NCBI RefSeq assembly: GCF_000150275.1
Contig: NW_002060946.1
Location: 3,119,454 to 3,183,453 of the forward strand
From: Trichoplax adhaerens
Lineage: Eukaryota; Animalia; Placozoa
Direction of reading: 5' to 3'
Length of the DNA: 64,000 bases
Shown: piece by piece, positions 1-64,000 of the stretch
Numbering within the stretch: position 1 is the first letter of the stretch
Layout: every line of letters begins with the position of its first letter
Position numbers and translations under genes: made by a program
Notes under the pieces: generated by a model
The model's database searches: none
What the model saw: only the letters and a program-made list of their open reading frames with translations
What the model was told of the DNA's origin: nothing

Positions 1-1669
1 GGAAAAATAATGAGCTATACATGGTCATTGGCGGCTATGTCATTTTTTGTACAACTTTGTGCCAATTGATTCTCTTCTTATTAAAGGTATATTCAGTAGT
101 GAAGCCTATATGACGTGATCTTTAATAAGAAATCGATATCGTATTTCTTTTAACTCTTTACAATTCCAGTCCTATCATTATATATTGATGCGTCCAACAA
201 TTTTTGATCAAAATTTTAAGGTTATGATATCATCGATTATTTTTATAGGGAAGGAAATCAGACGATAAAATTCGTCCGTCCGTAGTGAAAAGAAATACTT
301 CTGAAACAACATAGGAATTTATGAATAATACGATAATGTTATAGCTTGTATAGATCATAAGTAGAAAGATTCTACAGCAAATTAGTACCATTTCTTTATG
401 TAGAAATACATCAAAGCTCACAGGCATATTATTATTGTCTAAGTCCTTCATGTTTTGAACAAATAAGATATTTCCAATTATGGGATTAGATTATCTATAG
501 CCACTTATTTATTTATTACCCTCATTATCAATTCTGACATTTACTATAACTGGTTAAAATGATAAATAGTAGTTGATCTTTATGGCTTAGTCGAAATTTT
601 CTGATAACAGCTTCTGCATACTTACAAGAATTATTTATAATTTTTAAAATAAGATCTTCATATTAGCCCAAAGCATTATGTCTTTAATTTTTTATTTACA
701 ACATTTCATTTCATTTTTAAATGGATATTTGAATTACTTCAACTAAATAAATGCATAAGACTACAGCTAATAGAAAGACGTGTATACCAAATCTGGTAAT
801 GTTACACTACTATCACTTAATAGGTTGCAATTGTTAAGCTTTTCGTAGTTAAAGATCGTACGATTTGATCGTACTTCATTTTTGTAATGTATTTCAATTT
901 CAGTCAAGGATTTAGATGTAACCATTGCATCTATTGCCTATACGAGTTACCCCTTGAGATACGTTACTACCCTATAATCTCATGGAATTCACAACAAGCA
1001 CCATGGAATTACCAATAGCTTCTAATTCTTTAATTTGGTAAATTAATTATTTTGGGGTAGATATCTTTCAGATTGTGAGAAAAATAAAACTTCTTCTGCG
1101 TATAAACTTAAACTTGTAGTTTCATCCTTCCATTTGAAATTATTAATTGCTTTATAATTTATAAAATTAAACTTTGCAGTTCATACACAATTTTTTTGTT
1201 CGTAATCGAAGAATTAATACCACACTACATATAATTAAAATTGAGTTGGCAAGTTCGTATCCATTCATTAATTTCTTGATTTTTAGTTTTAATGGATCGT
1301 GATATTCATCCGTAGTTCCATCAAAATTTTATGGTTAAGCTTTAAATTCTGCTAGCTGTGAACTCTTACCATTCCAGCTATCACTTTGTAACATTCTACG
1401 CTATAACGATACAGTTAGAGATATTCATTACGAGTAGTAATATCTTAATTACTATTATCGAATCTATTTCATTGCTAAAACGTTATCAAAAGTCCATATC
1501 ATGTAGATTGACGCTGAATGAAAACTATTTCAATGTAATTTAATTAACTAATTGATTAATAAACCACCTTACTTGCTTTGTAGAGGATAAGACAGTTTTT
1601 CACTTATATTTCCTGCAGATACTTGATCTCATCATGAAAATAAATAAATATACACTATATTCCCCTTAG
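1..1669 (+). CDS. 3' end (putative exons <1-86 and 1619-1669) of a probable upstream paralog of the TIR-like genes; possible C-terminal transmembrane tail
   Basis: Donor AAAG|gtat at 86/87 and acceptor tttcctgcag| at 1618. Joined in phase 0 they read KNNELYMVIGGYVIFCTTLCQLILFLLK-ILDLIMKINKYTLYSP*. The same acceptor/exon block recurs at 6691-6716, after TIR-like gene 1. Frame and paralogy are inferred. Confidence 0.4.
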
Positions 1670-1741
1670 CAATACTACTTATAAAAACAAGACTGTAGGC
1701 TTCTCTAGTCATTTTTATAGCAAAATAAACCACCAGCTACT

Positions 1742-1861
1742 GTCTACGACCACATCACGCTGAACACACCCGTTCTCGTCTGATCACGGAAGTTAAGCGG
1801 CGTCGAGCAGGGTTAGTACTTAGATGGGTGACCGCTTGGGAATACCCTGTGCCGTAGACTT
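1742..1861 (+). rRNA. 5S ribosomal RNA gene
   Basis: 120-nt GTCTACGACCACATCACGCTG...GCCGTAGACTT with complementary ends (helix I), box A (AGTTAAGCGGCGTCG), box C (AGATGGGTGACCGCTTGGGAA) and downstream T-runs. Confidence 0.96.
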
Positions 1862-1868
1862 CTCAATC

Positions 1869-1889
1869 TTTTTGCGATCTGTTTTTTTT
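1869..1889 (+). terminator. RNA polymerase III oligo-T terminator(s) of the 5S gene
   Basis: TTTTT at 1869-1873 and T8 at 1882-1889, directly after the 5S sequence. Confidence 0.7.
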
Positions 1890-2120
1890 AGCCGCAATAT
1901 CGATGAAGTGGAAACACTATTAAGCAAAAATTGTGCCCCATTTCCTGATTAAATTACCCCTGCACTGTTTGAGCACTTTATATCCATTTTATGGTCAGTA
2001 ATAAGGTTTGTTGTTGCTAAAATTGTTTATTTGTTGACTCATTTACCATACGTCACATCTTGAAGCCATTTGTAGGATAGCGCACTTCATGAATTAATAT
2101 TAAAATAATAATTTTAATAT

Positions 2121-2155
2121 AACTTTTTCACAGGTTGAAAACCTGTGAAAAAGTT
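2121..2155. repeat. Perfect 16-bp inverted repeat with 3-nt loop
   Basis: aactttttcacaggtt-gaa-aacctgtgaaaaagtt; the arms are exact reverse complements. Confidence 0.95.
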
Positions 2156-2449
2156 TTAAGTGATAAGCTGGTTTCCTACACAACTTTTCGCCTACTTAGG
2201 TATGTTCAGGAGGTCTTCCTACTCAAGTCTGAATTTAAGTAACACAGATTTTAATTGAAATTAATACTGTTAAATTTTAGAAAGCAGCAATAATGAGGAT
2301 TTAATGCCTTCATAAGTTATAACTTGTAATCCATTACATTAAAATAAAGATGAAAAATATCTATATTGCATTAAATATATTTTCAGGTGTTGAGTGGAAT
2401 TTTTGTACACTGCTTTTATGTGGCATCATTTTATGAAATACGAAGCCAG

Positions 2450-5400
2450 ATGGAAGATCGAGAGACTTCATCTAAAGAATCTGATAGGTATTCACCGTTG
2501 AACAGATGGATAGTCTTTAGAATAAAAAATCTTTATTAGAAGTCAAGACACTTCTCGTCTTTAGTCAATTAGATCCTCAAATACCAGCTCAGCGGTCTTC
2601 ATCTGACCAACCAAATAGGTATTTCAATCGATCAACTTGACATTAACTTAAAATAGACATAATAAAAAATGGTTACATTTTTCACCTTATAAGCACAAGA
2701 CGTAATCTCAATTGATTAAATGGAAATTATTTAAAAATATAACAGCTAGATAAAAGTTAATTACAGTACGAGTACACTTTCGTTGACATTGAATTAGACT
2801 GTCAACTGCCAGATCAACGTTATTCATCCAGTTCATTTTATTCTTTTGCAGGTATTCTCAATCGATCAACTGGATATTAGTTTAGAACGCAAACGTTTGA
2901 TTAACATTACATACACTTTCATATATAGTGAATATTATCAAACGGTATCAAATCAACAGTCTGCAGCTGCTAGTGATCATATAGGTAAGTACACTAATGG
3001 TACCGAAATAAATTTCGTTTGTTAATTAATAATTATAACTATTACATCAATTGCCATAGAGGTTAGCGATACGAATATATCGTTGTTTAACTTATCGTAA
3101 ATGGATGTTGGAATCGTGTAACTGATAATAACCTGCATTCAAGCCTCAGTATGTTCTAGTAAATCAGGCCGCTATTTGAAAATAGTTACAAATTATCCAT
3201 TGATAATTGTAATTATGGAAATTATGATAACTATGTTTTCTCTTACCTGAATAAACTACTGTCAGTGCTATCTTAAGTTATACATCAATTACATGCATAC
3301 CCGGATGTATAGTATGAATATTAAACTAGAGAAATGTGCTTGGACACAAGTGATGATAGCTACAGTTAGAATTTTTATAATTGCACTTTAAGAGGAAAAT
3401 GATCCTTACTATATTTATAATTTTTAAGAACTAATCAACTTCACTTTCTTCTAACTACATAAAGTACGATGCTTACTAAACACTAGTTTAATTCCGTATA
3501 AAGTCTACAAATCGATCGAACAATACCATGTAAGGTCGATACTTTATTTCTGTCTTTCAGTTACTTACTGTCCCTACGTAGTATCAATTTAAATCATTGT
3601 CAGTATGACGAGAGCTTACATTATAAAGTAAATAGAATGACCAAAAGGAAGACAAGGTCGTTATTGTTATAAATTCAAGCTATGATAACTATGATGGGAC
3701 AGGCGGAGAGATCAGATTACTTTCTGATATTCATAAAAATAATGCTTGAGTGACTTTGATTGATTTTTACTAATTCGAAATTACATTTCTACATTATGAT
3801 AAAGCCCATTACTTGTTTTATTACCATGAGAATGACAGTCTACTTGCCGATGAAGTAGCAGGTATCTGCAACAGAAAAGGCTTGCAAATACGAAAACCTG
3901 ATAGGGATGGTCAATACGGTCGCAGTATACTTCAATCTTCGACAGAGCTATTTCTAAGCTCGAAACGTATCGTTTTATTCCTGACAGAAGATCTGCTAGA
4001 TAAAGCAGGTCAATGGGTACCATTGTTTGCAGATCCTCACATTCAAAGTCTATTTAATGCAGGTACCGTAAAGGAGTTTCATGTTTTCTTCTAGAAGAGT
4101 ACCTGAAAAAAACTGGTAGCGAAATATTGATTCTCATATCTGTTACAGGATTAAATACAGTATTAAGTATGCCTAGCTAAAGTAATAATTGCCTTAGTGT
4201 CATATTCACGAATGAATAAATCTTACATCTTTGCGACTAAACAATAACAGAATGTATTGCTATAGTACCTATTTTTTTGTGTATAACATCTAATAAATCT
4301 AGGCATGATTTATCAATTATCAATTTAGTTGTCTAACTTTAAAAATCACCATAGATCTAAGACGTTACTGCTGTCTAAGGATGTACGAGTATAGCATTGT
4401 TGCTGTCTATAAATATGCCCTTAGATGTTTCTAGAGATATTTTTAGTAGATTTTAAGAACAAGGTAAGTATACATAAGATAAGAACATGCGAATATCCTA
4501 TTATCTCGAAGGCAACTATGTCACATCCCGAGTAATATTCATTCTGATACAGTGGCGATGTTCTGTCAAAATACATTACCTCGATAACAAACCGAACTCG
4601 CATATTTAGTAAATTTTAATATATTAAAAGTGTTTCTTATGAGGGTAATTACTGGTAGGAGCAGGCTAAGATTGTCGTTACCTTAAAGCAGTTGTATTTT
4701 AACAGTTAACTGAGATGATATCTGTAAAATAGTACCTCTTAAGCACATAAAATTCATGTGCAGCATAAAGGTCTTAATGGGATATACTGTATATGTACGG
4801 TAGAAATAACTGATCTCTTACATTAACAATATAAATGTACATCTTGGTGTTAGTATGGGTAGGTTAGTACTCTAATTCAAGGCATTTTACAACAAATCGA
4901 TGATAATGTAGGCGAGATATTTATATAGTAAATGCGTATGTCTGTTAAAATACGTAATTGCGAGTTATTATTTTTCACATTTTTGGCGTGATCCAAATTT
5001 ATTATTTATTATAGATTGGAACCCTTTATTAATGATATGGTATGCGAGTAGAGCATCGATTAAAAAAAGAGTTCCGTTTCTGTGTGGCCGAACACCAATA
5101 CACGGTCATCGAGGGCCCAGTCATATTGCAGATTGCTTGATCCGAGAAGCAGGTTCGTAAATTTCTGTACAACGTAGTGCGTAAGCAACTGCTGTTACCC
5201 TCATCACAGATTCAGAAATGCTGTCCTAGCCATATGCGGCTATTCGTCTATCATCTGCATTCGGGTCATCGATATAAAGGTTAAAATATCTTACATTTTT
5301 CATTGATCCTTGCGTTCGAATTGAAACCTCTTTCCTTTCGTAAGAAATGGATTGTGATGGCAACGCATCGGCGATAGTAGGATTAACAGGTATGAGTCTC

Positions 5401-5831
5401 ATCAAATCAGTAGCGTTTCAAAATTCATTATCAATACTCGTTAGTACAATTGGTGCAGTAACAGAAATTTCACTCAATATACGAGATCAAATTTTGTTTG
5501 TAACTTATGATCTGCTATTGCTATCTTAAAGCTCTTCTATCTATCTAAGATGATAACGTTAGGTAATTGTATACCGCTTATTATTTGTTGAAAGAGCCAA
5601 GATTACTAGGTGAACATACGGATTCACAAGGCATTACAACTAGGTCAATATCCCAAACTAAGGATAGTAGCCAAAGAACACAAAACCAGCCGGACGTTCA
5701 TACAGATAATTCTGATGTTGACGATGTAATTAAATACATGCAGTATGCATATGACCGTAATACAACTGTTTCATTTACATGCTAACTGCCAGTATTTTTA
5801 TTGTTAGTTGGATGAGCACACATCACCATAA
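2450..5831 (+). CDS. TIR-like domain protein 1 (multi-exon; model 2450-2487, 2565-2618, 2929-2984, 3805-4062, 5015-5152, 5345-5389, 5595-5725, 5808-5831)
   Basis: All listed exons have AG/GT boundaries and compatible phases. Core: AHYLFYYHENDSLLADEVAGICNRKGLQI...ELFLSSKRIVLFLTEDLLDKAGQWVPLFADPH...DWNPLLMIWYASRASIKKRVPFLCGRTPIHGHRGPSHIADCLIRE, a beta/alpha pattern typical of TIR domains. Exon sizes and phases match paralog 2 (56-nt and 138-nt exons). Terminal exons are less certain. Confidence 0.72.
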
Positions 5832-6544
5832 ACTGGAGCCCCTTAAGGTAAAGTATTAAATCTGCATGTTCGGTATAGTCAAATTAAGGGTAATAAAGTA
5901 AGCATTTTCTACCATTTATAATGTTATTGTTTATTAATATATAGTAGTATTGTAATTACCAATGCATCTTTTAAAAGGTAATACCATTTTACTGAAATAA
6001 CTGCTAACAGCCAACAACTCCGAAAGTATTGTTTGCCTAATAATAATATACGTGTAGCAACACCGAGGCATAATCGTTATAATAAAGGTATTCCCCAATC
6101 TCTATAGAAGCTTTGTTACGTAAATATATGCTTTCGCCTTCTTGGACCTTGAGGTGTTACCATAACCTTTACTATAGTATACCTATACGGAATGATTTCA
6201 GCTAATTGCAATAGTTATATACTCCGAAATTATGATTATAATATGCGGTAAAAAATTGTGTTATAATATCATAGACTTTGTTCTTTCTTGTACTGATTAT
6301 GTTAAGAATAAAGACTAAGAATGTTTATTTAGATTTACTTCATTACTTAACATCTGCATAAATTTTCCTGTGTCACGACTATGCTGTCTGTATTAACTTA
6401 GTTATAGTGGTATTTATAATAATGCTGTAAAAGTATTGTAGCAATTTCTTCAATTTTAGGATGTCGTTATAAAATAAAATAATTGTTGTAAAGATGTTGA
6501 AAATCGCAGTTAACATCAATATATACTGCTGCTATCTAGTCGAT

Positions 6545-7000
6545 TTTTTTGCTGATATGTTATCAACAATCCATATCAGGAAGATCGCCGAAGAATACTG
6601 TAATTACTTTTGCAATGCGTTATGATCAATTAAATAATAGACCATCTTGTTTGCATAGTAAAGGATAATATAGCTTTTCATTTGTGTTTTCTGCAGATAC
6701 TTGATCTCATCATGAACAGATTAATAAATAAATACAGTACTGTATACACATTACAGTATGTCTTTTAATAGTACTGTTCATAAATACAGGGTTGTATGTA
6801 GTCTTCCCTAACCCTTTTTAGAGCAAAATAAAACATTTCCAGTCGTCTATGACCATATCATGCTGAATATACCCGTTCTCATCCGATGATGGAAGTAAAG
6901 CGGCATCGAGCAGAGTTAGTAATTTAGATAGGTGAGCGCTTAGGAATACCCTTTGTCGCAGACTTCAAAATATTTTTGTGATCTATTTCTTTTTCACCGC
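6545..7000 (+). repeat. Second copy of a duplicated block (first copy ~1470-1897): intron end + terminal exon + 5S + T-rich flank
   Basis: Collinear similarity, including an identical 26-mer ctgcagatacttgatctcatcatgaa (1613-1638 and 6691-6716) and similar flanks on both sides of the 5S. Confidence 0.85.
6845..6965 (+). pseudogene. Degenerate 5S rRNA copy
   Basis: Aligns end to end with 1742-1861 with about 19 substitutions and 1 insertion (hand count). Changes fall in box A and box C (AGATAGGTGAGCGC), so it is probably non-functional. Confidence 0.85.
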
Positions 7001-7169
7001 GATCGCTCCTAGCTATAGTATATTTTGTTGAGGGACAACAATGAGGGATATTAAAGATGATAGGACCTTCTGGAATCGATCGAATTCCAGAATTAGCAAC
7101 TGTTATAAAATGTCATGTATCTTGCCATATTAAGAAATCCTTATGCTTCGTTGATAAGGTTACTGCCGA

Positions 7170-7910
7170 TAGCACTAGTAAAAGTTTCTACTTGTAGTGG
7201 TTGTTTATGGGGAAATTTGTGTTATTTATTTTTATTTTATTTGAAATGAAATATTTTCTAAGATATATTATTCGATGCATGCTTTTCTGCTGAAGGGTCA
7301 GCAAAATCGAACTCGTATATGGTCCATATTAAAAGATATCGCCAATATTTTAGATAGTTTGCACCTGATGGTACCATTTTGAAGTCAAGTGCCCTATGGC
7401 TGAGATTCATGACAGTGGCACCAGCTCATACGGTGCCAGGACAAAATGTATACTGCCCAGCCAAAATCAGGCTGGGGTATTAATTTTGTTATAATTCTTC
7501 ACACTGACTACTGGCAGCCGCCCCCTATTGATACAGTATCGATAAATTTCAGTAAAAAATAATATCATGGGCAGTTTGCAAAATGACCGACTTCGCATAC
7601 GGTCACGTTCATAAACATTATGTACGATACCTACTTAAATGCTATGCTGAGAAATTGTTATGCTTGGTTGGTTACTAGTGATGCTATCGATAAAAGTTTA
7701 CAGATGGTGTTTATGGAGAAATTTGTTTATGGGGAAATTTGGTGGGGACACTTGTGGGGAAATTGAATTATTTTTAAATTTAATATTTTAAATATTTTCT
7801 TAAACACTACTGGAATCTGGTAATACTTTCCGATGTAAGAATGTTTGATATCAACCTTGTGCGTAGCCCAGTTAAAATACACGGCTGATAATTTTTAAGA
7901 AAGTTAGTAT
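7170..7910. repeat. Degenerate ~500-bp-period direct repeat with GGGGAAATTT motifs; possible transposon relic
   Basis: taaaagttt...gtttatggggaaattt...aaatattttct occurs at ~7178-7260 and ~7691-7800, with internal reiteration of tgggga(aattt) in the second copy. Confidence 0.45.
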
Positions 7911-9082
7911 ATATTGAATAACGAGTTTTTTTTATAATTAAATTTATCGTAGGTACCTGTAATGCGGCAGTCTGTATCTTATCCTACTCTAACTCGCCTA
8001 CTCACGATTAAGTTAGAACTAAACTTAAGATAAAAGTATACTATATTACAATTTATTAAAAATTGAAGGTCCTTGTAAACTAGTTTCTAATAGTAAAACA
8101 GTAAAACGTATGATACTAGTTACAGATTATTCTACTTAAGTTTAGACAATGCCACGAGAAAGAACAGAAGGTCAAAAGCGATCAAGTAAGAATGAAGTAT
8201 TTTTGATTAGAAAGTTTAAAATTAGTAAGACGATAATATGATAGAAAAATATCTGTAGTATATATGTAATGTTTTCTTTTAATGAAGTTGTCCTACTGTA
8301 TTACTTCTCATATTTTAGTAAAATTAATTCTTCGGGTTCCTAATAAATCAGACACTAGCTAGATTAATAAGCTTTATTACAATAAAAACCAAATGCAGCT
8401 CTATTTATAACAAACTATATACTCGACAGTCGACACATACATTCATAAGCCGTAGCTCATGACCCATTACGTAGCGGTAGAAGTATTATCATTAAGCTTC
8501 CGAAAGTACAGGTATTAAATTGTCATATCTTGCCTGGGCATGAGCATAATTCCACTTTTAATAATCAATATCACTTTCATCATATGAAGGCAAATCAACA
8601 CGTTCTACTGTAATGGAGACCAGTGAGCTAAAGTAAAGTACTAGCTGTTTAAGTTTCGTAATTTGCTTCGAAAAAGCGAATCACCTAGATGTTTCTGTAG
8701 TTAGCTGGTTATATAATATAATTATAAAGAGTAAGGTATAAGAGCTGCGTGGATTTCTTCTGCTTCAAACTGGAACGATTTGGGTAAAATTTTTTGCCGG
8801 GAAATTTTACTTGGGCACAGTTTTCTTCGATGGAATTTATGGGAGAGAATTCTTCATAGTACCACTGTTATAGCTTCAATATTTACGGTACTTTGTGAGA
8901 AAATGATACGAGTAGAGAACTATAACAAAATTGTCTTTTATCCAACTATTCATACAGCTAATTTGTTAATTATTGCATAAATTATGACTGCTAAAATTCA
9001 TTCTGTCCATAAAATGCTATTAATGCTGTCTGAATTTACATGGCAAACTAAGGATATGGCGTTGAGAAAACATATTACATAT

Positions 9083-11105
9083 ACTTTAGCTGATGCTAAG
9101 GTATCGAAATTTTAAATAATACGAATTTACGTGCAAGATGCAGATGTTGTAAGACTGCTACCTTACTATTTGATAGGCTCCATCATTTAGCAGTGTAGTT
9201 TCATACATGGTCTGCTAATGCAAGCGAATAATACAGCATTTTACTATATATTAGCTAATTACTCTTCCAAATGTGCACAGCTTTAAATTTAATCCGTCGT
9301 TAAATAGAGCAAGCGCCCTCTTTTGATGATTTAATGAATTTTCAACACTCTTTAGGAATCGCTCGGTTAGGTATTGTAATATTTTACTTTGTAAATAGAA
9401 TCTTATGAGATGATATTCAAAGTAAAACTGCCGTTAGTAATATCATCTCTTATCCAACTGCAATTAGAACTAATTTTGCTAATCATTGTGTAAATTTTAG
9501 CTAGCTACGCTTCCATCTGCATAAATACCCTTAGTGCTCTAAGTTGTATGGTATCATATCAACATTGTGTTGAAAACGTGAACATGAACTTTAGCTGATG
9601 CTATGTACATTGAACTTTGAATAATACGAATATACGCATAAGAAACTGATGCTGTAAGGCTAGGACTGAATATTAGTATCCATAATAGTGTAGACTTACA
9701 CATAAACTACTGTCACAAGTAAAAATACTGCATTTTGCTGTATATTTATCCAGCTATTTTTCTAAAATGTGCATAACTTCAAATTTGATTTCCTCTCATT
9801 CAATGATATCTTGTATATTGATCTAGCGCCATCATATGAATCGCAAAATCCATCGGAAGATCAAAACTTCTCTCGTAATGAAATTGAAAAGTAATCTCAA
9901 TCATCAATTGAACATTTGTTAGAATACAAGAGCTGGATCTAAATTAGTTACACTTTTCATTCATAGTAAACTAGATCAGTTGCAATCACCTCAACGGTCT
10001 ACAAATGCAGCTAACGAAAAATGTAAGTACCGAAATTAGTTCATTTTATACACATGATTACTCATTAAGTCAGTGAAATCGATATGTTGGACAGTTACGG
10101 TATCAATATTTTACTTTGCGATAGAATGATAAAGATTCAGATTTGAAGTGAAAGAGTCTTTAGCTATATCACTTTAACTATACTTACCGCCAATCTATTA
10201 ATAATTTGATAGTTCTTGCGTAGTTGTGATCTAATTTATAGTATATAGTATGAATATTGCATTAAATGATATAAATGAACTACAGCTTGGGCTATATGTA
10301 TTTAGAATTCGAGTAATACAAAGGCATGCGTAAAAATATAAGGTTTGCAAAATTACAACTATATGCTAGTGTTCATAATACCGTAGCCTTACACATAATT
10401 TGTTATCACAAGGGAATAGTACAGTATTATGTTATGTTTTTAGCCAGCTGTTCTTTCGCTATTTATTTTCCGCTTTTAAATTGAATTTTCATATACTAAT
10501 TACAGCTGACGCACATCGTGCAATGCCCAAACAAAATTTATTAGAAGATGAAACGTCTCCATACCGGTATTGCGAATTTAATAAGCTCTATCGATCAATT
10601 TGACATTAATTTAGAATACAAAATATTGATTTAAACTGATTACACTTTCATTTATAGTGAATCAGATATGCCACAATCATACCAAGAGTCTGCAATTAAT
10701 AGTAATGGATCGTGTAAGTCCTAAAATAAATTCATTTTTATATTTCTTAATCAATCGGAACAGCAATGCTCGTTAGGTTTGCTGTATATAGTAGTCATAA
10801 ATAAATTTTAAATGCATAAATATACATAACTGATTTGGTAGAGCTTCAATACTGAATGATGCGAGTAGGGATTTAAAGTTAGCAAAACTGTTTTTAATAA
10901 TATCAGCCTCTTCTTATCTAGCTGATATTAAATATGCGAAGCTTTGAAAAATGCGGATATACGTATAAGATGCAGATGCTGTAAGACTTCTGCAGTACTA
11001 TATGATAACCTCTATAAAAGTGTAACATTACACATAATCTGCTGTTACAAATGAATAATATATTATTTTACTAATACTCGTGTAGTTAATTAGCTAACTG
11101 CTTCT
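9083..11105 (+). repeat. Three copies of a ~200-bp intronic segment (~9083-9296, ~9588-9793, ~10918-11105)
   Basis: Shared tagctgat...aatacgaat.tacg...aagatgcagatg.tgtaagact...agtgta...tacacat...aataat...attttact pattern. Confidence 0.8.
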
Positions 11106-13989
11106 CCTAGCTAGCGCTGAATACATACTTTTTGCCTCTACCCGTAATTGTGCTTTTATATTTTTGCAATTTTTACTATCTAAAGTACAAACATGATCTA
11201 TTTGGCGACTGCAAGCATGCATACATTATACTACAGTTCTTTCTACCAGTTTAACTACGAGTATCGTAGTTATTCTGGACCGGTAAGTACCCGGAGTAGT
11301 TATTAGGTAGGCGTACTAATGCTTATAAGCACATGTACTGTATGCCATATAACCAGATAATTTGGACATTTACTAATGATATAATATCATACAGAATGAC
11401 ATGTAGCATCTAATCCTATGGTGCACTGTGAGTAGATTATAAAAGGAGTTATTGGTTGGTGCCACATGGAATTGTAATTACAAAGGCAGTAAGATGTACG
11501 CTAGTGTTTGGAGTAATAAAGATCTCTACTTCTATGATAAAAAGGATATTTGTATTTTCCTGTGAGGACCCTCAACCTCAGTTGATATCCAGTGATCGTA
11601 ACATATTTAATGGCAGCAATCTCGAACCTTCAATACCAACGAAATATATGCAATTTTGTTTATTTATTTTATCTTTACTTTCTCTAAACTGATTTATGAT
11701 AAAAAGAGTCTTTGTATTTTCCTGTGAGGACACTAACCTCGCTCAATATCCAGTCATTGTATCATTTACAATTTATGTTTCAAATTATAGCTCCATACTA
11801 CGACTTTTTACTTATTTACAATAACGATGATAAAGAAATTGCTGATCCAATAGTATCCAAGCTCAAGAAGTTGAAAATAAAATGTGTTGGAGATGGTGGC
11901 CCAGGTCAAAGCCTGTTGATAGATTCTGGCAAAGATTTTATAAAAGCCAAAAGGATCGTTTTTTTTTTAACCAAATCTCTGCTAGCAAAAAATCAATGGG
12001 TAAAGTTACTGGCAGATCCACATGCTTATAAGTTGTTATTCACAGGTTAAGTAATAATTGTCTTACTGAATTATAGGTGTACTGGTATATTTATAACATA
12101 GTAATAGCTATGACATCTTCGTAATTATACATAAATATAACACAATGCAAATCAATTGCTGAAGGAAATTTTAATAGAAAACCGGCACCGTATTGAGATA
12201 ATAATAGCAGAAATACGTATTATGCAGTGACTTCTGAGCTCGAGGATACTCAGAAGTTCCTATCCCATTTATGCTGTCTTGTTCGAGCACGAGCACATGA
12301 AGTCTATTGAAAAATGCCTCTAGGGTCATCTACAAGTACACTATAAACAGCGATGATGCAGGCTATTATATTTACTTATCATTTTTATGTTGTGTCATAA
12401 GATAATAGTATATTACATCTATGACGGTGTTAAGAAATTATGTATTAATTACAAAACACTTGTTACAGTTGATTACTTAAATTAATCTTTCTTGTTGCGA
12501 TATCAGCTTTGAAATTTCGTATATATTCATTACGCATGAAATGAGTCGCAATCAGTAAATTTAGTAAAACACAATATTTTTTTAATTTACCGCCTTAAGA
12601 TTACTGTCATATTAGAGCAGTTATAATTGTACACTTTGTTTCAAGAACATTTTTTTAAGTAGCGCAAGGATACGGTCTAGATCTCAAAGAAACATCTGCA
12701 TAGAACTAGCCAATTTATACGTTAATTAAATCATCCGCGTATAATATAGAATACCGTAGTTCGCTATAAATTGATATGACATTTCTTGCTCTTAATGTAA
12801 TAGGTATAGGATCATAGCGTGACTCAAAACATCTTTATAACAAAATGATATTATGCAAAAAATGAGATACCGGGTATATTTATATATAAAATATTAAATT
12901 CCATATTTTTCTTAGCCAGAACATATTTTCATTATAGAGGGGGACCCTTTAATTGCGATATGGTATGTCGGAATCGATGAGATTCTGAGACGGATTCCTT
13001 TTCTAGCAGGTAGAGTTGGAATTTCCGGTCATCAAGGGGCCAACTATGTTGCAGAAAAGCTGATTAAGATATCAAGTTCGTAGATATTCAAACGCGATTG
13101 TTATTGCAATAATTGGGATTGAAAAATGATGTCATAGACGTAATCAATCATTTATATGGCTAATAACTCCTTTATTATAGGAGACAACAATGTGTATGAT
13201 GTAGATTTAGAAGCCATGAAATACTTAGGTATGTGTATTATTGATAAGAAATATCGTATTTTACTTGCTATCAGCAGTTAAAGTATAAGTGCCTATCCTT
13301 TTTTCATAAATGATTATGGTTGTGATGATGATACTTTATCTTCACTTACTACTCATTAATTTGTTGCATTCTTAAAGCTAATAAAGGAATTTAGTATAGT
13401 ATATGTGTCAGTATAAGGCTAAGGAAAGAGCTACTACGGCAGTATATTATAATGCAAACTATTCCGATTCGGAACTCTTAAGTTGATTTATAGCTTTGCT
13501 AATACGAAAATTTTATAATAATTATAATCATAGTATTATACGAGAAGACTTGCTATAATTACTGAAGTTATCGTAACTGGGACAGATTTGATAGATGATT
13601 TTTCATTATAACTTGAGTAGTGACTTACTTATTCAACTTCTATTAAAAGTGGTTTTGTTAGCTAGATTTTGTTACTTTTTATTTGTTGAAGAGAGCGAAG
13701 CAAAGATTATATATGAGGATATCTACGGGATTTTAAGCCCTTCAATTTCAAGTCCTCCAGTATCTTCGATCACTATCAATCAGTCGCCAGAATTTCATAC
13801 TGATGGCAATAGCCAAACGGAGGGAAATGTACCGGACGTTGATCAAGATAGTAATTTTTGTGGCGAAATGGTAATTTATATAGCAGTATTCGTAAGATTG
13901 CAGCTACTTCATTTATTAACACATTAATTGTTAGTACATTTGTTTAAATTATTATGCCAATCTGTTATGATGAATAGACCGTGTTATAG
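9308..13989 (+). CDS. TIR-like domain protein 2 (multi-exon, 5' end unresolved; model 9308-9370, 9827-9890, 9967-10022, 10506-10566, 10658-10713, 11791-12045, 12938-13075, 13181-13228, 13692-13870, 13978-13989)
   Basis: Phase-compatible GT-AG exons give an open frame. Core: PYYDFLLIYNNDDKEIADPIVSKLKKLKIKC (TIR box1-like)...KAKRIVFFLTKSLLAKNQWVKLLADPH...EGDPLIAIWYVGIDEILRRIPFLAGRVGISGHQGANYVAEKLIKIS. Clear paralogy to gene 1. Start codon and last exon are uncertain. Confidence 0.75.
11533..11772 (+). repeat. Direct repeat of ~75 bp, period 162
   Basis: tatgataaaaag...tttgtattttcctgtgaggac...aacctc...atatccagt at 11533 and 11695. Confidence 0.85.
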
Positions 13990-15271
13990 TCACAACTGAA
14001 GACATTCATGGCTCGTTGGTAAAGCTCGAGGTAGAAAATAGGAATAAACGATTGCTTAATCCAAAACCTTATACATGTATATTTAATGATTTACTTCAAT
14101 GCGCAGAAGTATTTTTTAAGAGCGTTATAATTACAGGAATGATTTCCACTTATCCATACATTTAATAATAATGACCATTTATATAATTATGAACTCAACG
14201 TTATATGAAATTATTGTGTTAGAAAATGCTAGTGTATGTCTGTAGTGATGTAAGCTATATTTGATAGCATTGATAGCTGACTGGCTATATGTATATGTAT
14301 AGTCACTGATAAGACTCTTTCCGTTTTTTTAAAGATATTTGATAAATATCCAACTAATGATGCTTTCTTCCTCAATAAATTATAATGATAAAACGTGCCA
14401 TGGTAAATACAGCAAGAGAAAACCTGAATTTATGAACTTATCGCTATAGATATAACGTTGATATGTACTGTAATCAAGTACACCCGCAATTATATGAAAG
14501 CGGCCAATTTTAATCATTGAAAAGAATGAAAAGGTTCAAAAGAAATTTCTCGTGCGATTCCCTGTATATAATTCCTTATAATTGTGCTAGTTGAAGATAT
14601 GGAAGTATGGACCTTCAACGCAATAGTTAGTGAAGAATTAGCTCCTAAAAAGGTGTTATAATTTCATAGGAGTTTCGCTAGTTGTAGTTCGTCGAGATCG
14701 ACTTTCATGAAGACTCAGCACCAGTCTAGGTACCAAAGACTCCTTAATTCTACCTTCAATTGTTAAACTCGAAACTCAAATTGTGAACCTTCTTAGAAGC
14801 TTTAAACTTCCTGTTACAAATCTAAGTTTATAACGTGGAAAATTTAACTATTAAGGAAACTAAACATTGCGAGCCTACTGTCAATTTTATCTTCCCTGAT
14901 ATCCACCTACATAAAACTGAACCCAAACTTTATTGATTCTACATAAATAGTAATCATCGATTGATGATAATATTATACAACTATGCAATTATTTATTAAA
15001 AATATGTAAATTTCATAGGTAATTAATATTGACACATTCCTAGATAGATTATCCTATGGAAACTATGTTACAACACCTATGCACAAGTTACTCCTTCGCG
15101 TAATTTATAAAATATACAGCCTACAAGACATACGATTATCAAAGTAGTAAAATATTTAATGGAACACGTAAAGGTATCATAATCTTACTACTAAATTGGA
15201 TGCTACGTTACGTAATAACGTACGTAAATGGATATAGATTTATATGCCTCCCTTCAAAACTCCTGGCTTTG

Positions 15272-15548
15272 ATATCCTCGACGTCGGATTATACCGTCGG
15301 GTATTTGTAGAATTTACAGGAAGCCTTCCTAACACTTGGAAGTTCTAACTACTACGGTTCTTGCCCATGGTCTTAACATAACGATTCTGTGTTATACTGT
15401 AGGTTCTGTACTATTTATACCCTCGACGACATATTATATCGTAGGGTGTCTGCAAAATCTACAGTATGCTTCCCTAGTACTTGGAGGTCTTAACCATTGT
15501 GGTTCATCTCTATGGTCCTAGCATAGCTATTCTGTGTCATACTGTACT
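15272..15548. repeat. Two-copy tandem repeat, period 145 bp
   Basis: cctcgacg...acttgga...atggtc...attctgtgt.atactgta at 15276 and 15421; essentially gap-free alignment. Confidence 0.85.
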
Positions 15549-16194
15549 AGGTACTTCACTAATCTTAGCACTTTCGAAATGTCAGTTATACAAGTAGTGG
15601 TAGGGTGTTCTTTCTTTAAGACCTCTGGTATAAGTATATTTGTGAAGACTGTATGAAATGGTATTTATAAAGGGAAAACTATCATATACTATAGTTACTA
15701 TATGATATCATGGCGACATTGTCATAGAAGACATATGAATATCTAAGTAATAGATTACCTAATAGAGCACGCAAATGGCAGTATTGATACAAGGAAACTA
15801 CGATATACTGTAATTACCAGACGTATTATTGCATGATGGCCTTATCGTAGAGTACACAGGACTATTCTAAACTGGAGAATATCTTTTTAGCTCTATGTTT
15901 GGCATGCCAATAAAAGTTTAGTCGAAGCGCATGCACTGAGCAGAGTTGTAAAAATCAGTAATGCAAAGAGTAGGGCAGCTACCTTGGGGCAAAGATATTA
16001 TTATAGTATTAAACTGTTGACTGTACGTAGGATAGTGCACCTATAATCGTATGGTCGTTAAAAGTCAATACTGCTGTGCCGGGTATTCATCATATTATAG
16101 TTTATGCATCAGTTCTAGTGGCCAAGAAATTGGCAAAGCAAATCAACAGTAACGCAGATTACAGATTTTATTTACTCATAAAAATACATAATTG

Positions 16195-17215
16195 CTACGC
16201 TTTTCAGGTAGATCATGATATTGGATACTGTGATATTACATAGAATTGTAATATTGTTTCTTTCGCCGTAATTTAGTAAGGAGTTCAAAAAAGTATAAAT
16301 GGGATTTACATGTAGATCATGATATTGTATATTTTGATATTACGTAGAACTCCAATCTTGATTGTTTGTCGCTGTAATTTCAAGGTAGAATGTTCAAAAG
16401 CATGAGTGCGGTTGCATTTAGATGGTGATATTGTACGCATATACTGTAATATTGGTGAAACTGCAATTTTGATAGTTTCTTTCGCCGTAATTTCAAGGTA
16501 AAGAGTTGAGAAGCTCTGTAATTTTGATTGTTTCTTCGTCGTAGTTTAAAGTGTTCAAAAGCTGGGTGCCATTTTCAGGTAGATCATGATAGCGTATTCT
16601 GTGATATCACATAGAACTATAATCTTAATTGTTTCTTTTGCCGTGTTTTCAAAATAAGGAGTTCAAAAGCTGGATGCAATTGTCAGGTAGATCATGATGT
16701 TGTATACTGTGATATTACGTAGAACTATAGTCTTTGATTGTTTCTTTTACCGTAATTTCAAAGCAAAAAATTCAAAAGCTGGGTGCGATTTCCAGGTAGA
16801 TCATGATGCTGTATACTCTGATATTGCGTAGAACTGTGCTTTTAATTGTTTTCCTTTGCTGTATTTCAGGATATAAAGAGTTTAAAAGCTGGGTGTAATT
16901 TTCAGGCCGATCATGATAGCGTATACTCTGATATAATGTTGAATTGGAATTTTGATTGTTTCCTTCGCCATAATTTCAAGATTAAGCGTTCTAGAGAATG
17001 AGCACGATTTCTAGGTAGATCACGATCGTGTATAAAGTGATATCACGTAGAACTGCAATCTTGATTGTTTCTTTGCCGTAATTTCAAAATAAGACTTTAA
17101 AAGTATGGGTGCAATTTTTAGGAGATCTTGATATTGTATACTGTGATACTACGTAGAATTTTAATCTTGATCGCTTCCTTTTACCGTAACTTCAAAATCA
17201 GAATTCAAAAGTATA
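16195..17215. repeat. Tandem array of ~108-bp units, about 9-10 copies
   Basis: Recurrent ttcaggtagatcatgat.ttgtatactgtgatattacgtagaact...ttgattgtttctttcgccgtaatttcaa...gagttcaaaagctgggtgc; unit anchors near 16205, 16310, 16420, 16576, 16684, 16793, 16903, 17013, 17120. Confidence 0.93.
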
Positions 17216-20200
17216 GGAGAAAATTTATCGATAGCTAAGTAATCTACCCATAATTAGACTAAGCTATATGATATTAACTTAACCATGTACTGCTAAAACA
17301 AAACAGTAGTACATGAATGAAAAGAGGAATCAAGAATTAATTTGATGTCGATTTGTAGTCTAGAGAATATCGTATGATAAAAGCTATGAGTGATTTTATT
17401 CCCTATTTTATTCAGATTATAGCCTACCCTATTTTATTTTAGAAGTCATATTCTAGATGAGACAAATTATGGTATGATACTGTAATAAAGTTCTTTAAAT
17501 TTGTATAGATTAAATTAGAAATAAATGTGTTTTCATAACCAAAACCTATTAAGAGAGTATTAGTAACGACTAGGAAGGCTTTAGAGTATGGAAACTACTG
17601 CTATTTCATAAATTACCATACATGGTTATAGGCAAAATAATTATTTATCATTAGCATAGAGTTCTGGTGGCAAATGAGCAGATTGCTAGTTAATTATCAT
17701 AATAGCACAAATGTTATTATTCCTTCATAATATATTATATGTAATAATATGCATTAGATGCTATACAAACTTTATGATCTACAGGTACTTTCATAGTCAA
17801 GACTGCATTTTATTTTTCGTGCAATTAGTACAGCGAAATAGCATAAAGCTAGCGATCGGCCAGGCTCTTTGGTCTATGTGGAAACCTCCCTTACCTGCAA
17901 AATTCAGTAGTTTTTGACCGAAAGATACAGAGTGTGATTGACTATTACACTTCATAACCTGTAGAAGAATATCATCAGGTTATACTTTTGCGAATGCGGT
18001 ACGTTATTGTAGCGTAGATTAAATTGAAGGAAAAGTGTAATCAATGAGTTTTTTCTTTTGCAAGTTACCGGCATAACTTGATTTATTTTAATCAATTCCT
18101 GTACCCCTCATTAATGACTGTCAAATATGTACGGCATGAAATCAAATTTATAACAATGATCAAAATTTTACTACTATTCCTTCAAGCGCGGTAGCAGGCA
18201 AAACCGTTACGAAAGTTAATTGTTAGTTCTCGAAGCAATTATTAAAATATCCCACATAAAATTTCGATACTAATTACTATTATCGTTTCACTGAAATATA
18301 CTATGTTACTCAAATTCTTCAAATCTAGAATTTACAATTGTACGATAACTAAAATGCTTGTACATCTGTTTGGTACCAATTTACAACAATTCAAAGTTAT
18401 GAATAGAAGGGATATGGCAACTCCCTCAAAAATTTTATGGCACTAATACATCCTACATACATGGTTGAGATAAAATTTGTAGATGGGTTGACATTGAGTT
18501 GTCTCCATCTCTCGTATTGATATGGTCGAATATTTCATTGGCGTTGTTAATGTTAATGTGATTAAGTATGCATAAGTATATTAATGGACGCATTTAAGAT
18601 GATGGATCATGTGGGCCATTGTATTCTTTCCTAATAAAATCTAGAATTTACCGGAATACCGGTTATTGACTTCCATTATAAATAGTAATTTCCTAGGATT
18701 CTTTTATCCTATAGTAAGAATTATAGTTATACCTTCAATTTTAAAGAAGGGTATTAAATTCTTCTCTATCTTCTTACTTATCATTTATATCACGTATCAT
18801 TTACTTTATTTGTAATAATTATTAAAACTTATAGTATGACTTCTTGATTTTTACACGTATTTTACATTTATTGTTCGAAGCATCTGAATTTGTTAAGTTC
18901 ACTATTTAAAATGGAAACAATGTTTTCATTTATGACTACTTTATTATCTGATTGGCTATAGTATAATTTATTTAAATGAATGAGCTGTTGCTTTAGGAAG
19001 TGAATGTAACTATGTGTTCCGATTAGATTCTCTTCTGTAGTAAATAAAGCAATTCTAATTGCGGCAAAAGGAGCAGCACGAGCTTTTTGTGGAAGATAAG
19101 TCTTCGACGTTCGCGTTACTTCTTGCTGCTTTGCCCAACTTCGGAGTTCTTTTTAAAAAATCTACTTTTTTCAATGTCTTTACGTACAAAACAGTAAATA
19201 TGCTGTTTACCTTCAAGCGACAATCGAGGAAAATAAGAATTAAAGAATTGATTTTTATTCAATCTAGATATATCTGTATCCAAATAAGTTTTTATCTTTT
19301 AATTATCATGATGTCGTATTTAATTCATAAATTATTACTGTAACTTATTTAAGTGCTCACTGTCAATACATACATCAAATTGATTATTGCCTAACGTCAT
19401 TATAATTACGTTCGAGTATTTACCACAATTCTTTAAAGAACTGGCTACAGCAAATCTATTCGCTAATATCTTTAAGCATACCCAAAATAGACTAAATCTT
19501 TCGATAATACCTATCTTTATTCTCTGTTATTTAATATTCATAATCTTAGTTTCACGAATTATTTGACCGTGATAAAAGCAGATTGCTAGACTCGAAGATA
19601 TTTTTCAATTCAAAGTAATATTGTATTTAATAACATACTTCAGACTGGCTTGTGATCCAGAAAAGTTCATATTATTGTGTTTTAAGCTTATTTTTCGTCG
19701 GAGTTAATCATACATTATTATATTGCCAATAAAGATTATTGTCTTATTAATGTTAACTTTTAGTCAATACTTTGAAAGATAGTAATATTAGATTGCGAAG
19801 GTTAGTGTATAAGATCAGTATTAGAAGATGCAAACAAGAAATTTGATTGGAAAGCTTTTATCTTCGTATCCGCTCAATATAATGTAATAAGGAGCTTCGG
19901 CAGTTAGATATTCAACCATGCATATCCGAAATAAACATTTTCATGCCACAATTAAGAAAATATTACCCCTTTGACACGTAAGTTATTATATGCTGGTAAT
20001 TAATATTGGCCTTAAGGTCTATTTGTAGATGCGGCAGAGTATTCGTAAATATATCATCTTGAAAATTATTTTGCTTTAATCATATTATACATTTAGCATA
20101 CTAATCAATGCTATCTAGTCATAAGCCGAAAGCAGTTTTAAAATAGACATAATGACGTTTTAACAACAATAATATATCATCATATATTATAAGTACCTTG

Positions 20201-21456
20201 TTTGATGTTAGATATTAGGTTCTAGAAATAAAAAGCTGAAACAAAAATGATTTTCTATGTAAACAAGAATACAATATAACTTCATAATTTTTCTCCTCTT
20301 AACTCTGTTTCCTTTCCTAATAAGTAATGCGCTCGATTAAAGTGGGATAGGCCAGCCACATAAATTGAGCTTATTGTTGTTCATTAATAACAGTTTCGTT
20401 ATTCTTTAAACCTTAATCAAATCGTTTTCAACATAATAATTAAAGTGATTGAATAACGAAACCAGATTGAATTTAATTTTGTTGTTACTTCTGATTTAAG
20501 GCAATATTTCAATTCTTGTTATTCCAATAAATATCAAGACAATCTTTATTTTTCTTTTTTCAATTCCTTTAATGATGCATTCTAACAATAATGTCCTTTT
20601 TGTTTTAACATTTTTTTCTGATTTTATTAAATGTAAAAGCGTTGTTCTAGTTTCTTTTTGCTTTCGTAATAGCCCGGTATAAAGCCCATCTATTCTTCAA
20701 AAGATGGCAAGTATTATTTGCATTTTCCGAAGAGAGGATTTCCTTATTTATCTTTTACAGCCTACAACATAATGCCGATACAGGAGTAATACACTTATAA
20801 TGCAGAAATAGCAATAAAATGAGGAAATAAAGGTCTTGTCTATGAGGTAATAATGGTGATAGATTTTATAGTTATATATATAGTAACTTTTACGTCATTC
20901 GGAATAGTTTGCCAAACATATACCTAGATTTTAGCTATTGATTGTGTCAAGTAATAAATTGGGAAAATTTAAAGAAAAAAATTGATTCCCTTCATGTACT
21001 GTTCTAGTTATGACGTCGATCATCAATTTCCTCCTTTCTCATGCGATTATTTAAGAAAGGGTGATAAATTATAATTATTGGTTCCTATATTGGTCATTTT
21101 AAAATTAACCTCGCCTGAGATGAAATATTGTAAAGAAATTGCACAATACATTTTAAAGATATATATCACCCTATTCCGCTATTTGTGTATTAAATTATCT
21201 ATCTACCTAAGTTTTTAAGGTACGAAATAGGCTTTTAATTAAGAATTAAGTAGACTAAGATTTTTAATTTAATTTAAGAATTTGATAAGTGCTTAAAATA
21301 AATATCTTGTTTATCAATTCCACCAAAATCATAAAATTGCATTGCATGCCTGTTTATTTAACACGTTTAAAAATATCGTTAACACTGTTTTAATCTATTC
21401 TAATATTTCAAATCTTTAATGATAGGCTAATACTTGGCTTAAAATTAACGAGGTAA

Positions 21457-22452
21457 ATGGAAAATAACACTATTGTAACTCTTAGCAAACACATAGATCG
21501 CGACATAACACGAAATCTTTACATGTTCATTTCTGTTATTGCTATCATTGGCAATGGATTTGTGTGCAGTTTATTTATTGGTAAACAGTCCCTTTTGCAG
21601 CATGCCACAAATCGATTTATACTCTTATTAGCAATAGTGGACAGTCTAACAGCTATCATGGTTATTATATCACCCACAAGCCAACTTCTTGGTAATCCTT
21701 ATCCCTATCCTGGACGTGGACTGGGACAGCAATTCTTTTGCATCATCATCTATTCTGAATATTTCTTATGGGCATTTGGCTATATTTCCATATATACTAT
21801 TGCTATGCTAAGTCTAGAGCGTTTATGCCTGGTTATTCTGCCTATCTTTCACAAAAAATTTTTCACCCCTTTCTACGTTAACGCTTTGATCGTTCTTTTA
21901 ATTTTCATTGGATTAATCTTATCTGCGCCTAATCTATTTCAAATTAGAATTACTAATGATGTACGGCGTCCTTGTAGATTTATATCTTTGCGTGTTAATC
22001 AAGTAGTTAAATCTCTTATCATTATTCTCTCTTTTATCTTGCAATTTTTTATTCCAGAACTAATCACCTTTGCATGTTACGTGATCATTATTTGCCGTAT
22101 GAGAAAAATTGGGCTGACTCCTAACGAAGCCACGATTGATATACGATCTCAACGGAATCGTCGTTCACGACGACAAGTAACATTAATGATTTTTGTAGCA
22201 TCCATTGCACTTTTTATTTGCTGGTTACCTAACAGTATCTACTTTACTTTGATTCAATTTAGTCTGGTAGCATCTTTAGATAATTTTCATTTTATAACTA
22301 AGACATTAGTTATTGCAAACTCTACTATTAATCCAATCATCTACGTAACTGTTAATATATATTACAGGAAATTATTTGTCAAGACACTTCGAAGGTTATT
22401 GAGCTTTCGTCGGAAACGGCATAAAATTAAAATCAATGTCATTAGAAACTGA
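21457..22452 (+). CDS. Class A (rhodopsin-like) orphan GPCR, single coding exon, subgroup A
   Basis: Seven hydrophobic segments; GN (TM1), LAIVD (TM2), SLERL (DRY equivalent), ECL2 Cys, CWLP (TM6), NPIIY (TM7); N-terminal N-glycosylation sequon NNT. Confidence 0.95.
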   Translation: MENNTIVTLSKHIDRDITRNLYMFISVIAIIGNGFVCSLFIGKQSLLQHATNRFILLLAIVDSLTAIMVIISPTSQLLGNPYPYPGRGLGQQFFCIIIYSEYFLWAFGYISIYTIAMLSLERLCLVILPIFHKKFFTPFYVNALIVLLIFIGLILSAPNLFQIRITNDVRRPCRFISLRVNQVVKSLIIILSFILQFFIPELITFACYVIIICRMRKIGLTPNEATIDIRSQRNRRSRRQVTLMIFVASIALFICWLPNSIYFTLIQFSLVASLDNFHFITKTLVIANSTINPIIYVTVNIYYRKLFVKTLRRLLSFRRKRHKIKINVIRN

Positions 22453-23904
22453 CGAGATGATTAGTATTGTTATCCTTTAGTACTGCTGCAAATAAAATCA
22501 AGCCTATTAATACACAGCACCAGCTAATCAGATAATTTAATAAAACATATCCTCCTTTAAAAATTTTGTAAGATGATTGCTTCAATAAGGTCACGAAGAT
22601 GAGGAAATACGGGTAGTCTCTATAAAAGCCTTCTGTAAGCTAGAAAGGTAGATTTCCTTCTTTTCAGAGATCACAAATTACAATGACAGCTATCATTCAC
22701 TGTAATATAATAATTTTATGAAAGTATTGAATAAATTAATATGTTAAGTAATAAGAATAAGAAAAGACTGGAAAGGATGTCAGCGTTATTTTTCATTATC
22801 TTGCTGAGAAAATAGCCTTAGCTGTCGTATGATAATTAACGCAATACATATTATGAAACTATTCCTGTTACATAGTTATTCTATTTTGATAAATGATAAC
22901 TGTCTTTGAATTTATTTCAATTCTATACCGTACATTTTGCTTTTCCTATTTTGCGAGATTATGTACCATCGCTGCAATATGTTTTATGCTCATTTATAAT
23001 TTGAACAGCCAAGCTAACGGTAAACTAATAATGAAATACATGGATAATCTTTATTATTGAAAGCATAGACGTATAGTTATTATTAATAGATGTGCCCGCG
23101 GTAATATAGTAAAATATTTAATGATACTATATTAAAGGGTTTGATAATGTTGTATGAATAATCATCTGTATAAGGTGGCTATATTAAATAGTAATATTGC
23201 CTACTAGTGTTGTATAAAAACATCTCTATTTCTAAACATTTAAATTTCTAGTTGTTTTATTTATTATCGTTTCATTATACAAAAAATTGCTCGAGACAAT
23301 AGAGATCATATAATTTCAGATGGAGTCGTTCACCATAATCTAGGTGTAGATTTTGTTATGCAATAAGGAAGGGATTCATGGTACAATATAATATTTTTAG
23401 GATGATTTTATTTTGCTTGAAAAATTTTGAAATTTTTTACTCCAATTTCATCAATCGTCGTCCGAAAATACTGGGTGTTACAAGGCATAATTAGATGGGG
23501 GTATAGTATATAAAAGCCATAGAAGCCTTTCATCACGTTTGACAATTCATTATCTTAGCTACTCATTAATATCGACCAACTACAGTAATAGCAGACATAT
23601 AATGCATTAAATTTGTCTAAACTACCATATATTCGATCTCATCGAAGACAAAGAGGTTTTCAAAATAATAAGTTATGATGCATCATATATTTATTTATCT
23701 CATAATTACTATCATTGCAAAATTAAGCGCTTAGAGACATAAACTACTCAATCCCTAAATTTTGCAACGACTAAACCTTTATATTCGTAAACATATATGA
23801 TAATAATTACAAGGTTGACTTTTACAGAACTGTAAGATTTGAAAATATTAGCGATGTAAATCACTATAAATTTAAATTAGACATTTATCCATTCAGTATT
23901 TCAT

Positions 23905-24058
23905 AGTTTTAGTACTCCAGTTCTCAAGGTCAATAGCAGCAATAATGATTGCAAGAGAAAAATGCAATCAAAATTAATAGCTTTAGTTTTAGTACTTCAA
24001 TTTATCAAATTAATAAAAGCAATAACGGTTGAAACAGAAAAACGTAATAAAAATTATA
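23905..24058. repeat. Two-copy ~80-bp tandem repeat
   Basis: tagttttagtact.ca.tt.tcaa...aata..agcaataa...ttg.aa.agaaaaa...aat.aaaatta occurs twice. Confidence 0.7.
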
Positions 24059-24959
24059 CCTGAGGGTAAGAACGGTATTGAATACGCTAGAATTGATAAA
24101 TTGAAACTTGAAATTTAATAATCGCAAAATTAGTAACTGAATATTTATACAATACATGCAGTGATGCCGGAAAATACCATTATCAACTACATTTTAATAA
24201 CATAAATGATACAATGCTTCAATAACAGCTTACGTCAATATCAAGCCTATTATTCTACAATAATTCGGCATTTTTATACTTCATAGGGGAAAAAATACAA
24301 TTATTTATCAGTAAATTACTGTTTTAGTGTTGAAGCAAATTAATGTTATAGATCTGTACTATACCTAGAAATGTGTTAAACATTCGTACTAGGATTAAAA
24401 ATTCCACTTTCATAGTTTTATTGTAGCGAATCAAAACACTAAATGTATTGAGGGTAGAGCATAGAAACTTCAAAACTGACATAGACTCCAATACCGTTTA
24501 TCGGATAAGCTATGTTATGTTCGTGCTATGATATTTGCTGCTGGTACATTGACTTACGTTAGTAATAATAATTAAGATTTCAATAAAGCCCTTTTAACTG
24601 TGTAATTTACTTAAATCAGTTATTTTTACTTGTGCACTACTATTCAAAATAGATTGCACATAAGGCGTTAGTAACCTATGACAAGTTTGGAAGCAGTTAT
24701 CTTTGTATAGACTGTCATACTTTATATACCGTAGTTCATAAATAAGTAAAAGAAGCAAAAACCCTTTGTATTATATTACCAATAAATAATCCATACTATA
24801 AGATTTCTAAAATATGGTAGCATATCTACACTTATTTTACTCTTTTTTAACCAATTTTTTAAGAGCTACAGTAATTTTCTATAACATGTTTTAAAGTTGA
24901 AAATTGATGTAATTCAATAAAGTGAATAAGAATTACTTTAAAAGAATAGTTTCATTTTA

Positions 24960-25260
24960 TGTGCACCAGGGGTTTCTGACGAGACTATAAAAGGCTGGTG
25001 CCTGAAGATCCCTTTTTAGTTAGTTAGTCGGTTAGATAGTCAACTAGTTTATCAATTGATATTTAATGGTAAAGACTATAATCTTGAGTGCCAAGATTTC
25101 TTCAGTAATAGATGATAGTAAATCTCTGACTATCTCGTCTACACTATCTGTGACGCTATAATTATACCATAGTATTCGGTCGTTGGAACTGAATTATTTG
25201 GTGGTGATATAGCTAATCTCGCCTCTTCAAGTTAGTAAGTGGCGTTCTCCGCAAGGATTG
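24960..25260 (+). mobile_element. Possible relic LTR followed by a degenerate primer-binding site
   Basis: CTATAAAAG at 24985 followed by (TTAG)n, and TGGCGTTCTCCGCAAGGATT at 25240-25259, which resembles a tRNA-Ser PBS. No second LTR or gag/pol seen. Confidence 0.22.
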
Positions 25261-26937
25261 GCGTGTGGAGACTACTTTGTCACTAGTGGTGTGTGACAAG
25301 TACTTTTATCAAACTTACGACAAATGCTCAGAGCGAGGATCTTTTATGAATGTTATTATACTTGCACTGTATTAATACTGAGATGATAAGCCTAATAAAT
25401 GCAAATGATTACTAGCAGACTGTTAGAAAGAGAAATGATAGTGATAAGGTATATTGATTAGGCCGTCATTTTATCAATTATTTTTTATTAATGTCATTTT
25501 AGCACGGTAATCTGAATAGTATCCTTTATATTATCTCTATTTTGAAATATCTTATCAATGACATAATTTTCGTTCACCAGCTATAGATTCCTTGTGTTGA
25601 ATATATTAATTATTACAGTACTTATCCTCATAATGACTAGGTTTATAATTTGCAATGAGTTCTTAAGGTTTGATGAGTTTAGCCAAAACATTATTCTAGC
25701 TTAATTTTGCTGTAATATGAAACATTTCAGTCGTAAATTATAACCATTCCATCTCTAGGCTTTACAGTATATCATAACCTTAATTTACAAATTAAAACCC
25801 TTATGATGCCAAGACAGTTAGTTTTAAGTAAGTAAATTATATACGAACAATTGCAATTGATAGTACGTATGTTGCTTATTAATTAATTATCAACGTAAAG
25901 GATGTTATACTTTCCAAAATTTAAAAAGGTATGGCGCTTTATAATAATAACCTAGTGTCCTTTTACCACCCTGTCAATAAAATCATGACGACACAATTTT
26001 GATTAATAAATTCCCAAAATAAGATGCTAAACTCATCAATGAACTATAAAGTTATAATTATGAATTTAGGGTAGCAATACGTGTAGTTTGTGATCGGTTT
26101 ATCAAGCATATGGCGAGATTGTTGCCTGCTACTTAGAATCAAATCGGATCTGGCATTCTTAGCGTTTAATATCTGTTAATGAAGATGCCAAGTGATGAAT
26201 ACACAATCATACAGAATGTTATATCCTGTAACATAGTCTCTGTCTATGTACAGTTTTTTTTTGTTACAGGTTTCTGCATTTCTAAATATAATGTTTAAAA
26301 ACGATACATTAATAATTTTAATTAATGAATCGTTGGTAGCAGAATGGTATAAATAAGAGCCCAATAAATTTGTCGAAAATCGCCTTAAAGCTGTTTTCAA
26401 TTATCAAAAATTTTGATTTTTGGTACCTGTAATTCGTATATAAAAGTATATATTATATATATATATTATACATATAACTCTGAGTACTTAAAGCTAGTGA
26501 TTAAGTGAACTCCGTTTATAAGAAACTATCCCTCATATCAATAGCAAACCGCTTAATATGCCATTAATTTCATTAATAGTGTGGGATTGTTGAATGATAT
26601 TTTAAGCTTTAATTGATGATAAAGGTTCATTTCAAGTATTAATCATGTAAAACTATTGCAGCAGCAGTAAGCCTGAATTAAACAATTTTTTTAAATTTAT
26701 TCTTATTTATTAATTTAATATTATCATTAAATTTTAAATCTTACGAATACAAAATAAACAAAGCACTGCAAACATTTGATGCCATTATATATCATCCCAA
26801 AGAATCTAAGGTGAAGAATTCTTAATTTTTGGTACGATTCTTTATTTTCTTGATACTAATTCAGCTTTGCTGGTTTATGTTCATCTGAACTTACAGATAA
26901 AAGCTAATATTGAAGGAATAACTTACAACTACAGCGA

Positions 26938-28060
26938 AATGGATATGCAAGATTATTTAGTATGCATTAATACTTCAATTAACAACGTGGAGTATAAAAG
27001 ATATACCCAAATTTCAGGTTATGTTAATGCGAGCCTAATAAAATATTGTAATTGCTATCATAGGAATACTACGAGTAAGTAATACCACAGTTTGCTTGAT
27101 TGTACAAACAAAACGATCCCTTCTAAAATTTCCTTCTAGTCGACTGATTTTCTTATTAGCGATGTTTTACGTTCCAGTATTTGCGCTATTTCTGGCATTA
27201 TCTGATACTTTAGTTTTTATTCCTGATTATCCTTACCCTCGTAAGACTATTTCTTGGAATCTTTTCGTACCTTGCTAAGATCTAAATATTTATAATGCGC
27301 GTGTGGATTAATTTTAAATTATACCTTGCTTTATATAGCCTTGAAAGAATGTTTGTGACAATTCGGTCATTTAAACGTAGAGAAATATTTATTCCTCATT
27401 TTATTAACAATATGATTGTGATTTAGTTATGTTTAGTCTAGCTGTGCCAATATTAATTGCTATTCGCGCAGAATTAGTATCAATATCACACATGCTATGG
27501 TTATGGACTCCATTTGATATGGACAATACCGTAGGTTTCGCTACATTTTTCGTCTTTCACTTATTTCTATCTGTAATGACAATCGCCGTAGCTTGCATTA
27601 GTTATGCCATCATGATCTCTTACATCACACAGGTTAGACGAAAGGTAGCTACTAATGTTGAAAGTAATTTTAATTATAGAAATAATTTTATGACGGAGAA
27701 CAAACAAAGAAAGGAAGATTACCCTAAAGATTAAAAAATTTAAACCACTTTTTTACTTTTCTTCCAATAAAACTATTTAATGATCAGAATAACTCGCTGC
27801 ATTATGCGGCAACTGACGCAAATGATTATTATTACCATCACGCTATCTATAGTTTGTTGGATATCTAGCAAGATTTGTTACCTCGTACTTGAATTAAGAA
27901 TTATATCATAAGTAAGCATCGTAAATTTAATTGCAAGGACGTTTATTTTAATTGATTTAGCAATTAATCCATTGTTATTTGGCGATTGATCGACAATATA
28001 AGAGCGTTTTTATTAATAAGATTATGAATGTGTGTAATTGCTGTTCTCCGATGTAAGACA
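26938..28060 (+). pseudogene. Class A GPCR pseudogene, subgroup A
   Basis: Collinear fragments in shifting frames with stops: SLLKFPSSRLIFLLA, PDYPYPR, LERMFVTIRSFKRREIFIP, MRQLTQMIIITITLSIVCWIS, IARTFILIDLAINPLLF. Boundaries are approximate. Confidence 0.88.
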
Positions 28061-31000
28061 GGCAATATTCAAGCCTTTCTGTGTTATTAAGAGCATTTAG
28101 ACTAACATAAAGTGCAATAGTTGTTTAATATATTGAATTAGTAAAATTTTTACGAGAATATGTAAGAAAAACAAGGATTTAATATATTGACAACTTAAAT
28201 TACTTAAGTTTAAGCATAGAAATTTAACAATCAATCAGGTATATGTAAGTTTGATTACTCAGTAATTTTAACATTTTCACTCAAAGATGCTTAGCACTAA
28301 GCAGTCGACAGCTTTGAGTGGAAATGTTAAAATTTCCAAGGCTGTGCACAAATATTACGAAAGACTTAACGTACCGAAACTGCTATAACGCTTTTTGTTA
28401 GATAACAAATTTTACAATTTCCTCAAAATAAGACATCTCGGTATTATTCAGTTCAGATTTATTGCCTCCTCTGTTCATTTATTGATATTTTCATAGTTAA
28501 AATGTAAAGTAGGCTGCAAATTGAGTGAAACTTAAGTTTTACAGCTTAATTCAGAAGAGACCATTTTATCATTACCTCATGATGATGATACATGAATTGT
28601 CAATCAGAGTGTCTCAACTCAGTAGTCGGAATAAGAAAAATACAAGTTAACATAAGGCACAAAGTCAAATTTTGAACTAAAGTCGTTAACAACAGTTATC
28701 TTTATTTTAGAGAAACTCTGTTTATATAGAAAACTTCTATGCGTAAACATGTTATTATTGCTATCTCTATCTATTATTTTAGCGTTTATCACCCTCGTAA
28801 ATATATAAACAGATTTTCCTACGTTATCCAACTTTTTCTACGACTCTTGTCTAGAACAACGTTCGGCGACTATAACATTAAGCATGCAATCATAATCATC
28901 GCAATATCAAAATACTCTAATAATAGTTTTACTAAATTTAGTATCAGTAAGTTATCGGTATATCAGCAAATACATATGGATCTTAAAAAACGTAAATGTT
29001 TTATTCTTTGTAACAATATTTAACTTGCTTAAGTTCTACCAAATTGAAATTCTTCGAATAATCTATCGAGAAAACCTAGCTATGCTCTAAATACTGTATT
29101 GTAAGAAACTGCATATCATTGCCTTCTAGTCTTGCAAATAGCTCATGAACTTTTACAAACCTTTTTGCTAGTCTTAAATACTAAATTTAGCCCAGCTAGT
29201 CCAATTTGGTCCACTTTTAAGTTGATTTTGTTTGCTGTTAGGCTGTCGGTAAACCTACACACATCCATGATAATTCTCCTAGTATTAAATTCTGTATCAT
29301 GGGATATACGATGCTTTAGAATATGGCTATGTAAGAAACTTTTAAGATTTAGTAATATAATAATCTGAGTTATAAGATAAGATTAGGCCATATTGTCCAT
29401 GGAGCAATTGAACTTTAAGAAAAATTTGATAGACGCAAACTAAAAGTGAATATTTTGGTAATTTAGAAAAATTTGATTATTTTGTTAAGAAGTTGTTGCT
29501 TTTAATCTAGGAAGTGTCCAATTGTGACTAAAATGGAAAAAGCGTGGTATTTAACTTGAATTTCCGGATCAAAAATTGCAAGTAAAAGGTACAGCAGCCA
29601 TAGAAACGTAAATGAGCCAAAATCTGATACGAATGATGATGAAGTTTGTCGAATAATCCCTGTAGTAAACGTAAGGCTGAAGTGTAACTTTATTTATTAA
29701 TCAATTAACTATAAGTCTGTTTGTTAGTGTAACATCTCATCTCATTAGAGTGAACAGCGTATCTTCTAGATGTGGGCAATGACAGATATAGTTCGCTTAG
29801 GTCTTTGCCTCAATCGTTAACTTTATATATAGTCAAAGTAAGCAAAGTCACATTTATTAAGAAAGCATTTGCTGCCATTTTTGGCCTCGATATTCGTTAA
29901 TATCTAATAATATTTACGACCTACTTGTATCCGAAATAATCACTAACAGCTAACGCCTCTAAAAATATGCATTATTTCATAACCGTAAAGAATCACTATG
30001 TGATATCGATTATATTATTAGAATAAGCCTACGATTTCCCAATTTTTCCAAATAAGCTTAGCTAGCTAAATAAATTTTTCGCCTTCCTCATAGCCGGAAC
30101 TATGTTTGTGCACACAGTAGCGATTTCAGCTAATAGCATCGGTGCTATTTTTTGTGTTTGAAAGTATGGTAATAGTATTCAGTGAAGAAATGTCTCAATC
30201 AACGCAGAATAGTCGGTCACGCCTAAAATAAAGTAGCAGTAATTAGGGGCTAAAGTATCACTCATTGCACTATGGCACACCGAAAAATATTATGAATTAG
30301 CGCATGTTGTTTCTTGTGTACATTTCTGTAACAGATTGCATAAATAAAAAAATTAGTGAGCCGTGGCTGATGATGAAATGGTAAACTATAGCATACGCTC
30401 ATATATTAAGTACTAGCAGTGAGCCTATTACATATCACATATACGAACGTTCATTTAAGAGTCATGATGATATTTTAATTTCTTGTAATTAATTTCGGAG
30501 TAATTTTTACCCATTATATTAAATCGATAATATGCATCGTAGTCCTGTGCATTGTACAAGTGTTATCTTAACATGCCGATTTCCCTTAATTTGGGTTTAT
30601 CGCTATAAATATAATAATTCTTCCAAAGATAGAATATATGGTTTATTTTTATTTAAACTTATCCTATGCTCCAAAGAGGGCAAATTAAAGCTAAAAATGG
30701 CATCGTATTTATCGAAATAGTTAACATGTATTAAAAGTAAAATTAATACTAAATGAGTCAGAATAAATTGCAGTGAGATAATATCGCTTCTATAAGATTC
30801 TATCGGAATTGATAAACGAATCTATTGCTGCCGATTAGCATGTAATAAGTTACAATATTGTCGTGGCGTAGTCTAGAACATTTGTAAGCTGCTAGAATAG
30901 TTACAATATAGCATCGAATGATTATGCGAATAGGTGGTTAAATGTAGTTAAAGATTAATGATATGGTAAAAGCTTTAAATTAAAAGTTGCTTAATGGCAC

Positions 31001-32141
31001 TACACATCAAATAAGCAAGTTATTAAGCTAAGATATTTGTATTGAATTCTATACGCTGAGGACAAAGTCAGATCTGATGGTTTTAATGATTGTAATAGAT
31101 TGTATTAGTTTAGTATATAGCATCTAGTGATTTCAAGTGATTTCTGTATTTCACTAGTCATGAATGACATATCATCACATAAAAGCCTCATAACATAAAA
31201 CAAAGTCCTAATTGTATATTAAAATATTAACCTTAGAATATGAGCACAATAATATACCACTTATAAAGTAGACGTTTTGCGTAGATTGTCGGAAGTTTGT
31301 TGCCAAGGCGATACTAAGTTTATGTATTACTTCCTGGTTTTAGGACAAAATAAAGATATTAGGGTTTGAAGTTACATCAAAAGCATATTTTCTATTAATA
31401 CTTACTAATCATTACATGATACTATTTTATTTATATAGGTTTATTATATCTAAGCATAACAAATAAAGTTGATAGATAATTACTACTGGTACACTATAAG
31501 CTAGCATTTAACTATTCTTATACGCCTTAATTTAATTGTCATAGCCCAACTTCTGATAAATGTGATGTAATCTCAAGTAATTTCACAAATTAAAACAATA
31601 TTATTTGTATGATATATAATTATACATTGCTTCCTAAGCCAGCATATTCTTAATTTAGATTCACTTAATGTATAAAGAAGTTAATTGTCAGTAATACTGT
31701 GGGCGGTGGTAAGCCTTAATTAATTAAACAGAATTGCATTTCAAAACTGATCTACCTTGGTTTAATTTTTTAAATGCAGTGTCGAGAGTTTTTAATTTCT
31801 GCCAAAAGAGCGCTTCTAAACCACTTTGAATGCCTATGCCACAAGTATAAGTTAAAATTTTAGATATTGGGTGCCAATGCTTTGAAGATTATGGCTAATT
31901 TCATTTTAGACGAGTATGTAAGAGATAATATTTCATAAAATGATTACGAATAAAGCAAGCAAGAGTATATCATTAAATAGCAATGTTTAGCATAGTATTT
32001 AGATTGCGTAGTCTTTAATATGTTATACGTTTAGTAAAATAAAATTTTACTTGCAAAATGATTAATTCATGTTGATACACCAATTGTCGGCCATTGAAAA
32101 ATCCCATAGATTGTAAAAATTTAATCATTAATTCTATTTTC

Positions 32142-33518
32142 ATGCATTTAGGAATCGTATTAAATTATTGTCTTTATTTTCGCTTTAGCAGCAATTTTAC
32201 GAGTATATTGAACGTAATCAATTCTAGTAATCCCGTTCTAGATACTTCTATACTCGGGCAAGGCTTAACAGATCCATTTAATGGTACTTATTGTCATCGA
32301 TTTAATAATACAGAAAATAATGACTACGAAAATAGTAGCTTTATTATGACGATACGAGTTCCACGACTTATGATGGCTACTTTCGGGTTAATATGTAATC
32401 CTATGGTACTCTTGCTTTTCCTTGTTAAACCATCACTACTCCACGTAGCATCGTATCGATTGATTTTCTTCTTAATAATAATCGATGTGTTTTTTAGTGT
32501 AATCTGCCTAGTAGTATCAACTACTTACGAATATTTTATTATTCAGTCTTCTCTTTATCAACGTTTACCAACTATTCGTCGTATACTTTGCATTTTAATT
32601 AGCTCAGATTTTTTCATACGAGGATTAAGATGCATCTCAGCATATATCATTTCCATACTCAATATTGAACGAATGTATAAAATAGTTTGGCCATTAGATT
32701 ACCATCAAATATTTATTCCTCGCTATATCAATTTGATGGTTTTACTTGCATTTATGGTGGGATTTTTATTAACAATTGCTAATTGCTTTCTTATCGAATA
32801 CATCCCTCAACATCAATTTCCTTGCCAATGGATAGTACTGTCAAATAATCACTTCTGGGATAAAGTTATATTCTCAAGCCTACTTTTCATACAGCTTGTT
32901 CTACCTATTTTTGTAATCAGTATTTGCTATGGAGTGATAATAATTCAAATTCAAGGATTTTGTCCGGATTTCAGTACAAATAAACCTTCCAATCAGATTG
33001 GTACCTCCTGCAATATTAATATTCGAAGATTCTGCAATACGCAAGCTTCACGTATCGGCAAGTATCCATATGTAGATCATTTAGAACGTGTAGCAAATAT
33101 TCCGCCATTATTGAAAGCGGTAACCGATGATGCGAATTATGGCTTGTTAATACAAAACCTATCTCATTTAAGTGATCAAGAAAGTAGCCTCGACAGAACT
33201 CGTGACTATCGAAGAAGCAGTCTACCAGATAAAAGTTACACAAATACACGAAATTTAACGCTTATGATCTTATCAACGACGATAGTATTCATGGCTTGTT
33301 GGATACCAACAGAAATAGTTCATACGCTAATTCAATTTCGTGTGCTCCCAATAGCTTGTCGATTTTTATTCATAGCTAAACTTCTCATGGTATTAATTGC
33401 TGCCAGTAACCCAATTACTTATTTCATAGTTAATAAAGCTTGCAGGATATTATTGTGGAAAATTCTAAAATTTTCGTACTTATTATTAATGTGTGTAATA
33501 TTGGAGTGTTTCTCTTGA
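32142..33518 (+). CDS. Class A orphan GPCR with expanded third intracellular loop, subgroup A
   Basis: 7TM with NIERM, CWIP, NPITY and several N-terminal sequons. The ORF track starts at a TTG; the first ATG is 32142. The real start may be a later ATG or an upstream exon using the acceptor ttttcgctttag near 32188. Confidence 0.88.
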   Translation: MHLGIVLNYCLYFRFSSNFTSILNVINSSNPVLDTSILGQGLTDPFNGTYCHRFNNTENNDYENSSFIMTIRVPRLMMATFGLICNPMVLLLFLVKPSLLHVASYRLIFFLIIIDVFFSVICLVVSTTYEYFIIQSSLYQRLPTIRRILCILISSDFFIRGLRCISAYIISILNIERMYKIVWPLDYHQIFIPRYINLMVLLAFMVGFLLTIANCFLIEYIPQHQFPCQWIVLSNNHFWDKVIFSSLLFIQLVLPIFVISICYGVIIIQIQGFCPDFSTNKPSNQIGTSCNINIRRFCNTQASRIGKYPYVDHLERVANIPPLLKAVTDDANYGLLIQNLSHLSDQESSLDRTRDYRRSSLPDKSYTNTRNLTLMILSTTIVFMACWIPTEIVHTLIQFRVLPIACRFLFIAKLLMVLIAASNPITYFIVNKACRILLWKILKFSYLLLMCVILECFS

Positions 33519-36500
33519 CGAAAAATGATATACAAATATCTTTTACGAATACATAGAGAATTTAAGGTAAAAAATTATATAATTAGATTATCTCTTAACT
33601 TCCTATTAGTATTATTGTCGAACTTCTATATGAAGCAGTTTAAAATTTGCTATGCAAACCATGCCTGCTATTGTTTGTCATTTTTATAATTGAATAAGGA
33701 TATATGTAGAATATAATTAACGTCTTTAAAGTCATTAAATGATGGCTCCAATTTAAAGTTTCGAAAGTATTTATACAATTTCTAGTATACCTCACTTTTA
33801 ATTATCTCGCAGAATATATCATTGAAAAATTATTAATCATCGATATGACATTTAGTATGTTACAGTGACAGTATTTTCTAACTGTAAATTCATGCTTTGA
33901 AGGAATGGCTGCTGAAATGAAGAGCAACTATCCAGTGTCAATATCATCGCCTATAAAAGAAATAATATTCCAGAACTGTGGTCACTAAGAAATCTTCTTA
34001 AAATGATACTGCAGCAGATGATTAATTTATCTAGCCCTAGTCGACCATTATTAAATACTTAATTACATCAGTTGTCTTGTAATATTGAAATAACTATCTT
34101 CTATGGTATTCTCAAAAATGTTCTGTACTAATTCTTACTAAATTCATTGCCGCCGCGAATCAAGTTAATAACCGTAATTAGAGTTCCTGATATGCCTTGA
34201 GTCAGGCATAGCAGTAAACACACGTATGACAGTATCAAAACCGACAAATGTCCAGAGTTTAGCTAATTTTTCGGTTTTATAGTAGGCATCCGTGCTAAAT
34301 GTATCTCTCAGCGATAATTTAGCATCTATATTGCCAACTCGTGGTGTGACTTCTACAGGGTTTAATTCGTAATCTTGAGCGGTTTTTGTAGCAAAAATTA
34401 GTCAAAAGTATGTATTATGATTAATATGATATTATAATATATTTTAATGAGCTGTTTACATGATGCTTGTGTAATATAATAACTTGTATTTGAAAAGTTA
34501 TAATGCTAGTCTGCCCGTATATCCGACAAATACCCATATTAATTTATGAATTTGGGATTCATACGCAACCTGCTAATGTTTTGTAATTTTTCTCGTACAG
34601 TCATATCAACATATTTAAAGCCTTAAGAAAGAAAATAAAATCCAAACGTGTTAACGTTACAGTAACTACATTTTAATAATCGATTTTATCTGTAATTTTC
34701 AACCTCTATGTAGACTATGATAGCGTGAAGGTCCGTTCTATAGTTCACACATTTTTAACAGGCACTGCAGATTTTTTAGGCATGTACATCTCGCCCTCGC
34801 CCTTTAATCTTTTATTGTTCTAGTATACTGGACTATTTGACACACCTAGTGTTGTTCTATAAGAAACTTATTTTTAATACACTTTCACTATTTAACAGTA
34901 AAATTAGTCTTAAGTGATAGTTGGAAAAGAATCTATAAATTAGTTTGATGCTATTCTAATAGAATACGGCAGATCTACAAAGTCTAAAATCAGGTGTCAC
35001 GAAGTAGCTTTTGTGTTCGAACCAAAACTTTAATATCTACTCTAATGAGTTGATCTCTGTTTAACTCTCAGATATCAACAGTGAAAAACTAGCTTATCCC
35101 CCATATTTGTGGGTAGCAAAAAATAAATGATAGTGTCTACAGTCAAGGTCTTCATTAAACCATCTTACGAATTAGGATAGCATATTATACTACAACATAA
35201 CTGAAACTCTACTCATAAGAATAATATTCAGACCTTTATATAGTTCTACGATTTTACGCATTGCATATGTATGCAAGTACTTATTTTTCTCGATATAATA
35301 TAATTTTTGTAAGCTAATAAATCTTATAACTCTTATAGCATTAATATTTACAACATATTTAGGTGCTATTTAACACCAATAAAGCTTGTTAATTAATATT
35401 AATTATCACATCAGCTACTTATTACTTCTACAAGACGACACCGGCACATATTTAGCCTCCGCTATCTAGATATTTACTATACGTGCTCTAACTATCAATA
35501 TAGCAATTAACGCTTTGCGATTTAGGCTAAGCTTAGTATTGATCTAGCTAAATTTATCAGACGTCAATATTATTCTAAATTAGCATAACACATGGAGCGA
35601 GCCATGTAATACCAGGCTATATTTAATACTAATTAGTTGGAAATTTTTTTTTATTTTAAGAATTGAGAACTAGGTGTAAGTATTATTTGGAGAATGATTT
35701 CAAAATAAAACCAGACCTGAAAAACAGTTGCACACTGTAAATACTCATACTAGAGGTTGCACGTAAAATAGAAAACCGTTATTGAGTAGATATATCAATT
35801 ATTGCATGTAAAGTGGCTAGTCCGATGATTTCCTTGTCATTGTAATTGCAGTATGAAATAGAAAATAGACCAACCTGAATACAAAAATTATTACTTTACA
35901 GAATTCATTTTTACACTGATTGGAATGCTTGAGATTAGTTGTTATGGAATTGTAGTATATGTATAAAGCGATTACAACTACGATTACGTAAAAGGCAAGG
36001 ATTTTTATCGCAGGAAGGTAAAGTCTATTTCATACGAAGATTCCTAAGAAATTTTATATGAATATTTTATCGATCTTAGTTGTCAGTCAATCAATACTAA
36101 TAGAAACTAATAGTTTTAACGATACCAATTACTTAACTACAGCATAACAATAAGGGATTTATATAAAACATCTTCCATAGCTCTCAGTAGTAAGAAAGCT
36201 AAGGGACTATGTATGAGTAATATAAATATGGATTATAATACAACATGTATTCATCCTCTAATTCTTAAATCTGATCCTCGATAAATCCTAAAATTATTAT
36301 TAGATGTTTTATTCTATGAAAGTAGCTCCAACTTCGTTATAATTTCCAACCTATCCGATTCGTTGATAGAATTGCTTATTCTCACGCCATATCATATAAA
36401 CGCTATGATTATTTTGAATGGTCTAATAAATGTGTTATCCTACAGCCTCGAATATTGCTGGTACCGTTATAAGTTAAGAAAATTAAATCAATTACCTACA

Positions 36501-38856
36501 ACGGTTACTTCATCATTACATAAATGCTAAGACTGAAATAATGTCAAAACTTTATAAATGGAAATCTACCTAAAATAAAATTGAATACCATACTTTTCTT
36601 TGCTGTGATTGATTTTATTTATGATCAAAGATTGAATTTTCTGATTAACCGATACGGAGAGGATCTAATCAAGCCATCAAGATGAAATAGTGTTAAAAAA
36701 TCGAAATTTGTATACAGAATATTGTTGCCATTACAGATATTTATATGCAATACTGTTATCTTGTAAAAGGATATGTATTATTATTATATAAAAAGTGCGT
36801 ACCTCCGATAACTGTTAGAATCGATTATTTTGAGAAAAATATTAAACTGGTATCATATTTCAGTCGGTAGCTCTCATTTTGTGGTCTCTTTCTTCGCTGA
36901 TTCTTTATTACTAGCTAGCAGATTCCCAATTAAACTGTAAATTCATTCATAAAAAATTCTAATACACCGTTTTAATCCTGGAATGCTGCCAATGAGCCTT
37001 CAAGGCTAGCCAAGGGTATTTCTTCTGGTATTTTGTGCTTGATACCCAATAAAATAAAATTGCAAGTTCGTATCTGCTATGGCCGTAAAAAGTGCTATTT
37101 GAATAAGCTCCAGTTATCGTAGACTAAGAAAGAAGTCTTTGGATTACAGTACAATTTACTATAAGTTGTTTCTTGCGTTGCAAGGGTATTTGCCTCAGTA
37201 TCCTACACATTTTACTAAGTTATTGCAGTTTACATCTCTGACTCACAACTGTAACCATGATTCTAGTTAATGAAGATGGTTATACCATAATAAATGTTGA
37301 TTTAGAACTTACAGTAACATTCAAACTAATATGAAGATTTCGTAAACTACCGTATTTAAAATTACGGTAGAATTAACGTTGATACAGTTTAAGGGTAAAA
37401 CTGTATTTGGTTACAATGATTAATTTACATCTATCTCATCCATCGCAATCGTACAGTACCGTTAATGTTGAATAGAAGAATGAAGCTTTAATTTTTGAAA
37501 TAAAATCAGAAGCAATTCCCATGGATAAATTAATAATAAAAGATTTTTCAAATAGAAACTCCTACAGTTATCTACGCGTATTCAAGCATAGTATTTACAA
37601 TAAAAGAAATTTTTAGCTGTACAATCGATGCTCATTTATTTCATCTGGATTAATTGAAGCTAATCACTTTTATACTAGATGTTAATGTACTTTGTAGAGC
37701 CGAACTAAAGAAATGTTTTTATACAGTCAAGGCTCCATCATTAGAGATCAAGAGGAAAAGCAATGCATAAATAAACATCGGTAGCAGCGTATGCAGCGGT
37801 ACAAAACTATTATCGCTTACATGGTTCATTAGACAATCAATGACTGCGCAATTGATGTCTATCGATAATATATCTTTTTAGACCTGCTAGTAAATGCCTA
37901 CTTCTATAAGACAAGGATTCATTTTGAAATCGATTGGATAGAATGGCAATTAATCAAGTTTTTCACGAGTGAAGTCAATTTAAAGAATTAAATCTAATAG
38001 GAAATATCGATCCGTATTGGAATACCTCTAATAATATATACTGTATATTCGAATAGTTATTTCATTACAACTAATAAATATTGGAATTGTCATCATATAA
38101 CCCTAAAATAGATTAATAAATAATCAGATTACGTGATAATAATCTCACATGGATTTTTTAGGGAATGCTTGTTAAGGTCTACGGTAAAAATAAATTTTGT
38201 AAGAATAACAATGATGAATAGATTCAAATTTTAAAAACTGTAAAGCATTTTGATTAGCATATTCGATAAAAATAACGGAAAAAGTGAACTTCCTATTAAG
38301 GAAGTACTTCAAGACAGTATTATTGAATATACAACTGACAAAATATAACTGTAGAAAATAACACGGAAAGACGTGTGGCGATCGAATATAAGGCCGAGCA
38401 GATAGTACATCGCGCAGTTGCTATTTCTTTGTTGTACGATAAGGTCTATAATTCTCGGATACTCTTAGAATAAAACTCATAAAGCTAAACAACCTTCTAG
38501 CTACTCATAGTATTTGTGAGTCTATAGTTCATTAAATTCACGGTATTTCTCCTCAGTTAGTAGGAGTCCTGAAGTAGCTAGTAGCGAAGTTTAGATGATC
38601 ACAAAGCTGAATCTGTGACAACAGAACAGCGATTATGAACAAGCACAACTATAATCTCATATGCCTAATCATCATGGCTGATCATTCGGTTAATAGTAAG
38701 TACTAATGGTAATTGCAGAATAGAGGAACAAACAGATAAGTAGAGTAAATCTAGATATATCACGCAAGCATTTTATACTTAAGCAAGTGAGAATCTCAAA
38801 CAACGATCTAATGTAATTATAAATGGAGATAAGTTATCTTGGACTCAATAAATAAG

Positions 38857-40016
38857 CTAAGTATTAGCGGGAGGAGTACTTTTGTCAATCTCCTTAATAT
38901 AAATCGATAAATGTTGTATATGAAATTTGCTAATTTTTCTCATTTCTATAGAACCAACAAGGAAAGTATTAAAACGACGTACACCTTCGGAATCGATATT
39001 AGAAGACCGAATTGGCACAAGTCCATTAGGATTTTCAGAATCAGCTGTGCCATTTGCTTGTTTCGATGGCTGAGTTAGCCCAAGAGAATTTTTAAGTGAT
39101 TTAGATCGACAACATAGCCAAATATTTGCATCATGATTTGCAGTTGCTTTCTATAGTATTTATTAACGGTTATGTAAATAATGGGATTAAGGGAAGAGGT
39201 AATCATTACCATTACTGAATTGATAAATATGGTGATTGAGTAATATTTGACAATGCCAAAATTAAATGAGGTGAAATAGATTTGGTATGGCGCCCAACAT
39301 ATAGAATAAGCAAAGTGCTGATATAAATGCCATAAGCGTTGGTTGTTTCGCCATCCTGCGATTTTTTTCTTTCATGAATGCATTACCGGCGGCCATTTTA
39401 TTAGTCGTTTCATGGAAAAATGGTAGAATTAAAATGTAGAAAGAAAATGTAACACTGATCGGCAATAGAAATTTCAACATAAATAGCGTGAATTGTATAG
39501 CTCCGTTAAAGACGGCTTCGCCTGGTAATGATCTTCAGAGACACCAAAGACTTTTACCGGGGTGATGATAGCGCTGATATAGATTTTTGCAGTAAAAACA
39601 CTTTTATATTTTGTAGGCTTGGCAATCAGATACCAACATTCTATACTTAGTGCTACAATTAAACATAATGATATTATACCAAGCGACCAAAAAGAAATAA
39701 TAAGAACGATACACGGCGCAATATAAGTAAGGACTTACTCCTGAATAAATTGCAACTTTGCCTTCCAACATAGTATCTGTGGCAATTAAGATGCCAACTT
39801 CAGTCTAGCAATCCACGGTGGCTTACACTAGGATTAATTTACTGGAGGCATAGTTATAGAGCGATTTATTAGTGATAAAATTGAACAAATCAGTCTATTA
39901 CCGCAAATTGCAATAATTCAAACAGTAATATTGATCGTCTTGCTGACTATTAGATCAGCATAGCCACTGGAATAGCCGCTTGTGGGTCGAGATACATTGG
40001 ATCTGTTATCTGCCAT
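38857..40016 (-). pseudogene. Class A GPCR pseudogene, subgroup B
   Basis: Minus-strand fragments MADNRSNVS...TV*IIAICGN, MLKFLLPISVTFSFY, MAFISA, MVMITSSLNPIIYITVNKYYRKQ, with in-frame stops and frameshifts. Confidence 0.88.
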
Positions 40017-43000
40017 ATTAAAAATAATCGTATGACGGTACGGCAAATGTTACGCAAGGTAAACACTTTCTCTTCGAAATTTGCTTCTTGCAGTGTCAAG
40101 ACGGAATTATGATTGTCATGTAGTCGAAGTATTATCGACAGAACTAAATTTTGATCGACGTTCCTTTTAGTAATAGCTTTCATACTCCTTCAAATAAGTT
40201 AGGATAGCTGATGGCTATTAAAATGCTATTGACATAGAACCACATCTATTCTGTTTGTTTTGATTAGGTACTTTTCGATTCGTATCAGCTTATCATCTCA
40301 TTATCTTTTCACAAAAGCAAAATCTATTTATTATTTGTAATTAAAATCTTTCTAAGAAAATATATTTATGACAATACTTTATTCTACGACAGGATGAATT
40401 TCACTATTATTTTAGGGTTGGGGTTAGGGTCATTTAGAATCATTCTAAAATGTAACAAAAATTTATTAATAATACCACGATAACATCTCATTATATCAAG
40501 ATATTTCATAAAATCACACTGGATGTACTTATTAACTGAGGGTTTAAAATGTAATTTTTTGTCATAACTTCGACGACCAACGATACAGTAAAGTATTGAA
40601 GGCTACATAGACTTACATTAGATGTTTTATGCTAAAGTATACTTTATAGAACATTGCATATTAAGACGTTTGCTAAAAAATTTACGCAAAATAATAACTA
40701 TACTCCGTTGAATATAGATGAATTACCGATGATTCTCCAACCATTTTATGATACGAATTACTAAAATTGAGAACAATGAAATAAGATGAATGGTAAATGA
40801 TTGAATTAATTAAAGTAGGTGGTATTAAATTTCTTTACATCAGAATTTCCGGAATTGACTATAACTCTCTACTGAAGCTAATGTATACAGCTCTGAGGAA
40901 TAGGCTGCTTTACACATAGATGATCTAAAATGGGATATGTTAATCCTTTTTTCTCCGATGAATACCTAAGCATGAAGATTCGTTTACATATTTGAATGCA
41001 ACATTTACATAATAGTTTAATCTACACCTTTAAACTGTTAACAGTCTAAAAATAATTTAGGCTTTTCTTCTGTAGTAAATAACTTACGCTTTTCAAATCG
41101 TAGCGTATTGGGAAAATATTCTATTACCACGGTTAGAAAATGAGATTACTTCCATTATAACCCGGTTTCTTCCAGGGTATAGCGGATACATCCATAACTA
41201 TATCTCTAAATTTTCAATGATCTATGTTATACTAGTTTTATAATTAAAGCTTAAAAATTATCTTTAATTCTAGGAGATGACGTGAAGGAAGTGTGATGTT
41301 TTTTTATTATTACGTACTGATAATAAAGAGTGGATATAGATTGTAGTATTGCTTACTCTTCAGGCTATTTTAAATGAATGGTCGAGTTCTATGTTAGTTA
41401 GCAAAAGAAACACATTTCATACAAATGTGGCATGATGATATAGTTAAATTAAACCGTACATCTATGATCTACAATTCTATAATTTATTCTTATTTTATTA
41501 AGTGAATAAATTTATCAAACAAATTTTTATCTTTACATATACCAAAAAAATTTTGAAACATAGATAAAATAAACTGAATTTTTATCCATTTACTCTCTAT
41601 ACCGTTTAATTTTCATTTCCTTCCTAATGCGGTATTATATATTTAGTGTAGCTTCTAATTATTATAAGTAGATTCTGTGAAATAAAAGCGTATGGTACTT
41701 AAATTCTGATATTAAGTTTTCATTGTTTTTCCCTAACTCAATATCAATCACAGGCGATTGCTGTGCGTTGAATACTCTAATTAGGCTCCATAAATAATAG
41801 AGAGATTATTGAATGTTTCTAATGCAACGGATGATTTTGATCAGTTAGCCATCTTCTTATTCATGTTTATTTTGGAAAGTTTATCAAAATTTTACTTTCT
41901 ATTAAATTAAATTTAGGATCACTTTAATATTTTCGACAAATAGGATATAAAAGATTTGTCTAAAAAATTATATATCGTCGCAATATCCAATATTGTACGT
42001 TATATATCAACTTGTATATTTGTGTAAATAATAGAAGAGAACTTAGGTACAATATTTAAAATCGACTTAGTCTTTAGAAGAGAATCTGAATTAACACATA
42101 TTCGTACGGTAAGTACTAAATCTTAACGAGATTATCAGGCTTATATCTAAGATTTAAGACAGATAGAATTATTCAACATTAAAATTCAGCATTTTAATTA
42201 AATTCAAATCAAATTAATGATAAAATTACCCGATTGCTATGTTTGTGATCAACTTAACAGATAAGAATAGAATAGCGCCAGCTGCAGAGAATAAAAAAAG
42301 CGATATTGTCGCTTGAGCTAGTTCCAATAAATAACCATTAAGATAAAAGACATTATTTATGCATGCAAGGTAATAAGGTGATCCAGCTTTTAAACAATAA
42401 TTATCTCAACTTCACGGATGATAATCCTGTCTGATTAAATTAATGCGATGCTTTCAATGAATGTTATTGTTTATTAATAAATATGGATTGACCCGATGAT
42501 TAATTTATATTGCAGCCGTCTTAGTATTCCATGGAAATTAAATAGTAAATAATTTAGATTTGGTGTACAAAATTGTTAGAAATAGGAAAGAATTATCGTC
42601 ATAATGCGCTAAGTAATCACATCTCTAAAATATTATCGTAGCTACTAACCCTTGAAGTGAAAATTTCCGATTCTATATTCAATTAATGCTAGTGCCTTAC
42701 AGTTTGCATTTTTTTAAACAATATAGGTAGGATTTTGTTAATTGGCGTACTTGATGACCTACTCTAGATGTGCAATGGCATGCTGGATATAAAGAGAGCA
42801 TTTGTGTGGCGGTTAAGCTACATTTCTGATCATAAAAATAACTGTAATTTCTGTGACCTAGGCTTCCAAAGCCATCTAATTGATCGGTATAAATGTCACT
42901 GAAATAACTTCAAGCAAGAATCACTAATAATATGTTTGTTATTTTAACTTAACATAAACTATATTTTATCATACTATATTATATTGACTTAATAAAAATT

Positions 43001-46000
43001 AAGAGGCCTTACTAGGATTTAAGGATATAGAAAATATCGTTCATGTTTGAGCTTTATAGTAGAAAGGAAAGCGAGACATACACCATAATAGTTATTACTT
43101 AAAGGATGCTCATTAAGTTACTTCTCCGTTAACAAAACTTCAGTCTATACCTCAGTTTATGGTACAGTAGATTTTTCCATAGTAAGTATTTAACCCCATA
43201 AATTTTACCTAAAGTACACTTTAAATCTTTTGTAGATATGTTTATTAATATTATCTAATAAATTTAAAGCATCGAACAGTTGAGTAATGCTTGAAAAAGA
43301 CAAAATTTTGAGGAACTATGAGCATACTTAGTAATATCCTAAGGATATAAATAGTTCCTTAGATCACTTCAGGTCTGATTTTCATGGTGTTCTTGCTATC
43401 CAAAAGAATCATGCTTTCGTTTAGGATCCTCAGCCAACGCTAGTGGGCATTGTTTACGTAAAAAATTTTCTGTCGAATCGTAAATCCTATTTATTTTTCA
43501 AATTATCTCGATTTAGAAAGATATTGAAGTAAACACTATCAAAAATAGTATAATCCAATTACATTGAATATATCATAAAATGAAATATTAAAAAAGAGCC
43601 CATAAGGACAGTTGGAAGCAGAATAATACTTTTACTAGATTATCTACTTATGTGATGCCAACACGTACAAAATATCTCAATTAGGACATACTGAAAGTTT
43701 AGCCCAGCTCTGTAAATTGCAACATTTCTATGAGATGAAGTCACATGATTCTACCGCAATTTTGACAAACTTTTATATCATATCAATCTAGAATATTCGA
43801 TCTCATATTAAAAAATTCATGTAAGATTAAATGCCAACATTTATGTTGACTCAGATAGCGATATTTTAAAAGCTAAATTTTTGTAAAAAATTACCGTTTT
43901 AAGTCTAACGAGTTTAAATTTAGGATTCTAATCTCGGGGCAAGAGTACAATAATTCGATAATTTTGAATGTCTTATTTGATAGATTGAAGATTTTGAAAC
44001 GCGATGTAATGTTGAGATTTTATTACACTTTATTTATAGGGCTAGAAATATGATATTTGGACTACCCACAGGGTAATGTGACATAGCGAATAATCTGCAA
44101 AAGTTATCGTATTGGCTTAATTAATTAAGATTGCAAATTTTTAAGAGCAGTTTGTGCTGTTATTTGATTATCTTGCTTTCGTAATACTAACTAATTTTTC
44201 AATCACTGTTGGTATATATTTACTAGATCTCCGATTAAGGCTGCTGTTTACTTATTAAGGTATTCTGTAGTATTAATTAACATATCAAAAGCAAAATTAT
44301 AAACGAAATATTCAAATTTAGAAGCTAAGTCCTCATAATTAATGTATTGGTTGGTGTTTTTGTAATCGAAGATTAACTATTCTTATGCAGAATATCCTCA
44401 TTTTATACAAGGTTAGACAGCTGTATATTCTAATTCTAGCGTAATTTTCAATAATTATCGCCTTTGGATTCTTTCTAATTAATGTGCCATAAGAAAATTA
44501 TGTATTAAATTGACTTAAATTTAAATTAAAAAAATCGAAATCCTCGTAATTAGTATTGATTGGCATTATCGTAATAATAAATTAATTATTCTCATGCCGA
44601 ATATTACTTTACACAAGATTAATCAGCAATATCTTCTGACTCCAGCTTAATTTTCCAGTAATTAGTGTGTCGAATGAGACAAATAAATTTTTATCTGTTC
44701 TTTATTAACGCCCAAATAAACTCTTAGTAAGATTATACAGCGGAGATACAACTAAAGTAATAGTGAGAAACTATCCAGACTCCGAAAATATAGCGTAATT
44801 AAATTCACGCTATTATCAGATCTTAATGTTGATAAAAATTACATGGCCTACTATTATTCCTAAGCGATCGCAAAACTAGCTTCTAATATATGCTTACGAG
44901 CGATAATGATGATGACTACTTTTTCTGCTATTCTTGATAATTAAGACGTTTAATGAATATACATATTGCACCTGATTACTGTTCAAATATTATTTTAGCA
45001 GGACTTATGCAAGAGTAATTGAGCCTAAGCGATACTAAAAATTATTCGGACTCTGCAAATATTAATCAATCATTTTCTATTCCTAGCCTGTACAGCTTAA
45101 CAGACCAAGATATTGTAAACAATTAGAAATTTTCCTGTACTTCGAAAACTAACCGTTTAAATGAATGCATTTTTTTGCGAAATAATGATAACACCCTTCT
45201 CTTAGGATAAATTAAAATATTTCTTTGTGATAATGATAATTTCGATCTGTTATCCTAATAAATCCCCGAATCGCATACAGATTATCTTCAAGAATTGTTT
45301 ACATGTATTTCTTTGCCTCACTAGAATTTTAATTAATAATAATCAATCATTTTAATGAAATTTTTTGTACAGTATAATCTAAATTTGACAATGCGAAGAA
45401 ATATTGTTATGTTAATACATGTTAGCCCACCTTAAGAGTTTTAAAAAATAGTATGCTAACGTTAAACTTTATTTAACGTATCCGTACGAAACTCAATAAT
45501 AACCATATTAGCATCAATGTAATTAGATAAATCACAGTTGTGATGATCTTCAAATGTCGACAAAAGGCCATTATTTACGACATTTCATTCTATTTATGAA
45601 TTATTTACATTTTTTTTCGAAGATGATAATTTATTTATAAGTACTAGAGAAACTGGTAAAAATTCTGCTGCATATAAAGCTTAAGGCATGTACAATAGCA
45701 TCGAAATGATTTGATATTAGTATTCTGCACTTACATCAAAAATAATGACAATGTTATATACCATTGTAATATCGTTTCCACAGTAATTTTAGTCCACAGA
45801 GGAATCCAGTACTATAAAAGCTTTTTATTACAAGGTTCTAAAGAATAGTACAGCAATAATTAATTACTCACAAGAATCTAGTCTAAAGTAATCTGAGCTC
45901 AATTAGATATCAAATCTTTTCTCCTCCTTTACGCTCAGATTTGTACACCTTATATACTTTTCTCTGAATCTATTTAAGGCAATAACATCGTCTACAATCA

Positions 46001-47052
46001 GACATGAATCATCACTACATTTTACAGTATTAATCAAACTGCTACAATATTATTACTTTACCATTAATGTCCAACACCGTAAGGTATTGGGCATCTTTAC
46101 AATCTTAGTATTTCAAGTCGTATAACGTCCTGTACCATAATTAGTTAACAGCTATATTAGTGAATAACACTTTCTAATATAGTAGTTACCAGTCACCTAA
46201 ATCTAGCAGCACAAGAATATCTATTTTTAGAAACTTAACTATTCTAAATATAGTACGCAACACAAGCAAATCTAGGGTGCATCACTACAACCATGCATTG
46301 ATTTTATTCTATAAATCTCTTGAACCTGATTTGAATTATTTTGTAGTCGGTATTACAGTATCATTATTTACTAGTAAATCTCTTAGTTAGATAACATATT
46401 ATCGATAGTATATATATTATATCATCGGCTGTAGTTATGTAGATAAATATTATTGAAAGCATTTTCATGGAGCGGTAGCTTTGATTTTATAACTTTTTAT
46501 TATTGATGTGTTCACTAATCATATTATTCTCATAATTGTTAAAACTGGTTGTTGTCGTAAAAGAAATGAAAAGGAGCCATACTCTAAGAGCATATTAGGA
46601 TACTAAGCCTTGTTCTTATTGTCCAAACAGGAATATGCTTTGGAGGTTGATTGGCCAGAATTGAATAACTACTATTACGAAAATATAAATAGTCATGAGG
46701 ACAACATATCAAGCTATCGATATTAATTTCCTACTCCTATAATGCTATATCGTGCCAATACTAATATCAACTCCGTAATTATATTGACTTTGTCATAATT
46801 GATTGACAAGTATAAAGCAGGTGCGAAAAGGCTTTACATCAACAATGAGATCATGAATGGTATTTAAGCCACAGCGCTCCAGTTTTAACCAGTAATTAAC
46901 CCTTGCAGTACCACAACTTATTCCAGCTGATAAAACGACACGAACAATCTTCCTCTCTTTCCTCTAGGTAATCTAGTTCTGATCATTATCTGGACTTGGT
47001 CAGAAAATTTTCTACCCAGTTATTGTTGCTTGAGAATTTCTTCTAAGCCATC

Positions 47053-48078
47053 ATGAACGCAACCGTATCCATGTTTAATACTTCCACACCTACCCCAGGC
47101 TGGCAACCTGGCCCTACTATCGATCCACTCTTAATTAAAGTATTGCATGGGATATTTGCTACATTATCCATACTTGGCAATACATTTGTAATTGCAATAT
47201 TTCTATCTAGTAAAAGTTTATACCAGCAAGCATCCAGTAAATTTGTCTTGTCATTGGCCTTCGTGGATGCATTAACAGGCGTAATTGTCTTTATTTCGCC
47301 ACGAAGTATTTTAGATGGTGTTTTCCAACTTACGCCTGGCACAACTACTGATGTCCTATGTAGTATTCTGTATTCCGATTACTTCTTTTACTCTTTGGGT
47401 ATTATATCGGTTTATCTTATTACTGGCCTCAACATTGAGCGTTGCTTCATGGCTATAAAACCTTTTCGGTACAAAGTTGTCTTTAAACCGCGCTTGACTA
47501 ATTTTATGATTGCAGTAGCCTTTATCCTTGGGTTTGTAGTCAATGCTCCGAATTTATACCAAAGTCACTACGATCCTCGTGGATTTTGTAATTGGCGGGA
47601 CTTGCCTGGGGGTATTGCATTTAATCGTGCTATCTACTTTATTCTCTTCATGATGAAATTTGTTCTACCACTGGGAATATCATTCATTTGTTACGGTTTA
47701 ATTGTCAGAGCTTTCAAAATCTCTCATCAAAAAATTGTCGCAAACGAAAATTCTCAAGTACATGGTGATCAAAGTGCATTTATGATGCGCCAAGTGACTA
47801 TCATGGCCTTTATTACTACCTTGGTTTACTTTATATGTTGGGCACCTAATCAGATATACTTTACTCTAATTAATTTTAAAGTTTTACAGCTGCAACATTT
47901 TCCTCGCTTCTTTTTCGTTATCTTAATCATGATAAATTCAGTCGTCAATCCTATAATTTATATGACCGTAAATTATCGCTACCAACAACAGTGTCGCCAT
48001 CTTTTCTCAAGATTACGCTCAACGTTTCCTAATTCAACTGCTAACAGCTCTTCGGTATTAATTTCGATGCGCAGCTAA
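47053..48078 (+). CDS. Class A orphan GPCR, single coding exon, subgroup B
   Basis: 7TM; LGN, LAFVD, NIERC, CWAP, NPIIY; N-terminal sequons NAT and NTS. Confidence 0.95.
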   Translation: MNATVSMFNTSTPTPGWQPGPTIDPLLIKVLHGIFATLSILGNTFVIAIFLSSKSLYQQASSKFVLSLAFVDALTGVIVFISPRSILDGVFQLTPGTTTDVLCSILYSDYFFYSLGIISVYLITGLNIERCFMAIKPFRYKVVFKPRLTNFMIAVAFILGFVVNAPNLYQSHYDPRGFCNWRDLPGGIAFNRAIYFILFMMKFVLPLGISFICYGLIVRAFKISHQKIVANENSQVHGDQSAFMMRQVTIMAFITTLVYFICWAPNQIYFTLINFKVLQLQHFPRFFFVILIMINSVVNPIIYMTVNYRYQQQCRHLFSRLRSTFPNSTANSSSVLISMRS

Positions 48079-48450
48079 GAGGGAAACCATTCGTATCAGA
48101 GCTAATGAGTAATACGGATAGAATCTTTCAAAATTTATTTCAGATGTTAGGTTATTCTCACTCAATGGTGGCCTATAATATAACTCAGTGTAACTGATTA
48201 CTAGACAAGTTATTAAAAACCTTATTGCCACAGTAATTGAATAAGTTGGTATTACTTGTTCATTTGAACTTTTTACTGCATTGTATTGAAGCAGATACTG
48301 CTTAGAATGTCGTAAATTTCTTCAATAACCACAAATATGCATTCCATCATGTCTCGTATTCGAGTTATAATATTTCTTAATGGACTTCGCAAATCTACTA
48401 ATAAATTTACTGCGAGAATAGAGATTATTATAATCAGTAAAGAAATATAT

Positions 48451-48511
48451 CTGGGCATTTCACAAATTGACTGGGCATTTCGCGAATTGACTGGATTTCG
48501 TAATTGGACTG
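48451..48511. repeat. Minisatellite, ~20-bp unit x3
   Basis: ctgggcatttcacaaattga / ctgggcatttcgcgaattga / ctggatttcgtaattgga. Confidence 0.8.
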
Positions 48512-51500
48512 TAATAAAGCGACTACTATTTAGCTCGTCGGTTAGTTTGAATAGAGAATTTATAAGATTTAGTCATGTAGTTCTTGTACCTATCACTTAC
48601 CAAAGTAATAAATACTCAATGACTTCCTCGATTTTTTTATATAAAAATGTCACTGCTTCAGGACGGTGAGAATTCCTATCCTTGCTACTACAAATTTTTA
48701 GTGGCAATGTACTACGAGGTACGGTAGTTACTGCTATAGATAGATATCTTAGTAGATGTTTTATCTTTTAGCGAAAGTTTACTTAATTTACTGAAAATTT
48801 GAGCATTTCAGTGATTGTATTTATTTAAATTATAGGAACACTGACTTTATTCAGCTTCTTTAAATGCCCTCTATAATAACAATAAATTTGTTCCATCCAA
48901 AATAGTTATGATTTTTATTACATCTTTTGCCTAATTTGAAGATTTTATAGTCTGAGCACCATTTAGTTTTAAAATTAGATTTTAGCTTTGGTTGGATTAA
49001 TCATCGAATTGACCATTAGCATATTTAGTTGAGATACAATAATAGCTCCGCTTTTCAATAATATTCATATTCGTTTTGTCTGTAATGTCTATATCAACTC
49101 TAGCGTTAAATTACTAAGTGCAATTGTTGTTAGCGATAGGTATTTTATCGAATGTATTATCATTATTTAATGCTTAGTTAATTTATCCACAATTACAGTA
49201 TTTCAGTGATTGTTTCTGTTCATAAGGTGGATACACCTATTTTCACCTGCTTCTTTAATTTCTAGTTATAACTAAAATAAAAAGGATGATTTTTTATGAA
49301 AATTTCTGTTGGCTTTCTCGCTTCGTTTGATAAACTCTGCGGTTTTATCACATAAAAAGCATTCTAGAATATAAATTCTGACCTTTGAAGTTATGAGTCA
49401 TAGAATTGCACTCTCAATAAATTATGCGAACCGTTACATAGTATATCCGAAGTGATACTACATTGTTATGAGAATTTATCTGACTGTTTACTATAGAAGT
49501 GATTACGTCTGAAATGGTTGTTATTATGTAGGCAGCAATGTAAAATTCAATCTAACGGAAAAGATCAAATGAGCCATATTTATGTTTTAAGTTGTCTTCG
49601 AAATCGACCGGATTAGTGAATATCTAACTGTTTGCCAAACAGCTACGGATATTTCAACCGCATACCCCTATGCTATTGATTATGACTGAAAGTCTAGAAC
49701 CGTATACTACTCATGAAAACTAACCAGTCTTTACTGGCTAATCAGTCGCGAATGAATACAGCTTTTACAAATGTATTATCAGTAACTACTGCGGAAAGAT
49801 CATGTAACTTAAGTAAATTCTTAAGATAGCCATGACGATAAATTTATTATTTAATATTGATATCTTGATTGACTTTTACAGTTCGCAATAATAAGAACAG
49901 CATATTAATCAAAATTTTAAAATCTTAACTTAATGATATCTGAACATGATCGTAAACTTTAGGCGCTATCGACAACTAATAATATCGCCTGGTCAAAACA
50001 ATCAATTTTAAAAGGGCGTAATAATATCTATAAATTGATATGTGTAAAGAATATCGATTTTCAATGCTTAAAGGATATCAGTATTGTCTATTTGCATAAG
50101 AGGGAAATTATTATAGAAATCTCAGTTTTATCATAATTAATTTTACTGTAGACTTTGTCGTCTCAGAATTTTCTATAGAATTCACGATTCGCAGCTTTTA
50201 GAAATATACTTGGATCTCGCTTCTATAAACAATGACTAATCAACTTGGCTTTCAGATATCATACAAGAAAATCAGAAATTAAATTGATCGTTCCGTAAAG
50301 ATTTAAAAGAGATCTGAAATTATTATTAGTGTCGTTTCCTTGAAAAGGTGCTTTCACAACGGGATAGACAACGAAGAAGAATAACACATAAAGTATCGTA
50401 TATTCCTTTCCATTATAATTGTATATTTAATACATCGATTCACGATTAGTATGCCTAAAAGTGCTCATTTCCTTAAATTATAGTCAATTAGTAAAAGTAA
50501 ATTTGAAAGTAATTGTTAGTTGCATGTTTATACTCAACACTGTGCTTCCTTGTGCAGAACAATATTTTATAAAAACATGTGTTATAATTACCTACTGAGT
50601 GAATAGATTGCACATCTAAAAGTTCTAATTTTTTTAAATAATCGATTAATATAACCGTATAGATCGATATCTCATTCTCATACCAATGAAACTTACGTCA
50701 CAGCTATGATGTTATATATATTTGTTACGGTACGAACTACCGTGAAGAAATAGCTATCTAAATTTGGTTAATATAATATAGTGATATTATATTACAACTA
50801 GCTATTTACTATAGGAATTACTCTAATTATAAATGTATTACAGTAAATTTAATGCTGTGCTGTAATGTGCACTGAAATGATTCTGTGAATGGGCATATTG
50901 TAGTCCGGCTGTGAAAAACTAGTTATCTCACCTAAGTATTTTTATAAGATGATTTGTGAATGTTAGCTGCTGTAGAAGGGTATATAAGCCCGTCAGATAG
51001 TTGAATAAAGCAGTTCTCAATTGTATAGTTGTTTTAACGTAGAACCAAAGGCGTCTAAATTCTTGTGAGTAGGGATACTGAATCCCGGAGACTATAGAGA
51101 TTTAGAGATTTGTTTTACGTTATCCTTGTCACGAAGCTGGTTTGTGACAATATTATAAATAAACAATGATTTGACATATAATTATAATAGTCAGTATTAC
51201 TACGTAAAATGTTCTAATTATAGACCATTTCTTTAATAAATTGCTTTATTTCAAAATCGAAACCATAGCTTGAAGAATTCAAGAATTTGATTTACAGCTA
51301 TCACATAACAACGTTATTTACAATGTAGTTCCCACCTGCCTGGAGTTTAATTAAAAGTGTGGGTAGGGCATTTCTATTTATTTATACTAATATTTGCTAG
51401 CCATGGTGACAGGAGAAGAATCAAACTCATGTCTAGCTGTAATTGATAAACATTTCTATTCTAAAATCCCTCAATCTGTACACTAACTACAGTCTACGAG

Positions 51501-53120
51501 ACCTTGACCTTTGCTTACTGGCAAATAGCGAAAATTGGTAGGTATATTAATTAATCTGAACAAAGATTTTTATTCTGATGGAAGAAATTGTTAAAGATTT
51601 CCTATACGCGATTGGCAGCGCTATCTGGATTGTAGACTCTCGTGATATACACAGCCTAACTACAAAAAAAGTTGTTATAATCTTATTTATTATCAATTAT
51701 AAATTTTAATAAATTCTTTCCTAATAGATGTCAATATTACATTTTTTACGGTTTGCCAAAAAAATTTAACTTTGTAAGATCAAAATATATTCATACCGGA
51801 CCATGTTATCTTACAGAATTTGCATATTGTTTGTCATGTGATTTCAGTGCTTGATAGCCGCTGTAATAAAGCTGCTTCATAAAATTCTCCAAAAATTCAA
51901 ACCCAAAACGATTGGTAGTGAAACGCCTTAATTCCGAATTTTCGTTAACCAAAATCTTTCCAACTGCAGACCATCATTTCAAGTACAAAGAAGAAAATCT
52001 CTATTATGTTACCTTCACTGCTTATATTCTTAGCTTATTTGTGAGCCAAAGATCATATACGAATAAGAACTATCGAATAATATCGATTAGCCTACTAGAC
52101 TCAGTGTAAGAACGAAATTCTACGATTACTATAGTTCCCTGCGAAATTAAAACTGTTGCATCCTTTGCAGTAATAAGATGACCATACTTGAATTTGTTAT
52201 TGCTAACTATAAATAACTCTATCATGTTGACAACGTTATTACAACCTGCGTAATAACGCAAGGTTATTATTTCTGCAAGTATGGAATGGAATTCACGTCT
52301 TATGGTTTTACTTTACGTACATATCAAAGTCGAGCATAAAAATAACTAAAGTAACGAGAGAATTATTGCTATTCTGCTAACATTTCAAATATTGTAAATT
52401 TGCCTTTCTATACTTTCAATGTTATTCTCATTCTTTAATATCTGGTCCTGTGTATAACCAACATAAGAACAACTACTTATGAAGACTTTAGCCCTTACAC
52501 GCAATATTTCAAGTCCGTATTGTACATATTACATCGAAATAATAGAACTATAAACCGCAGAAGTTTTTCTCTAATTAACATATTTTAAACTGTAGTCTGA
52601 TACATTAATAGATGTATTGTAAATGCTCATACGGTAGAAACGATATAAATTTTAAAATACTTTGAATTGGAAACTATCCCTTGTATTAGCTAGTGACTGT
52701 ATAAAAGGATAAAGAAAATAAATAATAATCAAACGCTATTATACCAGTAGCCAATTAGAATACTGCGGAAAGCCTAGCATCTAATTGTGATTTTGCAAAA
52801 GTGATTATGGTCTCAAAGGAGAAAAACTTTTAATCACGATACTAACCCATTGCTATCATTCCTATTAATCTTTAGCTCTATGTAGTTCATCAATTAGTAA
52901 TTACATGGAACAGAATTAATTATGCTCAATTAATTAATACCATATAGGGTACTAAGCACGTTTACGGCTAAATTCCAGATACTCATAAATTTTATTAGTT
53001 TACAGTATTTAAAATTCACAACTACTTGATTTTGATACGGAAACGAAATTCAGATCGTCATCATCTAAGCTTATGTATAAAATTAATTATAACATTCTAA
53101 ATTGGCGATTTTACCAATTA

Positions 53121-53405
53121 TTTGCCAATGAAATTAAATCCTAGTAGTTAACATTCTGGTCACAAATACCGATACCACTAGTCAACCATCTTTACACTTT
53201 TTAATTGTAAGATAGCTGATCAGAGTAGAATTAAATAGCAGCATAATAAACTGGTGGTTATTCAAATAATTTTGCCAAGGAATCCTAGTAATTAATAATT
53301 CTGGTAAGAAATACTGATACCACCAGCCAATGTCTTTTCTCTTTGTTATTGTAAGGTAGCTAATCATGGTAACTTAAATTAAAAGAATAACGAAACTGTT
53401 GGCCA
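53121..53405. repeat. Two-copy ~150-bp tandem repeat
   Basis: tttgccaa...aatcctagta.ttaa...attctggt...aaatac.gataccac.ag.caa...attgtaag.tagct.atca occurs twice. Confidence 0.8.
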
Positions 53406-53955
53406 ATTGCCATCCAATCGGCACCATATTTAATTGCACTATATAATAATCGCTAAATGTGTATCTCAATCCTGTAAGTGGTTATTATATTTCGTTAAAT
53501 TATCAAATTGGCGTCATGATATCAGGATTTATTATAATTAAGATTTAGGCTACCATCCCCTTCTTTAAACGGGTATATTCATCAATAGATACGTTAGAAG
53601 ATTTCGCTGACTTACTCGAGGAATATTGTATACTTTTCTCTGATAAATTAATTTGTGAATCGAATCACTATATCAGACTGGATTTTAGTCACTTCCTTGT
53701 TATTTTAATATTTTAATACGTTCGCAAATTCATTCAGTTTAATGACCTAATAAAGTTTAATACACAGCAATATTTTGTTGTTATGCTAAAAATGATTATT
53801 TTCGGAGCCAATTTAAGAATTTTTGCTGCAAAATTATAGTTCCTGATCCTAATCATGTATGGTGATATAGCTTTTACATAAACAAATTTCATATCAGAGC
53901 AAATAGCTGTTTCTTAGTTAACACTAGCATGCATGTCATAATGAGTAAAGTAATT

Positions 53956-55107
53956 TCAATTTACCGATTTTACATTATTTATCGGAGAAGTTTGATTGTA
54001 AATAGCATTGATAGATCGAGTAGAATGTCTAGTTATGTAAAATAATCGATTAAAGTTACTAAAACTATAAAACTGCTGGACTTGACTAGCAGAATTGGCT
54101 CGCACTAAAATTAGATCATGACGGTAACAATCCCTTAGTCGTCTTAATGTACTATAACATTGCCGCCGATAAAAGGAATTAATTACAAGATATATGATAG
54201 GGTTAAAACATGCATTAATCATGACTAATAAAATATTGATGAAAGCAAAGATTGAATTATAATGCGTAATCATGAAGTTGAATAAGGTGAAATAAATCTG
54301 ACTGGGTAGCCAACAAACAAAATATACTACAGCTGAAGTAAATGCTACAAATGTTAATTGACGCATCATACGACGATTTCTTTGCTTAACTATAGCACTT
54401 GAACTACTAATTTTATTAGCTGATTTATGAAAATTTATTAATAAAAATATATAACATGTGAAAGTTATAGCCATTGGAAGAATTAATTTTAAAATTAGCT
54501 GAATGACATAAATAAATTGATTTAATTCTTGACTACAGGGCAATGGTCGCCAGCTGCACTGTACTGTACAATTGAAGTGACAGTAGTTATGATAGATATC
54601 AGGCGAGTTGATTAACATTGCAAAGGGAAAAACAACAGAAATGGATATTGATGTGAAGCGTGATGTGAATATGCTTTTATATTTGATTGGTCTAGCAACC
54701 ATACACCATCGCTCAATACTTAATAATGTAGTGATATAAGTTGAGATGGTCCCAAATGACCAAAAGAAATAGTAGGATTTAAATAATCCACAGTATAGAG
54801 TTGTAATCCAATCACTTTCAATTGAAATAGCACCGTCTATAACAACATCTGGACCAACTAGTATGACAACTCCAATCAAGCCATCAGAAATAGCCAAAGA
54901 TAGAATAAATTTACTGGAAATGAGCCGAGATAATGCTTTATTCACAATAAACACCGAACAAATTAATAAGTTGCCAAATATAGCTATGCTACCAAGTGCG
55001 ATCAGTATTACCTTTACAAAAATGGGATTTATAGCGATTGTCAAGGATTGAAAATAATGGTAATGTTTAGAAGGGTTGTCCTCCGTCATAGTATGATTTG
55101 AAGCCAT
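53956..55107 (-). CDS. Class A orphan GPCR, single coding exon, subgroup B
   Basis: 7TM; FGN, LAISD, SIERW, CWLP, NPIIY. Start moved to the first ATG (MASNHT, aaaATGg context) at 55107. Confidence 0.94.
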   Translation of the reverse strand: MASNHTMTEDNPSKHYHYFQSLTIAINPIFVKVILIALGSIAIFGNLLICSVFIVNKALSRLISSKFILSLAISDGLIGVVILVGPDVVIDGAISIESDWITTLYCGLFKSYYFFWSFGTISTYITTLLSIERWCMVARPIKYKSIFTSRFTSISISVVFPFAMLINSPDIYHNYCHFNCTVQCSWRPLPCSQELNQFIYVIQLILKLILPMAITFTCYIFLLINFHKSANKISSSSAIVKQRNRRMMRQLTFVAFTSAVVYFVCWLPSQIYFTLFNFMITHYNSIFAFINILLVMINACFNPIIYLVINSFYRRQCYSTLRRLRDCYRHDLILVRANSASQVQQFYSFSNFNRLFYITRHSTRSINAIYNQTSPINNVKSVN

Positions 55108-58100
55108 TTTAATAAAATATACTTGATATCTACTTTCAATCGTAGCTGAAGAAAGGATCAAAGGCGACTATGGTGTGGAAATTCATCCAAATATTAATAG
55201 GGTAACAGGTAGAAATAAATCTAAGCAAAGGTGTTATCGAGCTTTTAATTTATATCCGCATAAGTTTACTAATTAGAATATAAATTACCAATGGGCAGAA
55301 CTAACAGCAGTAAACCTTTGGACCAGCCTTAAATGGTACACCAAAGCCTACAATTCGAATCGTCTTCAAGTTGTAAAGAATGATCGGCCGGGCAATGATG
55401 TGGCTTAATGGTGCTGTTTAAAAAATAGATGATAAGGTGACGTTTATATCACTTATTGTGAAAGTGGGAGAAAATTTGATATTTTCGTTGAATGCTGCTA
55501 AAGTACGAGTGATTTTCTTGATAAGGCCGACCATAAAATGTAACTTTAATTTCGCTTCGTAGAGTACTGACACGAGAGTTGTTCCAATTTGTAGTTGATG
55601 TAATTGCGAATGAAAAGAATTGATAGGAGGCGGAAAATTCGTCGCAAGCTGAATACAAGAAATTCTGATCAGGAAATACCCGCTATATACATATATCGTC
55701 AGTTTTATATTTTATTAAAGTGCTGTAGCATAACACTTTTAAATAAGGATATTTTCGAAACTTTAGAAGAACAAGTACGGATCAATTTATTAATTTATTC
55801 CATTAGCTACAACTCAATCAGGGCGATTACATTGTGACCTTAAATGATTTTCCTTTTATACCGTTGATTGTGTTTCTAAAAATCAACATCTGGCCCTCAA
55901 ATAATTATCATCTCATGAATTATAGATAACTTTGTCCACAATGAAACATATTGATTACATTATCCATTTTGGTACGCTCTAATGGAAAAAAATCCTAATG
56001 CTTTATTTTCAGCCAGCACTCTAGCTAATCCTTTCAACAAACTCTTTATTATGTCAATAGAAATGGAATAAAATCTACTTAATTAGATTTGATAAGCTAT
56101 TAAAATAGTTTGATTTACATCTTTTACCCTAAATACAGTTTAATTGATATATCTTCACTGAATTTTTGCCTCCTTTTCATAACAATTTCTAACCAAATGA
56201 TTAGTGTGCATGCATAAAATAACGCCATGAATGAAGTCTTATTGTCTATCTTTAGATTTTAATGGAATACTGTCTTTCAATAATTATTGATGGTGGAAAA
56301 AGAGAGCGAATAACTACGCTATGTTTGTTGACTATGACATTAAGCTTTGTTGACATATTGTTAGGACAGCTTTAATTATGGGTTATAATAGTTATCTGTT
56401 ATTGCCGATATCTTGAAACGAAGTTAATGTAAGTCTAGCTCATCAGTAGATGTAACTGTAAAATTTTATTGTCTTCATTAATTGTCTCACTGTACTTTTC
56501 AATGGCATTCCAGAATTTTCTTGATCAATGCATTAAATAAAATTCCCACCAGATAGGCAATCAGTATACATACAGTTTGATCTGAATACTATTAAAATAT
56601 AAAATATTTCTACTTATTAGTAATTAGAGAACTACGGTACATTACTGTCAAGTAAAAATTAGTTTACTGATCGTATTTACTGGAATGATTAATATCCTTC
56701 TAGTCGGCAGACAGTAATTCATAATAATATCAGTACTATTAAGGTAGAACGAACGCGGTAACTTTAAAGAAGTCTACTCATAAACAGTAATATGCTGTTT
56801 ATTCTATTTCTTTGGCTAGTACAAATGAATCTAAACTAATTTTTATCCATTAAATTAATAAATGTTACAATTGTAACTATCGCTATTGTCATCCTACTAA
56901 TCAATTTTTAATTCCATTACAGTATTTAAAACAATTTTTCACAGAATCATTTTATTCCTTCAAGTACCCAATCGCTCATATTTAGACCTTTCTAAAGCTT
57001 TAGAACTGTACACATAGCTACAAAGTATTGCATGCATTTAGGAAGCCCGTGTAACTTTACAGTATTTAAAAAAATAATAATAACCGCATGTTGACTTGAT
57101 GTAATGGTAAGCCCAAGCAGGTTGCAACTTCGATATTAAAGTATATCTCGATCTATATAACTATGAAATACCATTAAATGGAGTATCATTCGTGAAGTGA
57201 TTGTGTCATTTTTGAATATTTTAGGCCCGCTTTTAAATATTTAGCGCAGCAGAAATTAGTTGAGATAAATACAATTAACACCCACTTCCTTCCATGCACG
57301 GAGCCTAAATGGCTCTGTCTATTCGTTCTGAGAATAATGTTCAACCATGATTTCAATAAAAGAAATCCTTATTTTGACTTTTGCTACTGTTATAAATTAA
57401 TAATGAAGACTACGCATATATCGTATTTGGAAATAATTTGTTCTAGGATGTATTTTTAAAAACTTTTTTCTACTCCAATTTATTTCATACACCCGATTTC
57501 CTAGGTCATGACTTTATTACCGACACCACAATTTCTCTTTTACTAAAAAGAGTGCTACATCTTGATCATTTTAGGTAAGCTATAATTATCTTTAATAATT
57601 TAAGGTAGTTTTTATCAAACGGATTCAAACGTGAATATCTAATATGAAGTAAAGAGAATTTTCAAATAAGAAATGACTCCTGGATTTCCGTCTATAGGCT
57701 TGAAAAGGTACACAGTGCTTTATTTATTTAAACCGTAATGAAGCATCGCCATATACATCTCTAGAATTCTAGTTTATGATATATTTTATTAATTCTTATG
57801 ATGAATAAAACAATTTAGTGCGAATTATTTTTATTTTATTTTACGATTACAACTACTAAATCTGAGATTCAAATTTTATAGTGTTCTCAAGTGCTCAAGG
57901 ATAATATAATATGAATGTTATGGTGAATGAAACTATTTAATTCCATTTTGATTGCATTTTACAATTTTAAAAAGCTTATTGCTCGAATGTTAAATACTAT
58001 TGAGGGGTCTGGATTTCCCCCTGTATTGTATACAATTAATCGCAAAATGCAATAAAAATTCGGATTAAATGATTTCATGTAACACAGCATTCATTTTTAT

Positions 58101-61100
58101 CTTTGGGTAAATACCATAAAAATAACATTTCTGACATACTAGTGGTTCTTGACTACTTCTTGACAAAGAGTACTGATCCTTGCGTTAAAAGTATAAACGT
58201 TAATCCCAAATAGATTTGTTCAAAGCAGTTTATTGAAAATGTTGATATTATCTTTTCATCTTTTACCTTGTATCTATCGTCTCACTATATAAAAGAATAC
58301 TGCCGTATATCTAAATTAGAAATATCTATATTCATCCTGGTTCGACTATTCAAATTGTCAATTGAAATCAAGGATACTGTTTATTCATCGTCCATTTATC
58401 ATGTTGCCGACAATGGAAAACAGCCGTTGTAGACGAAAAATTATTTATTTCCTGCAGGTAGGAAATCCTATTTCATTATCGGAAAACGGCTTAATAATAA
58501 TACAGCTATATAAAATCAATTTAATATTATCATTACTGAAGCAAATTTCGATGGTAAATTATAATAACAGATAATAAGTTTGTAGTAAATAATGTACTGT
58601 ACATGGTCAATTAAATTATATAATAGTGACGGTTATCAATGTCTGTGGAGAGCATAATATTTTAAGCGACTTTTGCTTTCTTTATATACCGTTGGTTGAT
58701 CAACGGAGGCATACAGTAGATTAGGAGCAAATCACGTATAAGCCTATGCTATTAATTAAATAGATTGATTGCCCTTGCATCAATGATCTATATCGATGGT
58801 AAAAATATTTTCATCCTCTTTGCAGTTTGAGCCTTATGAAGTAATTCGTATTATGAGCTATGATGCTAGTGCCAGCAACTACCGCCATCCTTCTTATAGG
58901 ATTGCTTATTTTTACTAGTCTTGCTTTCCGTCAACAGACAATACGAAAAGGCTAATCCATGATAACTCAACTGCATAAATATCATTAATTATGCAATCAT
59001 TAAAAGACCATTTAGATTTCTATGCCTTATGCAGTTACCGTAATACAATCTATATTTTTACGAAAAGAAACTGACAAGTCATGATTGGCACTTTTGAGTC
59101 ACAGAGCTGTCTTATCTTAGGAAAATTAGCTGTGTTCAGTAACATAGCTTTATTTAGATTACTAGATAGCTTATACTTTAGATTGTGTATTGTGTCTTGA
59201 TGATTCTACGAATGGGTATATCATAGCCTAACTGTCTTGTTTAGTCGTCGGATACCAATGTCCTTCAATATCACCGTATTAATTAAGCATTTAGATACAA
59301 ATTTACAACCTGATTTCATAGGCGCTTCTGATATTAATCATAACTTTTAGTTACAGTGAAAGGGTATGTAAGTCCGCCATTTTGTATAATGAAGTTATTT
59401 CTTTAATGAAGTGCTAAACGTTAAGTTAAAGGCATACAAATCACTGAGAATCTGTAGGATTAGGGGAAAGTGTTTCTAAGTATTTCTATCGTAAAATAAT
59501 TATTCTGGACACAGCACATATGAGTAGTCAGGGACTTGACTGAGTAACTACGATTTGTACGAAAACGAGAAATGACGATATTCCGAAAATCTTTTCATTA
59601 TATAGATTAACTATTAGCTACCGTTAACAAAGTTATTCTTAATTCTACGAGCCTTAATTTAGACTTCATCAAGACATGTAAAAACATAAATATTTACCTA
59701 TGCTTAACTCTAATTTTATAACCATTCTTGCCTAAAACGACGATTCGCGCTCATACATGAAACATTCAGTATTTGGTTCAGAGTAAAGATTTATAGATTT
59801 TAACTTTTTCTTTATCACAGAGCTGGTTTATGATAATTTGTTATAAAGAAGTGCCGTATCATATTTTATTCGGTTGCCGTGATTGGTCAATAAAAACAAT
59901 TCATCCCTATAATTTGTTTAACTTAAGATTTAGAAGTTTTATCATTTTTTATTTACAATTAATCGTATATTTTTCTAGGGTAATGCAATCTAAGAAAGTC
60001 CATCTTATCGGTAATTAAAATTTTTATATTTTTACTTATAGTATATTTGCTTAATGTAATAGATTAGTCACCAATAACTATTAAATTGACGAGTATCATA
60101 TGCAATCGTTTTGTCTATGTGTACATATATATTAGCAACTAAATCATTAATTATAATTATAGTTCCTTTCTGCTGGAATTACCGTTTTCACTTTACTGTC
60201 ACTCCAAGAAAATTTATTAAATTAAATTTAATGAACATTTCAGGTAGATGCATGAGATCGGAAGAAGCTTGCATGGATTAATTACTAAATGGGTCCAAAA
60301 CTCACAAACTAGGTTATCCAGACCCATTCGTATTTCTAATAGGAATATTAGACTCGCGACCTTTACTATTTGTAAGGGTTACATTTTTTAGTAACTTATG
60401 CCTGTACTGGAGGGTGATCAATTAGAAATTCACTTAGGATAATGGAATAATTGAAATGAATCATTGAATGTATCACTTTTTCATCTTAAATAATCGAAGG
60501 TAATCATTTTGATTATAAGATAGGATTGCTATCATTGCTTTTTGAAATAAGGATTTAACCATTTTGCTAATGAGCACAGTAATAACTTCAGTAGAAAAGA
60601 CATACATTAAAAAATTTTAAGTTGTTTAAGGTTCTGCAACTACATCGGTAAAACATGCGGTATATTACGGAATTGAGAATAATCCAATTTACTTGACCTG
60701 AAGGCTTAATAGATTTTCATCATACATGTTACGAATACGTTAACAGTTTCATTAAAATACAGACAGTAGTAAAAGTTTTATGCTACTTCAAGTGAATTAA
60801 AGAATTAATGACCCTCTGTTACAGTGTTATACACTGTATTACAGTAGAAATATCAATGTTAGGATAATTCTATTAGACTATCCTTATTTAGTTAACTTCT
60901 AATTTGGATATACTGTATTTTAATATAGCACTGACTTTTTATGACAGTGACACTTATACACATACTGAAATTAATAGTTCTAATAGGGAATGCAAATCAT
61001 CTGCTTACAGTTCGAATCATTGTGATTGTAATTTACTTATGGTAGACTGTAAATTATCATGGAAATGTTCCGTGATAGGACATATCGTAATCTGACTATT

Positions 61101-63041
61101 CTGTATTAGTCATTACATGTCTATGTTCGTAAATACTGTTGTCTGCATTAAGGGAGCAGTAGCTAAAATTAATATCTAATTCAGTAAATGATTCTAATGT
61201 TAATTGTATTAACTATGACTCATGAACTATTGAGGAATAGTATATAAATGCAGTATATCGTGAAATAAAGAAGAATTGTCCAACTTAGTGTTTAACGTAA
61301 AACACGAGGCGTTTAAGTCTTTGTGTAGTCTGCTAGTAGAGCAAAAGTGTTTGTGATAGTGCAGATATCGTTCCTTGATACGTGGTTCAAGGAATTGACT
61401 TATTGATCGTATATTGCGTTATCTTGTTGCAAAGCTGTTTTGTGACACCCTCACATGAATCATACTGTTGCACCGGTGGATGTACAATATATCAAGGATT
61501 CAAAAACAATGATATTAAAAGTCTTTTCAAAGCAACTGTTTCAGTTTCCTTATTATTCAGCTATCACAAACTTAACTTGCGAACTACTACCCTAAACTAA
61601 TAGATTACTTATTCCTATCTCCACTACACCTGGAGATTTACCGTGTTGTAGATCTATATTACTCGCACGTTACTCGCACATCGCGGCGGGTGCTAAAATG
61701 ACTCCAATATTAGTATCTATTAAGATTATACTAATTAATTTCAGAACACGTTTATGTCTTGGCTGTCTAACAAAACTATACGCGATTAATATTCATAATT
61801 ACTTTTTACCGTATTGCCATTAGCTACATAACGAAATCTACTTAATTAGTATGTACAGTGCTTTGCTCCGTACCATCAACAAATAAAGGAGATACAGAAT
61901 AATAAACAAGACAGATAAATCCATCGCTGGTTGAATTTTTTAATGGAATCAACTATTAAATAACAATTAGACTAGATGTCGGTATTCATAAAAATATGTC
62001 GTCGTCTGCTTTAATTTACCTTTATTGAATCTATTATGAGAGTGCGCGAGGATAATGTAACTAATAGAAAGCAGCATAATATCCTTCTGAATAAATCTCT
62101 GACATAATGCCAAATTTAAATCAATTTCCGATAAAGTACGGCTTTCACTTAATGAAATTTTGATACTCCACTCTTACTTTTTGTAATAACTATTACTCAT
62201 GCTTTCATAGCCAGAATTTTAAGCATTTATAAAATAAATCTCTTTACTTAATACTATAGTCATAAACGGAGTAGCTTTATCGGCAAGAATTTATAATTTA
62301 GATACTCCATCCTTAATTGTATTCACTTCCATTATGTTTCCAAGTAATAGTTTCAATATAGCGTGTAAAATATGTATTATATATAGCATAAACGAAACAT
62401 TGTAGTTTAGCTCGCCAGATTCGATTACCAGCCGGGAATAAGTAGCATATATTAATCACGCACTTTAGACTATAATAAGAAACAGTAACAGTGGCTATTA
62501 AGTGCATTGTATGGATATCCTTTTAACAAAGCTATTCGACCTATTAAAGGCAATTGAAGATATTAACTGTCACTTGACACCATTGCCTATAATGTTATTA
62601 GATCAAAGTTCAAAAAAGTTTAATCTTTATGAAATCAACTTCTTGAAAACAAATTATTTAATAAGTAGTCCTTTAAGAAGACTAATTTAATTCTTTTCGT
62701 ACAGCTATTGTCAAAAACAAGACACGATGAATAAAAATTCTAATAAACTAAGGCCATTCTGTAATTTTATTGAAAGTAAAATAGCATTTTAAGGTTAAAT
62801 CTATGAAACGATACAAAGGAAAAAACTAATGCGTTTTCAGAGCTGTTTCCATAGTTAACGGAATCAGATTAAGTTATAAATATATGTCAAGCAAAGTTAA
62901 TATACCGATAGGGAAATCTTTGTTAGACACCGACAGCTTAATTAATTATACATTTCAATTTAATTAAGAAATAACTCCGTTGTATATCGTCTTATATTAC
63001 CATCTGCCTTTAAGTAGGAAATCTTTAATCAAATTACTATC

Positions 63042-64000
63042 ATGATTACCCTGAAAAATTCAACGATATCCCCTGATCAGTTAGATATTACCGCCTTTTC
63101 ATCTGTTGCCTCCTTTATACACCCTCTTATTTTGCAAATCATCTACATCGCTATTATTGCCGTTGGATTTATCGCTAATTTTCTGATATGTTCACTACTT
63201 ACTTTGAACCAATCGTTAATGAATAAATTCCCTTCTTGCCGATTTATCTTCCTTTTGGCGGTAGTAGATGCTTTAACTGTAATCCTAGTTCTAGTTTCGC
63301 CATCATTTGAGATTCTTGGCTCATCATATCCCTATCCGCGTGGCAATATATCAGGTCCAGTGTTTTGCGCCTTTATTGGCTCAGACTTTTTTATTTGGGG
63401 CTTCGGCTTTGTATCTGTCTATACTATAACTAGTTTAAGTATAGAAAGGATGAGCTCTGTTGTATGGCCCAATGTCCATCATTCCTTGTTTCGAACTTAT
63501 CGCATGTATTATATCATGATTTTGGTATTCATTATCGGTTTGGCGTTATCCATTCCCAACATTTTACATGTCCGATACTTTCATGATCAAACGATTCCTT
63601 GTATATGCTTGCCATTAACGGATATCGTTTTCACTAATACTGTCGTCTATTTCACGCTGATAGCCCTACAATTTATTATACCGTTCACAATTACATTTAT
63701 TAGCTATGTTACATTTGCATATCAAATTCGTAAGACAAAATTTAGCTCGCCGTCGAATCAGTATGCTGTAAACATGGGGCGAAATTCAATACGAAATAAG
63801 CAAGTAATAAGTGCAGGATGCCTTAGTAATAATGCTACATCACCTACACTAGAAACATGGCGTCGGCAAACTAAACGAATATCGATCATTTCAATAATGA
63901 TTACATTAGCATTTTTTATTTGCTGGTTTCCAAATCAGCTCATTTACACATTGGTTCAGCTTCAGATCTTCAAATCTAAAAATCCATGGCTAAATATCCG
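63042..64000 (+). CDS. Class A orphan GPCR, subgroup A, truncated by window end (absent from ORF track)
   Basis: Open frame from ATG 63042: MITLKNSTISP...GFIAN...LLAVVD...SSYPYPRGN...SIERM...LQFIIP...ICWFPNQ...NPWLNI(R), with no stop before the window end. Confidence 0.93.
   Translation, partial: MITLKNSTISPDQLDITAFSSVASFIHPLILQIIYIAIIAVGFIANFLICSLLTLNQSLMNKFPSCRFIFLLAVVDALTVILVLVSPSFEILGSSYPYPRGNISGPVFCAFIGSDFFIWGFGFVSVYTITSLSIERMSSVVWPNVHHSLFRTYRMYYIMILVFIIGLALSIPNILHVRYFHDQTIPCICLPLTDIVFTNTVVYFTLIALQFIIPFTITFISYVTFAYQIRKTKFSSPSNQYAVNMGRNSIRNKQVISAGCLSNNATSPTLETWRRQTKRISIISIMITLAFFICWFPNQLIYTLVQLQIFKSKNPWLNI

Follow-up and report, generated by a model that had tools for sequence, protein, structure and literature searches.

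A family of three genes encoding divergent, probable TIR-only proteins in the placozoan Trichoplax adhaerens

Analysis of a 64-kb stretch of the Trichoplax adhaerens genome (hereafter the window) revealed two spliced genes, gene A (2450-5831) and gene B (10523-13989), that share a domain of about 130 amino acids (Table 1). In both genes the domain is split over two exons, the first of 258 nt (A) or 255 nt (B) and the second of 138 nt, bounded by AG/GT flanks in the same phases, with one base carried in and one base carried out. The small flanking exons also correspond between A and B in size (56/56 nt, 45/48 nt and 131/179 nt) and have equal phases. The two genes are 43% identical over the first domain exon (BLASTP E 2e-16) and 45% identical over the second (E 1e-15), and at such E-values the resemblance of the exons is not due to chance. 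The original prediction of two tandem spliced genes with shared exon sizes and phases and a two-exon domain of this length is thus borne out, both units lying where it had placed them.

Genome-wide exon searches found three copies in total. The third, copy C (L003), is located on the same scaffold at a distance of 1.16 Mb, and its second domain exon is likewise 138 nt long. No additional family members turned up when the entire window and 10-kb regions surrounding the other 5S rRNA genes were scanned by a sensitive HMM search. Exons of the window were searched singly, while whole-domain work was performed with the public proteins P0001, P0017 and P0018, in which the domain is already joined. 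The family had been described as hidden, which proved incorrect: three public models exist (TRIADDRAFT_55501, TRIADDRAFT_55502 and TRIADDRAFT_55344), and UniRef labels each of them 'TIR domain-containing protein'. The TIR label of A, B and C is therefore already public, and these are neither a new kind of protein nor unannotated genes; since databases already list them as TIR-domain proteins, the finding is an ordinary one. No mention of the five locus tags was found in the literature searched.

Table 1. Features of genes A and B and of the neighbouring 5S rRNA sequences (positions in the window).
Feature	Position	Strand	Evidence
5S rRNA gene	1742..1860	+	Rfam RF00001, 107.1 bits; oriented like gene A, 590 nt upstream of it
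Gene A first coding exon (MEDRETSSKESD)	2450..2487	+	GT donor, phase; used by P0018 and P0002
Gene A optional 54-nt exon	2565..2618	+	AG/GT, in frame; in P0002, not P0018
Gene A 56-nt exon	2929..2984	+	AG/GT; size and phase match gene B 10658-10713
Gene A TIR exon 1, 258 nt, strand A to helix C	3805..4062	+	Alignment to certified TIR domains
Gene A TIR exon 2, 138 nt, strand D to helix E	5015..5152	+	45% identity to gene B exon
Gene A 45-nt exon	5345..5389	+	AG/GT, phase; in P0002; counterpart of RNA-confirmed gene B 13181-13228
Gene A acidic, Ser/Thr-rich tail exon	5595..5725	+	AG/GT, phase; in P0018 and P0002
Gene A last coding exon (LDEHTSP, stop)	5808..5831	+	AG acceptor, phase 0; predicted, by analogy to gene B alone
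Degenerate 5S rRNA copy between genes A and B	6845..6964	+	Rfam RF00001, 60.9 bits
Gene B 5' exon, untranslated or N-terminal coding	9924..10022	+	End 10022 shown; start putative
Gene B exon with ATG at 10523	10506..10566	+	Joint 10566/10658 in X4, X5, X11
Gene B 56-nt exon	10658..10713	+	Joints 10566/10658, 10713/11791
Gene B TIR exon 1, 255 nt	11791..12045	+	RNA joints; Pfam TIR_2 E 0.0024, 18.8 bits, cut-off 28
Gene B TIR exon 2, 138 nt	12938..13075	+	Joints 12045/12938, 13075/13181
Gene B 48-nt exon	13181..13228	+	RNA joints
Gene B acidic, Ser-rich tail exon	13692..13870	+	Joints 13228/13692, 13870/13978
Gene B last exon: TVL, stop 13987-13989, 3' UTR, poly(A) site	13978..14397	+	Joint 13870/13978

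Expression and splicing of gene B are directly supported by RNA from three runs belonging to three studies (X4, X5 and X11), in which spliced contigs carry the joints 10566/10658, 10713/11791, 12045/12938, 13075/13181, 13228/13692 and 13870/13978; none of the joints was found in the DNA-like run X1. The junction 12045/12938, set beforehand as a check, is present in spliced contigs of all three runs. Upstream, the loose ends of contigs that precede 10506 agree exactly with 9993-10022, which shows the end of a 5' exon that the public model P0017 treats as coding, and in run X4 a poly(A) loose end lies at 14397. A transmembrane or tail-anchored end of the gene B protein was considered and rejected, because the joints 13228/13692 and 13870/13978 make the hydrophobic stretches intron read-through. 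Such stretches read VVLLARF... in model P0003 and VIYIAVF... in P0017. TRIADDRAFT_55502 now has an RNA-supported gene model and a corrected C-terminus.

The structure of gene A is read from its splice sites, its phases and the public models. Its first domain exon contains RIVLFLT and QWVPLFADPH, and the public model TRIADDRAFT_55501 (P0018) includes the predicted junction 4062/5015. The model of Trichoplax sp. H2, TrispH2_004427 (P0002), skips the exon 5015-5152 in frame, and the evidence indicates that two models of sp. H2 are mis-spliced inside the domain. Elsewhere in the gene, the 54-nt exon is used only by the H2 model, the DNA repeat D7 spans the acceptor of the 56-nt exon, and the public models run through the intron rather than using the exon 5808-5831.

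The skipped exon, together with the predicted, model-based status of the junction 4062/5015 and the degenerate 5S copy (60.9 bits) beside gene B, would fit a family that consists partly of pseudogenes, in which at least one copy is a duplicate in decay and gene A is perhaps losing its second domain exon. This is very improbable, given that every exon of A, B and C has an open frame, canonical splice sites and a matching phase, and that expression and splicing of gene B are clear. Moreover, 14 residues of the second domain exon are invariant across the three copies and gene A retains all 14 of them, and T. adhaerens and sp. H2 (P0002) encode the same protein sequence in gene A exon 1 although the flanks differ.

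The TIR identity of the domain was addressed by several kinds of sequence search. TIR_2 is the sole recurring Pfam match, with E-values of 0.0012-0.021 in four family members, but its scores of 15.7-19.8 bits lie below the gathering score of 28, which no TIR model reached, and gene A alone gave no Pfam TIR match. No match to SEFIR was obtained for family members, and no other Pfam domain was found in the full models. A profile of the first domain exon, run against 1.84 billion proteins, matched, outside its own family, multi-TIR and TIR-STING proteins for the most part (E 7e-7 to 5e-4), and the three of these matches that were scanned (P0006, P0010 and P0012) exceed the Pfam TIR and TIR_2 cut-offs. 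Against PDB sequences, the family profile retrieved almost exclusively TIR chains (MyD88, TLR1/2/6, TRAM, MAL and Hydra TRR-2), with a best E-value of 0.036. A phmmer search of P0001 against the same sequences gave nothing useful. Comparison with certified TIR domains by hhalign gave a probability of 97% over 72 columns, from strand A to helix C; the E-value of this comparison is not independent, since the TIR segments had been preselected from matches of the same family profile. Neighbours in the ESM Atlas are TIR_2 clusters.

At the level of motifs, box 1 (strand A) aligns with TIR domains (YDFLLIY, HYLFYYH and DYYFCFD), and the BB-loop glycine is invariant, with the proline found in gene B only (GDGGPGQS versus RDGQYGRS and NDSRRGAS). 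The FW motif of box 3 was not found in the second exons of the three copies; its absence is common among TIR_2-type domains. Fragments P0004, P0005, P0008 and P0009, from ENA/Logan contigs, show 29-35% identity and the same intron position after exon 1. Named family matches are limited to Trichoplax, and a metagenome scan with alignment A1 returned no relatives.

AlphaFold2 modelling of copy C (P0001), with only family sequences as input, predicted five beta-alpha units at a pLDDT of 69.5 and a pTM of 0.69. The gene B model (P0017) likewise shows five beta-alpha units, with pLDDT 50-80 in the domain and below 50 in the flanks. Both models are of moderate confidence, which is lowest at the helix C region with the conserved WVxLxADPH motif. 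All Foldseek matches of the copy C model listed to rank 46 are TIR domains (E 5e-6, TM 0.65-0.76), TIR domains also lead for the domain part of the gene B model, and with both models bacterial TIRs come first. A VIA search gave Z 13.4 to PdTIR (131 residues aligned, rmsd 3.0) and Z 13.1 to AbTir, with SEFIR structures lower, at Z 9.6-10.4. The predicted structures agree with a TIR fold of five beta-alpha units.

Generic flavodoxin-like and receiver domains are just 1-3 Z units below the TIRs in VIA, and this raises the question of whether the domain is a flavodoxin-like lookalike of TIR with a function outside TIR signalling and immunity. Such a reading could also draw on the Pfam matches, all under threshold, on receiver, B12-binding and decarboxylase wing domains at VIA Z 10-12, and on the PurE-type folds that appear from rank 19 on for the gene B model. 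It appears quite unlikely, since both structure searches, Foldseek and VIA, are led by TIR domains and searches independent of fold (the exon-1 profile with its Pfam check, the PDB profile, hhalign and the ESM Atlas) pick TIR families as well. Profile, profile-profile and structural evidence together back a stand-alone divergent TIR domain, so that TIR homology and a predicted TIR fold have direct support, and the automatic TIR label gains independent confirmation at the level of the modelled fold. The absence of any further recognisable domain, also part of the original prediction, agrees with the Pfam results for the full models and the low pLDDT of the flanks. We are highly confident that the genes form an expressed TIR-fold family.

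Among known systems, bacterial-type TIRs (TIR_2; PdTIR 3h16, AbTir 8g83/7uwg, BtTir 7uxr and TcpB/BtpA 4c7m) are the best structural matches of the models (TM 0.65-0.76, Z 13.1-13.4) and are similarly built, with about 135 amino acids and five beta-alpha units. However, identity to them is just 11-23%, and the placozoan members are intron-bearing animal genes with no sign of recent bacterial transfer. MAL/TIRAP and TRAM/TICAM2 resemble the family in that a single TIR domain lies between short, unstructured flanks and receptor and death domains are lacking, and the TIRs of MAL, TRAM and MyD88 figure in its sequence and fold matches; there is no orthology, however, and the family has no lipid-binding or myristoylation motif and has the BB-loop proline in gene B only. 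A likeness to BCAP/BANK1 had also been proposed. The cryptic TIR of these proteins (5for) is similarly divergent and missed by sequence models, but the claim did not hold: 5for ranks only 13th for the gene B model (E 8.8e-4, target-normalised TM 0.54), behind bacterial TIRs, it is not among the copy C matches listed, and the DBB, ankyrin and coiled-coil parts of BCAP/BANK1 are absent from the family according to Pfam. The best named non-placozoan match of the family profile is the TIR of an invertebrate TIR-STING protein (Owenia fusiformis P0006, E 6.9e-7), and the oyster TIR-STING structure 6wt7 is a fold match at Z 12.4, whereas Pfam finds no STING domain here. Invertebrates also have named, conserved ecTIR-DC families (Gerdol et al., cited in PMC6321704).

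The glutamate that NAD-cleaving TIRs use for catalysis, at the start of helix C, is missing in the family, in contrast to the NAD-cleaving bacterial members: in the MAFFT and hhalign alignments its column holds Lys, Pro and His in B, A and C, respectively, and in an alternative W-to-W register it holds Leu or Phe, again no Glu. At the usual site of helix C and the catalytic glutamate the family has instead the invariant, family-specific motif W-V-x-L-x-A-D-P-H, whose ADPH part varies in fragments from other organisms (ANPH, IDPH and LEPL). The invariant Asp of ADPH is conceivably an acid residue. If it served as a non-canonical catalytic acid, the A, B and C proteins could be enzymatic TIR effectors, cleaving NAD or making signalling nucleotides. 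The position of the motif at the catalytic place of other TIRs, and the fact that the nearest structures are the NAD-consuming bacterial TIRs AbTir, BtTir, PdTIR and TcpB, are compatible with such a role. It is nevertheless rather improbable, considering the residues at the glutamate column in either register, the variation of the motif outside Trichoplax, and the location of the ADPH Asp at least two residues away on a different face of the helix. As far as the alignments indicate, the missing glutamate argues against an NAD-cleaving effector role, and because it is absent, a non-enzymatic adaptor or regulator role appears the most likely.

A 5S rRNA gene is located upstream of each copy, and of nine 5S genes detected, four adjoin the three copies on the upstream side. 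The degenerate 5S copy and the first 5S gene share repeats in their upstream flanks (D5 and D10). A more far-reaching reading is that this is a placozoan-restricted, inactive TIR-only family copied as a unit with 5S rRNA, that the Pol III gene has a part in its duplication or regulation, and that WVxLxADPH is a new TIR interface rather than a dead site; we consider this unlikely.

The reading preferred here is that A, B and the third copy are, on balance, probably expressed genes of placozoans whose products are small cytosolic TIR-only proteins that most likely act as non-enzymatic parts of signalling; taken by itself, the assignment as a non-catalytic adaptor or regulator is about evenly balanced. 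In the proposed mechanism, a compact divergent TIR domain of about 130 amino acids would sit between short disordered, acidic, Ser/Thr-rich flanks. It would retain the TIR core (strand A, the BB-loop glycine, the RIVxFLT strand C and strand D) in a shape nearest to that of bacterial-type TIR_2 domains, and with no NAD-cleavage glutamate it would work non-enzymatically. Association between TIR domains may then link these proteins to other placozoan TIR or SEFIR proteins as binding partners, with the outcome of an adaptor, scaffold or decoy in signalling of the innate-immune type. We infer the lack of enzyme activity, the partners and the immune role, and the rapidly diverging innate-immune adaptor or effector of the original prediction is likewise an inference.

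Placozoans have 16 TIR proteins and no true Toll-like receptors, and some of their TIR-only proteins may serve as alternative adaptors (Kamm et al. 2019, PMC6321704). With true Toll-like receptors lacking, the signalling route of placozoan TIR proteins is an open question (PMC6321704). The three genes described here are candidate minimal TIR adaptors or regulators in placozoans.

The window consists of AT-rich eukaryotic DNA (GC ~31%) and is placed on scaffold C1411 of the 105.6 Mb assembly. As originally predicted, it carries two spliced genes, gene A (TRIADDRAFT_55501, 2450-5831) and gene B (TRIADDRAFT_55502, 10523-13989), that share a two-exon domain with AG/GT borders, matching exon sizes, identical phases and an intron of ~0.9 kb between the two domain exons. 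The proteins are 43% identical over the first domain exon (E 2e-16) and 45% over the second (E 1e-15). The small flanking exons measure 56/56, 45/48 and 131/179 nt in A/B, with equal phases throughout. The DNA of the two genes is alignable at exon borders only (repeat pairs D7, D9 and D11), which argues that the duplication producing them is old. A genome-wide search with each exon revealed exactly one further copy (TRIADDRAFT_55344), located on C1411 too at a distance of 1.16 Mb, whose second exon is likewise 138 nt; a sensitive HMM search, covering the entire window and regions near other 5S rRNA genes, found no additional members.

Coordinates of the features described (window positions unless stated otherwise)
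Feature	Position	Strand	Remark
5S rRNA gene before gene A	1742-1860	+	
Gene A TIR exon 1	3805-4062	+	258 nt, AG/GT borders
Gene A TIR exon 2	5015-5152	+	138 nt, AG/GT borders
Degenerate 5S rRNA copy before gene B	6845-6964	+	60.9 bits vs about 107
Dispersed repeats around gene B, first set	9087-9183, 9592-9661, 10919-11015		
Dispersed repeats around gene B, second set	9665-9735, 10358-10428, 10997-11067		
Gene B splice joint	10566/10658	+	X4, X5, X11 contigs
Gene B splice joint	10713/11791	+	X4, X5, X11 contigs
Gene B TIR exon 1	11791-12045	+	255 nt, AG/GT borders
Gene B splice joint	12045/12938	+	X4, X5, X11 contigs
Gene B TIR exon 2	12938-13075	+	138 nt, AG/GT borders
Gene B splice joint	13075/13181	+	X4, X5, X11 contigs
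Gene B splice joint	13228/13692	+	X4, X5, X11 contigs
Gene B splice joint	13870/13978	+	X4, X5, X11 contigs
Hydrophobic stretches in public gene B models	13595-13927 and 13871-13927		
Intronless rhodopsin-family GPCR gene	21457-22452	+	Pfam 7tm_1
Intronless rhodopsin-family GPCR gene	32094-33518	+	Pfam 7tm_1
Intronless rhodopsin-family GPCR gene	47053-48078	+	Pfam 7tm_1
Intronless rhodopsin-family GPCR gene	53956-55161	-	Pfam 7tm_1
5S rRNA genes before third copy (two)	L003 3077-3195; G000:C1411:1964515-1964633	-; -	

Each family member is preceded, 0.6-3 kb upstream and in the same orientation, by a 5S rRNA gene. These account for four of the nine 5S genes scored genome-wide, a total that is a lower bound since scoring covered only 47 of 1488 candidates. 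Both 5S genes in the window also have repeated flanks (repeat pairs D5 and D10). Repeats of 70-97 nt, 65-74% identical, are dispersed upstream of gene B and within its introns, and probably derive from a small mobile element. A cluster of four or more rhodopsin-type GPCR genes without introns lies downstream of the TIR genes, between 21 and 55 kb (Pfam E 9e-15 to 2.6e-30 for the four).

Transcription of gene B was followed by aligning contigs from four public runs to positions 10200-14400. Run X1 covers this region evenly with zero joints, as DNA would, while GT..AG joints are present in X4, X5 and X11, three runs from three studies, X11 being a declared RNA-seq library. These joints bear out both the predicted junction 12045/12938 and the predicted end at 13989, a stop following TVL. 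A poly(A) tail directly follows 14397, and at the 5' side contigs extend beyond 10506 into an exon ending at 10022. Counted from the ATG at 10523, the coding sequence amounts to 732 nt (243 codons plus stop); the public model places the translation start upstream of this ATG. One X5 contig, with 26 letters on its shorter side, weakly supports a minor alternative acceptor after the first TIR exon (12043-12802), skipping 758 nt rather than 892. Within that exon the contigs also differ from the window at 11899 (G>A in X4, X5 and X11) and 11921 (A>G in X11), which would fit the two residue changes, Gly to Asp and Gly to Ser, seen in the protein of Trichoplax sp. H2. Since X11 carries both variants and is filed under a second organism label, it may derive from the H2 sister lineage.

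The family had been thought hidden, which is incorrect: all three genes have public models, named 'TIR domain-containing protein' in UniRef, and the H2 orthologues TrispH2_004427 and TrispH2_004428 are both listed as 'hypothetical protein'. In the literature collection searched, no paper names any of the locus tags of the three genes and the H2 orthologues. The predicted gene A junction 4062/5015 is used in the T. adhaerens model (P0018); the H2 gene A model (P0002, TrispH2_004427) is probably erroneous, skipping the 138-nt second domain exon in frame. Compared with the RNA joints, TRIADDRAFT_55502 carries sequence of the last intron at its C-terminus, and TrispH2_004428 loses helix C (VKLLADPH...) to a false donor/acceptor pair and reads through one more intron. 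A transmembrane tail of gene B was considered and rejected, because by the RNA joints the hydrophobic stretches VVLLARFCYFLFV (TrispH2_004428) and VIYIAVFVRLQLLHLLTH (C-terminal in TRIADDRAFT_55502) are intron read-through; the actual C-terminus is ...CGEM-TVL.

For domain assignment the exons were searched singly, and the whole domain was studied through database proteins already containing it joined. TIR_2 was the sole recurring Pfam match (E 0.0012-0.021; 15.7-19.8 bits vs a cut-off of 28), and gene A alone gave no TIR match in Pfam. A profile built from the first exons of all three copies, run against 1.84 billion representative proteins, retrieved the family itself and four short fragments, then mainly TIR proteins (E 7e-7 to 5e-4): an annelid TIR-STING protein, a fish TIR protein and two others carrying four and two TIR domains; all three of those scanned exceed the Pfam TIR and TIR_2 cut-offs. 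When PDB sequences were searched with the family profile, 35 weak matches came up, with an E of 0.036 at best; almost all are TIR chains, and their alignment stays in register between strands A and C. Comparison with the retrieved TIR domains by hhalign gave 97% probability, although the targets had been picked with that very profile, so the value is no independent support. The feature neighbours of the domain in the ESM Atlas are TIR_2 clusters.

An AlphaFold2 model of the third copy, built from an alignment of family members only, is a five-fold beta-alpha repeat (pLDDT 69.5, pTM 0.69). All its Foldseek matches in PDB listed to rank 46 are TIR domains, led by bacterial ones (E about 5e-6, TM 0.65-0.76) and followed by those of plants, MAL, TLR1, TRIF, SARM1 and MyD88. 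VIA, a search independent of Foldseek, ranked PdTIR (Z 13.4) and AbTir (Z 13.1) first, then other TIRs, with generic receiver-like and B12-binding folds below them (Z 10-12). The TRIADDRAFT_55502 model has the same domain topology (pLDDT 50-80) with disordered flanks; its top Foldseek matches are likewise TIRs, the cryptic TIR of BCAP standing at rank 13. Thus the domain lies below the curated Pfam threshold, while profile homology and predicted fold both place it among TIRs, and the domain of genes A, B and the third copy is assigned on these grounds as a divergent TIR, as had been proposed.

Named relatives are confined to Trichoplax, and a scan of JGI metagenomes found no relatives. The four fragments, from ENA and Logan contigs, are 29-35% identical to the family. 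Three of them (P0004, P0005 and P0009) run a few residues beyond the position where the Trichoplax first exon ends, as would be expected if they read into an intron located at that position, so at least one further genome with introns carries the family.

A Pfam search found no second domain beside the TIR-like one, in line with the prediction that it stands alone; the proteins are therefore TIR-only, and their short tails are acidic and rich in Ser/Thr. The tails of genes A (5595-5725) and B (13692-13870), otherwise of low complexity, share a short acidic motif, P-(D/E)-(V/F)-H-T-D-x-N-S and then D-V-D, which may be a docking site. In the alignment with certified TIRs, the three copies carry Lys, Pro or His in the catalytic Glu column (the E of W-x-x-x-E, or of its variants L-L-E, W-A-E and M-Y-E among the retrieved TIRs), and Leu or Phe in an alternative register. 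With Glu missing in either register, a non-enzymatic role is favoured over the main rival, an enzymatic TIR in which the aspartate of ADPH would do the chemistry; this residue lies in a W-V-x-L-x-A-D-P-H segment invariant in all three copies. Homotypic TIR-TIR association is how such a non-enzymatic protein would act, whether as adaptor, scaffold or decoy. In placozoans, 16 TIR proteins, MyD88-like TIR-CARD proteins and a SEFIR receptor candidate have been reported, but no true TLR, and their TIR-only proteins have been suggested as possible alternative adaptors (Kamm et al., PMC6321704).

Neither the three genes nor their TIR label is new to public databases, and the domain belongs to a known kind; what is added here is corrected gene models, fold-level support for the TIR assignment and the missing catalytic residue.
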